From Perna viridis (Eukaryota): 64,000 nt of DNA. Positions 1-64,000 of this stretch are shown in pieces. The DNA lies in assembly GCA_037379345.1 (NCBI GenBank), contig CM074518.1, positions 806,001-870,000 on the forward strand. Reading direction: 5' to 3'. The first letter of the stretch is position 1. The number at the start of each line of letters is the position of its first letter. A model generated the notes under the pieces. It had not been told where the DNA came from. It made no database searches and saw only the letters and a list, made by a program, of their open reading frames with translations. The position numbers and the translations under genes were made by a program.

Positions 1-365
1 CCTAAGAGCCTATTATTTTAAATACATTTAGTTGCTGAGATGCCTTCCTGCAGATAACACTGATATGATAATCAAAATTTAACTGACAGTCAATCTTTAT
101 TCGTAGTAATTTCACCATTGTTTAGCAAGTGAGGACTGAATTTTGATAGGATTTTTTCTCAGATGTCTTCTTCCCCACTGCAAGAATTTGAAATTTATTA
201 GGGTCTGCCTGCATATTATTAAACTGAATCAATCTATCAAAACTTGAGACTTAGATTCAAGAGTAGAGTTTAACCTATCAAAATCATGGTTACAAAAAGA
301 CAAGGTATTATCGTTTGCATAATTATCCAATATCAAATTTTAGCTATACAAAATATGCCGAAAAT
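1..365 (-). mobile_element. Degenerate CR1/L2-group LINE reverse transcriptase fragment
   Basis: The minus strand reads NYANDNTLSF (YADD equivalent)...NNMQADPNKFQ...IDCQLNFDYHISVICRKASQQLNV, with a stop and a frameshift. Confidence 0.7.
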
Positions 366-367
366 TG

Positions 368-653
368 TATATCACAACTCATACGTTATTCAACGGGTCA
401 TGTCATAGTTTTCCTGAGCAACTCGGCGGGTGTTTCTAGAAAAGCAGAGGACGCTTACCATACCGGTGCACCTGGTCCATGCTCCCAGTTTTTAGTGGAG
501 TCCGAGTTGCTCATTTACTTTTGTTACTTTGTATGTATGATTTTAGTTACTTTATGTTCTTTGTTGCGTATGTCTGTTTTCCATGTCTGGTCTTTGTCCC
601 TGGATTACATTCTTTTGGTTACCGCTATAACCTTGGTTCCCTTGATTACTCTT
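368..653 (+). mobile_element. Penelope-like element 3' fragment, copy 1 (internally deleted)
   Basis: Begins with ISQLIRYS (PLE RT C-terminal motif). Near-identical to 44900-45186 and to the reverse complement of 53713-54040, and shares the 3' end CCCTTGATTACTCTT. Confidence 0.7.
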
Positions 654-784
654 TGAGTATTCTTGTAGCCGTGCTCTGTACGTTTTCTATTTGTACCGCT
701 ATTTTATTGTTTATGGCCGACCATATTGAGCTCCCTTACTCTAGATAGGGACGCACTACATTCTTATAAAGCGCAAGAAACATA

Positions 785-1720
785 TTTTTATCTATATACT
801 TGAATGTTCTGTTGATCATTCCTGATTTTTGGTTGGCTTTTTTTAACTTGTAAGTTAGTATGAACCTGGAAATATAATTTCCCGTCTATAGTTATGCCAA
901 GGTCTTTTTCTTGTGTAGTAGTCTCAATGATTTCTTTGTTCATGGTGTATTGTGCTCCGTTATCTTGACCTAGGTGGAGATGCTTACATTTTGATTTGTT
1001 GAATTTGAGAAGCCATTTATCCGACCAGTCCATTAGGCTATCAATATCACTCTGCAAGCTGCTCTGATCGTCGTTTGTATTCACTTTTTCGTAAAGTTGT
1101 GTATCGTCCGCAAATAGCTTTGTTATATTTTCGATTGCATTTGGGAGGTCATTGATGTAGATCGTAAACAGGATAGGACCGAGCACACTCCCCTGTGGAA
1201 TGCCACTTGTGACCTGAGTCCATTCTGAGTGTTCACCATTGAGTACGACCCGTTGTTTTCTATCTGACAGAAAATGTTCTATACATTTCAATAGTTTCCC
1301 AGAAACATTATAACTCTTTAATTTGTGAATAAGACGCTGGTGCGGAGCTGTATCAAAAGTCTTCTGGAAATTGAGGTATATACAATCTAAATAGCATTTT
1401 GTTTATCTAGCTCTTCCGTCCATTTTTCCCATAACTTCTATAAGTTGAGTGACACAGGATCGACCTTTTCTGAAACCATATTGGTGCTTGGTAAAAAGTT
1501 TGCTTGTTTCCATATAATCTACCAGTTGGTCCCTCACTACTTTCTCTAAGGTTTTACAGATGATTGAAGTTAAGCTTATTTGTCTATAGTTGGAGGCTTC
1601 ATGTTTTTGACCCTTCTTGTGTATCGGTGTGATATTGGCGGTTTTCCAAACTTCAGGCAGTTTACCGGTTTCTAAAGACATTTTGAATATGTTTGTTACT
1701 GGTTTGGTAATGCTATCTAC
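785..1720 (-). mobile_element. CR1-type non-LTR retrotransposon RT fragment (frameshifted)
   Basis: ORFs 1403-1681 and 788-1291 give WKTANITPIHKKG..NYRQISLTS..QYGFRKGRSC and SGIPQGSVLGPILFTIYINDL..LFADDT. Confidence 0.92.
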
Positions 1721-1734
1721 TAACTATCTGCTAA

Positions 1735-2285
1735 CTAAATAACAAAATGTTTAGAATACAGTGTGATGTTGACTCCGCAAGATTTAAGGAACTAATTGAC
1801 TTAGGCAAACCGTCAAACTTATGGAAATACGGTCTCCTTTCATCTTTGTGCTTGCAAACAGCCAAGAAAATATCAAAACTATGGACTTTATCAATCACAT
1901 CCGGGAATTGTCAGTTATGTGCTTCATATTCAAATGATATATTACTGCATCAAATTTCAAACTGTCCAGTCTTAAATGACAATCGACAATTAATGAACGG
2001 AAAGCTGTATTGTCTTCTGGGACACAACATCTACAGTGAACTTTTGAAGTTTGACAATATAACACAATGCAACATTCTTCTAGGAGCAAGTTGGACTCAC
2101 GCTGATCCAGACATTATCTTATCCGCAACTTGTCCATTTCTTGTGAACTGCACTCTCTAAAGACGTGCCTGTATATACATTTCTATTTTGATTAACATTA
2201 ATTTGTCCATTTACATTATGTAATTGTATTTATATGTCATATCTAGATCTCCCATAGGAGGAATTAAAGTTATGTATGTATGTCT
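1735..2285 (+). mobile_element. Probable 3' end of a LINE (C-terminal Cys/His region, 3' UTR, TATG microsatellite tail)
   Basis: ORF 1747-2160 has a CQLC...HQISNC zinc-knuckle-like motif, followed by ATTAAA and (TATG)n at about 2263-2285. Confidence 0.5.
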
Positions 2286-2654
2286 ATTATTTATTTGCAT
2301 GCTTCGTTGTTATATTATCTTAACCTCAATAGAGCTTATGTTTATCATTATGTATTTTATGCGAGATAATTTGAACATTTGAGCATCACATGCACACAAC
2401 TTTATGAGAATTATGGATGGTTTTCTCACGAAACCAGGATGAGTATATTAAAAACTTCTTCAAATGTTAATTTCTCAAAATGCATGACGCTGCGACGGTG
2501 TTTAGTATTCCGTTTCGGACAATTTCACAAGAGTGTTAACTGCAGTCTGACGATTTTTATACCGACTAATTTTATGCTATCACCGCCGTCTGTCACGTTC
2601 TCATTTACTTGAAATGAACACTCCACTGTAGTCGCCCAAATCAACACAGACATC

Positions 2655-5600
2655 ATGAGTATACCGGTTTTTATAGATTTGCCCATAAATGAGCAGGTAA
2701 AATGCTAAATAACAAACCAGAGGACTTGTTTTCACTTTTAAAAAGCGAAGCTTAAATTGAATTTAGTTGGAGAGATTATGCTCATCCTCTAATTTCTTGA
2801 CATATGTATACTGTAGTATACTCGACGTCACATACAACACATTTTCGAATTGAAGCTCTATTTATTAAACCGTCGGGACTTACCACTAGAGTTGTCTCTC
2901 TTTTATTTAATGTGAAGATAGTTCGCTTATATGCATGACGTGTTAATACCAACGAGTTGCTTATTAGCTTAAAAATCATGCGTAACAAATCCTTACGGGA
3001 AAATCCCATACTAATATCCACCATGTTGGTTTCTAGGGGATGATTTGTTTACAAACGAAGTTCGTAAGTTCCCGTCGAACTCCGGTGACAATCGTCTGCT
3101 TGATCAACTTCTTGGTATTGTACGTTGTTCGCGTAAAATAAATCCGAGATATCCGAAATAACGTGAAATGCATTCTGGGTTCTTCAGGTTTTGGACAAAC
3201 CATTTAAACGTAAACAACATCTCCTAGCAACCCAATCACTGTAAACATGGCGGACTTTTTACAATGTAAATATTGGCACCGAAAATTAAAATCTGACCAG
3301 AATTTAACGATTCAATGTTTAGGGAGAAGCCGTTTGGCTAAACGAATGAGTAAGTCATTTAAGACAATTTAAATGATGGTAGGTGTCAATAAAGTCGTAG
3401 AAAATATTTTTATTCAAATTTTAACAGTATCTTATTTATGTGACGCCGAGTATAGTATACCATGATGTTTACAGACTGAACAAAGTTATTCCCTATACCT
3501 TATTACAATAAGGTATAATATGAGGCATGTGAAACCTGAACCACTTCTGAAGAAACATAAATTCACGCCACCTTCCTTTTGTAAGCCCTTTTTTATTATT
3601 AAAATCTTTCAAATGCTCCAAAATGTCTATGGCAGTATGTGCCATTGGCATTGCTAGAATAGATGTATTTTCACTTGTGGATGCCATTGACGAAGATAAC
3701 ATATTTTCCTGTTGTTTTCTTACTGAAAATGGATGTTTTTTCCTGTTAAAATGCTTTGTTAAAGATTATCACTTTCTGGTTAAGATCCAACATTTTTCTC
3801 TTCGAAGAAGCCACTTTTCGAAATAGATTTTTTCTAGCAATTATGTAAACAGTATTTACCTCATGAACGAAGATTATTTTTTTAATTGTTTTGAACGAGA
3901 TTGAAAAATGTCAACTTTTAGTTTTTGCCCAAGTAACAAGAATGTCGCTGTACACAGGGATTTGGGTTTGGGGGGATAGGTCTTTGATGGTCGTTAGTCA
4001 TGTTTTACAGGTTGTTGCAATATAGAGGTAAAATGCATTGGAAATGTCTTGTTTCTTGGGAAGGATAAAAAAAAGGTTGGTAATGGCAGGAGGTTGTTCT
4101 ATAGGGAGGGGGTTGCTAGTACAGGTTTTGTTGTATTTAGAATCCATTGTAAACACACACGTGAGTGTGCTCTTGGCCATGGACTAGCATCGACTTATCT
4201 GACAAATTGGACCTACTATGTTTTTTTCATTGATTTTAGTAAAAAAATCTGCAATTTGACTTATTCTCCAGATCCACTTGTAGGTCCAAAACTATGGTAT
4301 ACAGGAATGAAGCTGCCATGATGATATTTTGCAGCTCCTTAAACTTTTGTTCACCGCAAACATTGTAACAGATGTGTACAGTAACAAGAACTTTTTCTCT
4401 ATGAAAAATTCTCAGACTTCCATTTGTAAACAACCATGTCATAAGAGGTCTGACAGAATAATGATGATTTGTTAAAATTATTTTTATACAATGACAGACT
4501 AATGGGAAATCTTGAAGGCCATGTAAATATATGATTTTTAACCTGATTTCCTCCAGTACATTCTGATTGAAAAGATTTTGTGGAGTAGTTTATTTAAAGT
4601 GTCAAGTACATTACATTTCATACAAATCATAGTTAGATGTCTTTTGAATTTCTTTCTGCAAGTGTACATACATGTGTGTGATATAGTTTATCAATTTGTA
4701 AAGAAAAAAATACAACCAGGGTTCTCCATGACCTCTTTTTGCATAGCGCTGTACTATGAAAACAAAAAAGGGCCACATGTTCATTTGGTGTGCACCATGT
4801 ATTCAAATTTTATGTCATGCATTGCAAATCGGCACAGTATTTCTCAGTTACTCCTGCTTATTAATCACCTATACCTGGCATAAATCAATATGATTGGCAC
4901 ATGTGTTTATTCTTATGGCAATACAATGTGAGATGGGTAATTTACGGGGGGGGGGGTTACGTGTCAGGGAGTGAAATGCATGTGTAAACAAATCTCTTAT
5001 CTGTCAAATTTGCGATAATCACCGTCTGCAAAATCATTAAGAATCAAATAAGCCGAATGATTTTTACTGTTTTTTTTTAATGAACAAAATTTGATAACTT
5101 TTCATTTGATAATATAAAAAGTATCAAGAGTTTAATTCAATTTGACAAAGAGCCTTGTGATTGGAGAGGGAGGAAGACAATCTTGATATATACAACAATG
5201 CCTTAATGATCTTGGCATTTATCTGACACAGATAAGCAATCCAATTTGCCTAACTTTTATGAAAGGGTGATGGAATGACTCCCTAAAGCTTTAAAAGATT
5301 GTTTAATGACGAAAACAATATATGACTGTCTTAAGTTCCGATGGTTAAATTATAAAATACATATAAATTAATTTGAGATAAATACTGTAATCTGATTGGT
5401 TAAAATAATTTTGTTATATATCAATGGATAAAAAAATATTGGCATGCCCTATTCAGTTAAATTCAGAGCTACTTTTTTCAAGTTTAAAGATAAAAATATG
5501 TTTTAATAACATAAATTTTCCATGTGCATATTTTGTCTATTGCATGTCGCACAATAAACAATATGTGCATGGAAAATTTATGTTATTTTTCAATAGACAA

Positions 5601-8600
5601 AATTTTTATCATAGCCAATTCTTAAATATTTATTTAGCTCTAACACAGTTACAATAAGTGGTTTTGGCCAATCTTAAAATTACATGAATTGAACATATTT
5701 AACATGTGTTATATATAATGTATAGTAGTTACAAATGTAGCTTACTGAATTGAAGTTATAAAGGGTTATCAATTGATAAGACTTTTTTCTTTTTTCCATG
5801 CAGATATGAAATTGGAAGACAACCTCAGTAATTTAGGATTTTTACTGTTATACAATATACTTAGCTTTTTTATAATATTGAACATTTCGAAGTTTTTATA
5901 TAAAGAAGAAATTTTCAGTTTTAGTTCATTTCTTACTGTGTTGAATAGATCACACTCAAATAAGAAATGTTCTTTGTCTTCAGTGTTAATATGGCATACA
6001 GGGCATATTCTATTGTTCTTTTGGAATATTAAGCTGATGAGAGCTAATTCTTATTTTGGATATCATGGATCTCTCGGCCAGTTTAGACACATCATCTATA
6101 TAATTTAGTCTAGTTCCAGACTTATAAAGTTTTCTATAAAAAGATAATTTTGAGGAATTACTGATGAATTATGAAATTTGTTCTTGTAAATATTGATCTG
6201 ATATTCTTTGTTTAATCATTGGTAGATTTATTTTTAGTGCACTTGGGTTATTCATTAAATAGCCAAAGCCCAAGGTATCTAGTAACCTTATGGTATTACT
6301 TGTCCAAGTGTTTGAATCCTTTGTAATATTAAAAATTAGGTATAAAAGAGTAGTATTATTGGAATAAATATGATTTAGAAGTCCAATGATTGAAAAATTA
6401 ATTTTACATTGCAGGGACAATCTACATAGCTCTGCATGACAAGCATAGTTGCAAGATTTACAGTTAAACTTCAAGTAGTTCTTTAAAAAATTTAGTATGG
6501 AATTTTTCAAGGTGATTTGATGTGTTCTTTATAAGTAATTCATTTCCCCAAATTTCACTGCAGTAAAGCATACATGTAATTGGAGAAACTGAAGAGTCAA
6601 AAAGTTTCTCTAAAAGTCTACATGGGTTGTTTAATCCAATAACTTTCTTAATTTTGAAATAGGCTTTTCTAGCTTTGTCAATAAAAATATCTATTGCTAA
6701 ATTGAAATTTCCATTGTATTTAATGGTTAAACCCAAATATGTATAATGTGTTACAGTTTCAAGAGGTAAATTGTTATAAATGAATGAATTTTCACATGTT
6801 TTACCATTAGAATTAAGATAATAACTTTAGATTTGTCTGCATTGACCTCAGGTTTCCATGATTTACAATAAGAGTGCAATTTATCTAAACAATGTTGTAA
6901 ACCAGACTGACTTTCTGACAATATAACAATGTCATCAGCATATAGGAGAATGTTAAATGAGGATTCTTCTGTGATCACTGGATCTGTCTCTGGATGATCA
7001 ATATGTTTTGTTAAATCATTAATAAAGAAATTAAATAAAATAGGGCTTCGAACATCTCCTTGTTTCACTCCACGCTCGGAGGGAAAGATTGGATTTAGAC
7101 CATTATCAAATTTAATTCTGAATGATGTATTTGTATACATTGATATGAGAATATTTTATATTAACGGTGGGAATTTATTTTTTAGAATTTTATAGAAAAG
7201 CTCTTTTCTCCACATGGTATCAAAAGCCTTTTTAAGGTCTATAAATGCTGCAAAAGCTTTTTTGTGTTTTGATTTTTTTGCATTGACAATTGATTTTAAT
7301 GTAAATAAGTTTTTAAGACTTTTTTCTTTGAATCCAATTTGGTTTGTACTTAGAAGGTTACTTGTTTTTTATAAAATATAAGATTTTGTTAAGTATGACT
7401 TTGTTGAAAAGTTTTCCAAGGTTAGATGTGATTACCTGTAATTACCGGGATCACCTTTTTTTATGTATTAGCACTAAGTAGCTTTCGCTCCATATTTTTG
7501 GGAACGAGCCACTTTAAAATACTATATTACATAGTTTATGAAGTGGTTTTATTAGAAAGTCTACAGCATTCTTAATCATTTTGTTTGAATTCATATCAGA
7601 TAAGGTTGATTTCCTATTTTTGAGTGAACTAATAGCTTTTTTAATACCATCTATCTTGATTTCCTCTTCATATTTGAAAGTGAAAGATGATTCATGTTTT
7701 AGTTCATTAAATAGTTTATTATATTCATCATCTATATTGTTTTGAAAGTTAATGTTATTATCATTTTCCTTATTTAAGTTATTTAAGGTCTTATAAAATT
7801 CAGTAAAAGTATTAAGAGGAATATTTGTCTACCAGTGATTTCTTTAGAGCTGTGGGCTGGGGAAGAGTTCTCTAGAGCTGTGGGCCTATGGCCTGGGGAA
7901 GAGTTCTTTAGAGCTGTGGCCTGGGGAAGAGTTCTCTAGAGCTGTGGCCTGGGGAAGAGTTCTTTAGAGCTGTGGGCTGGGGAAGAGTTCTCTAGAGCTG
8001 TGGGCCTATGGCCTGGGGAAGAGTTCTCTAGAGTGTGGGCTTGGGGAAGATTTCTCTAGAGCTGTGGTCCTATGGCCTAGGGAAGAGTTCTTTAGAGCTG
8101 TGGCCTGGGGAAGAGTTCTCTAGAGCTGTTGGCCTGGGGAAGAGTTCTCTAGAGCTGTGGGCCTATGGCCCAGGGAAGAGTTCTCTAGAGCTGTGGCCTG
8201 GGGAAGAGAAAACTATTATTACATGTATAATATCAACCTTAGAAGTCAAAACTACCCAATTATCTTCTATTAAAATTCATCTACAGTAAATGCCTCTGAA
8301 ATGAAATCCTAGCAATATCACAAGAACCTATAAGCTATAAACATCATGTAATACATGTTATTAAAACTTATGAATATAGTACAATGGAAGTATACCATGA
8401 AGGGATGAATCATTGATATAGAATTCAGTGATATCTGTATACTAATTCTAGGCACTTACATTTCAGGTTCTGGAACTACGTGGATATTTGAAGGGAGTAG
8501 GTGCTGATATATCTGCTGAAGCTTTAGAAGGAAACAATTTAGGAGACCTCCGTCAAATAATTGAAGCAAGCAAATTTTTGTGGGAAAATTTAAACAATGA

Positions 8601-11600
8601 TGCTGGTAAGAAATCTAAATGTGTGAAATCTTGTAGTCTAAGTCATTTTCTGTGGGTTATCTCACCAATGTTGGATTGTGTGAAGAAGTCCGAAAACTGA
8701 TCCTACCATATGGATAGCACAGTGTACATCTCACCAATGTTGGTTATGTTAGAAGGAATGGGGATTTTTCTTTATCAAAAAATGGCTGTCTCAGAATATG
8801 GGTTCAGTGTTCCCTGACAAATTAACTCAGTCATGAATAAATCAAAGAGTTATTGCCCATTTTTCTAAAGTTTCTGTGCTTCCTTTGTAATTTCTGTCAT
8901 TCTTAACATTTCAGTTAATAACAAATCAACATTATTTTTTTTTTATAAAACACAAGTTTGTGACATCAAATGGATGACAAATTTTTGGAAACCAAATTTG
9001 ACATGTGGTACCCACTGCCTGGGTCTTTCATGGACACCCTCTGAAAAACTTCCTTAGAACATGCAGCTTTGCTGTCCTTGGAGCAGAATACAGGAAAAAA
9101 AATTATATCTCCAAAACTGTTAGGTTTAGTCAAATTCTTTCATTTGCTGCAATGATCCTTATTATAAGGCTAACAAAAGTCTCTAGGGATAAAAATTGTC
9201 AGATGACTCCATGTAAGAGTTACTGCCCTTGAAAAATAGTGAAAAATGATTTTTTTTTCTGAAATGATCCTTTTGATAAGTCCTACTAAAGTCTTCTTGA
9301 GTCAAAAATTGTTGGACATATTGTCAAATTGATTGCCCTTAAAAGGTGAAATTTAACAAGGTGAGCCATTCAGGCTCTTAGGAGCCTCTTGTTTAGATAC
9401 TCAACATACTAAAGTGTTATATGAATGATTTTGCATCTTTGAAATTGGGATCAGCTCACCAGCCAATGCTGGTAAAAGTAGCAGCTGGCTTGCAGAAACT
9501 TAGCTTCCAAGCCAGTGTATCCTATATGAAGTTCTTTTTAGATTAAGGGCTGGGGCTTGTTGTTTGAAGACTGATATTGTTCTCTGACTTTTTATTACAT
9601 TATCACAAAAAAAGTGATAAATATAAATAAATATTGATGTTATTCATTTAATTAGCTTTAAAATCAATACCTTAACATTTTACTGTGCAGTTAAAGAATA
9701 TGGTGAAAGATAGATATAAATTTCATAATAGGTTGAAAATGCCCTGCACATTTTAATTTTATTTATATAAACATAATAAATTGTATAAATGTAGCCAGTC
9801 AAAACTGACGTCTCTTATCACATTAATTTAATATTGGGTTTGTATCTATCATATGTCGAGTGTATTTCAACAACAAAAATGGTGAGATGTATCTGTCTAC
9901 TTACTGTTTAGATCTTTAACGTTATGGTGCTCCATCTGGAATTACCTGGTACATTGTATCTGTCTATTTACTGTTTAGATCTTTAACGTTATGGGGCTCC
10001 ATCTGGAATTGCCTGGTACATTGTAGTATCTGTCTACTTACTGTTTACATATGTAAATCTTTAACATTAGGGGCTCCATCTGGAATTACTTGGTATCTGT
10101 TAGTTTATTGGATAAAATTAAATCCTGCTTAAATTTCTCTTCTGAAAAATTACATTTAATGAATATACATACATGTATTTGTATTGTCATAATATGACCT
10201 GCACTATTACTACAGATTAAGGCTACACTTAAAATAATATTCATTTCCCCACACCGAATCCTAGCTTCTGGCTTTGGGTAGATTGGTAGGGAAAATTTTT
10301 TCCCTTAAGTTCATATGATTCTGTAAAAACCGTAGGTAGGGTAAGGGGAAACAAACTTCATTTTAATTTTCGCCTAATGCTATTTTTATAATTCATTTTC
10401 TGTTAGATGTGGAAATGACTATAAATAGCATTATCTCTCTGATACTGGTGCTGCCACCTGCACAGATTCAAGAACCAGTACTTCAGTTTTGTGAAGCTGT
10501 TGGAAAGTCAAATAGTGGAGATAAAAGAGCAGGATTAAGAATGAAACTGTAAGTACACCTTTCTTGTATCACAAGAACTTGGCTATGATAATACATGTAC
10601 TATCTTTAAAGTATAAATTAATATCAGTCATTTGAATGAAAAAAATATTGTTAACTGTAACTCTGTTATTGCTGAACTGCCATTTTTAAAGATACAGACT
10701 ATAATTTTTCTGTTTTTAGCTTTCCTTAATAGTCTTTCAAGATTTTAACATTTGTTTTGCTTTTAGTAAGATGTATGGGAGGATGTTATTCTGTTATATT
10801 ATTGTTTTATGCTGCAATTGATAAAAAAAATTGTGTGTTTAATATTTTTTAGGTAACTTTATAGAAGCCTCAGTGTGTAACATTTCCTGTACTGTATTAA
10901 CAACTTGTACTTTTTATAGGTTAACAAATTTATTTTCTGGATTGGATGAAAAGAGTTCCTCTCGAGCAGATGTTTACCTCACTCTGATAAAACTTGGTCA
11001 TCAATGTGATTTACTGAGCATGGTCAACACAAACTTACAGATGGTTAGTGTTCTAGTGACCTTTGACATTTACCCAGGTCCTATTAAAATTAACAAATAG
11101 CCATCAACTCTGTAAGAAAACCAAAATATGTGCATAGTGTTGTAGAGATGTGAGAAAAATGCCCTTCAGAAAATTTACCCAATTAACCCTAATTAAATTG
11201 AAAGTTGTAGAAGATCCAGTCTCGCATTAGGGATTATTTTTAGTTTCTAGAGAATCCATTTAATGTTTACCCCCTTGCTATTGTACTTGTCAAGTTTTTA
11301 TGTACATTTTAGGTGAAGAAATGGTCTAAACAGTGGGATATATCCAACACAAAGTTACAAAATATTCTCAGAAGTTTACATGATGCACTGTTAGATGCTA
11401 AAACAAGGTAATAATAGGGATTCAAAGAAAAAAAACATTTTTCTGCTTTCCACACATTAACTCGAGTATCTATGAAATTGTACAATGTTCTCTACCATGA
11501 AAAAGAAGGTTGGGATTGATTCAATGGATTATAGAATTAGGCACTTAAACAGGATAAAAACAACAAAGTTCAATGAAGTCAGTAAAGGTGAACAGATCTC

Positions 11601-14600
11601 TATGAAATTATATGACAATGTCCCTTGTTATAAAAGAAAGGTTGCATTTAATGTTATTAAAAAAAAACAGAAAAAAAAGAATGAAAGTGGTAAAAGAACA
11701 ATTTTACTGTTAAAAATTTGCAAGTAGACATGTACCAAATAAAACAAATGTCATCCTTGTGAGAATCTTATGAAGTGATAAGTTTATCATAATTCAGAGC
11801 TGGATCAAGCTTTAACGGTTGTGTCAATACTTGTTGTCCAGGGTTTGACCTCAGCAGTTGTATCAAGTTGCACACAGCAAGGCATTTTATTAGAAGAATG
11901 TACATTTATTTTCACTGCCCATAATACAAAAAAAACATTGAATATTTATGGCAGATATTATTATAGAAATTATCGGTTAATGATCTTTCTGTTTTTTTTT
12001 TTTCAGTGAGGCAGCAACCAAAGTGATGATAGAGTTATTGGGTACATACACAGAAGATAATGCTTCACAAGCCAGAGATGATGCACATAGGTAAATAGTT
12101 GTACAGATAAGTCAAATCAAAGTTTAATATATAAAATAACTTTCTTTCTTTTTACTGTTGTACTTAGTTGTACAATGTTTTGTTTGTAATGTACATATAC
12201 TGTCCTAAATCACTGAGTTTGGGTATTTTTGCTCTTGTACTTAGTTGTACTGTGTTTTGTTTGTAATGTACATATACTGTCCTAAATCACTGAGTTTGGG
12301 TATTTTTACTCCATTTACACAATGAAAATGAAAACAAAAATCTTTATCATAAAAGTTTATGAATAACAAATGATTGTTCCAACACAGCGAATGGATTTAA
12401 ATTGTACATGGAACTGACATGATGACAACCATGGAGCATTTAAAGTGACAAACTTAACATATGGGATACTTATTCTTGTTTGAGGTGCTTTCACATCAGC
12501 CCCCGAGTCCTATTTAGAACATCAGTTAGATAATTATAATTTTTGCAAACCATCTCTAAGAGATGGAAATCTGATAGGGCAATTGCTTGATATCATGTTT
12601 ATTTTCAGATGTATAGTTACACACTTAGCAGACCCTGTCACATTTTTAATGGATCACCTTTTACTTTTAAAACCTGTTAAGTTCCTGGAAGGAGAACTTA
12701 TTCATGATGTAAGTAACCATTTTTAAAGATGTATTAATCTAATGGCCTATTGCTATACAAAACAAGATGGAGCCAAGGGATCCAGAAAAATCATGTGATT
12801 GTTTTATGTTCGATCATGTTACTGGCAGAAATTGTTCTGCACTTGGCAAACCAGATTTGACATCTCTACCATATATGTCAGCTTTTTTGGCATACTACTG
12901 TTTTTAGCTGTTTTTAGTCCCTTACTGGCGGCTTTAGGTTTGCACTCTGTCCATATGTCTGTCATGCTTGCCGGTATTTATTTGATATTTGGTTCATTGC
13001 TTTACCATGGCAAGTTACAAATCAAGTTCAGATTGTTCTTATTTGAATTATGGCCCTTGGACTTAAAGAATTAATACAGACTTGAAGTTACCCCCACTTT
13101 TTTTTGTTAACAAATTTCACATGAAGTTTGCATTCTTTTCTCTTCCACAAAAATTTCTTCTGGCAGGGGACTTTGTATTGCCATGCAATACTCTCAGAAT
13201 GCTGTTTTTTGTTTTGTTTTTACTCTTTGTCAGAAATTTTGTCAAAAGTTGGATAATAATTTTACATTTATAAAAGCTGTAACACATACTGTAGCAGATC
13301 TCCATTGTTCCTTTGAGTGCATGTTTTTGTTTTCATGGTTTTCAAATCTGTAATTTCAATTCCAGGCAAAATGCAAAATTTTAATTGAAAGCTTTCATGC
13401 TGTAATGATATCCACAAAATTCAAGAATACACAAACTAATTTAAAAGTTTTGACAAATCAAACAATTTTAGATTGCCATTGAAAAACTATGCTCTTAAAA
13501 TAGAAACCCCAATGAATATTTTTTTATGATTTTAGCTGTTATCCATCTTTGTATCTGGGACTATAGCACAGTACCTCCAGTTTTACAAGACAAACACGGA
13601 CTTTGTTAAATCTATAGGTAAGACTACACTGAGTTGTAATTATCTCCCCTTTAACCTTTATTTTTGTGTTTATTGAATATTTGTACAAAGTTATGTTGTA
13701 AATGATGTGAAGAAAAGGGAATTAGGGTTTCAATATCACTGATTGAATACAAAAGAGATTGCTAAATGTTTTCAAATGCATGTTTATATATAAGTTGTTA
13801 AGAGTGTTTAAAAATTGAATGTATGATAAATTTTCCTATTCAAAATGTTGTAAGATTTCAAAACAACTAGAAAAACAACTTGTCTTGTACACATTAAACT
13901 TATGTTAACAGGTCTGTCTCATGAAGAAAACTTAAGGAAAATGAGAATGTTGACATTTATCCAGATGGCAGAGAATAAAAAAGAACTGGACTATAGTCTT
14001 GTCCAACAGGAATTGAACCTTGAAGAAAATGAAATGGAAGATTTCATTATTGATAGTAGGAATTTATTTATACATTATGTAAACAATTGTATTTGAAAAG
14101 TTACTTTGAAAAATTCTTGGTTCAAATTCTAAAAGAGAAAAAAAGTGAGATATTCAGTCAATAAATTATTTGGCTTGCCTCTGAGTGCAGTATACAATTT
14201 TGGAAGTTGTGTTATATGTTGGAATTACTCAAGTTTCTGCAGTGTTAAAAAACTTATTTGTGTAGAAAATGACAAAAGCATTTTTATATACATATTACCT
14301 TGTTTGATATTCCGAGTTGGAGATTTTCTTTTTATCTTTATTTACAGTTAAGTTCTATAATGATTTGGTCTTATCATCATGAACATTTTAGGCATTTACA
14401 CCATAAATACATGCTGTTTTATGAGTCTGATTGGAACAGCAGTGTTGTATTGACAGATGTTCTTTGTTTCTGACCTGAATTGAATTGATGTCTCAATTTC
14501 CTTTGTATTTTGCAGTCTGTCCTATCACTATTTCTATTTCCAATCAGTAATAGTTAAAATTGATTATTTTTTTTCAGTATTAAGAACCAAGTCAGTTCGA

Positions 14601-14783
14601 GTTAAGATTGATCAGATGCAGAAGAAAGTAGTTATCCACTCAGCTATCCACCGACAGTTTGGTAGACAACATTGGCAGATGATTCAACAGACATTACTCC
14701 ATTGGAAAGACAACTTGGATCAAGTTCAAACCAGTTTGAAGCAGCTGGATATGTTACATGCAGCACAAATTGGGGCCCAGTAA
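2655..14783 (+). CDS. EIF3M: Eukaryotic translation initiation factor 3 subunit M (PCI domain), 10 coding exons, 385 aa
   Basis: Hand-spliced GT-AG exons: 2655-2696, 8467-8605, 10407-10548, 10920-11043, 11313-11407, 12007-12090, 12609-12708, 13536-13617, 13912-14055, 14578-14783 (1158 nt, phases consistent, ends TAA). The translation [23 protein letters not shown]...[32 protein letters not shown]...[21 protein letters not shown]...[24 protein letters not shown] matches eIF3m motifs as I recall them. Confidence 0.96.
2997..3355. promoter_or_regulatory. Candidate bidirectional promoter in eIF3m intron 1 with mirrored Forkhead + X-box modules and a ZNF143-like site
   Basis: Minus side: GTAAACAA, ATCCCCTAGAAAC (3041-3029), aacATGG (3024), donor GTAAG at 2996. 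Plus side: GTAAACAA (3210), ATCTCCTAGCAAC (3219-3231), aacATGGCG (3247), donor GTAAGT at 3350. ATGCATTCTGGG at 3168-3179. Locally CpG-rich. Confidence 0.5.
3495..4136 (-). mobile_element. Possible decayed pogo/Tc1-like DNA transposon remnant
   Basis: 4005-4136 has GGTTGC..ACAGG-type terminal repeats typical of pogo-like ends. Minus-strand 3500-3830 weakly resembles DDE_1 motifs (IFVNG.., ILAMP..HT). Similarity judged by eye only. Confidence 0.3.
4716..5022 (+). repeat. Dispersed ~310 bp repeat (non-autonomous element end), inverted copy at 27707-28033
   Basis: CCAGGGTTCTCCATGACCTCTTTTTGCAT...ATAAATCAATATGATTGGCA...GTGTCAGGGAGTGAAA aligns to the reverse complement of 27707-28033. Confidence 0.75.
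5505..5587. repeat. Perfect 20-bp inverted repeat (hairpin), likely the end of a non-autonomous element
   Basis: AATAACATAAATTTTCCATG (5505-5524) / CATGGAAAATTTATGTTATT (5568-5587). Confidence 0.7.
5625..7830 (-). mobile_element. 5'-truncated, decayed CR1/L2-group LINE in eIF3m intron 1
   Basis: ORF pieces [22 protein letters not shown]...LLYADD (6751-7140), then 6464-6736 (YCSEIWG) and 6169-6510. Upstream [10 protein letters not shown] at about 7220-7250. AATAAA near 5630. Confidence 0.88.
7843..8208. repeat. Minisatellite, 28/36-bp units (TAGAGCTGTGGCCTGGGGAAGAGTTCTC)
   Basis: About 12 visible tandem copies abutting the truncated 5' end of the LINE. Confidence 0.9.
8671..9881 (+). repeat. 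Inverted segmental duplication, copy A (eIF3m intron 2)
   Basis: Reverse complement of 19455-21195 but lacking about 20237-20779. The ORF track shows the shared peptides [17 protein letters not shown] and YISKTVRFS...KSYCP on opposite strands. Confidence 0.9.
9888..10096. repeat. Three-copy tandem repeat, ~68-bp unit
   Basis: TGTATCTGTCTAYTTACTGTTTA...GCTCCATCTGGAATT repeated three times. Confidence 0.8.
10218..10377. mobile_element. Short TTAAGG...CCTAA-bounded MITE-like element
   Basis: TTAAGGC..AAAATAATATTCATTTCCCC and GGGGAAAC..TCATTTTAATTTTCGCCTAA form imperfect terminal inverted repeats. Confidence 0.45.
12157..12310. repeat. Two-copy ~77-bp tandem duplication
   Basis: TTGTACTTAGTTGTAC...GAGTTTGGGTATTTTT occurs twice. 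Confidence 0.8.
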
Positions 14784-14816
14784 GGGGACATTAAAACATT
14801 TTGTCTGTTGTTGGAA

Positions 14817-14899
14817 AATAAAGTGCTCATCAGTTTATGTAAAGTTGATTGAAGTAGTTTACCATACTTGTAAGAATATCAAATTTTGAGATGAATAAA
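14817..14899 (+). terminator. Candidate eIF3m polyadenylation signals (AATAAA at 14817 and 14894)
   Basis: Two AATAAA hexamers 34 and 111 nt after the stop codon. Confidence 0.55.
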
Positions 14900-15037
14900 A
14901 ACTTGAAATCAATCTGTTTGAATTCTGTGCACAGATTATGAAATCTCATCTTTCAGGCAATTAAATGTACCATATATACCATGTACCATTTTTTGTAGTA
15001 TTTAAGGCCAAAAAACTCTGACCTATAAGATAATAAA

Positions 15038-17366
15038 ATGCTACACGAGGTGCAGCTTGTTACTGACACAGAGGTCTCACCCTGATTGTGATGCTGCTCG
15101 AGGTGCAGCTTGCTACTAACACAGAGGTCTCACCCTGATTGTGATGCTACGCAAGGTGCAGCTTGCTATTAACACAGAGGTCTCACCCTGATTGTGATGC
15201 TACGCGAGGTGCAGCTTGCTACTAACACGGAGGTCTAACCCTGATTGTGATGCTACGTGAGGTGCAGCTTGCTACTAACACAGAGGTCTAACCCTGATTG
15301 TGATGCTGCTTGAGGTGCAGCTTGCTACTAAAACAGAGATCTCACCCTGATTGTGATGCTGCTCGAGGTGCAGCTTGTTACTAACACAGAGGTCTAACCC
15401 TGATTGTGATGCTACGCGAAGTACAGCTTGCTACTAACACAGAGGTCTAACCCTGATTGTGATGCTACGTGAGGTGCAGCTTGCTACTAACACAGAGGTC
15501 TCGCCCTGATTGTGATGCTACGCGAAGTGCATCTTGCTACTAACACAGAGGTCTAACCCTGATTGTGATGCTGCTCAAGGTGCAGCTTGCTACTAACACA
15601 GAGGTCTAACCCTGATTGTGATGCTACATGAGGTGCAGCTTGCTACTAACACAGAGGTCTCACCCTGATTGTGATGCTGCTCGAGGTGTAGCTTGCTACT
15701 AACACAGAGGTCTAACCCTGATTGTGATGCTCCACGAGGTGCAGCTTGCTACTAACACAGAGATCTCACCCTGATTGTGATGCTGCTCGAGATGCAGCTT
15801 GTTACTAACACAGAGGTCTAACCCTGATTGTGATGCTACGCGAGGTGCAGCTTGCTACTAACACAGAGGTCTAACCCTGATTGTGATTATACGCGAGGTG
15901 CAGCTTGCTACTAACACAGAGGTCTAACCCTGATTGTGATGCTACACAAGGTGCAGCTTGCTACTAACAGAGAGGTCTCACCCTGATTGTGATGCTACAT
16001 GAGGTGCAGCTTGCTACTAACACAGAGGTCTCACCCTGATTGTGATGCTGCTCGAGGTGTAGCTTGCTACTAACACAGAGGTCTAATCCTGATTGTGATG
16101 CTACACGAGGAGCAGCTTGCTACTAACACAGAGGTCTAACCCTGATTGTGATGCTGCTCGAGATGCAGCTTGTTACTAACACAGAGGTCTAACCCCGATT
16201 GTGATGCTACGCGAGGTGCAGCTTGCTACTAACACAGAGGTCTAACCCTGATTGTGATGCTGCTCAAGGTGCAGCTTGCTACTAACACAGAGGTCTAACC
16301 CTGATTGTGATGCTACATGAGGTGCAGCTTGCTACTAACACAGAGGTCTCACCCTGATTGTGCTGCTCGAGGTGTAGCTTGCTACTAACACAGAGGTCTA
16401 ACCCTGATTGTGATGCTCCACGAGGTGCAGCTTGCTACTAACACAGAGATCTCACCCTGATTGTGATGCTGCTCGAGATGCAGCTTGTTACTAACACAGA
16501 GGTCTAACCCTGATTGTGATGCTACGCGAGGTGCAGCTTGCTACTAACACAGAGGTCTAACCCTGATTGTGATTATACGCGAGGTGCAGCTTGCTACTAA
16601 CACAGAGGTCTAACCCTGATTGTGATGCTACACAAGGTGCAGCTTGCTACTAACAGAGAGGTCTCACCCTGATTGTGATGCTACATGAGGTGCAGCTTGC
16701 TACTAACACAGAGGTCTCACCCTGATTGTGATGCTGCTCGAGGTGTAGCTTGCTACTAACACAGAGGTCTAATCCTGATTGTGATGCTACACGAGGAGCA
16801 GCTTGCTACTAACACAGAGGTCTAACCCTGATTGTGATGCTGCTCGAGATGCAGCTTGTTACTAACACAGAGGTCTAACCCTGATTGTGATGCTACGCGA
16901 GGTGCAGCTTGCTACTAACACAGAGGTCTAACCCTGATTGTGATGCTACGCAAGGTGCAGCTTGATACTAACACAGAGGTCTAACCCCGATTGTGATGCT
17001 GCTCGAGGTGCAGCTTGATACTAACAGAGGTCTCACCCTGATTGTGATGCTACGGGAGGTGCAGCTTGTTACTAACACAGAGGTCTAACCCTGATTGTGA
17101 TACTATGCGAGGTGCAGCTTGATACTTACAGAGAGGTCCAACCCTGATTGTGATGCTGCTTGAGGTGCAGCTTGCTACTAACACAGAGGTCTAACCCTGA
17201 TTGTGATGCTACGCGAAGTGCAGCTTGCTACTAATACAGAGGTCTAACCTTGATTGTGATGCTGCTCGAGGTGCAGCTTGCTACTAACACAGAGGTCTAA
17301 CCCTGATTGTGATGCTACGTGAGGTGCAGCTTGCTACTAACATAGAGGTCTAACCCTGATTGTGAT
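15038..17366. repeat. 53-bp minisatellite, ~44 copies, with a 13-mer higher-order duplication
   Basis: Unit TGCTACRCGAGGTGCAGCTTGCTACTAACACAGAGGTCTMACCCTGATTGTGA. Diagnostic variants recur at about 689 bp spacing. Confidence 0.95.
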
Positions 17367-19454
17367 TAGACATTTGACATAAGAATTTTGACCTCAAATG
17401 CCTTAATGATTCAAATCAAAACCTCTAAAATCAATCCCCATCTTCCTCGAGTATGTTACTTAGTTGTGAATTTCGAAGAGATCCATTCCCTTTTATTAGA
17501 AAAAGTCTTGTTTCTGACCCATTCTTAATTGGCTCAAGTCACAATTCCAAAAACCAATACCAGTCTCCTTTTGAGCTATGGCTCCTTGTTGTACAATTTA
17601 AAAGAGATCCATTCACTTTTACTTAAGTTATTGTCTGGACATCATGAAAACCCTTGCTCTTGGTCCCTTATTCACAACTGGTTCATCATAGCCCACAAAA
17701 TGAATCCAAGCCTGCCTTAGTTGATATAGTAGCTTGTGGTACAATTGTTTAACAATCCATTTACTTTAATATAGTCAATTTCATATCTAGACATCAGGAA
17801 AATGCTTGTTGAAGTTCCACATTCTTAAACTGTTCATGTCATAACCCCAAAATCAATCCCAGTCTGGAGAAAAACATTGAAAAGCAGTTTCTTTGACAAC
17901 TGGATTTATATAGTAAAATTGTTTGAAATGCTTGTTTTTGACCCTTAATTCCAAAACAGCCCAGGAAATCAATATCATCCTTCCTTGTAATAAAATTTGA
18001 TAAAGATCTACCAACAAATATTAATGTGATCACAAGAAAACCAAATGTCTACAGACCATTTGTTGCAATAGGTCCAAAATTAAACTGTTTATTTCATTAA
18101 AAATTGAATGTTTGGGGTACTATTGTTAAATCTAACCCTATATAGGATCTAGGAAAAGAAGCTATAATTGATATTAATTTGAATTTATTGTGTTAACTTA
18201 CAGCAAAGTACATTGCACAGATCAGTACACAAGTTGCTATCATTCACCAATTTAAGTACCAGTCCATATAAAATTAGGCATAACAATCATGACTATTTAC
18301 CAACATTTGAATTGTGATAATACTAAAAATACATGTTTAATGCCTGGCTAGTCTTTGAAGTGAGGAATAAAGAAGAGCACAAATATAATCAGTTTCAGTT
18401 CTGAATGAGTATGGTGGTGTAAGGTACCATTTTTTCATGAAATAGTATTAAACGCTACCTATTTCTACCCCATCCGAAGTCTTCATGACTCTTGACATCA
18501 TGAAGACAGATACATGTTGACTTTTTAACCTTAACAAGCTTGTAACAATGCACATTGACTTCAGCAAAATGTAAATAGAAAGTGAAAGAAAAATTAAGAA
18601 AATATAAAAATTGAAAACAATGAGGTAAAAATGTCAACTGAAACAAAACAAACATTTCATCATCACCATTCACAATAAATAATACATGACAGTAAAAATA
18701 CTGGATAAACAATGACTAAACAGTCATTGAAATAATAATAAAATTCTGAGTTACTTCTTAAAGTTTAAATAAACGAATGACTATTTATAATAATGGTGTG
18801 TATGGTATAAGAATTTTGGCTGTACACACTATATTTTATTATATGAGGTGGATTATAATAGAATGAAAAGCCAAACACAAGTTAATTTTAATAAACTACT
18901 CAATCCATTTGAATAACAATAAAATGAATGGGTGATAGCAGAGGTGATGATTTTGATAGAGTACTAGACTAATCTTTAGGTTACATAAAATGAAAATACC
19001 AGTGCATGGTTAGATTTAGTATACATCTATCAAAGAACCCAAAGAAATTATTTTTTGTTAAAATTATACAAAGTTCTTAACTTTTATTTCAGACTCGCTG
19101 AAATTCAAAATAGAGCTCAAAATTGTGGTCAAACACATTTTAATTTTGAATGCTTATCACTTTAACAACCTATCAAGAGGTTCCCAGGAGCCTGAATCAC
19201 TCACCTGGTTGAATTTTACCTTTCAAGGGCAATAATTTAACAAGCAGTTGTCCCACAATTTTGACTCAAGAAGACTTTGGTAGGAATTATCATGTTTTCA
19301 TGAAATAAGTTGACAGGATAAAAAAGTTAATTATTTCTTTTTTCAATCAGAAAACATGGTTTTATTGAAATATATGAAATAAACAAAACAAGGGACTCAG
19401 TATACATCTTAAATACTGAATTAAACAGTAACCAGTTGGAAATAATTTACATAA

Positions 19455-21195
19455 CATTTTTGTTGTTGAAATACACTTGACATATGATGGATACAAACCC
19501 AACATAAAATTAATGTGATAAGAGAGGTCAGTTTTGACTGGCTACATTTATACAATTTAGTATGTTTATATGAATAAAATTAAAATATGCAGGGCATTTT
19601 CAACCTATTATGAAATTTACATCTTTCTTTCACCATATTCTTTAACTGCACTATAAAATGTTAAGGGATTGATTTTAAAGCTAATTAAATGAATAAACAT
19701 CAATTTTTATTTATATTTATCACTTTTCTTGTGTTAATGCAATAAAAAGTCAGAGAACAATATCAGTCTTCAAACAACAAGCCCAAGCCCTTAATCTAAA
19801 AAGAACTTCATATAGGATACACTGGTTTGGAAGCTAAGTTTCTGCAAGCCAGCTGCTACTTTTACCAGCATTGGCTGGTGGGCTGATCCCAATTTCAAAG
19901 ACTGCAAAATCATTCATATAACACTTTAGCATGTTGAGTATCTAAACAAGAGGCTCCTAGGAGCCTGAATGGCTCACCTTGTTAAATTTTACCTTTTAAG
20001 GGCAATCAATTTGACAATATGTCCAACAATTTTTGACTCAAGAAGACTTTAGTAGGACTTATCAAAAGGATCATTACAGAAAAAAAAATCATTTTTCACC
20101 ATTATTCAAGGGCAGTAACTCTTACAAGGAGTCGTCTGACAATTTTTATCCCTAGAGACTTTTGTTAGCCTTATAATAAGGATCATTTTAGCAATTGAAA
20201 GAATTGGACTGAACCTAACAGTTTTGGAGATATAATATGCGAAAACTACTGTCTGACCCCTATGTTCTATTTTTAGTAATTCCAGCCATGTTTTCCCACA
20301 AATGATAAATCCCACGTCAGTTCTATGCAGGATACCCCAAGGAATATTCATAACAAGTTTGGTTCTAATTGGTCTTGTAGTTCCAGAGAAGATATTTGAT
20401 GAAAATAACATTTAAAATAGCAAAATAATGTGGAAAAAGAGCAATAACTCCAACATGGCTCAACAGATTAATAAGAAAATTTGACCACAGATAGATCTCA
20501 TCATGCTGAACACTTTTATCCTCAGTCAGAATATAGCTAAACCTAACAGTTACGGATACATATGCGAAAAACTACTGTCTTACCCCTAAGTTCTATTTTA
20601 AGTAATGGCGGCCATGTTTTTCAATGGATCGAAAATCCCCACATCCATCTCTATGCAAGATACCCAAGGAACATTCATATCAAGTTGTGGGTCAACAACG
20701 GACACCAAGTGATGGCAATCGCTCACATGACCCTTGGCCAGGTGAGCTAAAAAACAAAGCTTCATTTCTGAATGAACTTTGTATTCTGCTCCAAGGACAG
20801 CAAAGCTGCATGCTTTAAGGAAGTTTTTCAGAGGGTGTCCATGAAAGACCCAGGCAGTGGGTACCACATGTCAAATTTGGTTTCCAAAAATTTGTCATCC
20901 ATTAGAAATCACAAACTTGTGTTTTATAAAAAAAATAATGTTGGTTTGTCATTAACTGAAATGTTAAGAATGACAAAAATTACAAAGAAAGCACAGAAAC
21001 TTTAGAATAAAGGCAATAACTCTTTGATCTATTCATAATTGAGTGAATTTGTCAGGGAGCACTGAACACATTCTGAGACACCTATTTTTTGATACAGAAA
21101 AATCCCCATTTCCCCTAACATAACCAACATTGGTGAGATGTACACTGTGCTATCGTAGGATATGGCCAGTTTTCAGATTTCTCCACACAATCCAA
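19455..21195 (-). repeat. Inverted segmental duplication, copy B (immediately 3' of the BDP1 stop), containing an intact HINE-like element
   Basis: Matches 8671-9881 in reverse orientation, with about 543 bp extra. Confidence 0.9.
19944..20755 (+). mobile_element. HINE/Helentron-like non-autonomous element
   Basis: 5' AACAAGAGGCTCCTAGGAGCCTGAATGGCTCACC, internal duplicated segments, CAA microsatellite, 3' GCTCACATG...CAGGTGAGCTAAAAAA hairpin end. Classified from architecture only. Confidence 0.6.
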
Positions 21196-21259
21196 ATGAA
21201 GACTTTCTCAGAAATCTTTGTTAATTAGATAGTTAAAATGGATATAAAATTAAGATTCA

Positions 21260-24200
21260 TCATGACTTTTTCAAAGACTTTCTACAACCAACATTTTTGC
21301 TTAAGACATTAATATCCAAAAATTTTTTATCGCCACTGGGTCTGAATTCATTCTCAATGGCAATATTTTGAGATTCATCATTTGGGTTTACAGCTACAAC
21401 TTGATATAATGGTTGATCAGAGTCAGATGAACTCTGACCTTTCTCTTCCGAACCTTTCTGAGGTGTTGCAATTTTACTAGCATTAATGTCAATTACATTG
21501 ATAAAATCATCACAATTATTTTGAGTCACATTGTCAGTAGTCTGTTCAGCAATGAGAAATGGTAGACTTCCTTGTTCAGATGTATCACCATCCCCGATTG
21601 GTTGATTAGACTGTTCTGAAATGTCAGCTTGTTCACTATTGGCTGACGAGTTTTGAATATTTGTTTGGTTTTGAAGCTGATAAACATGAATGACTGTATC
21701 TCCCTTGCCATCCTCTGTTGTATGGTAAACTAGAACCAGAGGTGAATTGTTAGAATCCTGAGTAATCTGAATGTTTGTATTAGGTGGAAAATCAGCAGGA
21801 TTAATTGTGATTGGTTCATCTGGCCTTGGTGTGACCTGTGACTTTTGAGGTCGTTGTGGTGACAGAATTTCTGAGTCACTCATGGTGACCTGTTCTTCTA
21901 AACTGTCCTTGTCAGTATCTTCTTCTTGTGATAAGCAAAATGGTGGAACAAAAGGTGCAGAGTCATTCCTTTTGTATGGGCTAAAGCTAAAATAATATAA
22001 AAGCACTGTTAGTCCTAAGTATACACAGGATTCACTACATGTATTAAATGAGATTGGTTTTGAGTTATCAACTTGTTTTAAATTCATTTTATTTCTGTCA
22101 AAACTACATTTTTTCTTTTGTCTAAAGATCAGCTTTAAAAAGTAATAAACCTCTATAGACATTTGATTTTACACCAAGATAAGGTACCAAGGGATGGACT
22201 TAAAATAATAAGTAGAAAATAATATTGAACCACTACTACAAAATTAAAACTGATCTCTAAGCAATATCTTGTATACATTTTCCCACACTTAGTTCACCGA
22301 AACAAAAAGCTCTGGGGGTATCACTACAATGATTATATTGCCTAACATTGCCTATATTCTCCCAATCAGTCATATAAACATACCTGTTTTCCTCTTAACA
22401 ATATTGGCTGACATATAATTGGAAATGGACATTTAAACCTAGTTAGGTCTGACAAAGAATAGATTGTTTATTCTTCATTATCACAAGTTAATATGCACAT
22501 ACTTGACTTGCAGATATCAGTACACATTGTATAAAGTACTGAAAAATCTGTGTAAACTTTTGATAAACCTATGAGATTGTTAAAAAAGTAATTGTTGAAC
22601 AGAGTAATCAAAATATTTACAGTGACGTACATATAATAAGTTCTCCTTAATATGGCTGTAGCAAAATTTTGAAGGTTTTCAAAGTATTTAGATCATTTCA
22701 CACAGTTCAGTATATACCCCAGATTAGACAAGGTAAATCTACATACCTGACAGGTGTTTTAACAGGTGTAACAGGAATGTTAACAGTATCAAGGGAATCT
22801 TCATCTTCATCTTCATCATAAATGGTCTTTCTACTCTTCCTTTCCCTGGTTCCTCTTCGTCTTTCAACTGGTTCTGAAAAATTGATATTTTCATGTACAT
22901 GTATATACTAACATTAACATACTGATCTTGGCAGTATTTGTATGAAGTATGGAGATAATTAAGGCCCAATTAAACTAGTCTTTGGAGTTTGTCCCAAGGG
23001 CAGTATTTTGTTCTATGTATTTGCTAGAGATAAAGGGAGGAACAAGGCCCAATTAAACTAGTCAGGAACCTCTAGTCTTGTCTGATTCTGGTTTGTAGTA
23101 CATGTAGTATCATTGAACCAGTATATTTGTTGTCTCAGGGGCAAGTTGAACGTAAACTCCGGATGTCGAAATTTTCTCACCATTTATTGAAGGCCTGTAG
23201 GATTGTTGTCTCTTTGACACATTCTCTTTTTCCACTTTCTTTCTCAACAGTTAATCTTACAGTTTTTGACGTATTAATATTTTTGTGTCTTGAGATTGGC
23301 TGGAAGATAAACTGCATGACATCAATGCATGTTTTACCTAAGGCATTACCTGATTTGGCTGGAAGATAAACTGCATGACATCAATGCATGTTTTAACTAA
23401 GACATGACCTGATTCCAACTTAGTTTTTACGAAGTCATTACCTGATTCCACCTTAGTTTTTACAAAGTCAATACCTGATTCCACCTTAGTTTTTATGAAA
23501 TCCTTACCTGATTCCACCTTAGTTTTAGTTATCTTCTCTTTTTTCTTCTCAAGCCTCTGTAACTTTGCCTTCTTTATTTTTTCTTCTGATTCCTTTTTCT
23601 TTCTCTTTTCCTCTTGTTTATCAAGCTCAGCTTCTCTTTCAAAGAAAGACATGTCAAAAGGCTTCTTATTTTCTGAGGAAGAAAAACAAATCTGAACTTT
23701 AGTATTTGTAAATCATCTATGTACTAACATCATCTCTAAAATTATCTAGCTCATTTAAATTTCTTGAAATTTTAACATGTATCATGAGACTGATTTCAAT
23801 GAACATATAATAGCTCCATTAACAGAACTTTTGATCACTAAGATGTTTTACATCTGTTATCAGAATGTCATGAAATAAAACATGTTGCTGATTTTTACAG
23901 AATTACTTCCCTTAGGTGTTGTGTAAACTCAAGCATACATTGTTATCAGGAATTAAAAAAATAAAACTAATTACTAACAAAAGCATAGTAAACATAAAGT
24001 TATAGAATAACAAAAGATAGTTTGATTCAACTGAAAAGAAAATGCAAAAATAAAACAACTATCATTCTGTTTGCACTAAAACTAAACATGTACATTTTGA
24101 CAGAAAACTGTCAAAATAACCTGTCCAAAAATGTAGCAATTTACATTAACACCCTTGGACTAAGACCCATGCACTGTTTAAAACTTCCGATTTAGACCCA

Positions 24201-27200
24201 ATACTTTGTAAACTCCCTTGGACTAAGACCCCATTCTCTGTTAAAACTTCAGATTTAGACCCAATACTTCGTAACCTCCCTTGAATTAAAACCCCATTCT
24301 GTGTTAAAACTTCAGATTTAGACCCAGTACTTTGTAAACTCCTGTGGACTAAGACGCCATTCTCTGTTAAAACTTCAGATTTAGACTTAGTACTTCATAA
24401 ACTCCCTTGGACTAAGACTCCATTCTCTGTTAAAACTTCAGATTTAGACTCAATACTTTGTAAACTCCCTTGGACTAAGACCCTATTCTCCACTAAAACT
24501 TCAGATTTAGACTCAATACTTTGTAAACTCCCTTGGACTAAGACTCCATTCTCTGTTAAAACTTCAGATTTAGACTCAATACTTTGTCAACTCCCTTGGA
24601 CTAAGACCCTATTCTCCACTAAAACTTCAGATTTAGACTCAATACTTTGTAAACTCCCTTGGACTAAGACTCCATTCTCTGTTAAAACTTCAGATTTAGA
24701 CTCAATACTTTGTAAACTTCCTTGGACTAAGACCCCATTCCCTGCTAAAACTTCAGATTTAGACTCAATACTTTGTAAACTCCCTTGGACTAAGACCCCA
24801 TTCTCTGCTAAAACTTCAGATTTAGACTCAATACTTTGTCAACTCCCTTGGACTAAGACCCTATTCTCTGCTAAAACTTCAGATTTAGACTCAATACTTT
24901 GTTAACTCCCTTGGACCTAGACCCTATTCTCTGCTAAAACTTCAGATTTAGACTCAATACTTTGTAAACTCCCTTGGACTAAGACCCTATTCTCTGCTAA
25001 AACTTCAGATTTAGACTCAATACTTTGTAAACTCCCTTGGACTAAGACCCTATTCTCTGCTAAAACTTCAGATTTAGACTCAATACTTTGTCAACTCCCT
25101 TGGACTAAGACCCCATTCTCCGCTAAAACTTCAGATTTAGACTCAATACTTTGTAAACTCCCTTGGACTAAGACCCTATTCTCCACTAAAACTTCAGATT
25201 TAGACTCAATACTTTGTAAACTCCCTTGGACTAAGACTCCATTCTCTGTTAAAACTTCAGATTTAGACTCAATACTTTGTAAACTCCCTTGGACTAAGAC
25301 CCCATTCTCTGCTAAAACTTCAGATTTAGACTCAATACTTTGTCAACTTCCTTGGACTAAGACCCCATTCCCTGCTAAAACTTCAGATTTAGACCCAATA
25401 CTTTGTAAACTCCCTTGGACTAAGACCCTATTCTCCGCTAAAACTTCAGATTTCGACATGAAACTGTGTAAATATCTTTGGATTAAACTTACTAAGAGCA
25501 TACTCCACTTTACTTCTGTTGAATTTGTCTTCTCTCTTGAATTTAGTCTACAAATGAACAAATAAAATTATCAAAAATTATAACATGACTGAAATATCTA
25601 ATAATCAGGTTTGAACTGTTTTTTGAAACTAGTAATACTTTTAGAGAAGATAAGTCTTGTCAAGTAACTTCCTGTTTTTTTAGAAAATGGGTCCAAACCT
25701 ACCATTCATATGCAAGGAAATTTGACATTTACATAGCACTGAGTTCAGTATTAAAAGCAGAACATTCTTTTTGTGTAAAAATGCCAATAAAAAAATAACA
25801 AATATCTATTTCTACATGATAAAAGTGTTAAGAACAGCAACAGATAGAAGAATTTTGCACTGTCATGTAGTGTTTCCAGATGAAGGAAGTATTACAATAT
25901 GTTCTGCAGCAACCATTCCATTACCAACAACCAAAGATACTGTTAAATGGCAATCTTCTTCATTTATGATATGAAGTCAAGACAAAGACATAGACATAAC
26001 ACTAAACAGGGATTGAATTTCAGAATTTTTTCTACTAGCTAAATTTAGCAAGTACTGAAAATTTACACTCACTAAATTTAAGTTTTTTTGCTTATTTCTG
26101 GAATTTACCTTTATATGACATACAGAATTCCACTAGCAAATTTAGTAAGTGGAAATAAGTTGTACTAGCAATATTGAATTTACAATTGCATTTAGCATGT
26201 ATTTCCCCTTAAATTTGATCACTGCTAAAACTTGATGGCTCAAATACCCAAGATTTCGCAAACACATTCTTTATTTTTACAATCATATTTTTTTTAAATA
26301 AGCACAGTCATTTTAATGTCTACAAATCAAAACTACCTGATAAAAGGGAAACATATCCAAAAACTTCTAAACATCAAGCTCTGAAAGTTAACCAAAAATT
26401 TCTGGAACAACAAACTTCAATTTCTAAAATTCCTGATATATAGAACACATCTGAATGATCCTTTGGCATCTGAATAACCAAAGTAAGCCATTTACCTGAA
26501 CTACACTTCTGAATGGTCCCTAGGAGTCTGAACAACCAATGTAAACCATTTACCTGAACAGCACTTCTGAATGGTCCCTTGCAGTCTGAACTACCAAAGT
26601 AAACCGTTTACCAGAACAAACTTCTGAATGGTCCCTTGGAGTCTGAACAACCAAAATAAACCATTTACCTGAACAGCACTTCTGAACGGTTCCTTGGAGT
26701 CTGAACAACCAAAGTAAACCATTTACCTGAACTAGACTCCTGAATGGTCCCTTGCAGTCTGAACAACCAAAGTAAACCATTTACCTGAGCCACACTTCTG
26801 AATGGTCCCTTGGAGTCTGAATTACCAAAGTAAACCATTTACCTGAGCCACACTTCTGAATGGTCCTTGGAGTCTGAACAACCAATGTAAACCATTTACC
26901 TGAACAGCACTTCTGAATGGTCCCTTGCAGTCTGAACTACCAAAGTAAACCATTTACCTGAGCTACACTCCTGAATGGTCCCTTGGAGTCTGAACAACTG
27001 AAGTAAACCATTTATCTGAGCCAACTTCTGAATGGTCCCTTGGAGTCTGAACTACCAAAGTAAACCATTTACCTGAACAAGCTTCTGAATGATCCCTTGG
27101 AGTCTGAACAACCAAAGTAAACCATTTACCTGAGCCACACTTCTGAATGGTCCCTTGGAGTCTGAACTACCAAAGTAAACCATTTAACTGAACAAACTTC

Positions 27201-30200
27201 TGAATGGTCCCTTGGAGTCTGAACAACCAAAGTAAACCATTTACCTGAGCCACACTTCTGAATGGTCCTTGGAGTCTGAACTACCAAAGTAAACCATATA
27301 CCTGAACAAACTTCTGAATGGTCCCTTGGAGTCTGAACAACCAAAGTAAACCATTTACCTGAGCTACACTTCTGAATGGTCCCTTGGAGTCTGAACTACC
27401 AAAGTAAACCATTTACCTGAGCCACACTTCTGAATGGTCCCTTGGAGTCTGAACTACCAAAGTAAACCATTTACCTAAACAGCACTTCTGAATGGTCCTT
27501 TGGAGTCTGAACTACCGAAGTAAACCGTTTACCTGAGCCAAACTTCTGAATGGTCCTTGGAGTCTGAACAACCAAAGTAATCCGTTTACCTGAACTGCAC
27601 TTCTGAATGGTCCCTTGGAATCTGAACAACCAATGTAAACCATTTACCTGAACTACACTTCTGAATGGTCCCTAGGAGTTTGAACTACCAAAGTAAATCA
27701 TACACCTGTGATAATCGTGAATTCGTCCAATCCGATATTTGTTTGCACACGCGTTTCACTCCCTGACACATTAACCCCCCCGGAAATTACCAATCAAAAC
27801 ATTGCATTACTGTTAGAATAAACCCACATGCCAATCATATTGATTTATGACAGGTAAAGGTGATTAATAAGTAAGAGTAATTAGAAAATACATTGTCCAT
27901 TTGTAATGTGTGACACAAATTTGAATACACGACACACACCAACTGAACACATGGCGCTTGTATTGAATTCATGTCACAAGAAATGTAACACTTGGCGCAG
28001 CGCCATGCAAAAAGAGGTCATGGAGAACGCTGGACAAGGGTAAAACAGTATATTCCCCATCATTCAGAGCAAGGGCATAATAAAAAAAAATCCCAATACT
28101 TAGACAGCAATGCATGTACTAACCAGATATGATTTCACAAGGCCATCAAAGAAAAGTAATAAAGAAGAAATCTGAATTACTGTATTTTCTAGACTATAAG
28201 TTGATATTTTTTTCAGTAAAGTGTTAGCCTCGACTTATCGTCCACTTCGACTTATATAAGGATTTTTCATGAAAAAATGTTCATCTACAATGCATATCAT
28301 TAGATTTGTTTAGTTCACTTTTCATTGCTTTAATTCAAAATTTTGGGAAAACTGCAAACAATGAAAGCCATCACTCAAACAGTCAAACTGGCGATCAAAC
28401 TCGAAGATTATTGATCAGTGCCGCTATCCTTTATGAATGAATATGAAGATGTTAATAAAAACTTTGAAACCGTTAAAATATATAAAATATATGAACAAAC
28501 TCTAAAAGATACGGTAACAGAACTCTTTTTATAACTGGAAAGATATTATTGAGTGTTCCAGAGTTATCGGTCCTTTAAAATGCAAATTTATACCCATTTA
28601 CTGTATGTTGTAACACATTCGCACGTGGCTCAAATTATAATCAGTTAAGGTGTTATCAAAATGGCTAATTGTAACCAAATTTACATGATACAATTATCTT
28701 TTATTGTATTTCGTAATACCAGGTAATATTGTTTATTAATTACCGCTCGTAATTATGACCAATTCATCAAACAAATTTCTCAATTATTTCACACACAGGT
28801 GCCCACGCTTGACAGGTTTACGATTTCGTACACCTGATGATTTAAGGCTTCAGAGTCAATGATAGGCCATTCAATGAAAATAAGGCCAACTTTTTTTTAT
28901 AATCTGTTTTACGGGATTTTTTTTCAAAAAGATTGGGTCAAGGTAAGCAAATAAAAACAAAAATAAAAGTCAAAATCTTGGCGGGTCGATGGAAAAAATA
29001 AATATAAAAGTAATTGTTTTTCATTTTTATTTTTTTTTTGCTATATTCTAAATGTGTGAAAAGTAAAAGCTTTTGATACCCAATTTTGATCTACATTTCA
29101 CTTCTTTAATTATTAAGACTGATTGATACTGTTTTTACAATGAAACAGAGAATACACACAAATTTTTACTTTTGAAAAGAAGATGTATAAAATATTTTCG
29201 ATGGGTAGATACATTTGTACCCCTTTCCAAATTTTTGGCTACATTTCCGAAATGTTTTGAAAGTGTATTTCAAGTCATTTGTTATCATTTCGACCCTTCT
29301 GACAATATATTTTGCCTAGGTAAATACATCAGAACCCACGCCACATTTGATCTTATGGTCACTAATCAGTTATGGCTATTATTTGGAGAATCACATTTGT
29401 ATTATATCCTAGGTATGACTGGATGTCGGCATCTTATTGATATAATGTGTTTTGATAATGATTTTATTGGTAGGTGAGATGATCTTGATAAAAAGCTGCA
29501 GCTGAGATGTGCAGTGTTGTCCATCAATCTTTGGTTTATGTAATTTGATAGTCAAATTTAAAAAGATCTGTGTTGTTTACAATAATGACATGTACATTCA
29601 TCATAATGACCAGTAATCAGCAGCTGTCCAAGCCAAATAAAATGGTAATTATAAACCAGATAATACCCAGTACAGTATATAAATGTGATTCCATTAATTT
29701 ATCCATAGAGGATAATCTTATCTCTTGGTAGTTAGATAGGAGCTTTTCTAGATAAGATGATTATTTTGAATTTGCAATTGGTATTGAAATAGTTGGTTAC
29801 ATCAGTATCAATTGCAGAGGTGGGATGTTGAACTCTTGCTTTGAAAAATGTAAATAATTTGTGCAGAACTTTTTTACTGTATTACAAGATATGTTGAGAT
29901 TTAGACATAACTTCTAAGCTAATATTGCCTTCTGGTGTGTTGGGCAGTATACGAGAATGTTATTTGGTTAATAAGCATTTATTTCATAATCATGGAGTTA
30001 AATATATTAATCCTTGTGAAGCTGTTTGCATAATAAAAATGTTTGTGGGACCATGGCAGGACACCTTTGTTATGACAACCACAGCTTTCTCATCGACAAT
30101 CTCATCAATTATTTTGTTGATGGATAGAAAAAGATTCACCTTTCTGTATTCCCCTATAATAACAAGTTTGAAATAATCGTAGGACGACCCTCGAACGCAT

Positions 30201-33200
30201 TGTTGTGGTCGGCCATTGACCTTCAGTGTTTTTCATTAACTAATGATAAATTCCGAGAGCTTCCAATAGCTTACTAAATTAAAATGATCGCTGATTGGTC
30301 GCTTCTTTTTTACTTGTCCAATGAAAACTTGCGATCTATTTTCTTTTATTTTTAGCATGGGATTTTCTTGCAAATATTCCAGGAGTTGGTGGAATTTACA
30401 AAAATAAAACAACACATTCTTTTATTTTTATTTTATTTTTGGCTAAAATAAAGTCAGCGGTCCCTTAAAACAGATTATAAAAAAATGTTGGCCTAACTGA
30501 ACTCCTGCACAAAGTACACTTTAACAAAACTGGAATAATATGCTGTTAAAAACAAACCGCTCAACTTGGGTCTCCACTAACACCTACTATAAAAATGTAC
30601 AAGTTTGACCCTCCAAAATTTGACTTATCTACATTTTTTTTGTCAATTTTGGTCAAAATTAGGCAATTTGACTTATACTCCACATCGACTTACAGTGCAG
30701 AAAATAAGGTATGATGTAAACCAAAATAAAATCATGTCTAAATAAAAGAGCTGTATAAGACATGTGACATATGACCTTGATTTATCTTTATATCATATCT
30801 AAATAAAAGAGCTGTATAAGACATGTGACATATGACCTTGATTTACCTTTATATCATATCTAAATAAAAGAGCTGTATAAGACATGCGACATATGACCTT
30901 GATTTACCTTTATATCATATCTTGTTCTATTAGGGAACAGCTTGATCATCAATGAGAAATCTGTACCAAGGTAACTCAGTGCTCGGTAAAATTTCTCTGT
31001 ATCTGAAAATAAAAAAAAATGTCTTGTAAAAAATGCTCTGCAGGGTGCAGATTGATCCATTCAATAGAAAGCTATACACTCATACTAATTTTATGTCAAA
31101 AAGACAATAACAATTTTGATGACAAAGCTGACAATAACACTAAGAACGAGGACAGCATATTACCATAATTATACAGCAGCAAGTTTTTTAAGAACAGATA
31201 AATATCACATAGCTGAAGATACTTCTTTTTAACTTATCAGTAATTGGGTACATACCCCATTGACTCCAAGCAGTTCTGCTCAGTGGTTTTTTAATAAAAC
31301 TAGTATAAGTAGCTGTGCTCTCAGCTTCTTCTATAATCTCTGTAATAGGGGCCTCTTCTGGCCTTCTGATGATCAAACTGAAAATATAAACAAAACAAAT
31401 AAATAAATTGTTTGGCAAGGGGTAGCTTGATATGACCACATTAGTTGAAGCCTGAGGCGAAGCTTAATACAACTCAGACATTTAGTTGTGATTGAATGTT
31501 TGACACAGTGGTCAATTGAAAAAAGAATGGATATGATGTGATCACAACAAATGCACCAGTATACAATCTTAATACAAAATAGTAAATACTTCAAAGATCA
31601 CCAAAAGGTCTTCAACAAGTCTAAACACACCTTCAAGGAAGCTCTGAAAGGCCCCGACAACAAAAGTTTTAAAATCCACTGTAACACAACTATGACACTT
31701 CAAAATATAAACTGTTATCACAGAGATATGTTTTGCTTGTCACTGTTTTTATAGATAATTTATAATATTCATACAACCATTTGACGCTGCCAAAGTAGAC
31801 AGATTTTTCGGGTATAGTTCATTGTTTGCATATATGGAACTGTGAAGTAGTGATGCTACAGCCACTAAATACCAAATACAATTGACCAAGTGATTCATGT
31901 ATAAATGACCTTATTTAAAAACTTAACATTAAAATCTTAACAAGAAATTTAAATATCAATAGGCCCTGAATGCAGAGGCATATGCATGAAACAGATACAA
32001 AAAGTGATGCTAATGCCAATGCATACCAAAAACAATTGACCTAGCACAAATGTTTCATAATACACTGACTTTTACTGAAAACTTAACATAAAATCCTAAC
32101 CAGAAAAGAAAGACCTTAGTCTTGACGAACATTCTTCACTGGGAAGACAAAAGCCATACTTGATATCATAAAACATAAAAATTTAGCAGGGAATTTTGTT
32201 TACAATGTGTTGTCTAAACATTTAGCTATCTAAACCTGAACAAAAGAAAACATACATGTGTTTACTACAAACTATAAAACAAACTTAAAACTAGAAAAAC
32301 TGTGAGAAATGCTCACTAAGTTGATCATGATACCCCCACTCTCCCATAACATCCACCTTTTGACCTCCATATTAACTTGGATCAAAATCTAAAATAGGAG
32401 GTGCACAATGGCAATATGTAATAAAGATTCTGTGAGTTTCATTACTATAGGAGAAGTAATGGATAAGAGATGGGTCCCCCATGTCCCCATATGCACAAAT
32501 GACTAAGTCCATGTTTTGCTATGTGAAACCCCCAAATTGATTCGGATCAAAATCTTAAATAAGAGGTGCACAATGGGAACATGCAATAAAGATTTTGTGA
32601 AAGTTTCATTCAATTCCATTCAGTGGTATAGAAGGAGTTAGAGATGGGCCCCCCTGTGAAACAGATATAAGGAAGAAAGGTTGGAAGGATGGAAGGACAG
32701 ACACTTCCATCACTATATACCCCCACTTTGCATGTTAGGTCATAATGACCTGTAGTTATGTTCACAGCCATATTATAAAGAAAAAAATAAATATCAATGA
32801 ATTACTGCATGATTCAAATACATAAATGATTCTTGTACTTACACAGGCCTCTGAATAAAACATTAACAATGATTCCACTTAGTATAACATATGTGTATTC
32901 CTTAAGTGATGATACTCTTAAATGATAATTTGATAAGTGTGTATGTTGAGGAGAGTATGTCAAAGTCACTGTCAAATGCATAAATGCATACAAAGGGTGG
33001 GGGTAACCAAGTTTTGTTTCACAGAAAAAAAAAACAGACATCAAAATATGACGTATTAACTTCGCTGCAAATAATATTAACAAGAACAACAATATTCAAA
33101 CAATTATATTTTTATCTTAAAAAATTCAAAGACTAATAGTGTCATATATCAGACATTTACACTTATCACATGTCTCAATATCTGTATGGCCAGTGTACTT

Positions 33201-36200
33201 GTTTCAGTGTTGTCATTTTGTGAAAAATGAAATGGTTTAGAAAATGCTCAAGCAAGTTATTTATTAATCATTAACATTCATGTAAATTTCTCCGACTTCC
33301 AGCTGCACTTTTTGAAAAATAAACATATTTAATAGCCTAGAATTTTGTCACCTTCCCACTTTTGACATTTAAGTGGATCAACCATATCTTGATACATCGG
33401 CTCTTTATGGTACAATTTGACATTTGATTAATCTTTTGTGTTTAGGAAGTGTTACTTAGCGAACTTGTAGATTTGAAATATAAATAGCAATGAAATTTCA
33501 CACATCTAGATTAGTTTAAAAGTAGCTCTTTTTTGTTGATGAAAACATGACAATTTATGACATTTTTCCTGAACACATCCGAAAATCAAAGAATCACTAG
33601 TTTTCCATTTTTGTAGAATTCAGCATCTTGTTCATTACAGCAAATTAATTACAGAAAACAATTTCTATTTATGCTTTAATGTAGATACTTAGCTCAGACT
33701 TTAAATAAACAAAAAACCAATAAATCCTGTGAAAATTGACAGAGAAATTGAGATTTTATGGTAGGTTTGATCAAATGCACACTTCAAATTACATTTGGTA
33801 CTCAATGACTTAATGGTTGGGGCTATAACCCACTAATCAATTCATAACATTCTTCTCCTGTAGAAAGGAACTTCCCTGCAAAATATAACCATTTAGATCC
33901 ATTTTCAAATCATTGCACAAATACCATGTAGAAGATAGACTACAAACAAATAGGGGTCTTTAACAAAATTGTGAAATAAGCTACCTATGGTAAATTTTGT
34001 TCTATTCACCTACATAACAAAAAAGTAATGATCAAATTTCATGAAATAAAAATTACGGGATGAACCTCGTTCCTTTTCTTAAAAAAGATGGGTGGTATTA
34101 AGCCTCTAAAATAGAGTTTTTATTTTGATGCTTAATTTAAATGGTTTGCAATTTAGTGGCAAAAATGATGCTATTTCAATTTTGTCACCATATCATGTCT
34201 AAACTTCTGTTTTTAATTTTTTAAGTGACTGTTTAAAAATGTGTCCATGACAGAAATGGCTATATTTCATTAAACAGGAAGTAGATGTTTGACAGGCCTG
34301 AAATTTGATCCTACGATATGATACTCGTACCTAATGCTGGATACCAAATATCAAGAAGCTACAATTAGTTGCTGAGTGTTACAAAAATAATTTCCCCACC
34401 AGCCCACCCAACTAACATTCACCTTACTATAACCTGATTTTCAGTATGTGAAATTTGGTCAATAATGATTAATTTTACTGAAAGAATGAAAATGGGGATA
34501 AATTTGGCTCATTTAAGATAGTTTTTGTATTAAACAAAAGTGGCCTCATCTGAACAAGAAAAAGATATTTTGCCAAATGGATTACCTTCATTTGCTGTTT
34601 AAATTATCTTTTTGTTGTTTGTAAGTAGTCACAATGAAAATTAATTAATATGTGTGCTAAAATTAAGTAATATGTGTGCTAAAATTAATTAATATGTGTG
34701 CTAAAATTAATAAATATGTGAGCTGAAATTAAGCACAATTAATATTTTTATTCCATTTTTGATATAATGTCAGTTTCCTATAGACAGTTTTTATTTTCAT
34801 GATTTTAGGATAGAAGTGATGTTGATTTTAGGATAGCAGTGATGTTGATTTTGGTTATTATTTTTCATTTAAAAAAAATTGAGTCAAATAAAGGCCTTGT
34901 TGACCCTCATCCTTTCCTGATAGAACAAAAGCAGAATACATTCTAAGAATGGAACAAGAAATTTATGCATATAGTATTCATTCACATTACATAAAAGCAT
35001 TTACCTTTCTTCATTAATTATGATACTGCCATCTGGACCAATTTTAACTTGTGGCACTGGCATGTCTTCTTCATCTTCTGGTTCTTCAGGAGGAGAATTT
35101 TCAGGATCATTGGTAGGAGTATTTTTTACAGTCTCAATATTTTCTTTTTCCTTTTCTTTTTCCAGTTTTGCTTTTTTCTTTTGAGTACATGTACTACTGA
35201 AACCCAAAGATACTTTATACATTTAATGCAATCTTTATTTTTGGTAGGGATAGCCACCAATTTGTACTTTACAAATGATTTGAGAAAATTTTTCATTTCA
35301 TGTGTCTAGGAAAACTAAAAATTGTGAAGAGAATTTACCAATTATTACATTTATATTCAAATGATGCTGATATTTGATTAAATATATGAAAGGCTGAACA
35401 CCAGATTTGTTTTGTGATCTAATCTACATACAGATTAGTACTAACCTTACAGAAAACACATCAGCATTATAGTTGGATGTAATGAGTAGAAAACATATAA
35501 ATAATTATGTATTCTGATGATACTTACGACATGGGATTTTTAACTGGGTTATAATATATAAGATCACCAATAGTCATAGAGTTCTTATCTGATGGGTTCT
35601 TCAATGGTGGCTGGAATAAAGATAACATAATATACAGGGTCCAAACTGAACCCTGAAAAAACTGATGACCTGTCCAAACCTGATTTCTTCTGAAGTTGAC
35701 CATTCGTGTCAATTTCAATAAATATTAAAACTGTATGAACTGAACACCTTCAAAAACCAATCAATTCATGTCGTCCTAAAGATATTTGGTTAAGACATTT
35801 TTCATAAAGCGAACAATTCATTCCGTCCTGAAGATTGATCTTTGATTTTTTTCTAAATTACAAATATGTTTAAAGTAATATATGTTTTCTGTACAACTGA
35901 GTAGTAATTGATCAAAGTATTATGACAACATAATCTATGATTTATTTTACGCTTACCATTGTTTTGTGAAAAGAACTGCTGTTCTAACTATAGGAACAGT
36001 CTTCACACTTAACTTTTCAACTTACAGGCCCGAAATTGAAAACCACATAAACAAAACTGAATTTAGGAATAAATGGCTATTTTGTTTTTGATAGCGACTT
36101 GTAACGGTTCATATCAGGTGAGTTTGTTAGTGCAAACCCAGATATTAAACATGATGAAGTCTATATTTAAAACAAAATGTCATTTATTCCTTTTATTGGT

Positions 36201-39200
36201 AATATGCAATTCATGAAAGAAAATGATGCTTGTTATCTGAAATATGTTCAATATATTACCCAAAAGTATTATTAAATGTGGACTATTTTATTGGATGACC
36301 ATCATGTTTTATGAGTCCAGTCAGCATGTGTGTCGGTAGTAATTTGTAAGGGAAGGTTGGCATATCACAAGAAAAATGTGTGGACAATTTTTTGTGCATT
36401 ATTATTAAGGATTATTTAAATTCTTCAATGGTGAGTTAAAATAGGTCAAGATTTTGTCAGTTCTCTTGAATATAAAGTCACTCCTATGTAGTGTAGATGT
36501 AAGAAATGCAAATGATGAAAAACCTTGTCAGTTATCTGGTTACTATTCATGTATTAGGTTTTTTTTATCATATCACTTTATACAATGTAGTAACTAGACA
36601 AGATTAACATTAGCAGCATCATGGTTTCCCCATATTTTGTTCTTCAGGGTGAGAGCAGACGATTTACATGTACATATTCCCTACTTGTGGAGCTCGGGAT
36701 ACAGCCATATTTTATCCCGTTTTTGCAGAGTTACCTCCCATAAGAGCAGGTATAATTTCGAAGTCTCTCTAATCGATGTTCGGATTCGGGTGCAGAAAAA
36801 AGAGGTAACCTGAATGAAAACGGAATCCCCAGCAGACAAACACAACAGTGTTTCTAAAATTTACAGGGTGTTTCATTTCATTGGTAGGTTACATAAGGAT
36901 GATTTTCATTTGTATCCCAGGTAAAGAAAATTTATGGAAGGGTCTGTAGAACGAGAAATTCCCTTTTGACTTTCGAGATTTTCTAAAGTATCGTCGATAT
37001 CGGATGGAAAACCTTATGTGTTCCAAATAGATACCTGCTACAAAGGGAGATAAATGTTGACAAAATGTTGGTCCATAAGTCGGGAATTACAGTGCAAAAA
37101 TCTTACTTGTGGCTTTAGAAAAGTACAGTACATGTATTGATTTATTTATATGATTTCAGGTTAACAATTCCTGAATGGATAGAAGATTTTCAAAAGATAA
37201 TGATGATGTAAACTTGCAAAGTATTTCCAAATGAGTTGAAAATACAGATCAGTGCAAATATTAGCATTACTGTCAATCATACTTAATTAAAATTTAACAC
37301 ATTTACAACCAATAAACAGTTTTATTTCTTTCATATTAGTATCATTTTTTCTTTACAATGAATTGAATAATTGGAGCATCCAATGGGACATTAAATGATA
37401 CCCTGCCATGTTGTGTTTTATTTGGGGGTAAACGCAACATAAAATAGCTATAATTTTCGTGTAAATAATCTGATCAAACTGGAATTCAATCTTGATCTGT
37501 ACTTTATGATACTCAATAACTACCAGGTATACAAAATTTGAAAAAGGTCCTTCAATATTTTCTAAAGCTATCTGGAAACCAATAGGAAGATGGACAAGTG
37601 GATGAAACTTTTTAAAGGGTATCCTATAAATTGATAATACTGCACCACTTCAGGTGGCAGGGTATAAAAATTAAATTTATTCTTTCCTTGACGTACTCCT
37701 TTTGTCTTCCAATGTTGGAGTTAAGAACTCACTGTTTTAATTCATACATTTTTTATAATACTCTACATTAATTACCGGAGCTTCACTATGAACAGTGCTG
37801 ACAGAACTGGTACTTATATGTCTTTTCCTTCCTTCTGTAGTGGAACCAGTATCAAAAAGATTATCATAACGTCCTGGTTTCTGACCTCTATCATCATCTG
37901 TTGTTTCGGATGACCTGTGGTTTGGTTGGAACATTTTCATAGGTGAGGCTCTGAAGTATGGTACATGTCGGATGAATGAGGCAAAATCACATGGCTCAGA
38001 AGCATGGTAAAAAATTACATGAAATATTACAAGTTGGGATTCATTTATTATTGCTATTTTGTTTAAAATCCCTTTGATCTTGCTAAATGATAATTTTCAA
38101 TCTCACACCAGTTGAGTGAAAATGAAAATTATCGCCAGTTTCTATGTCCTCGTGTGACATACAAGCAACAGCGTAGGAATATTTGACGACCCAAATAAAC
38201 GTCTGTTTGTTTACTGTGTATAAATTAATGGGTAATTTGTCGCAATATTTTCTAGTCTACGATGGAAAATTATTAAATACAGTAACTTACCCGATTAAAA
38301 TGAATAAATCCCAAAATTATTCCACAAATTTTAAACGCGACCGTCATAGTTAACCATTTTTTTTCCAAATGATATGTATCACAGCTGCCCAACACATGTG
38401 ACGTCACATAGCATGTCGCCGAAAAATAGCCCCGAAAGGAAATTTGCAGAGCTTATAAAACTTACATATTTAGGTCAAGAAAACTAATACCTTATAATTC
38501 AGCAAAACAGCGATAAACAGATTATTAAATATTTTTTCAACCCACGGGAGTTTCTCGTGCTCATTTCATCTCATGGCAAAGCTGCTCGACAAGATCAGCA
38601 TGAGAAACTCCCTCTCGTTGAAAAAATATTAAATAATCTTATAATCTTTATTAGCCTTTGTTGTTGCTATAAGCATGTCATTTGTTATGATCAAATCAGT
38701 TTTAAGATGTAACCTACCCTTTGCCAAGTTTTGGAGATTTCAGAGGAGATGATGGTCTAGATAAATTCTCTTCTCTTGGTAGTGTCAAGCCTTTACTGCA
38801 ATATAATATATAATATCTTGTTTACATTATTGTATATATATATTAAATATTACAGGAATTGGAAATATTTGTTGAAAAAGAATTATCACCAGGTACAAAT
38901 GGAGGGGTGTTGTGCCCTACCCTCAAAGACCCACACCTCTCTGCCCTACTTAATAAGTGCCTTGATAAGATTTTGTTACAGTCTCTGCCAAGGTGTCTCT
39001 ACATAAAAAAAACATTGCAAATGACTTCTTTTTCCTCTCTAGTACCACATATACTATGTGTGCATTACCAGGTGTATTGAAACAATTCAACAAATCTGAG
39101 TGGTACTTTTTAACACAGAGGTGTCCTCCTTTAAAAAATTCGATAAATCTGAGTTCTGTGGTACTTCTGTTACACTAAACACAGAAGTGTCCTCCTCCTT

Positions 39201-40987
39201 TATTTACAGATCCAAGCTAGAATATTATGAATGATTCTCTTAGAAACAATGACTAATTAATACTAGAAACAAAAATGCAAATACATGTACATCATTACTT
39301 ATATATGCTGAGAGATTACATACACATTATACTTAATTGAATAAATGTACATAATTGTAAACTTGAAATAACATGTACCACTAGTTAAGCATAATTTAAC
39401 TATGAGCATGTATATACAGATATAAGAATATTCCTCTATCTGTCAGATCTGAACATTTCTATTCCAAAGATTTGTATATTTGATCCCTTAATAGCTGAAT
39501 GAGTCTAATATATACAATACATGTAGGGGTTATACTGGCACATTGGAAATGGAAAAAAGTATCAGAATTTAAATAATTATTTAATTATAAAGACCATACA
39601 ATAAATGTTTATAGTGAAGACGATACAAAAATACTGAACATTGTATGGGAAGCTCCGAAAGACATTATTTCCTGTCAGACTGAAATCAGGCTCTCAGTGC
39701 TTCCATACTAGGACTTTATTTCACATTTAATACTGTTATAAAGACTATAAATAAAACAGCTACAACATGTAGGTCCTGGGTTAAACTGTATCAAAAGGTG
39801 AAGGACAAACATACACACAAATGTACAGACAGCAGCAAAACTTAATGTCTTCTGATGTGTTAAGATAGGGCAAGGGAAATACTGAAAACAAAAGTACTGA
39901 ACCATACAACAAATGTGATTTTATTTCATTCTTACCTTTTCAATTTTAGAGCCTCTATATTAGGTTTAGCTTTGGGAAATCTGGACCTAAATGGTAGTCG
40001 TTGTATTACAGAACTGGATTTGGACTCTGGTCCAGACCTTCCATCTATAGTGTCTGTCCCTATACTACCAGAGCGAAGTTCTGTGGATGAATGGACAACT
40101 TTGTTACTTTCTTCAGAAGATTGCTGCTTTTCTTTAACACTAGAGTATAAATCATTTATCTTTGTACTTCCTCCAAGAGGCTCTGCCACAAAAGATCTCA
40201 TTACTGGACTTTTGATCATAGTAACAGGTTTTGGACTAACCGTTGAATGCATGGTAGTGTCGGCTGGACTGTTGGCTCGAGGTCTTGATTGCTTCTTAGG
40301 ACTTTTGACCACAGATGGACCATTATCCCTAGGTCCAATATGTAAGGCCCTTTTACCAGGTGTAGGAACCATTGACTTAGGACTTTGTTCTTTAGACTGT
40401 AATGGAGACACACAAGAACTTTTGACTGACTGTAAGGGATCAGATCCACAGTTTTTAGTTGCAGTAGGACTCGTTAAGGGTGATGTAACCTTCAATGATG
40501 CTTTAGGAACATTACTGCTAAATCGTCTGGTGAAAGTCTTGCCTGCTTTTACAGATAGGCTTATAGCATCTTTCTTTGATTTTTCTTGAGTATCGTCCTT
40601 AGGTTTTTGCACTTTTTCATGTTGACTTCTATGGCTGTCATTTTTATCTTTTTCATCACTTTTGCTGGTAGGACTATCAAGACTGAGTCCAAATCTTTTT
40701 AATCTTGTAAATGGCTGATTACCACCAGTTTTTTTCACAGATCCTTTTTCTCCATTTTTAATTGTACCATGTTCCCTTTGATTATCAACCTGCACAGGAA
40801 AAGCCTTTACAGCCCCGAGTGCCTGCTCAGGGCTAATCCTTTCACTATTTTCCTGTTCATTCACGTTAGACCCTGGTTTCTGAGTCAAAGACAACTCATT
40901 AGTCCTTACAGTACCCTTTGTTCTATCTACATTGGATTTTCCACCAATGTTGGGTTTGATTTGCAACCTTGAACGACGTGTAGCCAT
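21260..40987 (-). CDS. BDP1: Transcription factor TFIIIB component B'' homolog (BDP1), 11 coding exons, about 956 aa
   Basis: Minus-strand exons: 40987-39936, 38795-38718, 37950-37776, 35610-35528, 35196-35005, 31377-31256, 31002-30908, 25547-25493, 23672-23508, 22873-22747, 21986-21260 (2871 nt, in frame, all GT-AG). N-terminus MATRRSRLQIKPNI. Conserved blocks: MTIGDLIYYNPVKNPM, VPQVKIGPDGSIIINEESL, and the SANT/Myb segment WSQWDTEKFYRALSYLGTDFSLMIKLFPNRTRYDIKTKFKRED. Low-complexity exons and the last exon are less certain. Confidence 0.92.
23295..23530. repeat. 33-bp x4 repeat duplicating a BDP1 exon end and donor, followed by a ~58-bp x2 repeat
   Basis: Minus-strand ACTAAGGTGGAATCAG|GT recurs at 23508, 23475, 23442 and 23409. 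Confidence 0.85.
24150..25453. repeat. 63-bp minisatellite, ~21 copies, BDP1 intron
   Basis: Unit AACTCCCTTGGACTAAGACCCCATTCTCTGYTAAAACTTCAGATTTAGACTCAATACTTTGTA. Confidence 0.95.
26445..27706. repeat. 58-bp minisatellite, ~22 copies, BDP1 intron
   Basis: Unit CAAAGTAAACCATTTACCTGAGCCACACTTCTGAATGGTCCCTTGGAGTCTGAACWAC. Confidence 0.95.
27707..28033 (-). repeat. Dispersed ~320 bp repeat, inverted relative of 4716-5022
   Basis: Ends GCAAAAAGAGGTCATGGAGAACGCTGG. Confidence 0.75.
28178..30711. mobile_element. Tc1/pogo-like non-autonomous element (TACTGTATTTTCT...AGAAAATAAGGTA) carrying a nested insertion
   Basis: Imperfect TIRs bounded by TA, with paired GACTTA subterminal motifs at both ends (28231-28256 and 30669-30693). 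Confidence 0.55.
28881..30495. mobile_element. Nested 1.6 kb TIR element
   Basis: TAAGGCCAACTTTTTTTTATAATCTGTTTTACGGGA (28881) is the inverted match of TCCCTTAAAACAGATTATAAAAAAATGTTGGCCTA (30461-30495). No intact ORF. Confidence 0.75.
30737..30922. repeat. 61-bp x3 tandem repeat overlapping the BDP1 SANT exon 3' end and donor
   Basis: TCTAAATAAAAGAG at 30737, 30798 and 30859. Confidence 0.9.
38521..38637. repeat. Imperfect ~40-bp inverted repeat (hairpin), probable element end
   Basis: ATTATTAAATATTTTTTCAAC..GGGAGTTTCTCGTGCT / AGCATGAGAAACTCCC..GTTGAAAAAATATTAAATAAT. Confidence 0.65.
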
Positions 40988-43900
40988 GTCTTCTATTTAC
41001 AAGCCTACAGTGGAAAAAAACATTAATATACATGTATAAATAAAAGCAACTAAGAGTTTACAAAAATTGCACATGACAAAAATCCCATTAGTCATACACA
41101 AAAATACACGTACATGTATGATAGAGTAACCCTGTAAACCCTAACAATGAATGATATATCATAACAAAACCAATCAGGTTAGTACATTTAACATGCAGAT
41201 CAGAATCAAACCAAAAATATTTGTAATATGTAGTCAAATGGTAATGATGAACTTAAGACTTAAATATTTTAATTCAATCAGGAAACATGAAGAATGTGCT
41301 GAAGATGATCTACCTACTACCAATGATATTTACTATAAAAATCCTCCCTACTATAGTAACATTGGGAAACAGTCAAAACAATTATGCCACCATGGGAGGC
41401 TTATTTTCCTTAGTGAAGTTTTAGATCTATAATCTGAGAGATTTGTTACTGTAGTGTTGACCAACCAATTCATTTGAAATCTAGAACCAGTTTAAGAATT
41501 TACCGCAAGATACTTGTTAATGTGTATTTTCTCCATTCTGAACTGAATGATACATGTACATGTACATTGTACATGTATTTGTAAATAACAATATTCTTTG
41601 AAACAACATTATTTTACTTATAATCTGTGTACCAACTGAAGTTTAAAAGTTGTATTTATTGAAATAAAAGTAGAAATGAAACATTCCTATGCAAATAATT
41701 ATGTGTCACCTGTTCAATGAGCATTACCCTTTATAACAAATCTTGTCTTAACCATGTGAAAAAGCAGAACTTCAAGGTTTTACATGTGGTCATTCATTTT
41801 ATGTACTTTGTCAGACAGTGAGACCAGGGAAGCAGAGAAACTACACATTGTTATCCAGTTACTTTTTTACAAGAGGCACCAAGGGACAGTGCTTAAGGAA
41901 GTACAACTGTAATTATGTATTCCTCCTCATGACTGATGCAGAATAAACTGCACATCTACATATGATACTTATATTTCCATTAAAATTTCACCGAATTCCT
42001 TTAAAACAATTTAGGGGCAGATGTGCTAACAAGGTTTGAATATGTTAAAGCCTTAAAATGGATTATCTCCCTTTGCAGCCCTATGACAGTAACTATATTC
42101 CTTCATGACATCTACATATGATGCCCAACCATTCTAAGACACTTCATCTTTTTTTCAGGAAGTCATAATGAAACCAGCACACACATTTAGGTGCAAAAAT
42201 ACATTCATGTATAAGTACATGGGTGAACTTCATTATTGACAGAAACCCCATTTACAGTTACCAAGTATATAATCTGGACTAATATTGGTCAAAACATGTG
42301 CATATAAATTGAAAAGTCCATTTTTCTTCATCCTGCTATTGTTACTATATTTAGACTCTGGGAATTTTCCTTTCTATTTTCTAATATTTAGATTGAAGAT
42401 CAGGATTGATATAGCAGTCGCGAGAGCAAATAGATTTGAAAAGCCTGTTAGCATCTTCCATTATCTCTTAAACCACCACAGGAAAAAATTCTGTTGGCAT
42501 ACCCTATTAAGGTTCAACTAGAGATTGTTACATGTATGTCCCCTTTATAGGTATTTCTAATATATCAAGTTTAATTCCATTTTATTTATGCCAATAAACA
42601 AACTGTACTGTGAACTATTCCCACCAAAACACTTCAGCATTTTATTAACAATTCAAACTGTTTTAGCAAGTATCAGATGGAATAAACAGTGTTTTGGGGA
42701 TTCTATATGTTACTTCATTAGGTAAATTGGTTTCTTATGTTGAATCTTTATTTAAATTTGCATTTAAAGCTATGTGCATTTGGCCAAGGTTGACTTACAA
42801 CGTACCTTTTACCAAAGTCACTGGCTCACTATAAATACTTTCGTCGGATTGACACTTCACTTAGAAATTAATTTGAGGGATACATGTAACTAATTTTAAA
42901 AGAATCTTAGCAGCAATGTCATAACTACATTGTATCTTCATATTGGCTTCAGTTGTAAATTTGTCATGATTAATAGGTTTATATAATCTGAGTCAGAAAT
43001 TGATGGGTTCCTCTGGCATTGTAAACAAGTAATGATAATTAAAAGTTAATTAATGCAGATGACAATTTAACCATGGCACTGATTTTTTTAACCATGGCAG
43101 CCATCAATGCTATAATAGCTTATGGAACACCCTGCTCTGGGAGCGTTTAAGATTTTACCTTCCTCATATTATTTACAATAACAAAATGTCAAAAAATAAA
43201 TTCAGTCTACACGAAACTTTTTTTTTTACTGGTCATTTGGACCTGTAAAGCTTACTGTTTTACTGGACCGCATGAAGTTTTTCTGGTCCAAAAAGACCTT
43301 TATTCATTTAAGTGAAAAGAAATTGGTTATTTCATGGTTACTGAATATTCTCCTTTCATAGTGTTTAAGGTTTTGTTCAAGCTCTTGTGGTGATTAGTAA
43401 AAATTGAAAAGATATATTCCAATATGTGTGTTTTACTTTTAAGCCTTTAACATGTACATTTTTTGTACTAGTTGTGTCTGTGATGTCCGATCATGAGATG
43501 AAGTTCCACAGAAAGTTTTTAGATGAACTGTTCTAGTCTATATGTAATGATTCATGAGGATGAGAGAAGGCACATATTCCAGTCTTTTAGCAAAACAAAT
43601 TTTCACTTGATTGCTGTTTTTTTCTGATTTTTCCACATTGATTGTTTTATCTAAAATAACTTTGAAATGTGCTGATTTATTTTTTGTTGAACGTCCGACA
43701 CGTTTTTCCTCATACTGTTTCTGCTTGTCAGTCAATTTTCTTTTAATCTTAACTAAATTTGCCGGGTACTGCACCTTCCGTATACCTTCCAAAGGACATT
43801 TTTCAAGTTTCGTACACGACCGGCCATTTGTATTTTTCAGGGGAAACAACCCGATGACGGATGTACAATAAAACTTGAACACGATGTCGAACTTTTGGTC

Positions 43901-44434
43901 TGGATATCGGAGCGATCTTTATCGAACCGGCAGCAATTTTATCGGATTTGACCGAAGGCCCGAAGAGTTTTGTATAGACTGAATTCATGAAATAAATTCA
44001 ATGTTTATTTTGAAATAATGCAAATCTTTGGCAAAATGAAGTATTTTGGAAAAGAAAACACAATACATATATACATATTTAGTCCCTGGTCATGATGGGG
44101 CTAGTTCTACAACATAATTTCGTAAACATACATGCAAACCAATATTGAAATAACATAAAATGTATAATATGCTGAGGGTTACCGACAGATGAAAGCTTGA
44201 GTAGTAAGCTTTGTAAGAATCATGCCAATTCTGTATGTGATACAACCCCAGAAAGGCTACCCATGTTTGTTACTTAGATGCTTTATAGGTCAATAATATT
44301 GACAATATGTATTATATGATGACATGGCCATTGCTTGTTTTGGGGATTATGTACACACATGTAAAATTAATTTATCTATCGCAGCTTTTCAACTCCTCCA
44401 TCCCTCTAGCTTGCGAAATAAAGCGATAAATCAC

Positions 44435-44510
44435 CTAAATTGACGATTTCTTTCTTGTTTGAAATGTGGCTTTTTCGTTTTTCATGCTAAGTTGCAACTT
44501 CCGGTTCATG
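44435..44510 (-). promoter_or_regulatory. Candidate BDP1 promoter and non-coding first exon (ETS-type CCGGAAGT motif; donor AG|GTGAT at 44435)
   Basis: The BDP1 ATG exon has an acceptor at 41004/41005, so an upstream UTR exon is needed. This CpG-enriched patch has ACTTCCGG at 44497-44504 and a minus-strand donor 60 nt downstream. Confidence 0.45.
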
Positions 44511-44629
44511 ATCAACCTATTACCGACGAGACAACTAAGAATAGCAACGGAACTTTTAACGTACAGAATCGTGATGGTCAGTCCAGAGATTTCTGAATGA
44601 CAAAGAAAAGGGATAAAGTCAAAACTTCC

Positions 44630-45186
44630 CTGATGACTTTTCATTCAAAATTGTCAACTTTCCTTTCATCTATGGCAACATCCCTTCAGCACCTGCATAT
44701 GGAGTGTTCATATGATGATCACAACAGAGCTTGCCGAAACTACGCAGGCTTTTTGTATCGCTAGAACTCTAACAAATAGGCTTCTGGAACAGGGTTATGT
44801 TGCTACAAGATTGAAGTCATCACTACGGAAGTTTTATGGTCGTCATCATGAACTCGTGGATCGTTGTGGTGTATACATCTGCACCATGAATCCAAACTGA
44901 TTTATTCAACAGGTCATAGTTTTCCTTTCCTCGTTTGTCTACCCCGGACTTGACTTTTTATGAGCAACTCGGCGGGTGTTTCTAGAAAAGCAGAGGACGC
45001 TTACCCTACCGGTGCACCTGGTCCATGCTTTCTGTTTTTAATGGAGTCCGAGTTGCTCATTTGCTTTTGTTACTTTGTATGTATGATTTTAGTTACTTTA
45101 TGTTCTTTGTTGTGTAAGTCTGGTCTTTGTCCCTGGATTGCATTCTTTTGATTACCGCTATAACCTTGGTTCCCTTGATTACTCTT
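44630..45186 (+). mobile_element. Penelope-like element (probably Naiad-type, RT at the C-terminus) 3' fragment, copy 2 (longest)
   Basis: DDFSFKIVNFPFIYGNIPSAPAYGVFI...LLEQGYVATRLKSSLRKFYGRHHELVDR is the PLE RT C-terminal region. It is followed by a structured 3' segment with no downstream GIY-YIG domain. Confidence 0.75.
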
Positions 45187-45479
45187 CCGAATATTTTCCA
45201 GAACTTTTTAGTGAATTTTTTTTAAATTATGTCTACGTAACATGCTGGTACTTATTTGGTCTTTTTTTAATTGAGCCATTAGGTTTGTGTTTTTTTAGCT
45301 GATTTTTGTTTTGGTTTCGTGCATGGTTTGCTCATTCCCTTACCCATTATGGCATATCATTTTACTCTCTTTTTGGTGTAATATAAAGTCCTTGCTATCA
45401 ATATACATTATATTGTAACCAAGAAAGGATTTTTATAGTAGAAATTGTAGAAGTCTTATGTATAAATATAATGCGTGGA

Positions 45480-45761
45480 GACATAGACCTGTAAATGACA
45501 GGTCTATGATGGACAGACGATAAGCAAAATTATCCATAGTCCACATTTATACTGAATTGCTTCAAGGAGTTATATGCTAGATATGTCCTTGATTGCTTTA
45601 AAATTAGAAATATAAGTCTCCAATAATGTTGAATATGACAGAAATATTAAACAATTATAATGTTACATCTTAAATTTATTATGTTTCACTGTAATGTATA
45701 TTTATTGTTATAATAGGCCATAATCATGCAAGGCCAATAAAGTATTTGTATTTGTATTTGT
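45480..45761 (+). mobile_element. Possible LINE 3' tail
   Basis: AATAAA followed by (GTATTT)3 at 45736-45761. Confidence 0.35.
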
Positions 45762-46267
45762 CAACTATAAAAAAAAATCCTTGACCTTGATAGTGAGAAC
45801 AAAATAGGTGTGATGGTGCTGCACAGTTTATCACACAGGGCAGGGAGTCCGGGTGGATCCAGGATTTTAGATTATGCGGGGGCGCACTGTTTAAAAAAAG
45901 TAAAATGAACTTGCGTAGTAATCATTAGCATGTCAGCCATTTTTTTTCAAGCCCAACGGCATTTTTACTAGCCATGGCTGTCGGGCTGGTGGTCAGTTTC
46001 GAGGACCATATAATGTCCAGACCACAGGTGTCAAGTCACAGATTTCTACATACATCTCAATAAAAAGCCTAGCCTAGTCAAGCATGATACAGCCACAGCC
46101 CTTTCAACCCTGTACTTGGAGACCACATGTTTGACACATCCTTAAAGTGGTAAATTGTGTAAGCGTATTTGACAAATAAACTGTTTTGGATAATCCATTG
46201 GTAATACATTGTTTGATTTAGATCACCCAGAATTAACCCATTCAAAATAAATAAATAAATAAATAGT

Positions 46268-46501
46268 CAGGCGCGTAGCTGAGGCCAAATTGAAGTGTAG
46301 GCAAAATTACGGCAGGGGGTCTGGGGCCGCTTAAGGCCCCCAGCAGGTCCAGGGCGAAGCCCCTTTCCCGAAGCTCCGCGGAGATAGCGTTTTAGAGCAT
46401 CATTTATGCCTCTCCTGGATGTATTTTATCTCCAAAAAAAAAAAAATGGCAAAATTACGTGTAGGCAAAAGTTTTTTTGCCTAACGGCAGCTACGCGCCT
46501 G
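46268..46501. mobile_element. 234-bp MITE with perfect 14-bp TIRs and 5-bp TSD
   Basis: CAGGCGCGTAGCTG...CAGCTACGCGCCTG, flanked by ATAGT at 46263-46267 and 46502-46506. Confidence 0.85.
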
Positions 46502-49500
46502 ATAGTGTACAGGTGTATGAACAACTTTGGACCTTTTTATCTCTGATATTGTTAAAGATATAGCAAATTTTGTTGGCACACTCCTATAAAAAACATTAAA
46601 AAAATGAAAACTAGGGTCTGTCAAAAAATGATGTTTTGGCCTTATTGACCTCTTATAATTAAAAAAAAAACAGGTAGAAATGTTTCAAATTGAAAATAAA
46701 GGTAGACATTCCCATGAGGAATCAAATGAACAAAATAATTCAACACACATTAGACCAGAAATAATTAAGTTGATTTGACCCCATATAAGTAACAAAGCAG
46801 TAAGAGAAATATGAAATCTGATTTAAAAAAATACAGGCAGATATTTCCATTAATTTAGAATCAAATGATTTTTTAGGAGTAGTAAATAACAAAGTTGATT
46901 TTTAGGGTCTCAATGTCGGCTCCTATTAAACTGAAAATGTTAGCTCCTATTAACCTGAAAATGTTGAACTCTATTTACAGTCTATTCAATGCCTGGTTAA
47001 CAGAATTTTAATTTTTAAAAAAATACTGTGAAAACTGAAGAAGAAATAAGCCTTTCTCTACATCAGTTTTGAATGAATACCTATTTTACCCCTTATGGCT
47101 GCCTTTTTGAGAAGCTAAGTTTTGACCAGGGACCACATTTCCAATAGCTAGCCTCATAAAGCAGCAAGTAACAATATATCCAAACTTCATGACATTTGGT
47201 TCACTGCAACTCAAGTTATTGTGGAAATAACAAAAATTACAACATCATAACATTATATATGACTGTGGTCGTTTAAAATCTTTGAAGGCCAAATAAAATC
47301 ATAAAATTATACCTGTCTCCTGTTAAATGTTTTTTGCCAGAAAAAAAAAATGGGTCGGAAGGTTGGGATTTTATTTTATTTTATTTTATCATTTTTAAAG
47401 AAACAACTGAAAAAAATCTTATTAATCACCTGGACTTTGTGGAAACAAAGAAATTGACTACCATGCATCTATAAAATGTTGGGTCGTTTGTAAAGTTAAA
47501 AATAAGTCAGTCGGAGGGTCAAGGCATGCATCGGTCGGGTAAGAGGAAACAGAGACATTATTATAATTCCAATACCCCCTCCCCCACAAAAAAAGTTTGT
47601 CTGTCTGTCCGTCTGGTCCACATTTCTTGTAAGCGCAACTCCTCCCATTTTGATGAAATTTGTGTAGGAGGTTTGAGTACCATTTATAGATGTGCATGAA
47701 AGAATATAATTACTGTTGGCAGATGCCAAAATGAGATAATCCAACAAGTGTTTTTCATGTAAGTCCATTTGAAGAGGGGATATTCTCTTTGTGAGCTTCC
47801 TCACATTATTTCTAGTTTTACTTGGCCTGAGACACACTGGGAAATAAATGTGACCTGCCAAAGTCTGTTTTAGGTCATAATTGTGTGACTTTTACTGGAG
47901 TTTTGAAAGGTCACAGATATTTGATTTTCAATACCGGTAAATGTTTTTTTTAATATGGATACTCCTTATGAGAGGCACAATGTAGTACTTTTGAAAAGCA
48001 AAAAAAAAAATAATTTTTTGTGTTTTTCTGTTGTGACCAGCTAGAGAGAAACTTTCGGTTGTTGAAATGATTCTAATGACATGACTTACAAAAGTTCTCA
48101 TAGGGTCCAAATCATGTGAAGACTCCTTATTTGAGTTATGGACCTTGAAAGGCCAAAATGACAGATTTTGTGCTTAAAGCGTATAAATAACTTGAAAACT
48201 ACAAGACAGAAAGAAACTTTCAGTTGATCAAATGATTCTGATGATAAGGTCTACATTAGTCCTTTAATGTACAGATTTTATGATAAATCGCCAAAAATGA
48301 CTTTTTTAAAGACTTTTAGCTTATCATTGGAAACTTGATTTTATGATCCTTATTTCAAGACCTACAAAATAAAAAAAATAAGAGATGTAGTATGACTGCC
48401 AACGAGGTAGTCATCCACCAAATACCAAGTAATAAATAAACTGATTCATTTATTACAGTGTAACCACATGCGAAACATGAAAAATATACAATTATAATAA
48501 CAATTAAAATTACAAGTGCCATTCTGTAAAGAATAATGACAGACTTAAGATTTATAAGAATATATACAATTATCACAATGAAAACAAATTTTGCTATGGA
48601 ATTACTCCATCAAAAAGGATGTGTGGAACAGATATTGGTGGAAAATGTCAGAACATATATTGATAGTAAATGTCGGAACAGAAATTGGTGGAAAATGTCG
48701 GAACAGATATTGATGGGCAATTTCGGAACAAATTGTTTTCACACATCAGTTTTATGACATTTGAAAAATTAATGTGAGTAATTCGGTTTTTTTTTTTGCG
48801 TAGATTAGCCTCGGACACTGACAACGTTTCTTTGCAAGATGACATTAGTCCGAGTATCCTCTGATCCTGAAACTCTTCTTTTCTTCTTGGATATTAATAT
48901 ATATCCACAAATAAGTATCAAAATAAAAACTACGGGGGTAGCAGGGTCTGAGGAAATTCGGACTAAGGTAACTATATGAAGTATTTGATACATAGAAAAT
49001 ATTCATGACTTAAAGAACGAATTAAGGTAACGGAAATAACACAAAGAACAACAAATAAGACATATTAATCCTCAGAAAGTGTTGACCAGTTGCATTGATA
49101 GGATAATTTTGACTTCAATCAAAACAGAAAATATGGACCTACGGAAGCCCGTTAGTACCACGTGGAGCTCTTTTTTTATCTTGTTATAACAACTAAACTA
49201 AATAGTTATATCAACTTAGCTAAGGTATATAGGGTCAAAGATTTGTTTAAATTTAGTAGAACAGCTTGATTATTTAGTTAAAATGTCTTTGATTGATATA
49301 ACAACTGAGGAACAGTGTTAATTGTATTTTAATTCATGTTGAACTGCTTTAAATTTTGATTTAGTTGAACTGCCTTTGATAAGAAACAATGAGGTAGAAA
49401 GTAAATTTCAAGTTGGTAAAACTGAATTTGTTGAAAAAAATATGGAGAGGCAAAGTTAATTGTGATTAAGTTGAAAGTTCTACAATTAGTAGAAATTTAA

Positions 49501-49544
49501 ATAAAGATTGCTTGAAGAGCACTACAAGAACCTTGGGTTGTTGT

Positions 49545-50347
49545 TGTCAGAAGACCCCTTATAGGGGTTTTGGCCCTTTTAAGGCCAAAAATAGCATTTT
49601 TTTTCATGTTTTGCCCTATAGAATGAAAACCATTGCAGATAGAGAGAAGCTGTTGCATGCTTAAATGTTCAGTTCAATGAGCTCTACAAAAATTCCATAA
49701 GGTCAAAGTCGTGAGATGTACCCTTTTAGGGGTTATGGCCCTCTAAAGGACAAATTGGTGTTTTTGCCATATAGAATGACAACTATTGCAGATAGAGAGA
49801 AGCAGTTGCTTGCTTGAATGTTCAGATCAATTGGCTCTACAAAAATGTCCATTGGTTCAAAAGTATCAGATTAACCCTTTAAGGGGTTATGGTCCTTTAA
49901 AGGCGAAAAATCATATTTTTGCCCACTAGAATGAAAACTATTGCAGATAGAGAGAAGCTGTTGCTTGCTGAAATGGTCAATTCAATAAGCTTTACAAAAG
50001 TGCCATTGAGTCGAGGTCATCAGAGGAACCCTTTTAAGAGTTATGGCCCTTTCAAGGTAAAACAATTGTTTGATGACACCTTGTAGGTACTAAGGACCTT
50101 TAAAAGTAATTTATGCACTTTTTTAATTTTTTTGCCCCCCCCCCCCCCAAAAAAAAAAACAAACAAACAAACAAACAAACAAACAAAAAACAAAACAAAA
50201 AAAACGTTTGCAGGTACAGCAATTCTTTTGCTTGCTTCAGAACATTGAACTCAACTAAAATTTTCAATATTGTTATACAACCCTTGGTGGTGGCTGAGTA
50301 TCATTTGAGTACCAGGTGAGCGATTTAGGCTCATATGAGCCTCTAGT
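49545..50347 (-). mobile_element. HINE-like element with ~153-bp internal tandem repeats, nested in the IS3EU-like transposon
   Basis: Three GAATGAAAAC..TTGCAGATAGAGAGAAGC units (49621, 49772, 49929). The end CAGGTGAGCGATTTAGGCTCATATGAGCCTCTAGT resembles the 9360-9393 and 19944-19980 terminus. Confidence 0.6.
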
Positions 50348-51888
50348 AGAAGATACGTTTGATAGATCTTCGCGAGCTTTTAAGGTGCGTCTTTCTCATG
50401 TCAATGAGATATGGAATAAGTTTACGTGACACTATTTTCACAAACCAGCAACAATTTGAAATCCTCTACGGAAGACAGCAAGCAGCCCTCAACATAGACC
50501 TTAGGCGCTGTCTGCCATCTTGCTGTTAGCTTCAGGACGAACAAAATACATATTCACAGAAGTCAGATGGTGTTGCGAACTCTGTTCATAATATAAATTA
50601 AAATGGGCAGTTGTAGAAATTTGTTGTACTTTTGTTTACTTTCATCACTTTGCCTGGAAACTGTTGCTAAAAGCCTGAAGTTTGATTTTAACTACTATTG
50701 TTGAAAGTGAAAGTAGCTGTACCAGATTTCGAAAGTACTCGGGCACTCTTTTATTATAATACATTAACTCTTATGTTATGTGTTTCGATTTTTGCCTTTT
50801 AACTTTGTGGCGTACTGGGCTTTTATTATATCACTATACCAAAGCCAGGTGCTGGCAAGTCCTAATTCCGTATTTGGAAAAAAACGGAAAGCTGTGATTG
50901 GGTTCCGGCCAGTCTTTTCCTTCGTTTGTCTTCATAAAGCTATGGAAAGCTTCATATTTTGGCATACTAAGAAATACAGTCCTTACCAAATATCTTTTCT
51001 AATACTAGTATAAGAATAACTGTTTTAAAAATGCTCTGCGGTATACGTTTAAATGCTAGGTTCAAAAGCGCCATTGTGTCTTTACTAACGAACAGGTGAT
51101 CGACATTATGTACACACATTGACAAGTCTAGCAAAATTAAAAACATCCACGAAATTTCTCCAAAATTAAAAGCAATGTGCAATGATACATAATACATCAT
51201 GTATTTTCTCTGTTTTTTTTTTTTTGCTCATGAAACAAGTCAAAATCTGCAGTTTTTCTGTTGACTAACATAAGTAACATAAGACGGTGACTTGCATGCG
51301 ATAGAAACATGCCAAACTGTAAAAAAATCAGTAGCTTTATGATGACAAACAAAGGCAAAAACTGACAAAACCGAAGATTCCATTTTTTCCCCAAACCCTG
51401 GATACTAAAAGTTAAGTTTTTTTCCGTAAGCAGCCATCAATAGCGATGTGCAAACTGCATAAAACTATATAAATGCTATAGTTAGATACATATTTTCGCA
51501 TAGGCGATACATACAAATCAACTTTGGCGACAAAAAATATATAAAAGTCATGTGGAAAATCTCATTTTTGCCGGATTCGCAGATCAGGATGTTGGATGTT
51601 GTAAAGTTTCAAAATGTTCGAAACTTTTCTTATTTTCATATTTTTGTACTTTTTTTACCTTTAAAGGTGTAACTTGCAATAAAAATATCTTATCTTCTGT
51701 TTATATCTTAGAAAGAAAAAAATATGTAAACGCAGATAATAAACATTGTAGTCTTTTTTTTATTTCTTGCGGGGAATTTTTAGTTGATTTGTTTCGTATT
51801 TTTTTCTGTTTTTCCCAATTTTTTTTCTACACTCGATAACAAAGCTGTACACCAGGCCTTTCAATCATTGTATTTAATATCGTGTCAA

Positions 51889-53569
51889 CTATAAATCAAT
51901 ATACAGTTGATGTCGAATATCAATATACAGTTCAACTGCATCATCTGTAGTTTGAGGGAATCCTTTATTTAATTCTTCCACATATATCATAAAAAGTTCA
52001 TAAAAATCTTCTTCTCGTGGTAATTGTCCCCGAAATGTGCATTCTTCTCTACAGGCTTCGATGTAAACAGACTGGACGTGGTTCAAATAGCTTCTGGTAC
52101 CATACAAGTGAGGAAGTACATACATGACACTTGGTTTACCATCAGGACAGTTCTGATTTTTAGTTGGTCTGATATTATGCGAATTCCATTCAATAACCAT
52201 GCGGTTAATATCTTTCTGAAACAAGATTACAATGTGATAACAATATAATTACTGTCTATTTTCAAATTGTACACATGCCTTTTACATATAACTGTAGGTT
52301 TTAATGATTTTTTTCTGATTTTGAGTTATATAAAGATCCGATTTAAAAAAAAACGCACCTCAATGCTTTAGCAGGTTTACACAATAAAATTCGTCTTTAA
52401 AGTTATTTAAAGGTGAAAGAGGGGGTTTCTAATGCTTTTAGGCTATTTGAACTGAATGTTGAGTTTTGATATTGTCTAATTGTGTGAAACGATTTCAATT
52501 GTACTACGCGAAAATGGTGCTCAGTAACTGTCGCATTGTGTCGAGGTATCGAGGAACGGAATGTCAACATCAAACATTGTTGGTAACCATAACGCATGCT
52601 TAAGCTTTTTTTAAAGATAAGCAAATCCAAACATGACGAGGAACTATCATGCGCACATGTCTGTTCAGTAGATGAAAAGGATAAGATGTACGAAATAACT
52701 TTTAGAAGTTTTGACAATAGCTTAGTATAGGGTGAAAGCCGTGTAATAACAGTAAATTTATAGTTACCTGAATCAAACGAAGAAAACAGATCTGCATCAG
52801 ATTTTTGTCGACATGGTTCCCAATAAACTGCCCATTATCGAGAAGGGCTGAAAGAACATCTATCCAGAACTGTGAGCATTGCCCTGGGAAAAAACTCCAT
52901 AGCATTTCAATACGCTGATTTCCCGTACTTTTACCATATATAAAACTCTCTTCGCGATTGGTTAGAAATTCTTGCATTATGCAATATGTCCGTTTTCAGT
53001 ACCCATATCTCCTCTTACACGATGTGGACAACCACCTCTTTTGCTTACTTCAATGAAGTACCCTGCGACTACTTTTGGGTCACTGCTGGTTTAATTTGCA
53101 CATAGCCATATTATGTTTCTGGAAAACCCGTCAATACATCCATTTATGCAGATACCAAATTTCTTAAGCTTGTCATATGAATCTACATGCCATAAAAAGT
53201 CTGGACCAAATGCAAAGTACTTTCGTCTACGGAGGCGGAGTTTTAATCGAAACTCGATGCCCTTTTTGTCCAAAATTTGCATTAAAATACTCACAGCCAC
53301 CCTTGAGACACATATTCCATGTGAATACATCTTAAATGCATTGCGCGATATCTTAGTTGACTACCACCATCTAGTTGTCCTTGGATAAATTCAGCTACTT
53401 CGAAAATATCATTTCGAAATTTGCGTCTGAATAAGCTCTCTTTTCTGAATATTCTCTTCAATGTTGTCATACTTATAGTAATATGATGATGTTGTGCTAA
53501 AAACTCTAATATTTCAGAATATCTAAATCCAAAGTCAAAATAAAAGCGGCATATCCTTTCTCGGTCCAT
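51889..53569 (-). pseudogene. Disrupted two-exon IS3/IS481-like (integrase core) DDE transposase
   Basis: Exon 53569-52768, GT-AG intron 52767-52216, exon 52215-51889. Motifs GPDFLWHVDSYDKLK..IDGFSR, RGDMGTEN, NQRIEMLW, EWNSHNIR. Frameshifts near 53325 and 52980 and an in-frame TAA at 53091. Confidence 0.85.
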
Positions 53570-53622
53570 ATTTAATGCAATTGTTTAGGGATGTGGCCGT
53601 TTAAATCGTTTATATACATGTA

Positions 53623-53712
53623 CTAAGTTGATATAACAAGTTAGCTAAGTTGATATAACAAGATAGCTAAGTTGATATAACAAGTTAGGTAAGTTGATAT
53701 GACAAGTTAGTT
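53623..53712. repeat. 22-bp subterminal tandem repeat of the IS3EU-like element
   Basis: (CTAAGTTGATATAACAAGTTAG) x4; related inverted motifs at 49180-49223. Confidence 0.8.
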
Positions 53713-54040
53713 AAGAGTAATCAAGGGAACCAAGGTCATAGCGGTAATCAAAAGAATGTAATCCAGGGACAATGACCAGACATGGAAAATAGACACACAC
53801 AACAAAGAACATAAAGCAACTAAAATCATACATACAAAGTAACAAAAGTAAATGAGCAACTCGCACTCCACTAAAAACTGGGAGCATGGACCAGGTGCAC
53901 CGGTAGGGCAAGCGTCCTCCGCCTTTCTAGAAACACCCGCCGAGTTGCTCATAAAAAGTCAAGTCCGGGATAGACAAACGAGAAAGGGAAAATTATGACC
54001 CGTTGAATAAATCAGTTTTCATGGTGCTGATGGATACACC
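53713..54040 (-). mobile_element. Penelope-like element 3' fragment, copy 3, inserted in the transposon's subterminal repeats
   Basis: Reverse complement of about 44868-45186. ORF 53707-53952 is nearly identical to the peptides of copies 1 and 2. Confidence 0.75.
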
Positions 54041-54105
54041 ATAAGTCAAGTTGTTATAACAAGATAAAAAAAAGAGCTTCACATGGTACTAACGGGCTTC
54101 CGTCG

Positions 54106-54340
54106 TATGGACCAGGTGCATTGGTAAGGAAACTTCACCCAGACAATATGAATCCGGTAGGATAACTCCACCAAAACATCTTATCTACCTAAGTGTATGC
54201 ATTGGCAATGTAACTCCACCAAAACATCTACCTAAATGTATGCACTTTTAGGGTAATTCCACCAAAACATCTTATCTACCTAAGTGTATGCACTGGTAGG
54301 GTAACTCCACCAAAACATAAACATCTACCTAAGTGTATGG
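54106..54340. repeat. Degenerate ~50-bp tandem repeat related to the 52-bp satellite
   Basis: ATGCACTGGTAGGGTAACTCCACCAAAACAT-like units. Confidence 0.7.
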
Positions 54341-56029
54341 CAAGCCGTTCTCATATTTATTCCATATTTAAGAAATCTCATAAAATATATCAGACATCTT
54401 ATATGTTGTATAAGATATCTCATTTCCCTATTTTAGCTTTTTTTTCTTGCTTTAATAGAAGGAATGAATCCATATTAAAAGAAACGCAACACAAAATGAA
54501 TACTATTTTCATTAATCTCATAAACTGAAATAATTCTATTTCATCAAAACAGTTGGGTCTCTGTAACCCTGAATGAAACATAAAACAAAAATCACGTTAT
54601 AACACTAAGACCACATTTAATCGCTCACTTAACTGATCTGAAGTTGATCTGAAAAAATCTGAATAGATTAAGAAGAAATTTACCAAAGATCTTTATCCAA
54701 TTGATATTCAAATTTTAATAAGCATACTATTACCATTGTTAAGATAAATTCAGATGATGATTCACCTTTCAAACGGCGAAACTGCTAAGAATAATTTGTA
54801 CAAGGAACCATCCAATGTCTTTTCCACCGGGTTCTGCAAATTGGGAAATGTCATTTCTACTGTAGAAACAATAGATGCGGTTTCGATAAATTCATTATCT
54901 TTGTTATATTATGATATTGGTTTTGATACTGTGAAATGTATTTATCGGAATCGCATCTATTGATCCTATTGTAAACATGACCTCGTCGATTCGCACAATG
55001 TGAACACGGAGTTTGACGGCAACGAATTACAAGGTCCAGTCAAAAGTGAGTTTTTTTTTTGTTTACACTGCATCAACCGATTTTTCACAATCCTTTTTCT
55101 ATTTAATACAGATTTATTTTGACCGCTTGGGGGGAAAGGGAAAAGGGGATGGGGTGTCTTGCGTTTGGGACTCGGCTGTACAGACCCTGAGAAAAAAAGA
55201 AAAGAAAAAGAGAGATATACCTAAAAACAACGCTTTAAACATTTTAAAGTTTATTTCCATGGACGTTTTTACTGTTTATGTAACATTTTGATAATTACTT
55301 TTGTCACGTGAATTACCTATAAGTTGGTATTAATATGTATGTAGTTTTTTTAACTCCATACTCGACTTTTTCAACACATATTCACGATTTTGATTGTTTA
55401 CAATAGTCGTTTATAGTTTACAGAGGTGTGTTTTTTCGACGCAGCCGCAATAGCGAATAACGTCTATATACTATATTAGATATCTTATATAGTATATGAG
55501 ATATCTTATATAATATATAAGATATCTTAATTATTATATCAAGATATCTCCTTTCGTTTCGTATTTCAGTTGAAATCTTCAAGAAAATTATTTTGGTATA
55601 ACAAACTTTTTTTTCGCATGATTTATAGCCATGTTCTATCAAGTTCAAGGTCAATCCCGGCATTATTTACTTTATTTACACTATGATACTTTTAATTGAA
55701 AGAAATCGCTTAAGTGTGAATTGTTTTTTGACGGGACCCTTTTGTGTCGGTGAGCTGCACAATTGTTGCTGTACTATTATAAAATAAATTATACTCACGT
55801 GCAATATGACGACAGAACATGTCATGCTCACCCTTCCGGAGTACCTGGTGTCACTCCAGGATTTTTGTGGGAGCTTTATGTTTTTGTTTGTTTGTTTTTT
55901 CTTAATTTCATTTGTATTTTCCTTGGCTTGCTTTTGTGTATTGTGTATGTAGATTGTCTGTTTTCACGTTCAGGCCATGTTTTGATATTTTGAATTATCC
56001 CACTGCCGATGCTTTTATTTTGCTGATAT

Positions 56030-57065
56030 TTATGGACCAGGTGCATCTGTAATGTTAACTCTGAGACAGTATGGACCATGGGCACTGGTAGGGTAACTCT
56101 GGTTATGTTCAAAACCGTGTGGATTAGGTGCTTAAGTAAGGTATAACTCGCTCAAAACAGAATGGGTAAGGTGCATAGGTAGGGTAACTGACTTTGACAC
56201 CAAAACAGTTAGCATGAACCAGGTGCACTCGGGTAAGGTAACTCTGACTCCAACCCAAATATATAGTATTGGCCAGGTTCACCAGTAAGGTATCTCTGAC
56301 TCCATTCAAAACAAATAGTATGGACCAGGAGCATGGGCAATGAAATTCTGACCTCACCAAAACAGATAGTTTGGACCAGGTACATTTGGTAGAGTAACCC
56401 CAATAAACACATAGTATTGACCAGATGTATTGGTAGGGTAACTCTGACTCTATCCAAAACAGATAGTATTGACCAGATATATTGGTAGGGTAACTCTGAC
56501 TCTATCCAAAACAGATAGTATTGACCAGATGTATTGGTAGGGTAACTCTGACTCTATCCAAAACAGATAGTATTGACCAGATGTATTGGTAGGGTAACTC
56601 TGACTCTATCCAAAACAGATAGTATTGACCAGATGTATTGGTAGGGTATCTCTGACTCTATCCAAAACAGATAGTATTGACCAGATGTATTGGTAGGGTA
56701 TCTCTGACTCTATCCAAAACAGATAGTATTGACCAGATGTATTGGTAGGGTAACTCTGACTCTATCCAAAACAGATAGTATTGACCAGATGTATTGGTAG
56801 GGTAACTCTGGCTCTATCCAAAACAGATAGTATTGACCAGATGTATTGGTAGGGTAACTCTGACTCTATCCAAAACAGATAGTATTGACCAGATGTATTG
56901 GTAGGGTAACTCTGACTCTATCCAAAACAGATAGTATGGATCAGTTGAATTTGGTAAAGTATCACAGACTTCAATAAAACTGATGATATGGACCATGTGC
57001 ATTGGTAGGGTTACCCTGACATCCCCCAAAACGGAAAATGTTGACCTGATGAATAGGTAGGGTGA
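56030..57065. repeat. 52-bp satellite array (homogeneous core 56410-56935, diverged flanks) derived from the PLE 3' domain
   Basis: Unit TGGTAGGGTAACTCTGACTCTATCCAAAACAGATAGTATTGACCAGATGTAT. The reverse complement aligns without gaps to 45001-45052 (41/52). Confidence 0.9.
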
Positions 57066-57157
57066 GTTTCCAGTGTAATTTGGAACCACATGTCTATCTT
57101 TCAACAAACTAAGAGACCTAACATACAATGAAAAAAGTTAGAAACTGATATTTAAAT

Positions 57158-57163
57158 TTTATT
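57158..57163 (-). terminator. Candidate polyA signal of the RIPOR-like gene
   Basis: AATAAA on the - strand at the end of an AT-rich stretch about 780 nt past the stop codon. Confidence 0.4.
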
Positions 57164-57942
57164 CCATTATCATATATATTCAATATATATAATATTGTAA
57201 CATAATTAATATAAAGACTTTGACTAGACTATATAATAGTAAATAATATTTACCGGTAATTATTTTATTTACAATGTAATAATCTCAAAGGTTTTGACTA
57301 AAAAGCAGCAATGTAACTTACAACTGACAAAACAAGTATTACATAAATATTGTAACCTGAAAATATAGCAGGATAAAACATTTAAAGATGGATGGTTATT
57401 TTTTTCTTAAGTTAAAAAATATGCTGAAAAAAATTAAAGAGATCAAAGGCAACTAACATAAAAAGTCTGATAGAAAGTTGTCAGTTTAATTCGAATAATC
57501 AGTTAATCTCTCATAGTGGTCGGTTCCAGCACTTACTGAGAAGTTGTCATTTATTCTCTCTTAGTAATTACTGAAAAATTGTCAGTTCTAGTAATTCCTG
57601 GCAAGTTGTCAGTTCTAGTACTTACTGAGAAGTTGTCGATTAATCTCAAAGTAATTACCGTTTTAAACAACTTCATTGGGCAGTAGAATGAACTTTGGAA
57701 ATACATTAAAAGTTTGTTAATAACTGTATGTAATCTAAAAGGAAAGGAGTTCTCTGTGTTTTCCATTGTATCACTTTACATTGATTCAGATTAAATAAGG
57801 ATCAAATGTGCTTCTTAAATCATATAATAAAGTATTGTAAATGAAGAGAAGATCATACAACATTATTTCCCGTTTTCTCCACAGTTTAACATCTGTTACT
57901 ATGGTAGCTTCACTCTGTTACTATCATAACAACTCTACTGTC

Positions 57943-60900
57943 CTATTTTTTCACCTGAAAGCCTTGAAATCCATGTGTAGTCAGCTGTGATTCATCAAAA
58001 GCATGTCTCCCCTCCTCCCCTGAAAAAAAAAATAATTCAGTATACATCAAACCTAAATAACTTTATTTAGAATAAAACTAAGAATATAATAATTATGGAC
58101 TGACAGTTGGTTGTTTTAATAATACATACTCTAAAATATGAAAATGAATCTAAAAAAATCTATAAATGATTTACTACTAGTGGAATCTTTTCTGATATTT
58201 CATGCACAAAAAAATTACACAGATTTTGCATTTGTATTATAAGCATTGTTTCCTGTATGTTATCTCCCCCAGTGACATTTGGAGAAGAAAAAAAAAGCCA
58301 AACCGTAAACAATTGTCTGTTGTTATAATGGAGATTGGTGATACTATTTGCACTGAGCAAAGTCACATTTAAGACATTTCCAAGGAAGAATCATGAAATT
58401 CATTGAAAACATAAAAACCAGGAGGGATTTGGGAAGATTACTGATGTATATAGATTAGTACATAGCTTTTCAAATATTGCCATGTAATCAGCTCTAAATT
58501 GATATCTATCATCTGAATAAAGCCTTGATCCAATATCATGGTCTACGGATGATATAAGGGCAATTGTAAAAAGGCCATGTATCAATTTGGAATTAAAACA
58601 GTACCCCTTTTTGGAATTTAAAGCAATATTCCTTCCTTGATACATGTTTATAATCCTTATAGACATTAACAAATGTACACCAATCTATCAATAGTTACCA
58701 TGGTTACTTACCAAGTGATAGTAATGCTGCTTTAGCTTGCCCCTGAATACCAGATGACGGATCAGTTTGACAAATGTACACAAATCTATCAATAGTTATC
58801 ATGGTTACTTACCAAGTGATATTAATGCTGCTTTAGCTTGCCCCTGAATACCAGATGACGGATCAGTTTGACAAATGTACACCAATCTATCAATAGTTAC
58901 CATGGTTACTTACCAAGTGATAGTAATGCTGCTTTAGCTTGTTCCTGAACACCAGATGACGGATCAGTTTGACAAATGTACACCAATCTATCAATACTTT
59001 CTGTCGCCTAAAAGTTAGAAATACATACATGATGAGGTGGATATAAGATCAGTGTCCAACTTCATAAAACATCTCAAATTAAGATTTTCCTCAAATCCTT
59101 TCTCAACCCAAATTTCAACCTGTCAGATCATTGAAATTGAAGATTTGAGGAAAAACACAGGAATTGAGGAAATTCACAACTTGAAATATTTTTATGAAAC
59201 CCAGGCCAGGTCAACAAGCATGCACTCTTTCCCTACACAATAAGGTTTTAATAATTGATACCAATACTTGGTGCACCATGGTTTCAGGAATTTGTTTATG
59301 CCCCCACCACTGTTAGGGCATACAGGTTTACCCTTGTCCATCATTTTGTCGTTCCATTAGTTTATAAATGCCTTTTTATTTGAAATATTCCTAAATCCAT
59401 CCATATTATTGATATTTCAAGTATGTTGTTTATCTTCAGTATTGGATCAAGGTTATGCCAACTGTACTTTCTTGGGTCGTATACTGTACTTGGGTTGTAC
59501 AATGTATTCTTTCCTTTTACTGGTGTACAGTTATTGTCTCTGTTCTGAACATATAAACTCTACATCAATAAAAATAGTAACAAAATTGCTTTTTAAAATT
59601 TAAACACTGTATTATGCTCATCATTATTTGAAACCATGAAAATTGATTTCCACAACTGTACTGACTTGACAGAAACCTGGAAAAATGAGTATGTTGACAG
59701 TATGGTAATTAACATACCTCTAAAATCTGGAGAGCTTTACAAGAGCCAGCTCTTATATCTGAAGTTTTATCTTCTAATCCTTCAGCGAAAACAATCAGTG
59801 CCTGTAAAATAAAGTGGTTGCATACTCAAAAAGAAGGGTTTACAGGGGGTTCAAATTTACTTTCAATAGTGATATGTCCTACACTATTTTGGCATCTAAA
59901 ATAAAAGGTTCCCAAAAAAAAAAGTGAAAAGTCCGCAACCAGAGTTAACATAAATATGGTAGATTCAGGTTCTAGGTAAATAATATTACAAAGGTTCTGC
60001 ATGAGAAATTTTGGATTCCAGACTTAAGACCAGTGCTGATCTGAACCCCCTGAGAGATAACTCTATGTGCGGATTTTATGTTGAGTTAGAAATCTTTTTT
60101 CATGCAAGCCCAAAACTAATTTATTCAGCAAATTAAAATTAAGGGCCAAGTAAAACAAGGCAAGAAAATTTTGGGGATAGAATTTTGTGAACAATCAGGT
60201 TTTATAAAAATTTTTTTTCCAAATTTTAGGGAATGGTTGGCCCCATGCAAGCATTTCCTTGGATCTGAGCCTGATATTGGAATATTAAGGCACATGATTA
60301 AAAAGCCTACACATCTATGATTGCTATGACTACTATTTCCAGGGTTTAAGTATAATATAATACCTGGTCTCTTCTGTCCTTGTTCTTTTTAATTTTTCTC
60401 AAGTAAGATTCTGAAATAGAAATAATGTAGCATCATAACTGGTTTATTATTCTCCTAAACATATTTAGAGAATGTAGCAGTACAGTAATGGAAGGGCAAT
60501 AACTCTGTCACCTAGCATCTATACAAATGTACATACTCATAGTAATTTTCAATAACTGCAAATTAAGATAAAATAAAATAGATATCTCAAACCAAAAAAA
60601 GTTTAGAAAGGTAAAAAATTCATGAATAAATCAAGTCCATGGCTATAATGTCAATAAAATGCTCTTTACAATGCAGTTTGATACAAGTACAGAGGTTAGA
60701 TATATCTATTAAATTCTGAATAAAGTGATTAAATAATAGGCATAGCATTTAAGTTAAGCATTGGACAACAAGTGTTTGATTGCTTACCAACATACTCGGC
60801 CACCTCAGCGTCAGGTCCTATAAGGAGAACGCCAAGTATTTTGACGCACAGAGTTTGTGGTAGCTCTTCCTTTAGGGTTAGAATGGTCTTTATTACACTG

Positions 60901-62572
60901 TCTGTTTCTCCACAGCATAACTTCTCTACAAGGTTTACTGAAATGAATATTATATGTTGTTAATGCACTGTAATTTTCTGATGTATGTTACAAATTACTA
61001 TTGGATGTATTAAATATTGATGATGTATTTTAATCCAACTCTTCATTAACAATAATTTTGCTTAACTGACTGCAATAAAAAGTAACCAACAAATATTATG
61101 TTTTCCGCAGTAAGTCAAATTACAATTATGGGTTATTTCAACATTTTCCAAATTTGATAACAACAAAAATTGAAACATTAAATCCTCTGCCATTTTACAT
61201 TCATCCATTTTATAATTGATGCGGGTAGCTATTTTCATCCTTGGAAGAATATTTTTTCTTGTATTAAGGAACACAATTGGTTTCCACACATCCAGTAAAG
61301 CTAAATATTAGAAATAAATATTAAGTTTAGACTTTCGAAATTTTTTCAGACTTCAACATAAATACCAGTATTTCATGTACATGTAATAGAAAACAAACTG
61401 TTGACCTAGGTCACATGATCAACACACTTACTTTCATTGGCTACAGCATCTACATGTTGAAGTCCACCTTCCTCCTTAAAGTAGGTCATGAACTGATGAA
61501 GGGTCACTATACAGGTGGGTTTAATTGTCTCAGGGTCATAACTTAGGACATCAAGCATTCTCATAACTAAATGGCGAATAACTGAAAAATAATAATGTAC
61601 ATGTTAGAAATGACTGTCTAGTTCACCTTCATTATTATTTGACATTTTCCGAAAAAAACTTTATATAAATTAAAAATACTTTTATTCTTCTTTAGAAATC
61701 ATTTAAAATTTTTTAATTCCATTGAGTAAAACTGTGTTTTAGTGTAATTCATTGTGTAATGCATCTGTTTAAATATCAAGATCCTTCATCACTATTATAC
61801 AAGAAAATCTCTGCTGTATTTCATTATAAGTTTGTTCAGTATTGTTTTCTAATTAAAACCAAAGCAATCAACTGTTCATCATAAAAAGTAGAGGTAATGA
61901 GACAGTATACGTAAGGATAACATACAACAATACCTCGTTTAGGGTCTCTCTCATATTTACTACGTAACTGAGCACCATATTTTTGATCAAGGCAAGTAAC
62001 TAATTTCTCAGGTTGTATATACAGTAGATTTTGATCAGTACATCTCGCCCAGAACTCACGTAAACTTTTATCCTCTGTCAAACTGGACATTACTACAACA
62101 CAACAATAAGTTCTTAATTTAACAATAAAAATATAGATATCCTATAACCTAGGTATAAGTTGTTTATAGAAAATTTTGTTCCATGCTGATGACTTATTGT
62201 TTATCCTAGTCATTAACACTGAAGGTATTATCAGCTAAATGGCTGTCCTAAAGTATAGTTTGGTGATAAGAGTTTTTCAAGCATTTTAAGTTCTAATTGA
62301 TATCAGAATAATTACTATTTTCATTTTCAGTCAGATCATTTTGGCATATGTGTAGAAATTATTACCCACAATGCATTTGGTTTTAAAATGGTGGAGTGGT
62401 CCTTAATGATTGTATTTCACCAGTATGACCAAAGATACATACCAGAAAGTAGGTCAATCTCCGAACCATTTTCTGAGATTTTAATCAGACTTTCTATGAC
62501 ATCAGCTTGTTTTTGTAATCTGTCTAATGCATAGATTTCTCTGCATTTTAAAGGTCCATATACTCCCAAACT
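57943..62572 (-). CDS. RIPOR/FAM65-family protein (Rho family-interacting cell polarization regulator), 3' eight coding exons; gene continues beyond the window
   Basis: Exons 62572-62443, 62092-61934, 61581-61432, 60937-60788, 60410-60364, 59801-59718, 59007-58914, 58019-57943 (TAG), with consistent phases. The translation includes YGPLKCREIYALDRL and GSCKALQILEATESIDRLVYICQTDPSSGVQEQAKAALLSLGEEGR, which matches the RIPOR C-terminal ARM/HEAT-like region. The vertebrate paralogue cannot be assigned. Confidence 0.88.
58669..58996. repeat. 101-bp x3 tandem repeat duplicating most of a RIPOR exon plus its donor
   Basis: Minus-strand G|GTAAGT donors at 58914, 58813 and 58712. Confidence 0.9.
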
Positions 62573-62769
62573 CTGGAGAAATAAGCCATAAGATCACTTG
62601 AAAATTTCATTACTAAAATAATTTGTCAGAAAATTATTCTTATGTGCTCATTCAATATTAGTAATTCAGGAAATGAAGTTCAATGCATTTATTTTTGTTT
62701 CAGACAATACTCTCATTTTAATTGATAATCCTTATTACTTTAGACTGAGTGATGAAGCAGTACAAGTTT

Positions 62770-64000
62770 AGTTAATAAACAGCAGCAACCATTAGTACAT
62801 GACACACCCATCCCCAAGAAGGAAGGAATGATCAGTTAATAAACAGCTGTGCCATTAGCACATGATACACCCATCCCAAAGAAGGAAGGGGTGATCAGTT
62901 AATAAACAGCTGTGCCATTAGCACATGTTACACCCATCCCCTGGAAGGAAGGAATGATCAGTTAATAAACAGCTGTGCCATTAGCACATGATACATCCAT
63001 CCTGAAGAAGGAAGGGGTGATCAGTTAATAAACAGCTGTGCCATTAGCACATGTTACACCCATCCCCTGGAAGGAAGGAATGATCAGTTAATAAACAGCT
63101 GTGCCATTAGCACATGATACACCCATTCCCCAAAAAGGCAGGAATGATCAGTTAATAAACAGCTGTGCCATTAGTACATGATACACCCATCCCCTGGAAG
63201 GAAGGAATGATCAGTTAATAAACAGCTGTGCCCTTAGTACATGATACACCCATCCTCATAAAGGAAGGAATGATCAGTTAATAAACAGCTGTGCCATTAG
63301 CACATGATACACCCATCCCAAAGAAGGAAGGGGTGATCAGTTAATAAACAGCTGTGCCATTAGCACATGTTACACCCATCCCCTGGAAGGAAGGAATGAT
63401 CAGTTAATAAACAGCTGTGCCATTAGCACATGATACACCCATCCTGAAGAAGGAAGGGGTGATCAGTTAATAAACAGCTGTGCCATTAGCACATGTTACA
63501 CCCATCCCCTGGAAGGAAGGAATGATCAGTTAATAAACAGCTGTGCCATTAGCACATGATACACCCATTCCCCAAAAAGGCAGGAATGATCAGTTAATAA
63601 ACAGCTGTGCCATTAGTACATGATACACCCATCCCCTGGAAGGAAGGAATGATCAGTTAATAAACAGCTGTGCCATTAGCACATGATACACCCATCCTGA
63701 AGAAGGAAGGGGTGATCAGTTAATAAACAGCTGTGCCATTAGCACATGTTACACCCATCCCCTGGAAGGAAGGAATGATCAGTTAATAAACAGCTGTGCC
63801 ATTAGCACATGATACACCCATTCCCCAAAAAGGCAGGAATGATCAGTTAATAAACAGCTGTGCCATTAGTACATGATACACCCATCCCCTGGAAGGAAGG
63901 AATGATCAGTTAATAAACAGCTGTGCCATTAGCACATAATACACCCATTCCCCAAAAAGGCAGGAATGATCAGTTAATAAACAGCTGTGCCATTAGTACA
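62770..64000. repeat. 63-bp minisatellite (RIPOR intron), runs off the window
   Basis: Unit AGTTAATAAACAGCTGTGCCATTAGCACATGATACACCCATCCC...GAAGGAAGG..TGATC, about 19 copies. Confidence 0.95.

Follow-up and report, generated by a model that had tools for sequence, protein, structure and literature searches.

Telomerase adds its repeats from a fixed template register, with a boundary helix and a conserved product. For minisatellites the first duplication has been described as largely unexplained, and in the excerpted text of Ahmed and Liang (2012; PMC3389668), where initiation during retrotransposition was already proposed, the known models cover 6% of the human TE-derived cases; excerpts of a review (PMC6947457) cite Haber and Louis 1998 and Jurka and Gentles 2006 on TE-derived minisatellites. 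At the 5' junctions of R1 and R2 (PMC2718515) and of an R2 transgene insertion (PMC11371274), the available passages describe microhomologies of 1-5 nt, extra bases and short duplications, and also template jumps and re-priming. The diagnostics of Naiad elements given by Craig et al. (2021; PMC8557442) are an N-terminal GIY-YIG domain, a CxC motif and a DKA that replaces DKG, and in the accessible portion of that paper these elements are described as having no canonical hammerhead. The literature searched, which included parts of the reviews PMC11136912 and PMC12628747 and left most subscription papers outside, yielded no account of minisatellites derived from the UTR of a Naiad.

Here we describe a 52-bp tandem array in a 64,000-nt stretch of the Perna viridis genome (C8:806001-870000), which we call the window. 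Positions in the element are given relative to window position 45001 (rel 0), and the element 3' end lies at about +198. TRF reported the array at 56232-57063 with 16.2 copies; its parts are listed in Table 1. An initial annotation had aligned the main minus-strand unit without gaps to 45001-45052, with 41 of 52 bases identical, and we obtained the same score, while the best of 200 shuffled units compared with the plus strand of 1-49000 reached 30/52. Against a typical copy of the family the unit scores 38/52, so three of the 41 matches come from changes that only the 45001 copy has. Among the rotations of the unit, register 45001 has one of the best scores. Both scores lie far above those of the shuffled units, which bears out the proposed origin of the unit from the 3'-UTR core of a Penelope-like element (PLE). 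Judged by its sequence, the array is a TE-derived minisatellite with a unit derived from the 3' UTR of a Penelope-like retrotransposon of the Naiad clade: the unit is homologous to part of a TE, and the units resemble their neighbours more than they do copies elsewhere. When four central units served as the DNA query, which gives a lower bound, no locus with these units came up beyond the array's own. The roughly 1.4 kb of units, for which the searches (lower bounds) gave no second locus, do not resemble the long, abundant arrays at several loci of a classical satellite.

Two motifs quoted earlier from the flanking degenerate units are present (56218-56228 and 56032-56045, the second one base off). 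These units had been considered locally closer to the PLE than the central ones. They do keep the element base at several sites that are changed centrally, which sets the direction as element to array, but overall they reach a mean of only 64%, against 73% for the central block. No element homology was found upstream of the first array unit (57065), where 473 of 1000 shuffles reached the score; the T-rich stretch after the last unit is weakly similar to the element 3' tail, 27 of 1000 shuffles reaching the tail score.

Table 1. Features of the array and its source element, and results of the genome-wide census by anchor (window positions unless rel or a chromosome is given; the Naiad assignment is that argued in the text)
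Feature	Position	Strand	Remarks
Main array block	56026..57065	-	about 21 units, element-sense orientation; degenerate units included
Central homogeneous block	56442..56909	-	9 units, 98.4% alike, 73% to family
Second array block	54105..54340	-	includes derived 48-bp sub-array 54156-54339 and half-unit cut by insertion
Third array block	49060..49139	-	other half of cut unit and last, partial unit
Inverted-repeat insertion splitting array	49140..54104		about 4.96 kb; TIRs; 9-bp flanking duplication, 8/9 matching
Segment homologous to repeat unit	45001..45052	+	TT dinucleotide after both start and end, a 2-nt microhomology
Predicted structured 3'-UTR domain	44960..45060	+	closed by 13-bp helix, 44960-44972 with 45048-45060
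5'-truncated young copy, Naiad family	44630..45190	+	RT C-terminus, stop 44917-44919, 3' UTR
Truncated copy of same family	53713..54044	-	nested in inverted-repeat insertion
Third truncated copy of family in window	409..653	+
Loci with 5'-most piece starting downstream of next unit's start	C2:69.76, C4:30.55, C12:30.27, C14:15.26, C6:10.31, C14:11.78		six loci
Anchor	rel -184		4 element-derived loci; all other places dropped
Anchor	rel -89		0 element-derived loci; 4/4 places dropped
Anchor	rel -33		1 element-derived locus
Anchor	rel 0		at least 7 origins, among 14 places listed
Anchor	rel +14		19 of 22 places element-derived; 3 dropped
Anchor	rel +51		10 of 11 places element-derived; 1 dropped
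Anchor	rel +141		25 of 29 places element-derived; 4 left out (1 unrelated, 3 not inspected)

The window also contains four other minisatellites (15038-17366, 24148-25472, 26445-27708 and 62770-64000, with units of 53, 63, 58 and 63 bp and 20-44 copies), two broken LINE-type reverse transcriptase regions (788-1723 and 6169-7828, minus strand) and long host-gene exons at 39932-40996 and 21260-22168 (minus strand). We take the N-terminus of the product of this gene to be reminiscent of BDP1; an Atlas search gave nothing clear.

Units near 49 kb and 54 kb (49073-49139 and 54105-54340) had been listed as separate occurrences, but they belong to the same array, which is interrupted by an inverted-repeat insertion. 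The half-units 54132-54105 and 49139-49107 join to form one complete unit across an insertion with a 9-bp flanking duplication, and the three blocks are one interrupted array. Block 54105-54340 also has array-specific bases in common with the main block. The TIRs of the insertion (49141-49194 and 54049-54103) show 94.5% identity. The insertion carries 22-bp subterminal repeats. It also contains a broken frame, 51892-52248 (minus strand), that gave no Pfam match; 16% of the proteins like this frame carry the integrase core PF24764 (Atlas score 0.97, with recognition under the threshold). Between the second and main blocks lies another probable inverted-repeat insertion, 54341-55550, whose arms (54353-54423 and 55475-55545, 76%) contain 21-bp repeats. 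The plus-strand stretch 55825-55900, which adjoins the array, resembles the same core in a sister family, and at C13:8.92 Mb a core like this one is repeated as three units of 50 bp.

The 19-base motif at the 3' end of the element has 20,035 exact matches in the genome. The copies share a fixed 3' end and their 5' truncation points are scattered. RT frames were obtained from six long copies, which share up to about 3 kb; the CSC motif is present in all six and PADKA in five, the remaining one having PADKV. In the longest copy a GIY-YIG domain with an IYx11YVG motif was found upstream of the RT frames (Pfam E 8.7e-4, below the curated cut-off); the other five long copies are truncated and do not contain it. 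Because GIY-YIG lies upstream of an RT with the CxC and DKA motifs, the family is assigned to the Naiad clade of PLEs by the diagnostics of Craig et al. (2021). A search of Rfam over 43000-58000 gave no match except one sub-threshold miRNA, and the CUGA (hammerhead) core was absent from the sense UTR of the one copy inspected.

The initial annotation regarded the unit as an RNA segment bounded by structure. A helix is predicted between rel -41..-29 and +47..+59 (pair probabilities 0.83-1.0), starting about 40 nt past the stop codon and closing a domain of 100 nt. There is no known RNA family for this domain in Rfam. No compensatory changes were seen in the closing helix in an 86-copy sample (52-54 copies per pair), a result that is uninformative in so young a family. 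The end of the unit, at +51, does fall inside the 3' strand of the helix (45048-45060), though not at the strand edge, and since it lies mid-helix the unit does not appear to be structure-bounded. In the likeliest predicted fold, no helix edge coincides with the start of the unit; an alternative hairpin ending near the start appears in the predicted fold of one copy. There was no pile-up of 5' truncations at the unit start: of the 91 rows sampled, 6 begin no more than 10 nt from rel 0. A self-cleavage or RT-stop site there was rejected because 5' ends do not accumulate at this point. The decamer at the unit start, earlier called template-like, contains neither a CCCTAA nor a TAACCC word.

Arrays derived from the element were sought in the whole P. 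viridis genome using seven element decamers (anchors) repeated at 35-65 nt, or at 46-60 nt for anchor 0. This gave at least 66 element-derived tandem loci, their units ranging from 27 to 64 bp; the count for anchor 0 leaves out five places that match the element at the anchor alone and one uncertain place. Independent arrays thus exist, and the 52-nt register was found at three loci. Besides the window array these are C3:18.25 Mb, where the same junction joins two units, 32 nt into a truncated copy, and C3:59.2 Mb, a large 52-bp array from a more distant relative that occurs in two copies with the same flanks. The two copies have 27 units (C3:59.219-59.221 Mb) and well over 100 units (C3:59.290-59.298 Mb). 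A junction search with 2 mismatches gave no further 52-register arrays; C12:1.95 Mb, despite its match to the junction pattern, was discarded as a single copy with mutated upstream bases. The initial annotation had expected identical unit boundaries from array to array and had named random boundaries as the outcome that would speak against it. Boundaries differ from the 52-nt register at 63 of the at least 66 loci, so that outcome was largely observed.

The commonest unit is 53 bp long (rel 102-154, nine loci), has a 6-nt microhomology and lies outside the helix domain. Other recurrent units are 59 bp, at the element 3' end (five loci), 31 bp (four), 41 bp (three) and 30 bp (three). These recurrent boundaries are real, and they follow microhomology more than structure. 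Two of the five 59-bp loci, C14:34.34 and C10:5.75 Mb, were not accepted as true arrays; they look like nested insertions, and their units differ in subfamily bases. In both, a 4-nt word common to the two parts marks the join between a young-type 3' end and a terminal 59 nt of older type, and they are likely self-insertions of the element into its own UTR. The unlinked truncated copies at C4:30.55 and C13:22.51 Mb have the same 38-nt duplication and the same short junction filler. Upstream of about rel -12 arrays are scarce, with one at -33 and none at -89 against 19 at +14. Of 86 copies, 26-28 have the upstream anchors intact, compared with 41 at the core, and microhomology is equally common upstream. 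Because arrays are scarce there and microhomology is no scarcer, plain slippage alone does not explain the distribution.

Six array-wide states, at unit positions 11, 26, 30, 32, 38 and 48, are present in the window array, its degenerate units included. Counting the central block once, they occur in 12/16, 15/17, 14/16, 13/15, 10/11 and 10/12 units, respectively, and in 1/60, 1/65, 0/67, 5/67, 0/67 and 0/69 family copies. In a sample of 146 element cores the six are never found together, and no core has more than two. Because the shared states are absent together from the sampled copies, the array appears to have grown at the DNA level from a unit that had already drifted. We consider it very likely that growth proceeded by ordinary DNA-level slippage or unequal exchange; in this respect the simpler alternative already named in the initial annotation explains how the array grew. 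A diverged sister family with the six states could be missing from the sample, which was gathered by likeness to the young family. The 45001 copy was rejected as the donor (the unit scores 38/52 against a typical copy, and the 45001 copy has two of the six array states) and is a relative of it. Self-identity is 98.4% in the central block and 61% among the degenerate units. The sequences indicate that a unit which had drifted further was amplified in one or more later rounds, and the central block, 56442-56909, is the latest expansion of the array.

A similar pattern was looked for in 28 arrays. In 14 of them, a variant rare in a 30-copy sample was common to at least 80% of the units, which indicates duplication after the copy had begun to mutate; two of these 14 rest on sites that are variable in a larger sample, and one is likely a nested insertion. 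Thirteen arrays had no variant common to most units, and one more was unscorable. All three 41-nt arrays are among the thirteen, with 3-5 units and private changes in most units, as synthesis at insertion predicts, and this counts against DNA-level growth.

The position of the arrays within the insertions was scored with a scripted rule that asked whether element sequence was present 45-165 nt upstream of the first anchor. Arrays lay at the insertion 5' end in 15 of 19 cases for anchor +14 (controls, 7/39; p = 2e-5), 7 of 10 for anchor +51 (8/49; p = 0.0015) and 7 of 25 for anchor +141 (5/52; p = 0.049), the controls having been picked by the exact 3' motif and being on average younger than some arrays. 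Five of the 91 control rows were dropped as duplicated twins. Eight of the 5'-end arrays have bodies 91-100% like the family, so decay does not account for these eight. At six loci (Table 1), in-place duplication cannot make the 5'-most piece without further deletion, and the first duplication was therefore likely coupled to insertion. Such pieces can arise from RT re-annealing on RNA, from repeated second-strand priming by the RT or a host polymerase, or from truncation inside an array of the source copy. The impression that many 5'-end arrays contain flanking DNA was abandoned on re-reading, most such bases being readable as altered element sequence. Insertion-linked seeding, which favours the initial proposal in part, is thus likely for many core arrays (15/19 against 7/39 for anchor +14), but structure-bounded, telomerase-like iteration of the window array is not. 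The window array also scores as 5'-end, and its lack of upstream element homology may be due to decay. Because this array is old, we lean only slightly towards an insertion-coupled seed in its own case.

In the stricter form of the initial proposal, the Naiad RT would have written many units at insertion by recopying from +51 to 0 in a telomerase-like manner, later turnover having erased the traces. The recurrence of one register at three loci would agree with this, as would the strong 5'-end enrichment, the six 5'-most pieces impossible by in-place duplication, and the 41-nt arrays, in which as many as four junctions are identical and no private variant runs through the array. One fixed template register is nevertheless not seen, the boundaries being different at 63 loci; the end of the unit lies mid-helix and the start is off the helix edge in the likeliest fold, truncations do not gather at this start, and the homology available for realignment is only 2 nt. 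The six derived states common to the units are not faithful to a template RNA, the supposed template decamer is devoid of both words sought, and a short array at C5:21.01 seems to use flanking-DNA homology that is absent from the RNA. Iterative synthesis of a structure-bounded segment by a TERT-related RT thus did not hold up against the varied boundaries, the scattered truncations and the shared drifted states, and we consider it highly improbable. A weaker version, in which the Naiad RT re-anneals through 2-4 bases at insertion 5' ends and recopies 27-64 nt, sometimes in several rounds, with the seeds (that of the window array included) later growing at the DNA level, seems rather unlikely; several rounds are proposed for the 41-nt arrays, in which three or four junctions are identical. 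If this version were true, a Penelope-like RT would be adding internal repeats in vivo.

Chance slippage of the Haber-Louis type at the TT microhomology, wholly after insertion and unlinked to integration, differs from the best explanation in the seed step only. More than 20,000 copies offer many chances for it, most 53-bp arrays are internal and have private variants, upstream of the C3:59.2 array a decamer weakly like the element is present at the spacing that would be expected, and the window itself holds four unrelated 53-63-bp arrays of 20-44 copies. The enrichment of core arrays at 5' ends argues against it, and the 2 nt available here are below the 5-10 nt of that model (PMC6947457, as excerpted), so that we regard it as distinctly unlikely. 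An active source copy might instead have already carried the tandem in its UTR and spread it by retrotransposition, with the same boundaries in different flanks, a route described for LTR12 in the accessible part of PMC3389668. The matching junctions and filler at C4:30.55 and C13:22.51 are in line with this, and partial first units would result if a truncation fell within such an array. Only three loci have the 52 register, however, and their units are very unlike each other; the search with four central units matched its own locus alone (a lower bound), and unit numbers range from 2 to over 80. We give this route very little credence.

The reading that we prefer, and consider probable, is a single duplication across the 2-base microhomology at the 5' end of a truncated insertion, followed by growth at the DNA level. 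An old Naiad copy would have been truncated near rel 0, and 0..51 would have been duplicated once across the TT microhomology, probably during joining of the insertion to the chromosome. The polymerase might have been the RT, re-annealing on its own RNA, or host repair synthesis, two possibilities that the sequence cannot separate. Stepwise growth in place by slippage or unequal exchange would then have led to about 25 units, after which the array would have been split by insertions and one variant would have undergone a late burst. In itself the array is an ordinary member of the TE-derived minisatellites; the useful part is the family-wide pattern, in which a controlled count ties many seeds to the insertion 5' junction. 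If the RT and not a host repair polymerase makes these seeds, the Naiad RT would become a testable model for the origin of repeat addition in the sister group of telomerase.

Compared with the Naiads of PMC8557442, as far as the excerpted text goes, the P. viridis family is alike in GIY-YIG, CxC, DKA, heavy 5' truncation, very high copy number and partial tandems; the published elements have partial tandems and 30-40-bp tails, whereas here there are internal minisatellites of 27-64 bp. The likeness to telomerase and to the concatemer synthesis of DRT2 (PMC12039810, in part) is that a related RT could reuse a short stretch of RNA. Here, in contrast, there is neither a fixed register nor a conserved product, the likeliest fold places no boundary helix at the unit start, and the units were diversified and homogenised at the DNA level. 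The satellite-like arrays borne by oyster Helentrons (PMC7492417, in part) are similar as short dispersed arrays in a repeat-rich invertebrate genome, but they travel inside a DNA element, while the present array is locus-specific and derived from a retroelement. The TPRT 5' junctions of R1 and R2, in the passages available from PMC2718515 and PMC11371274, share with the Naiad case short microhomologies, duplications, template jumps and re-priming; R1 and R2 show target duplications, snap-back and jumps to the 3' end of another RNA, whereas here direct repeats of an internal segment grow into arrays. For the 5-10-bp direct repeats of the Haber-Louis model, the values here are 2 nt for the 52-bp unit, which falls short of the model, and 6 nt for the 53-bp unit. 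With respect to the TE-derived minisatellites from Alu, B1 and LTR sequences in the excerpts of PMC3389668 and PMC6947457, the present case differs in having a Naiad PLE as the source, with a microhomology of only 2 nt, and in that the enrichment at 5' truncation junctions was measured against controls.
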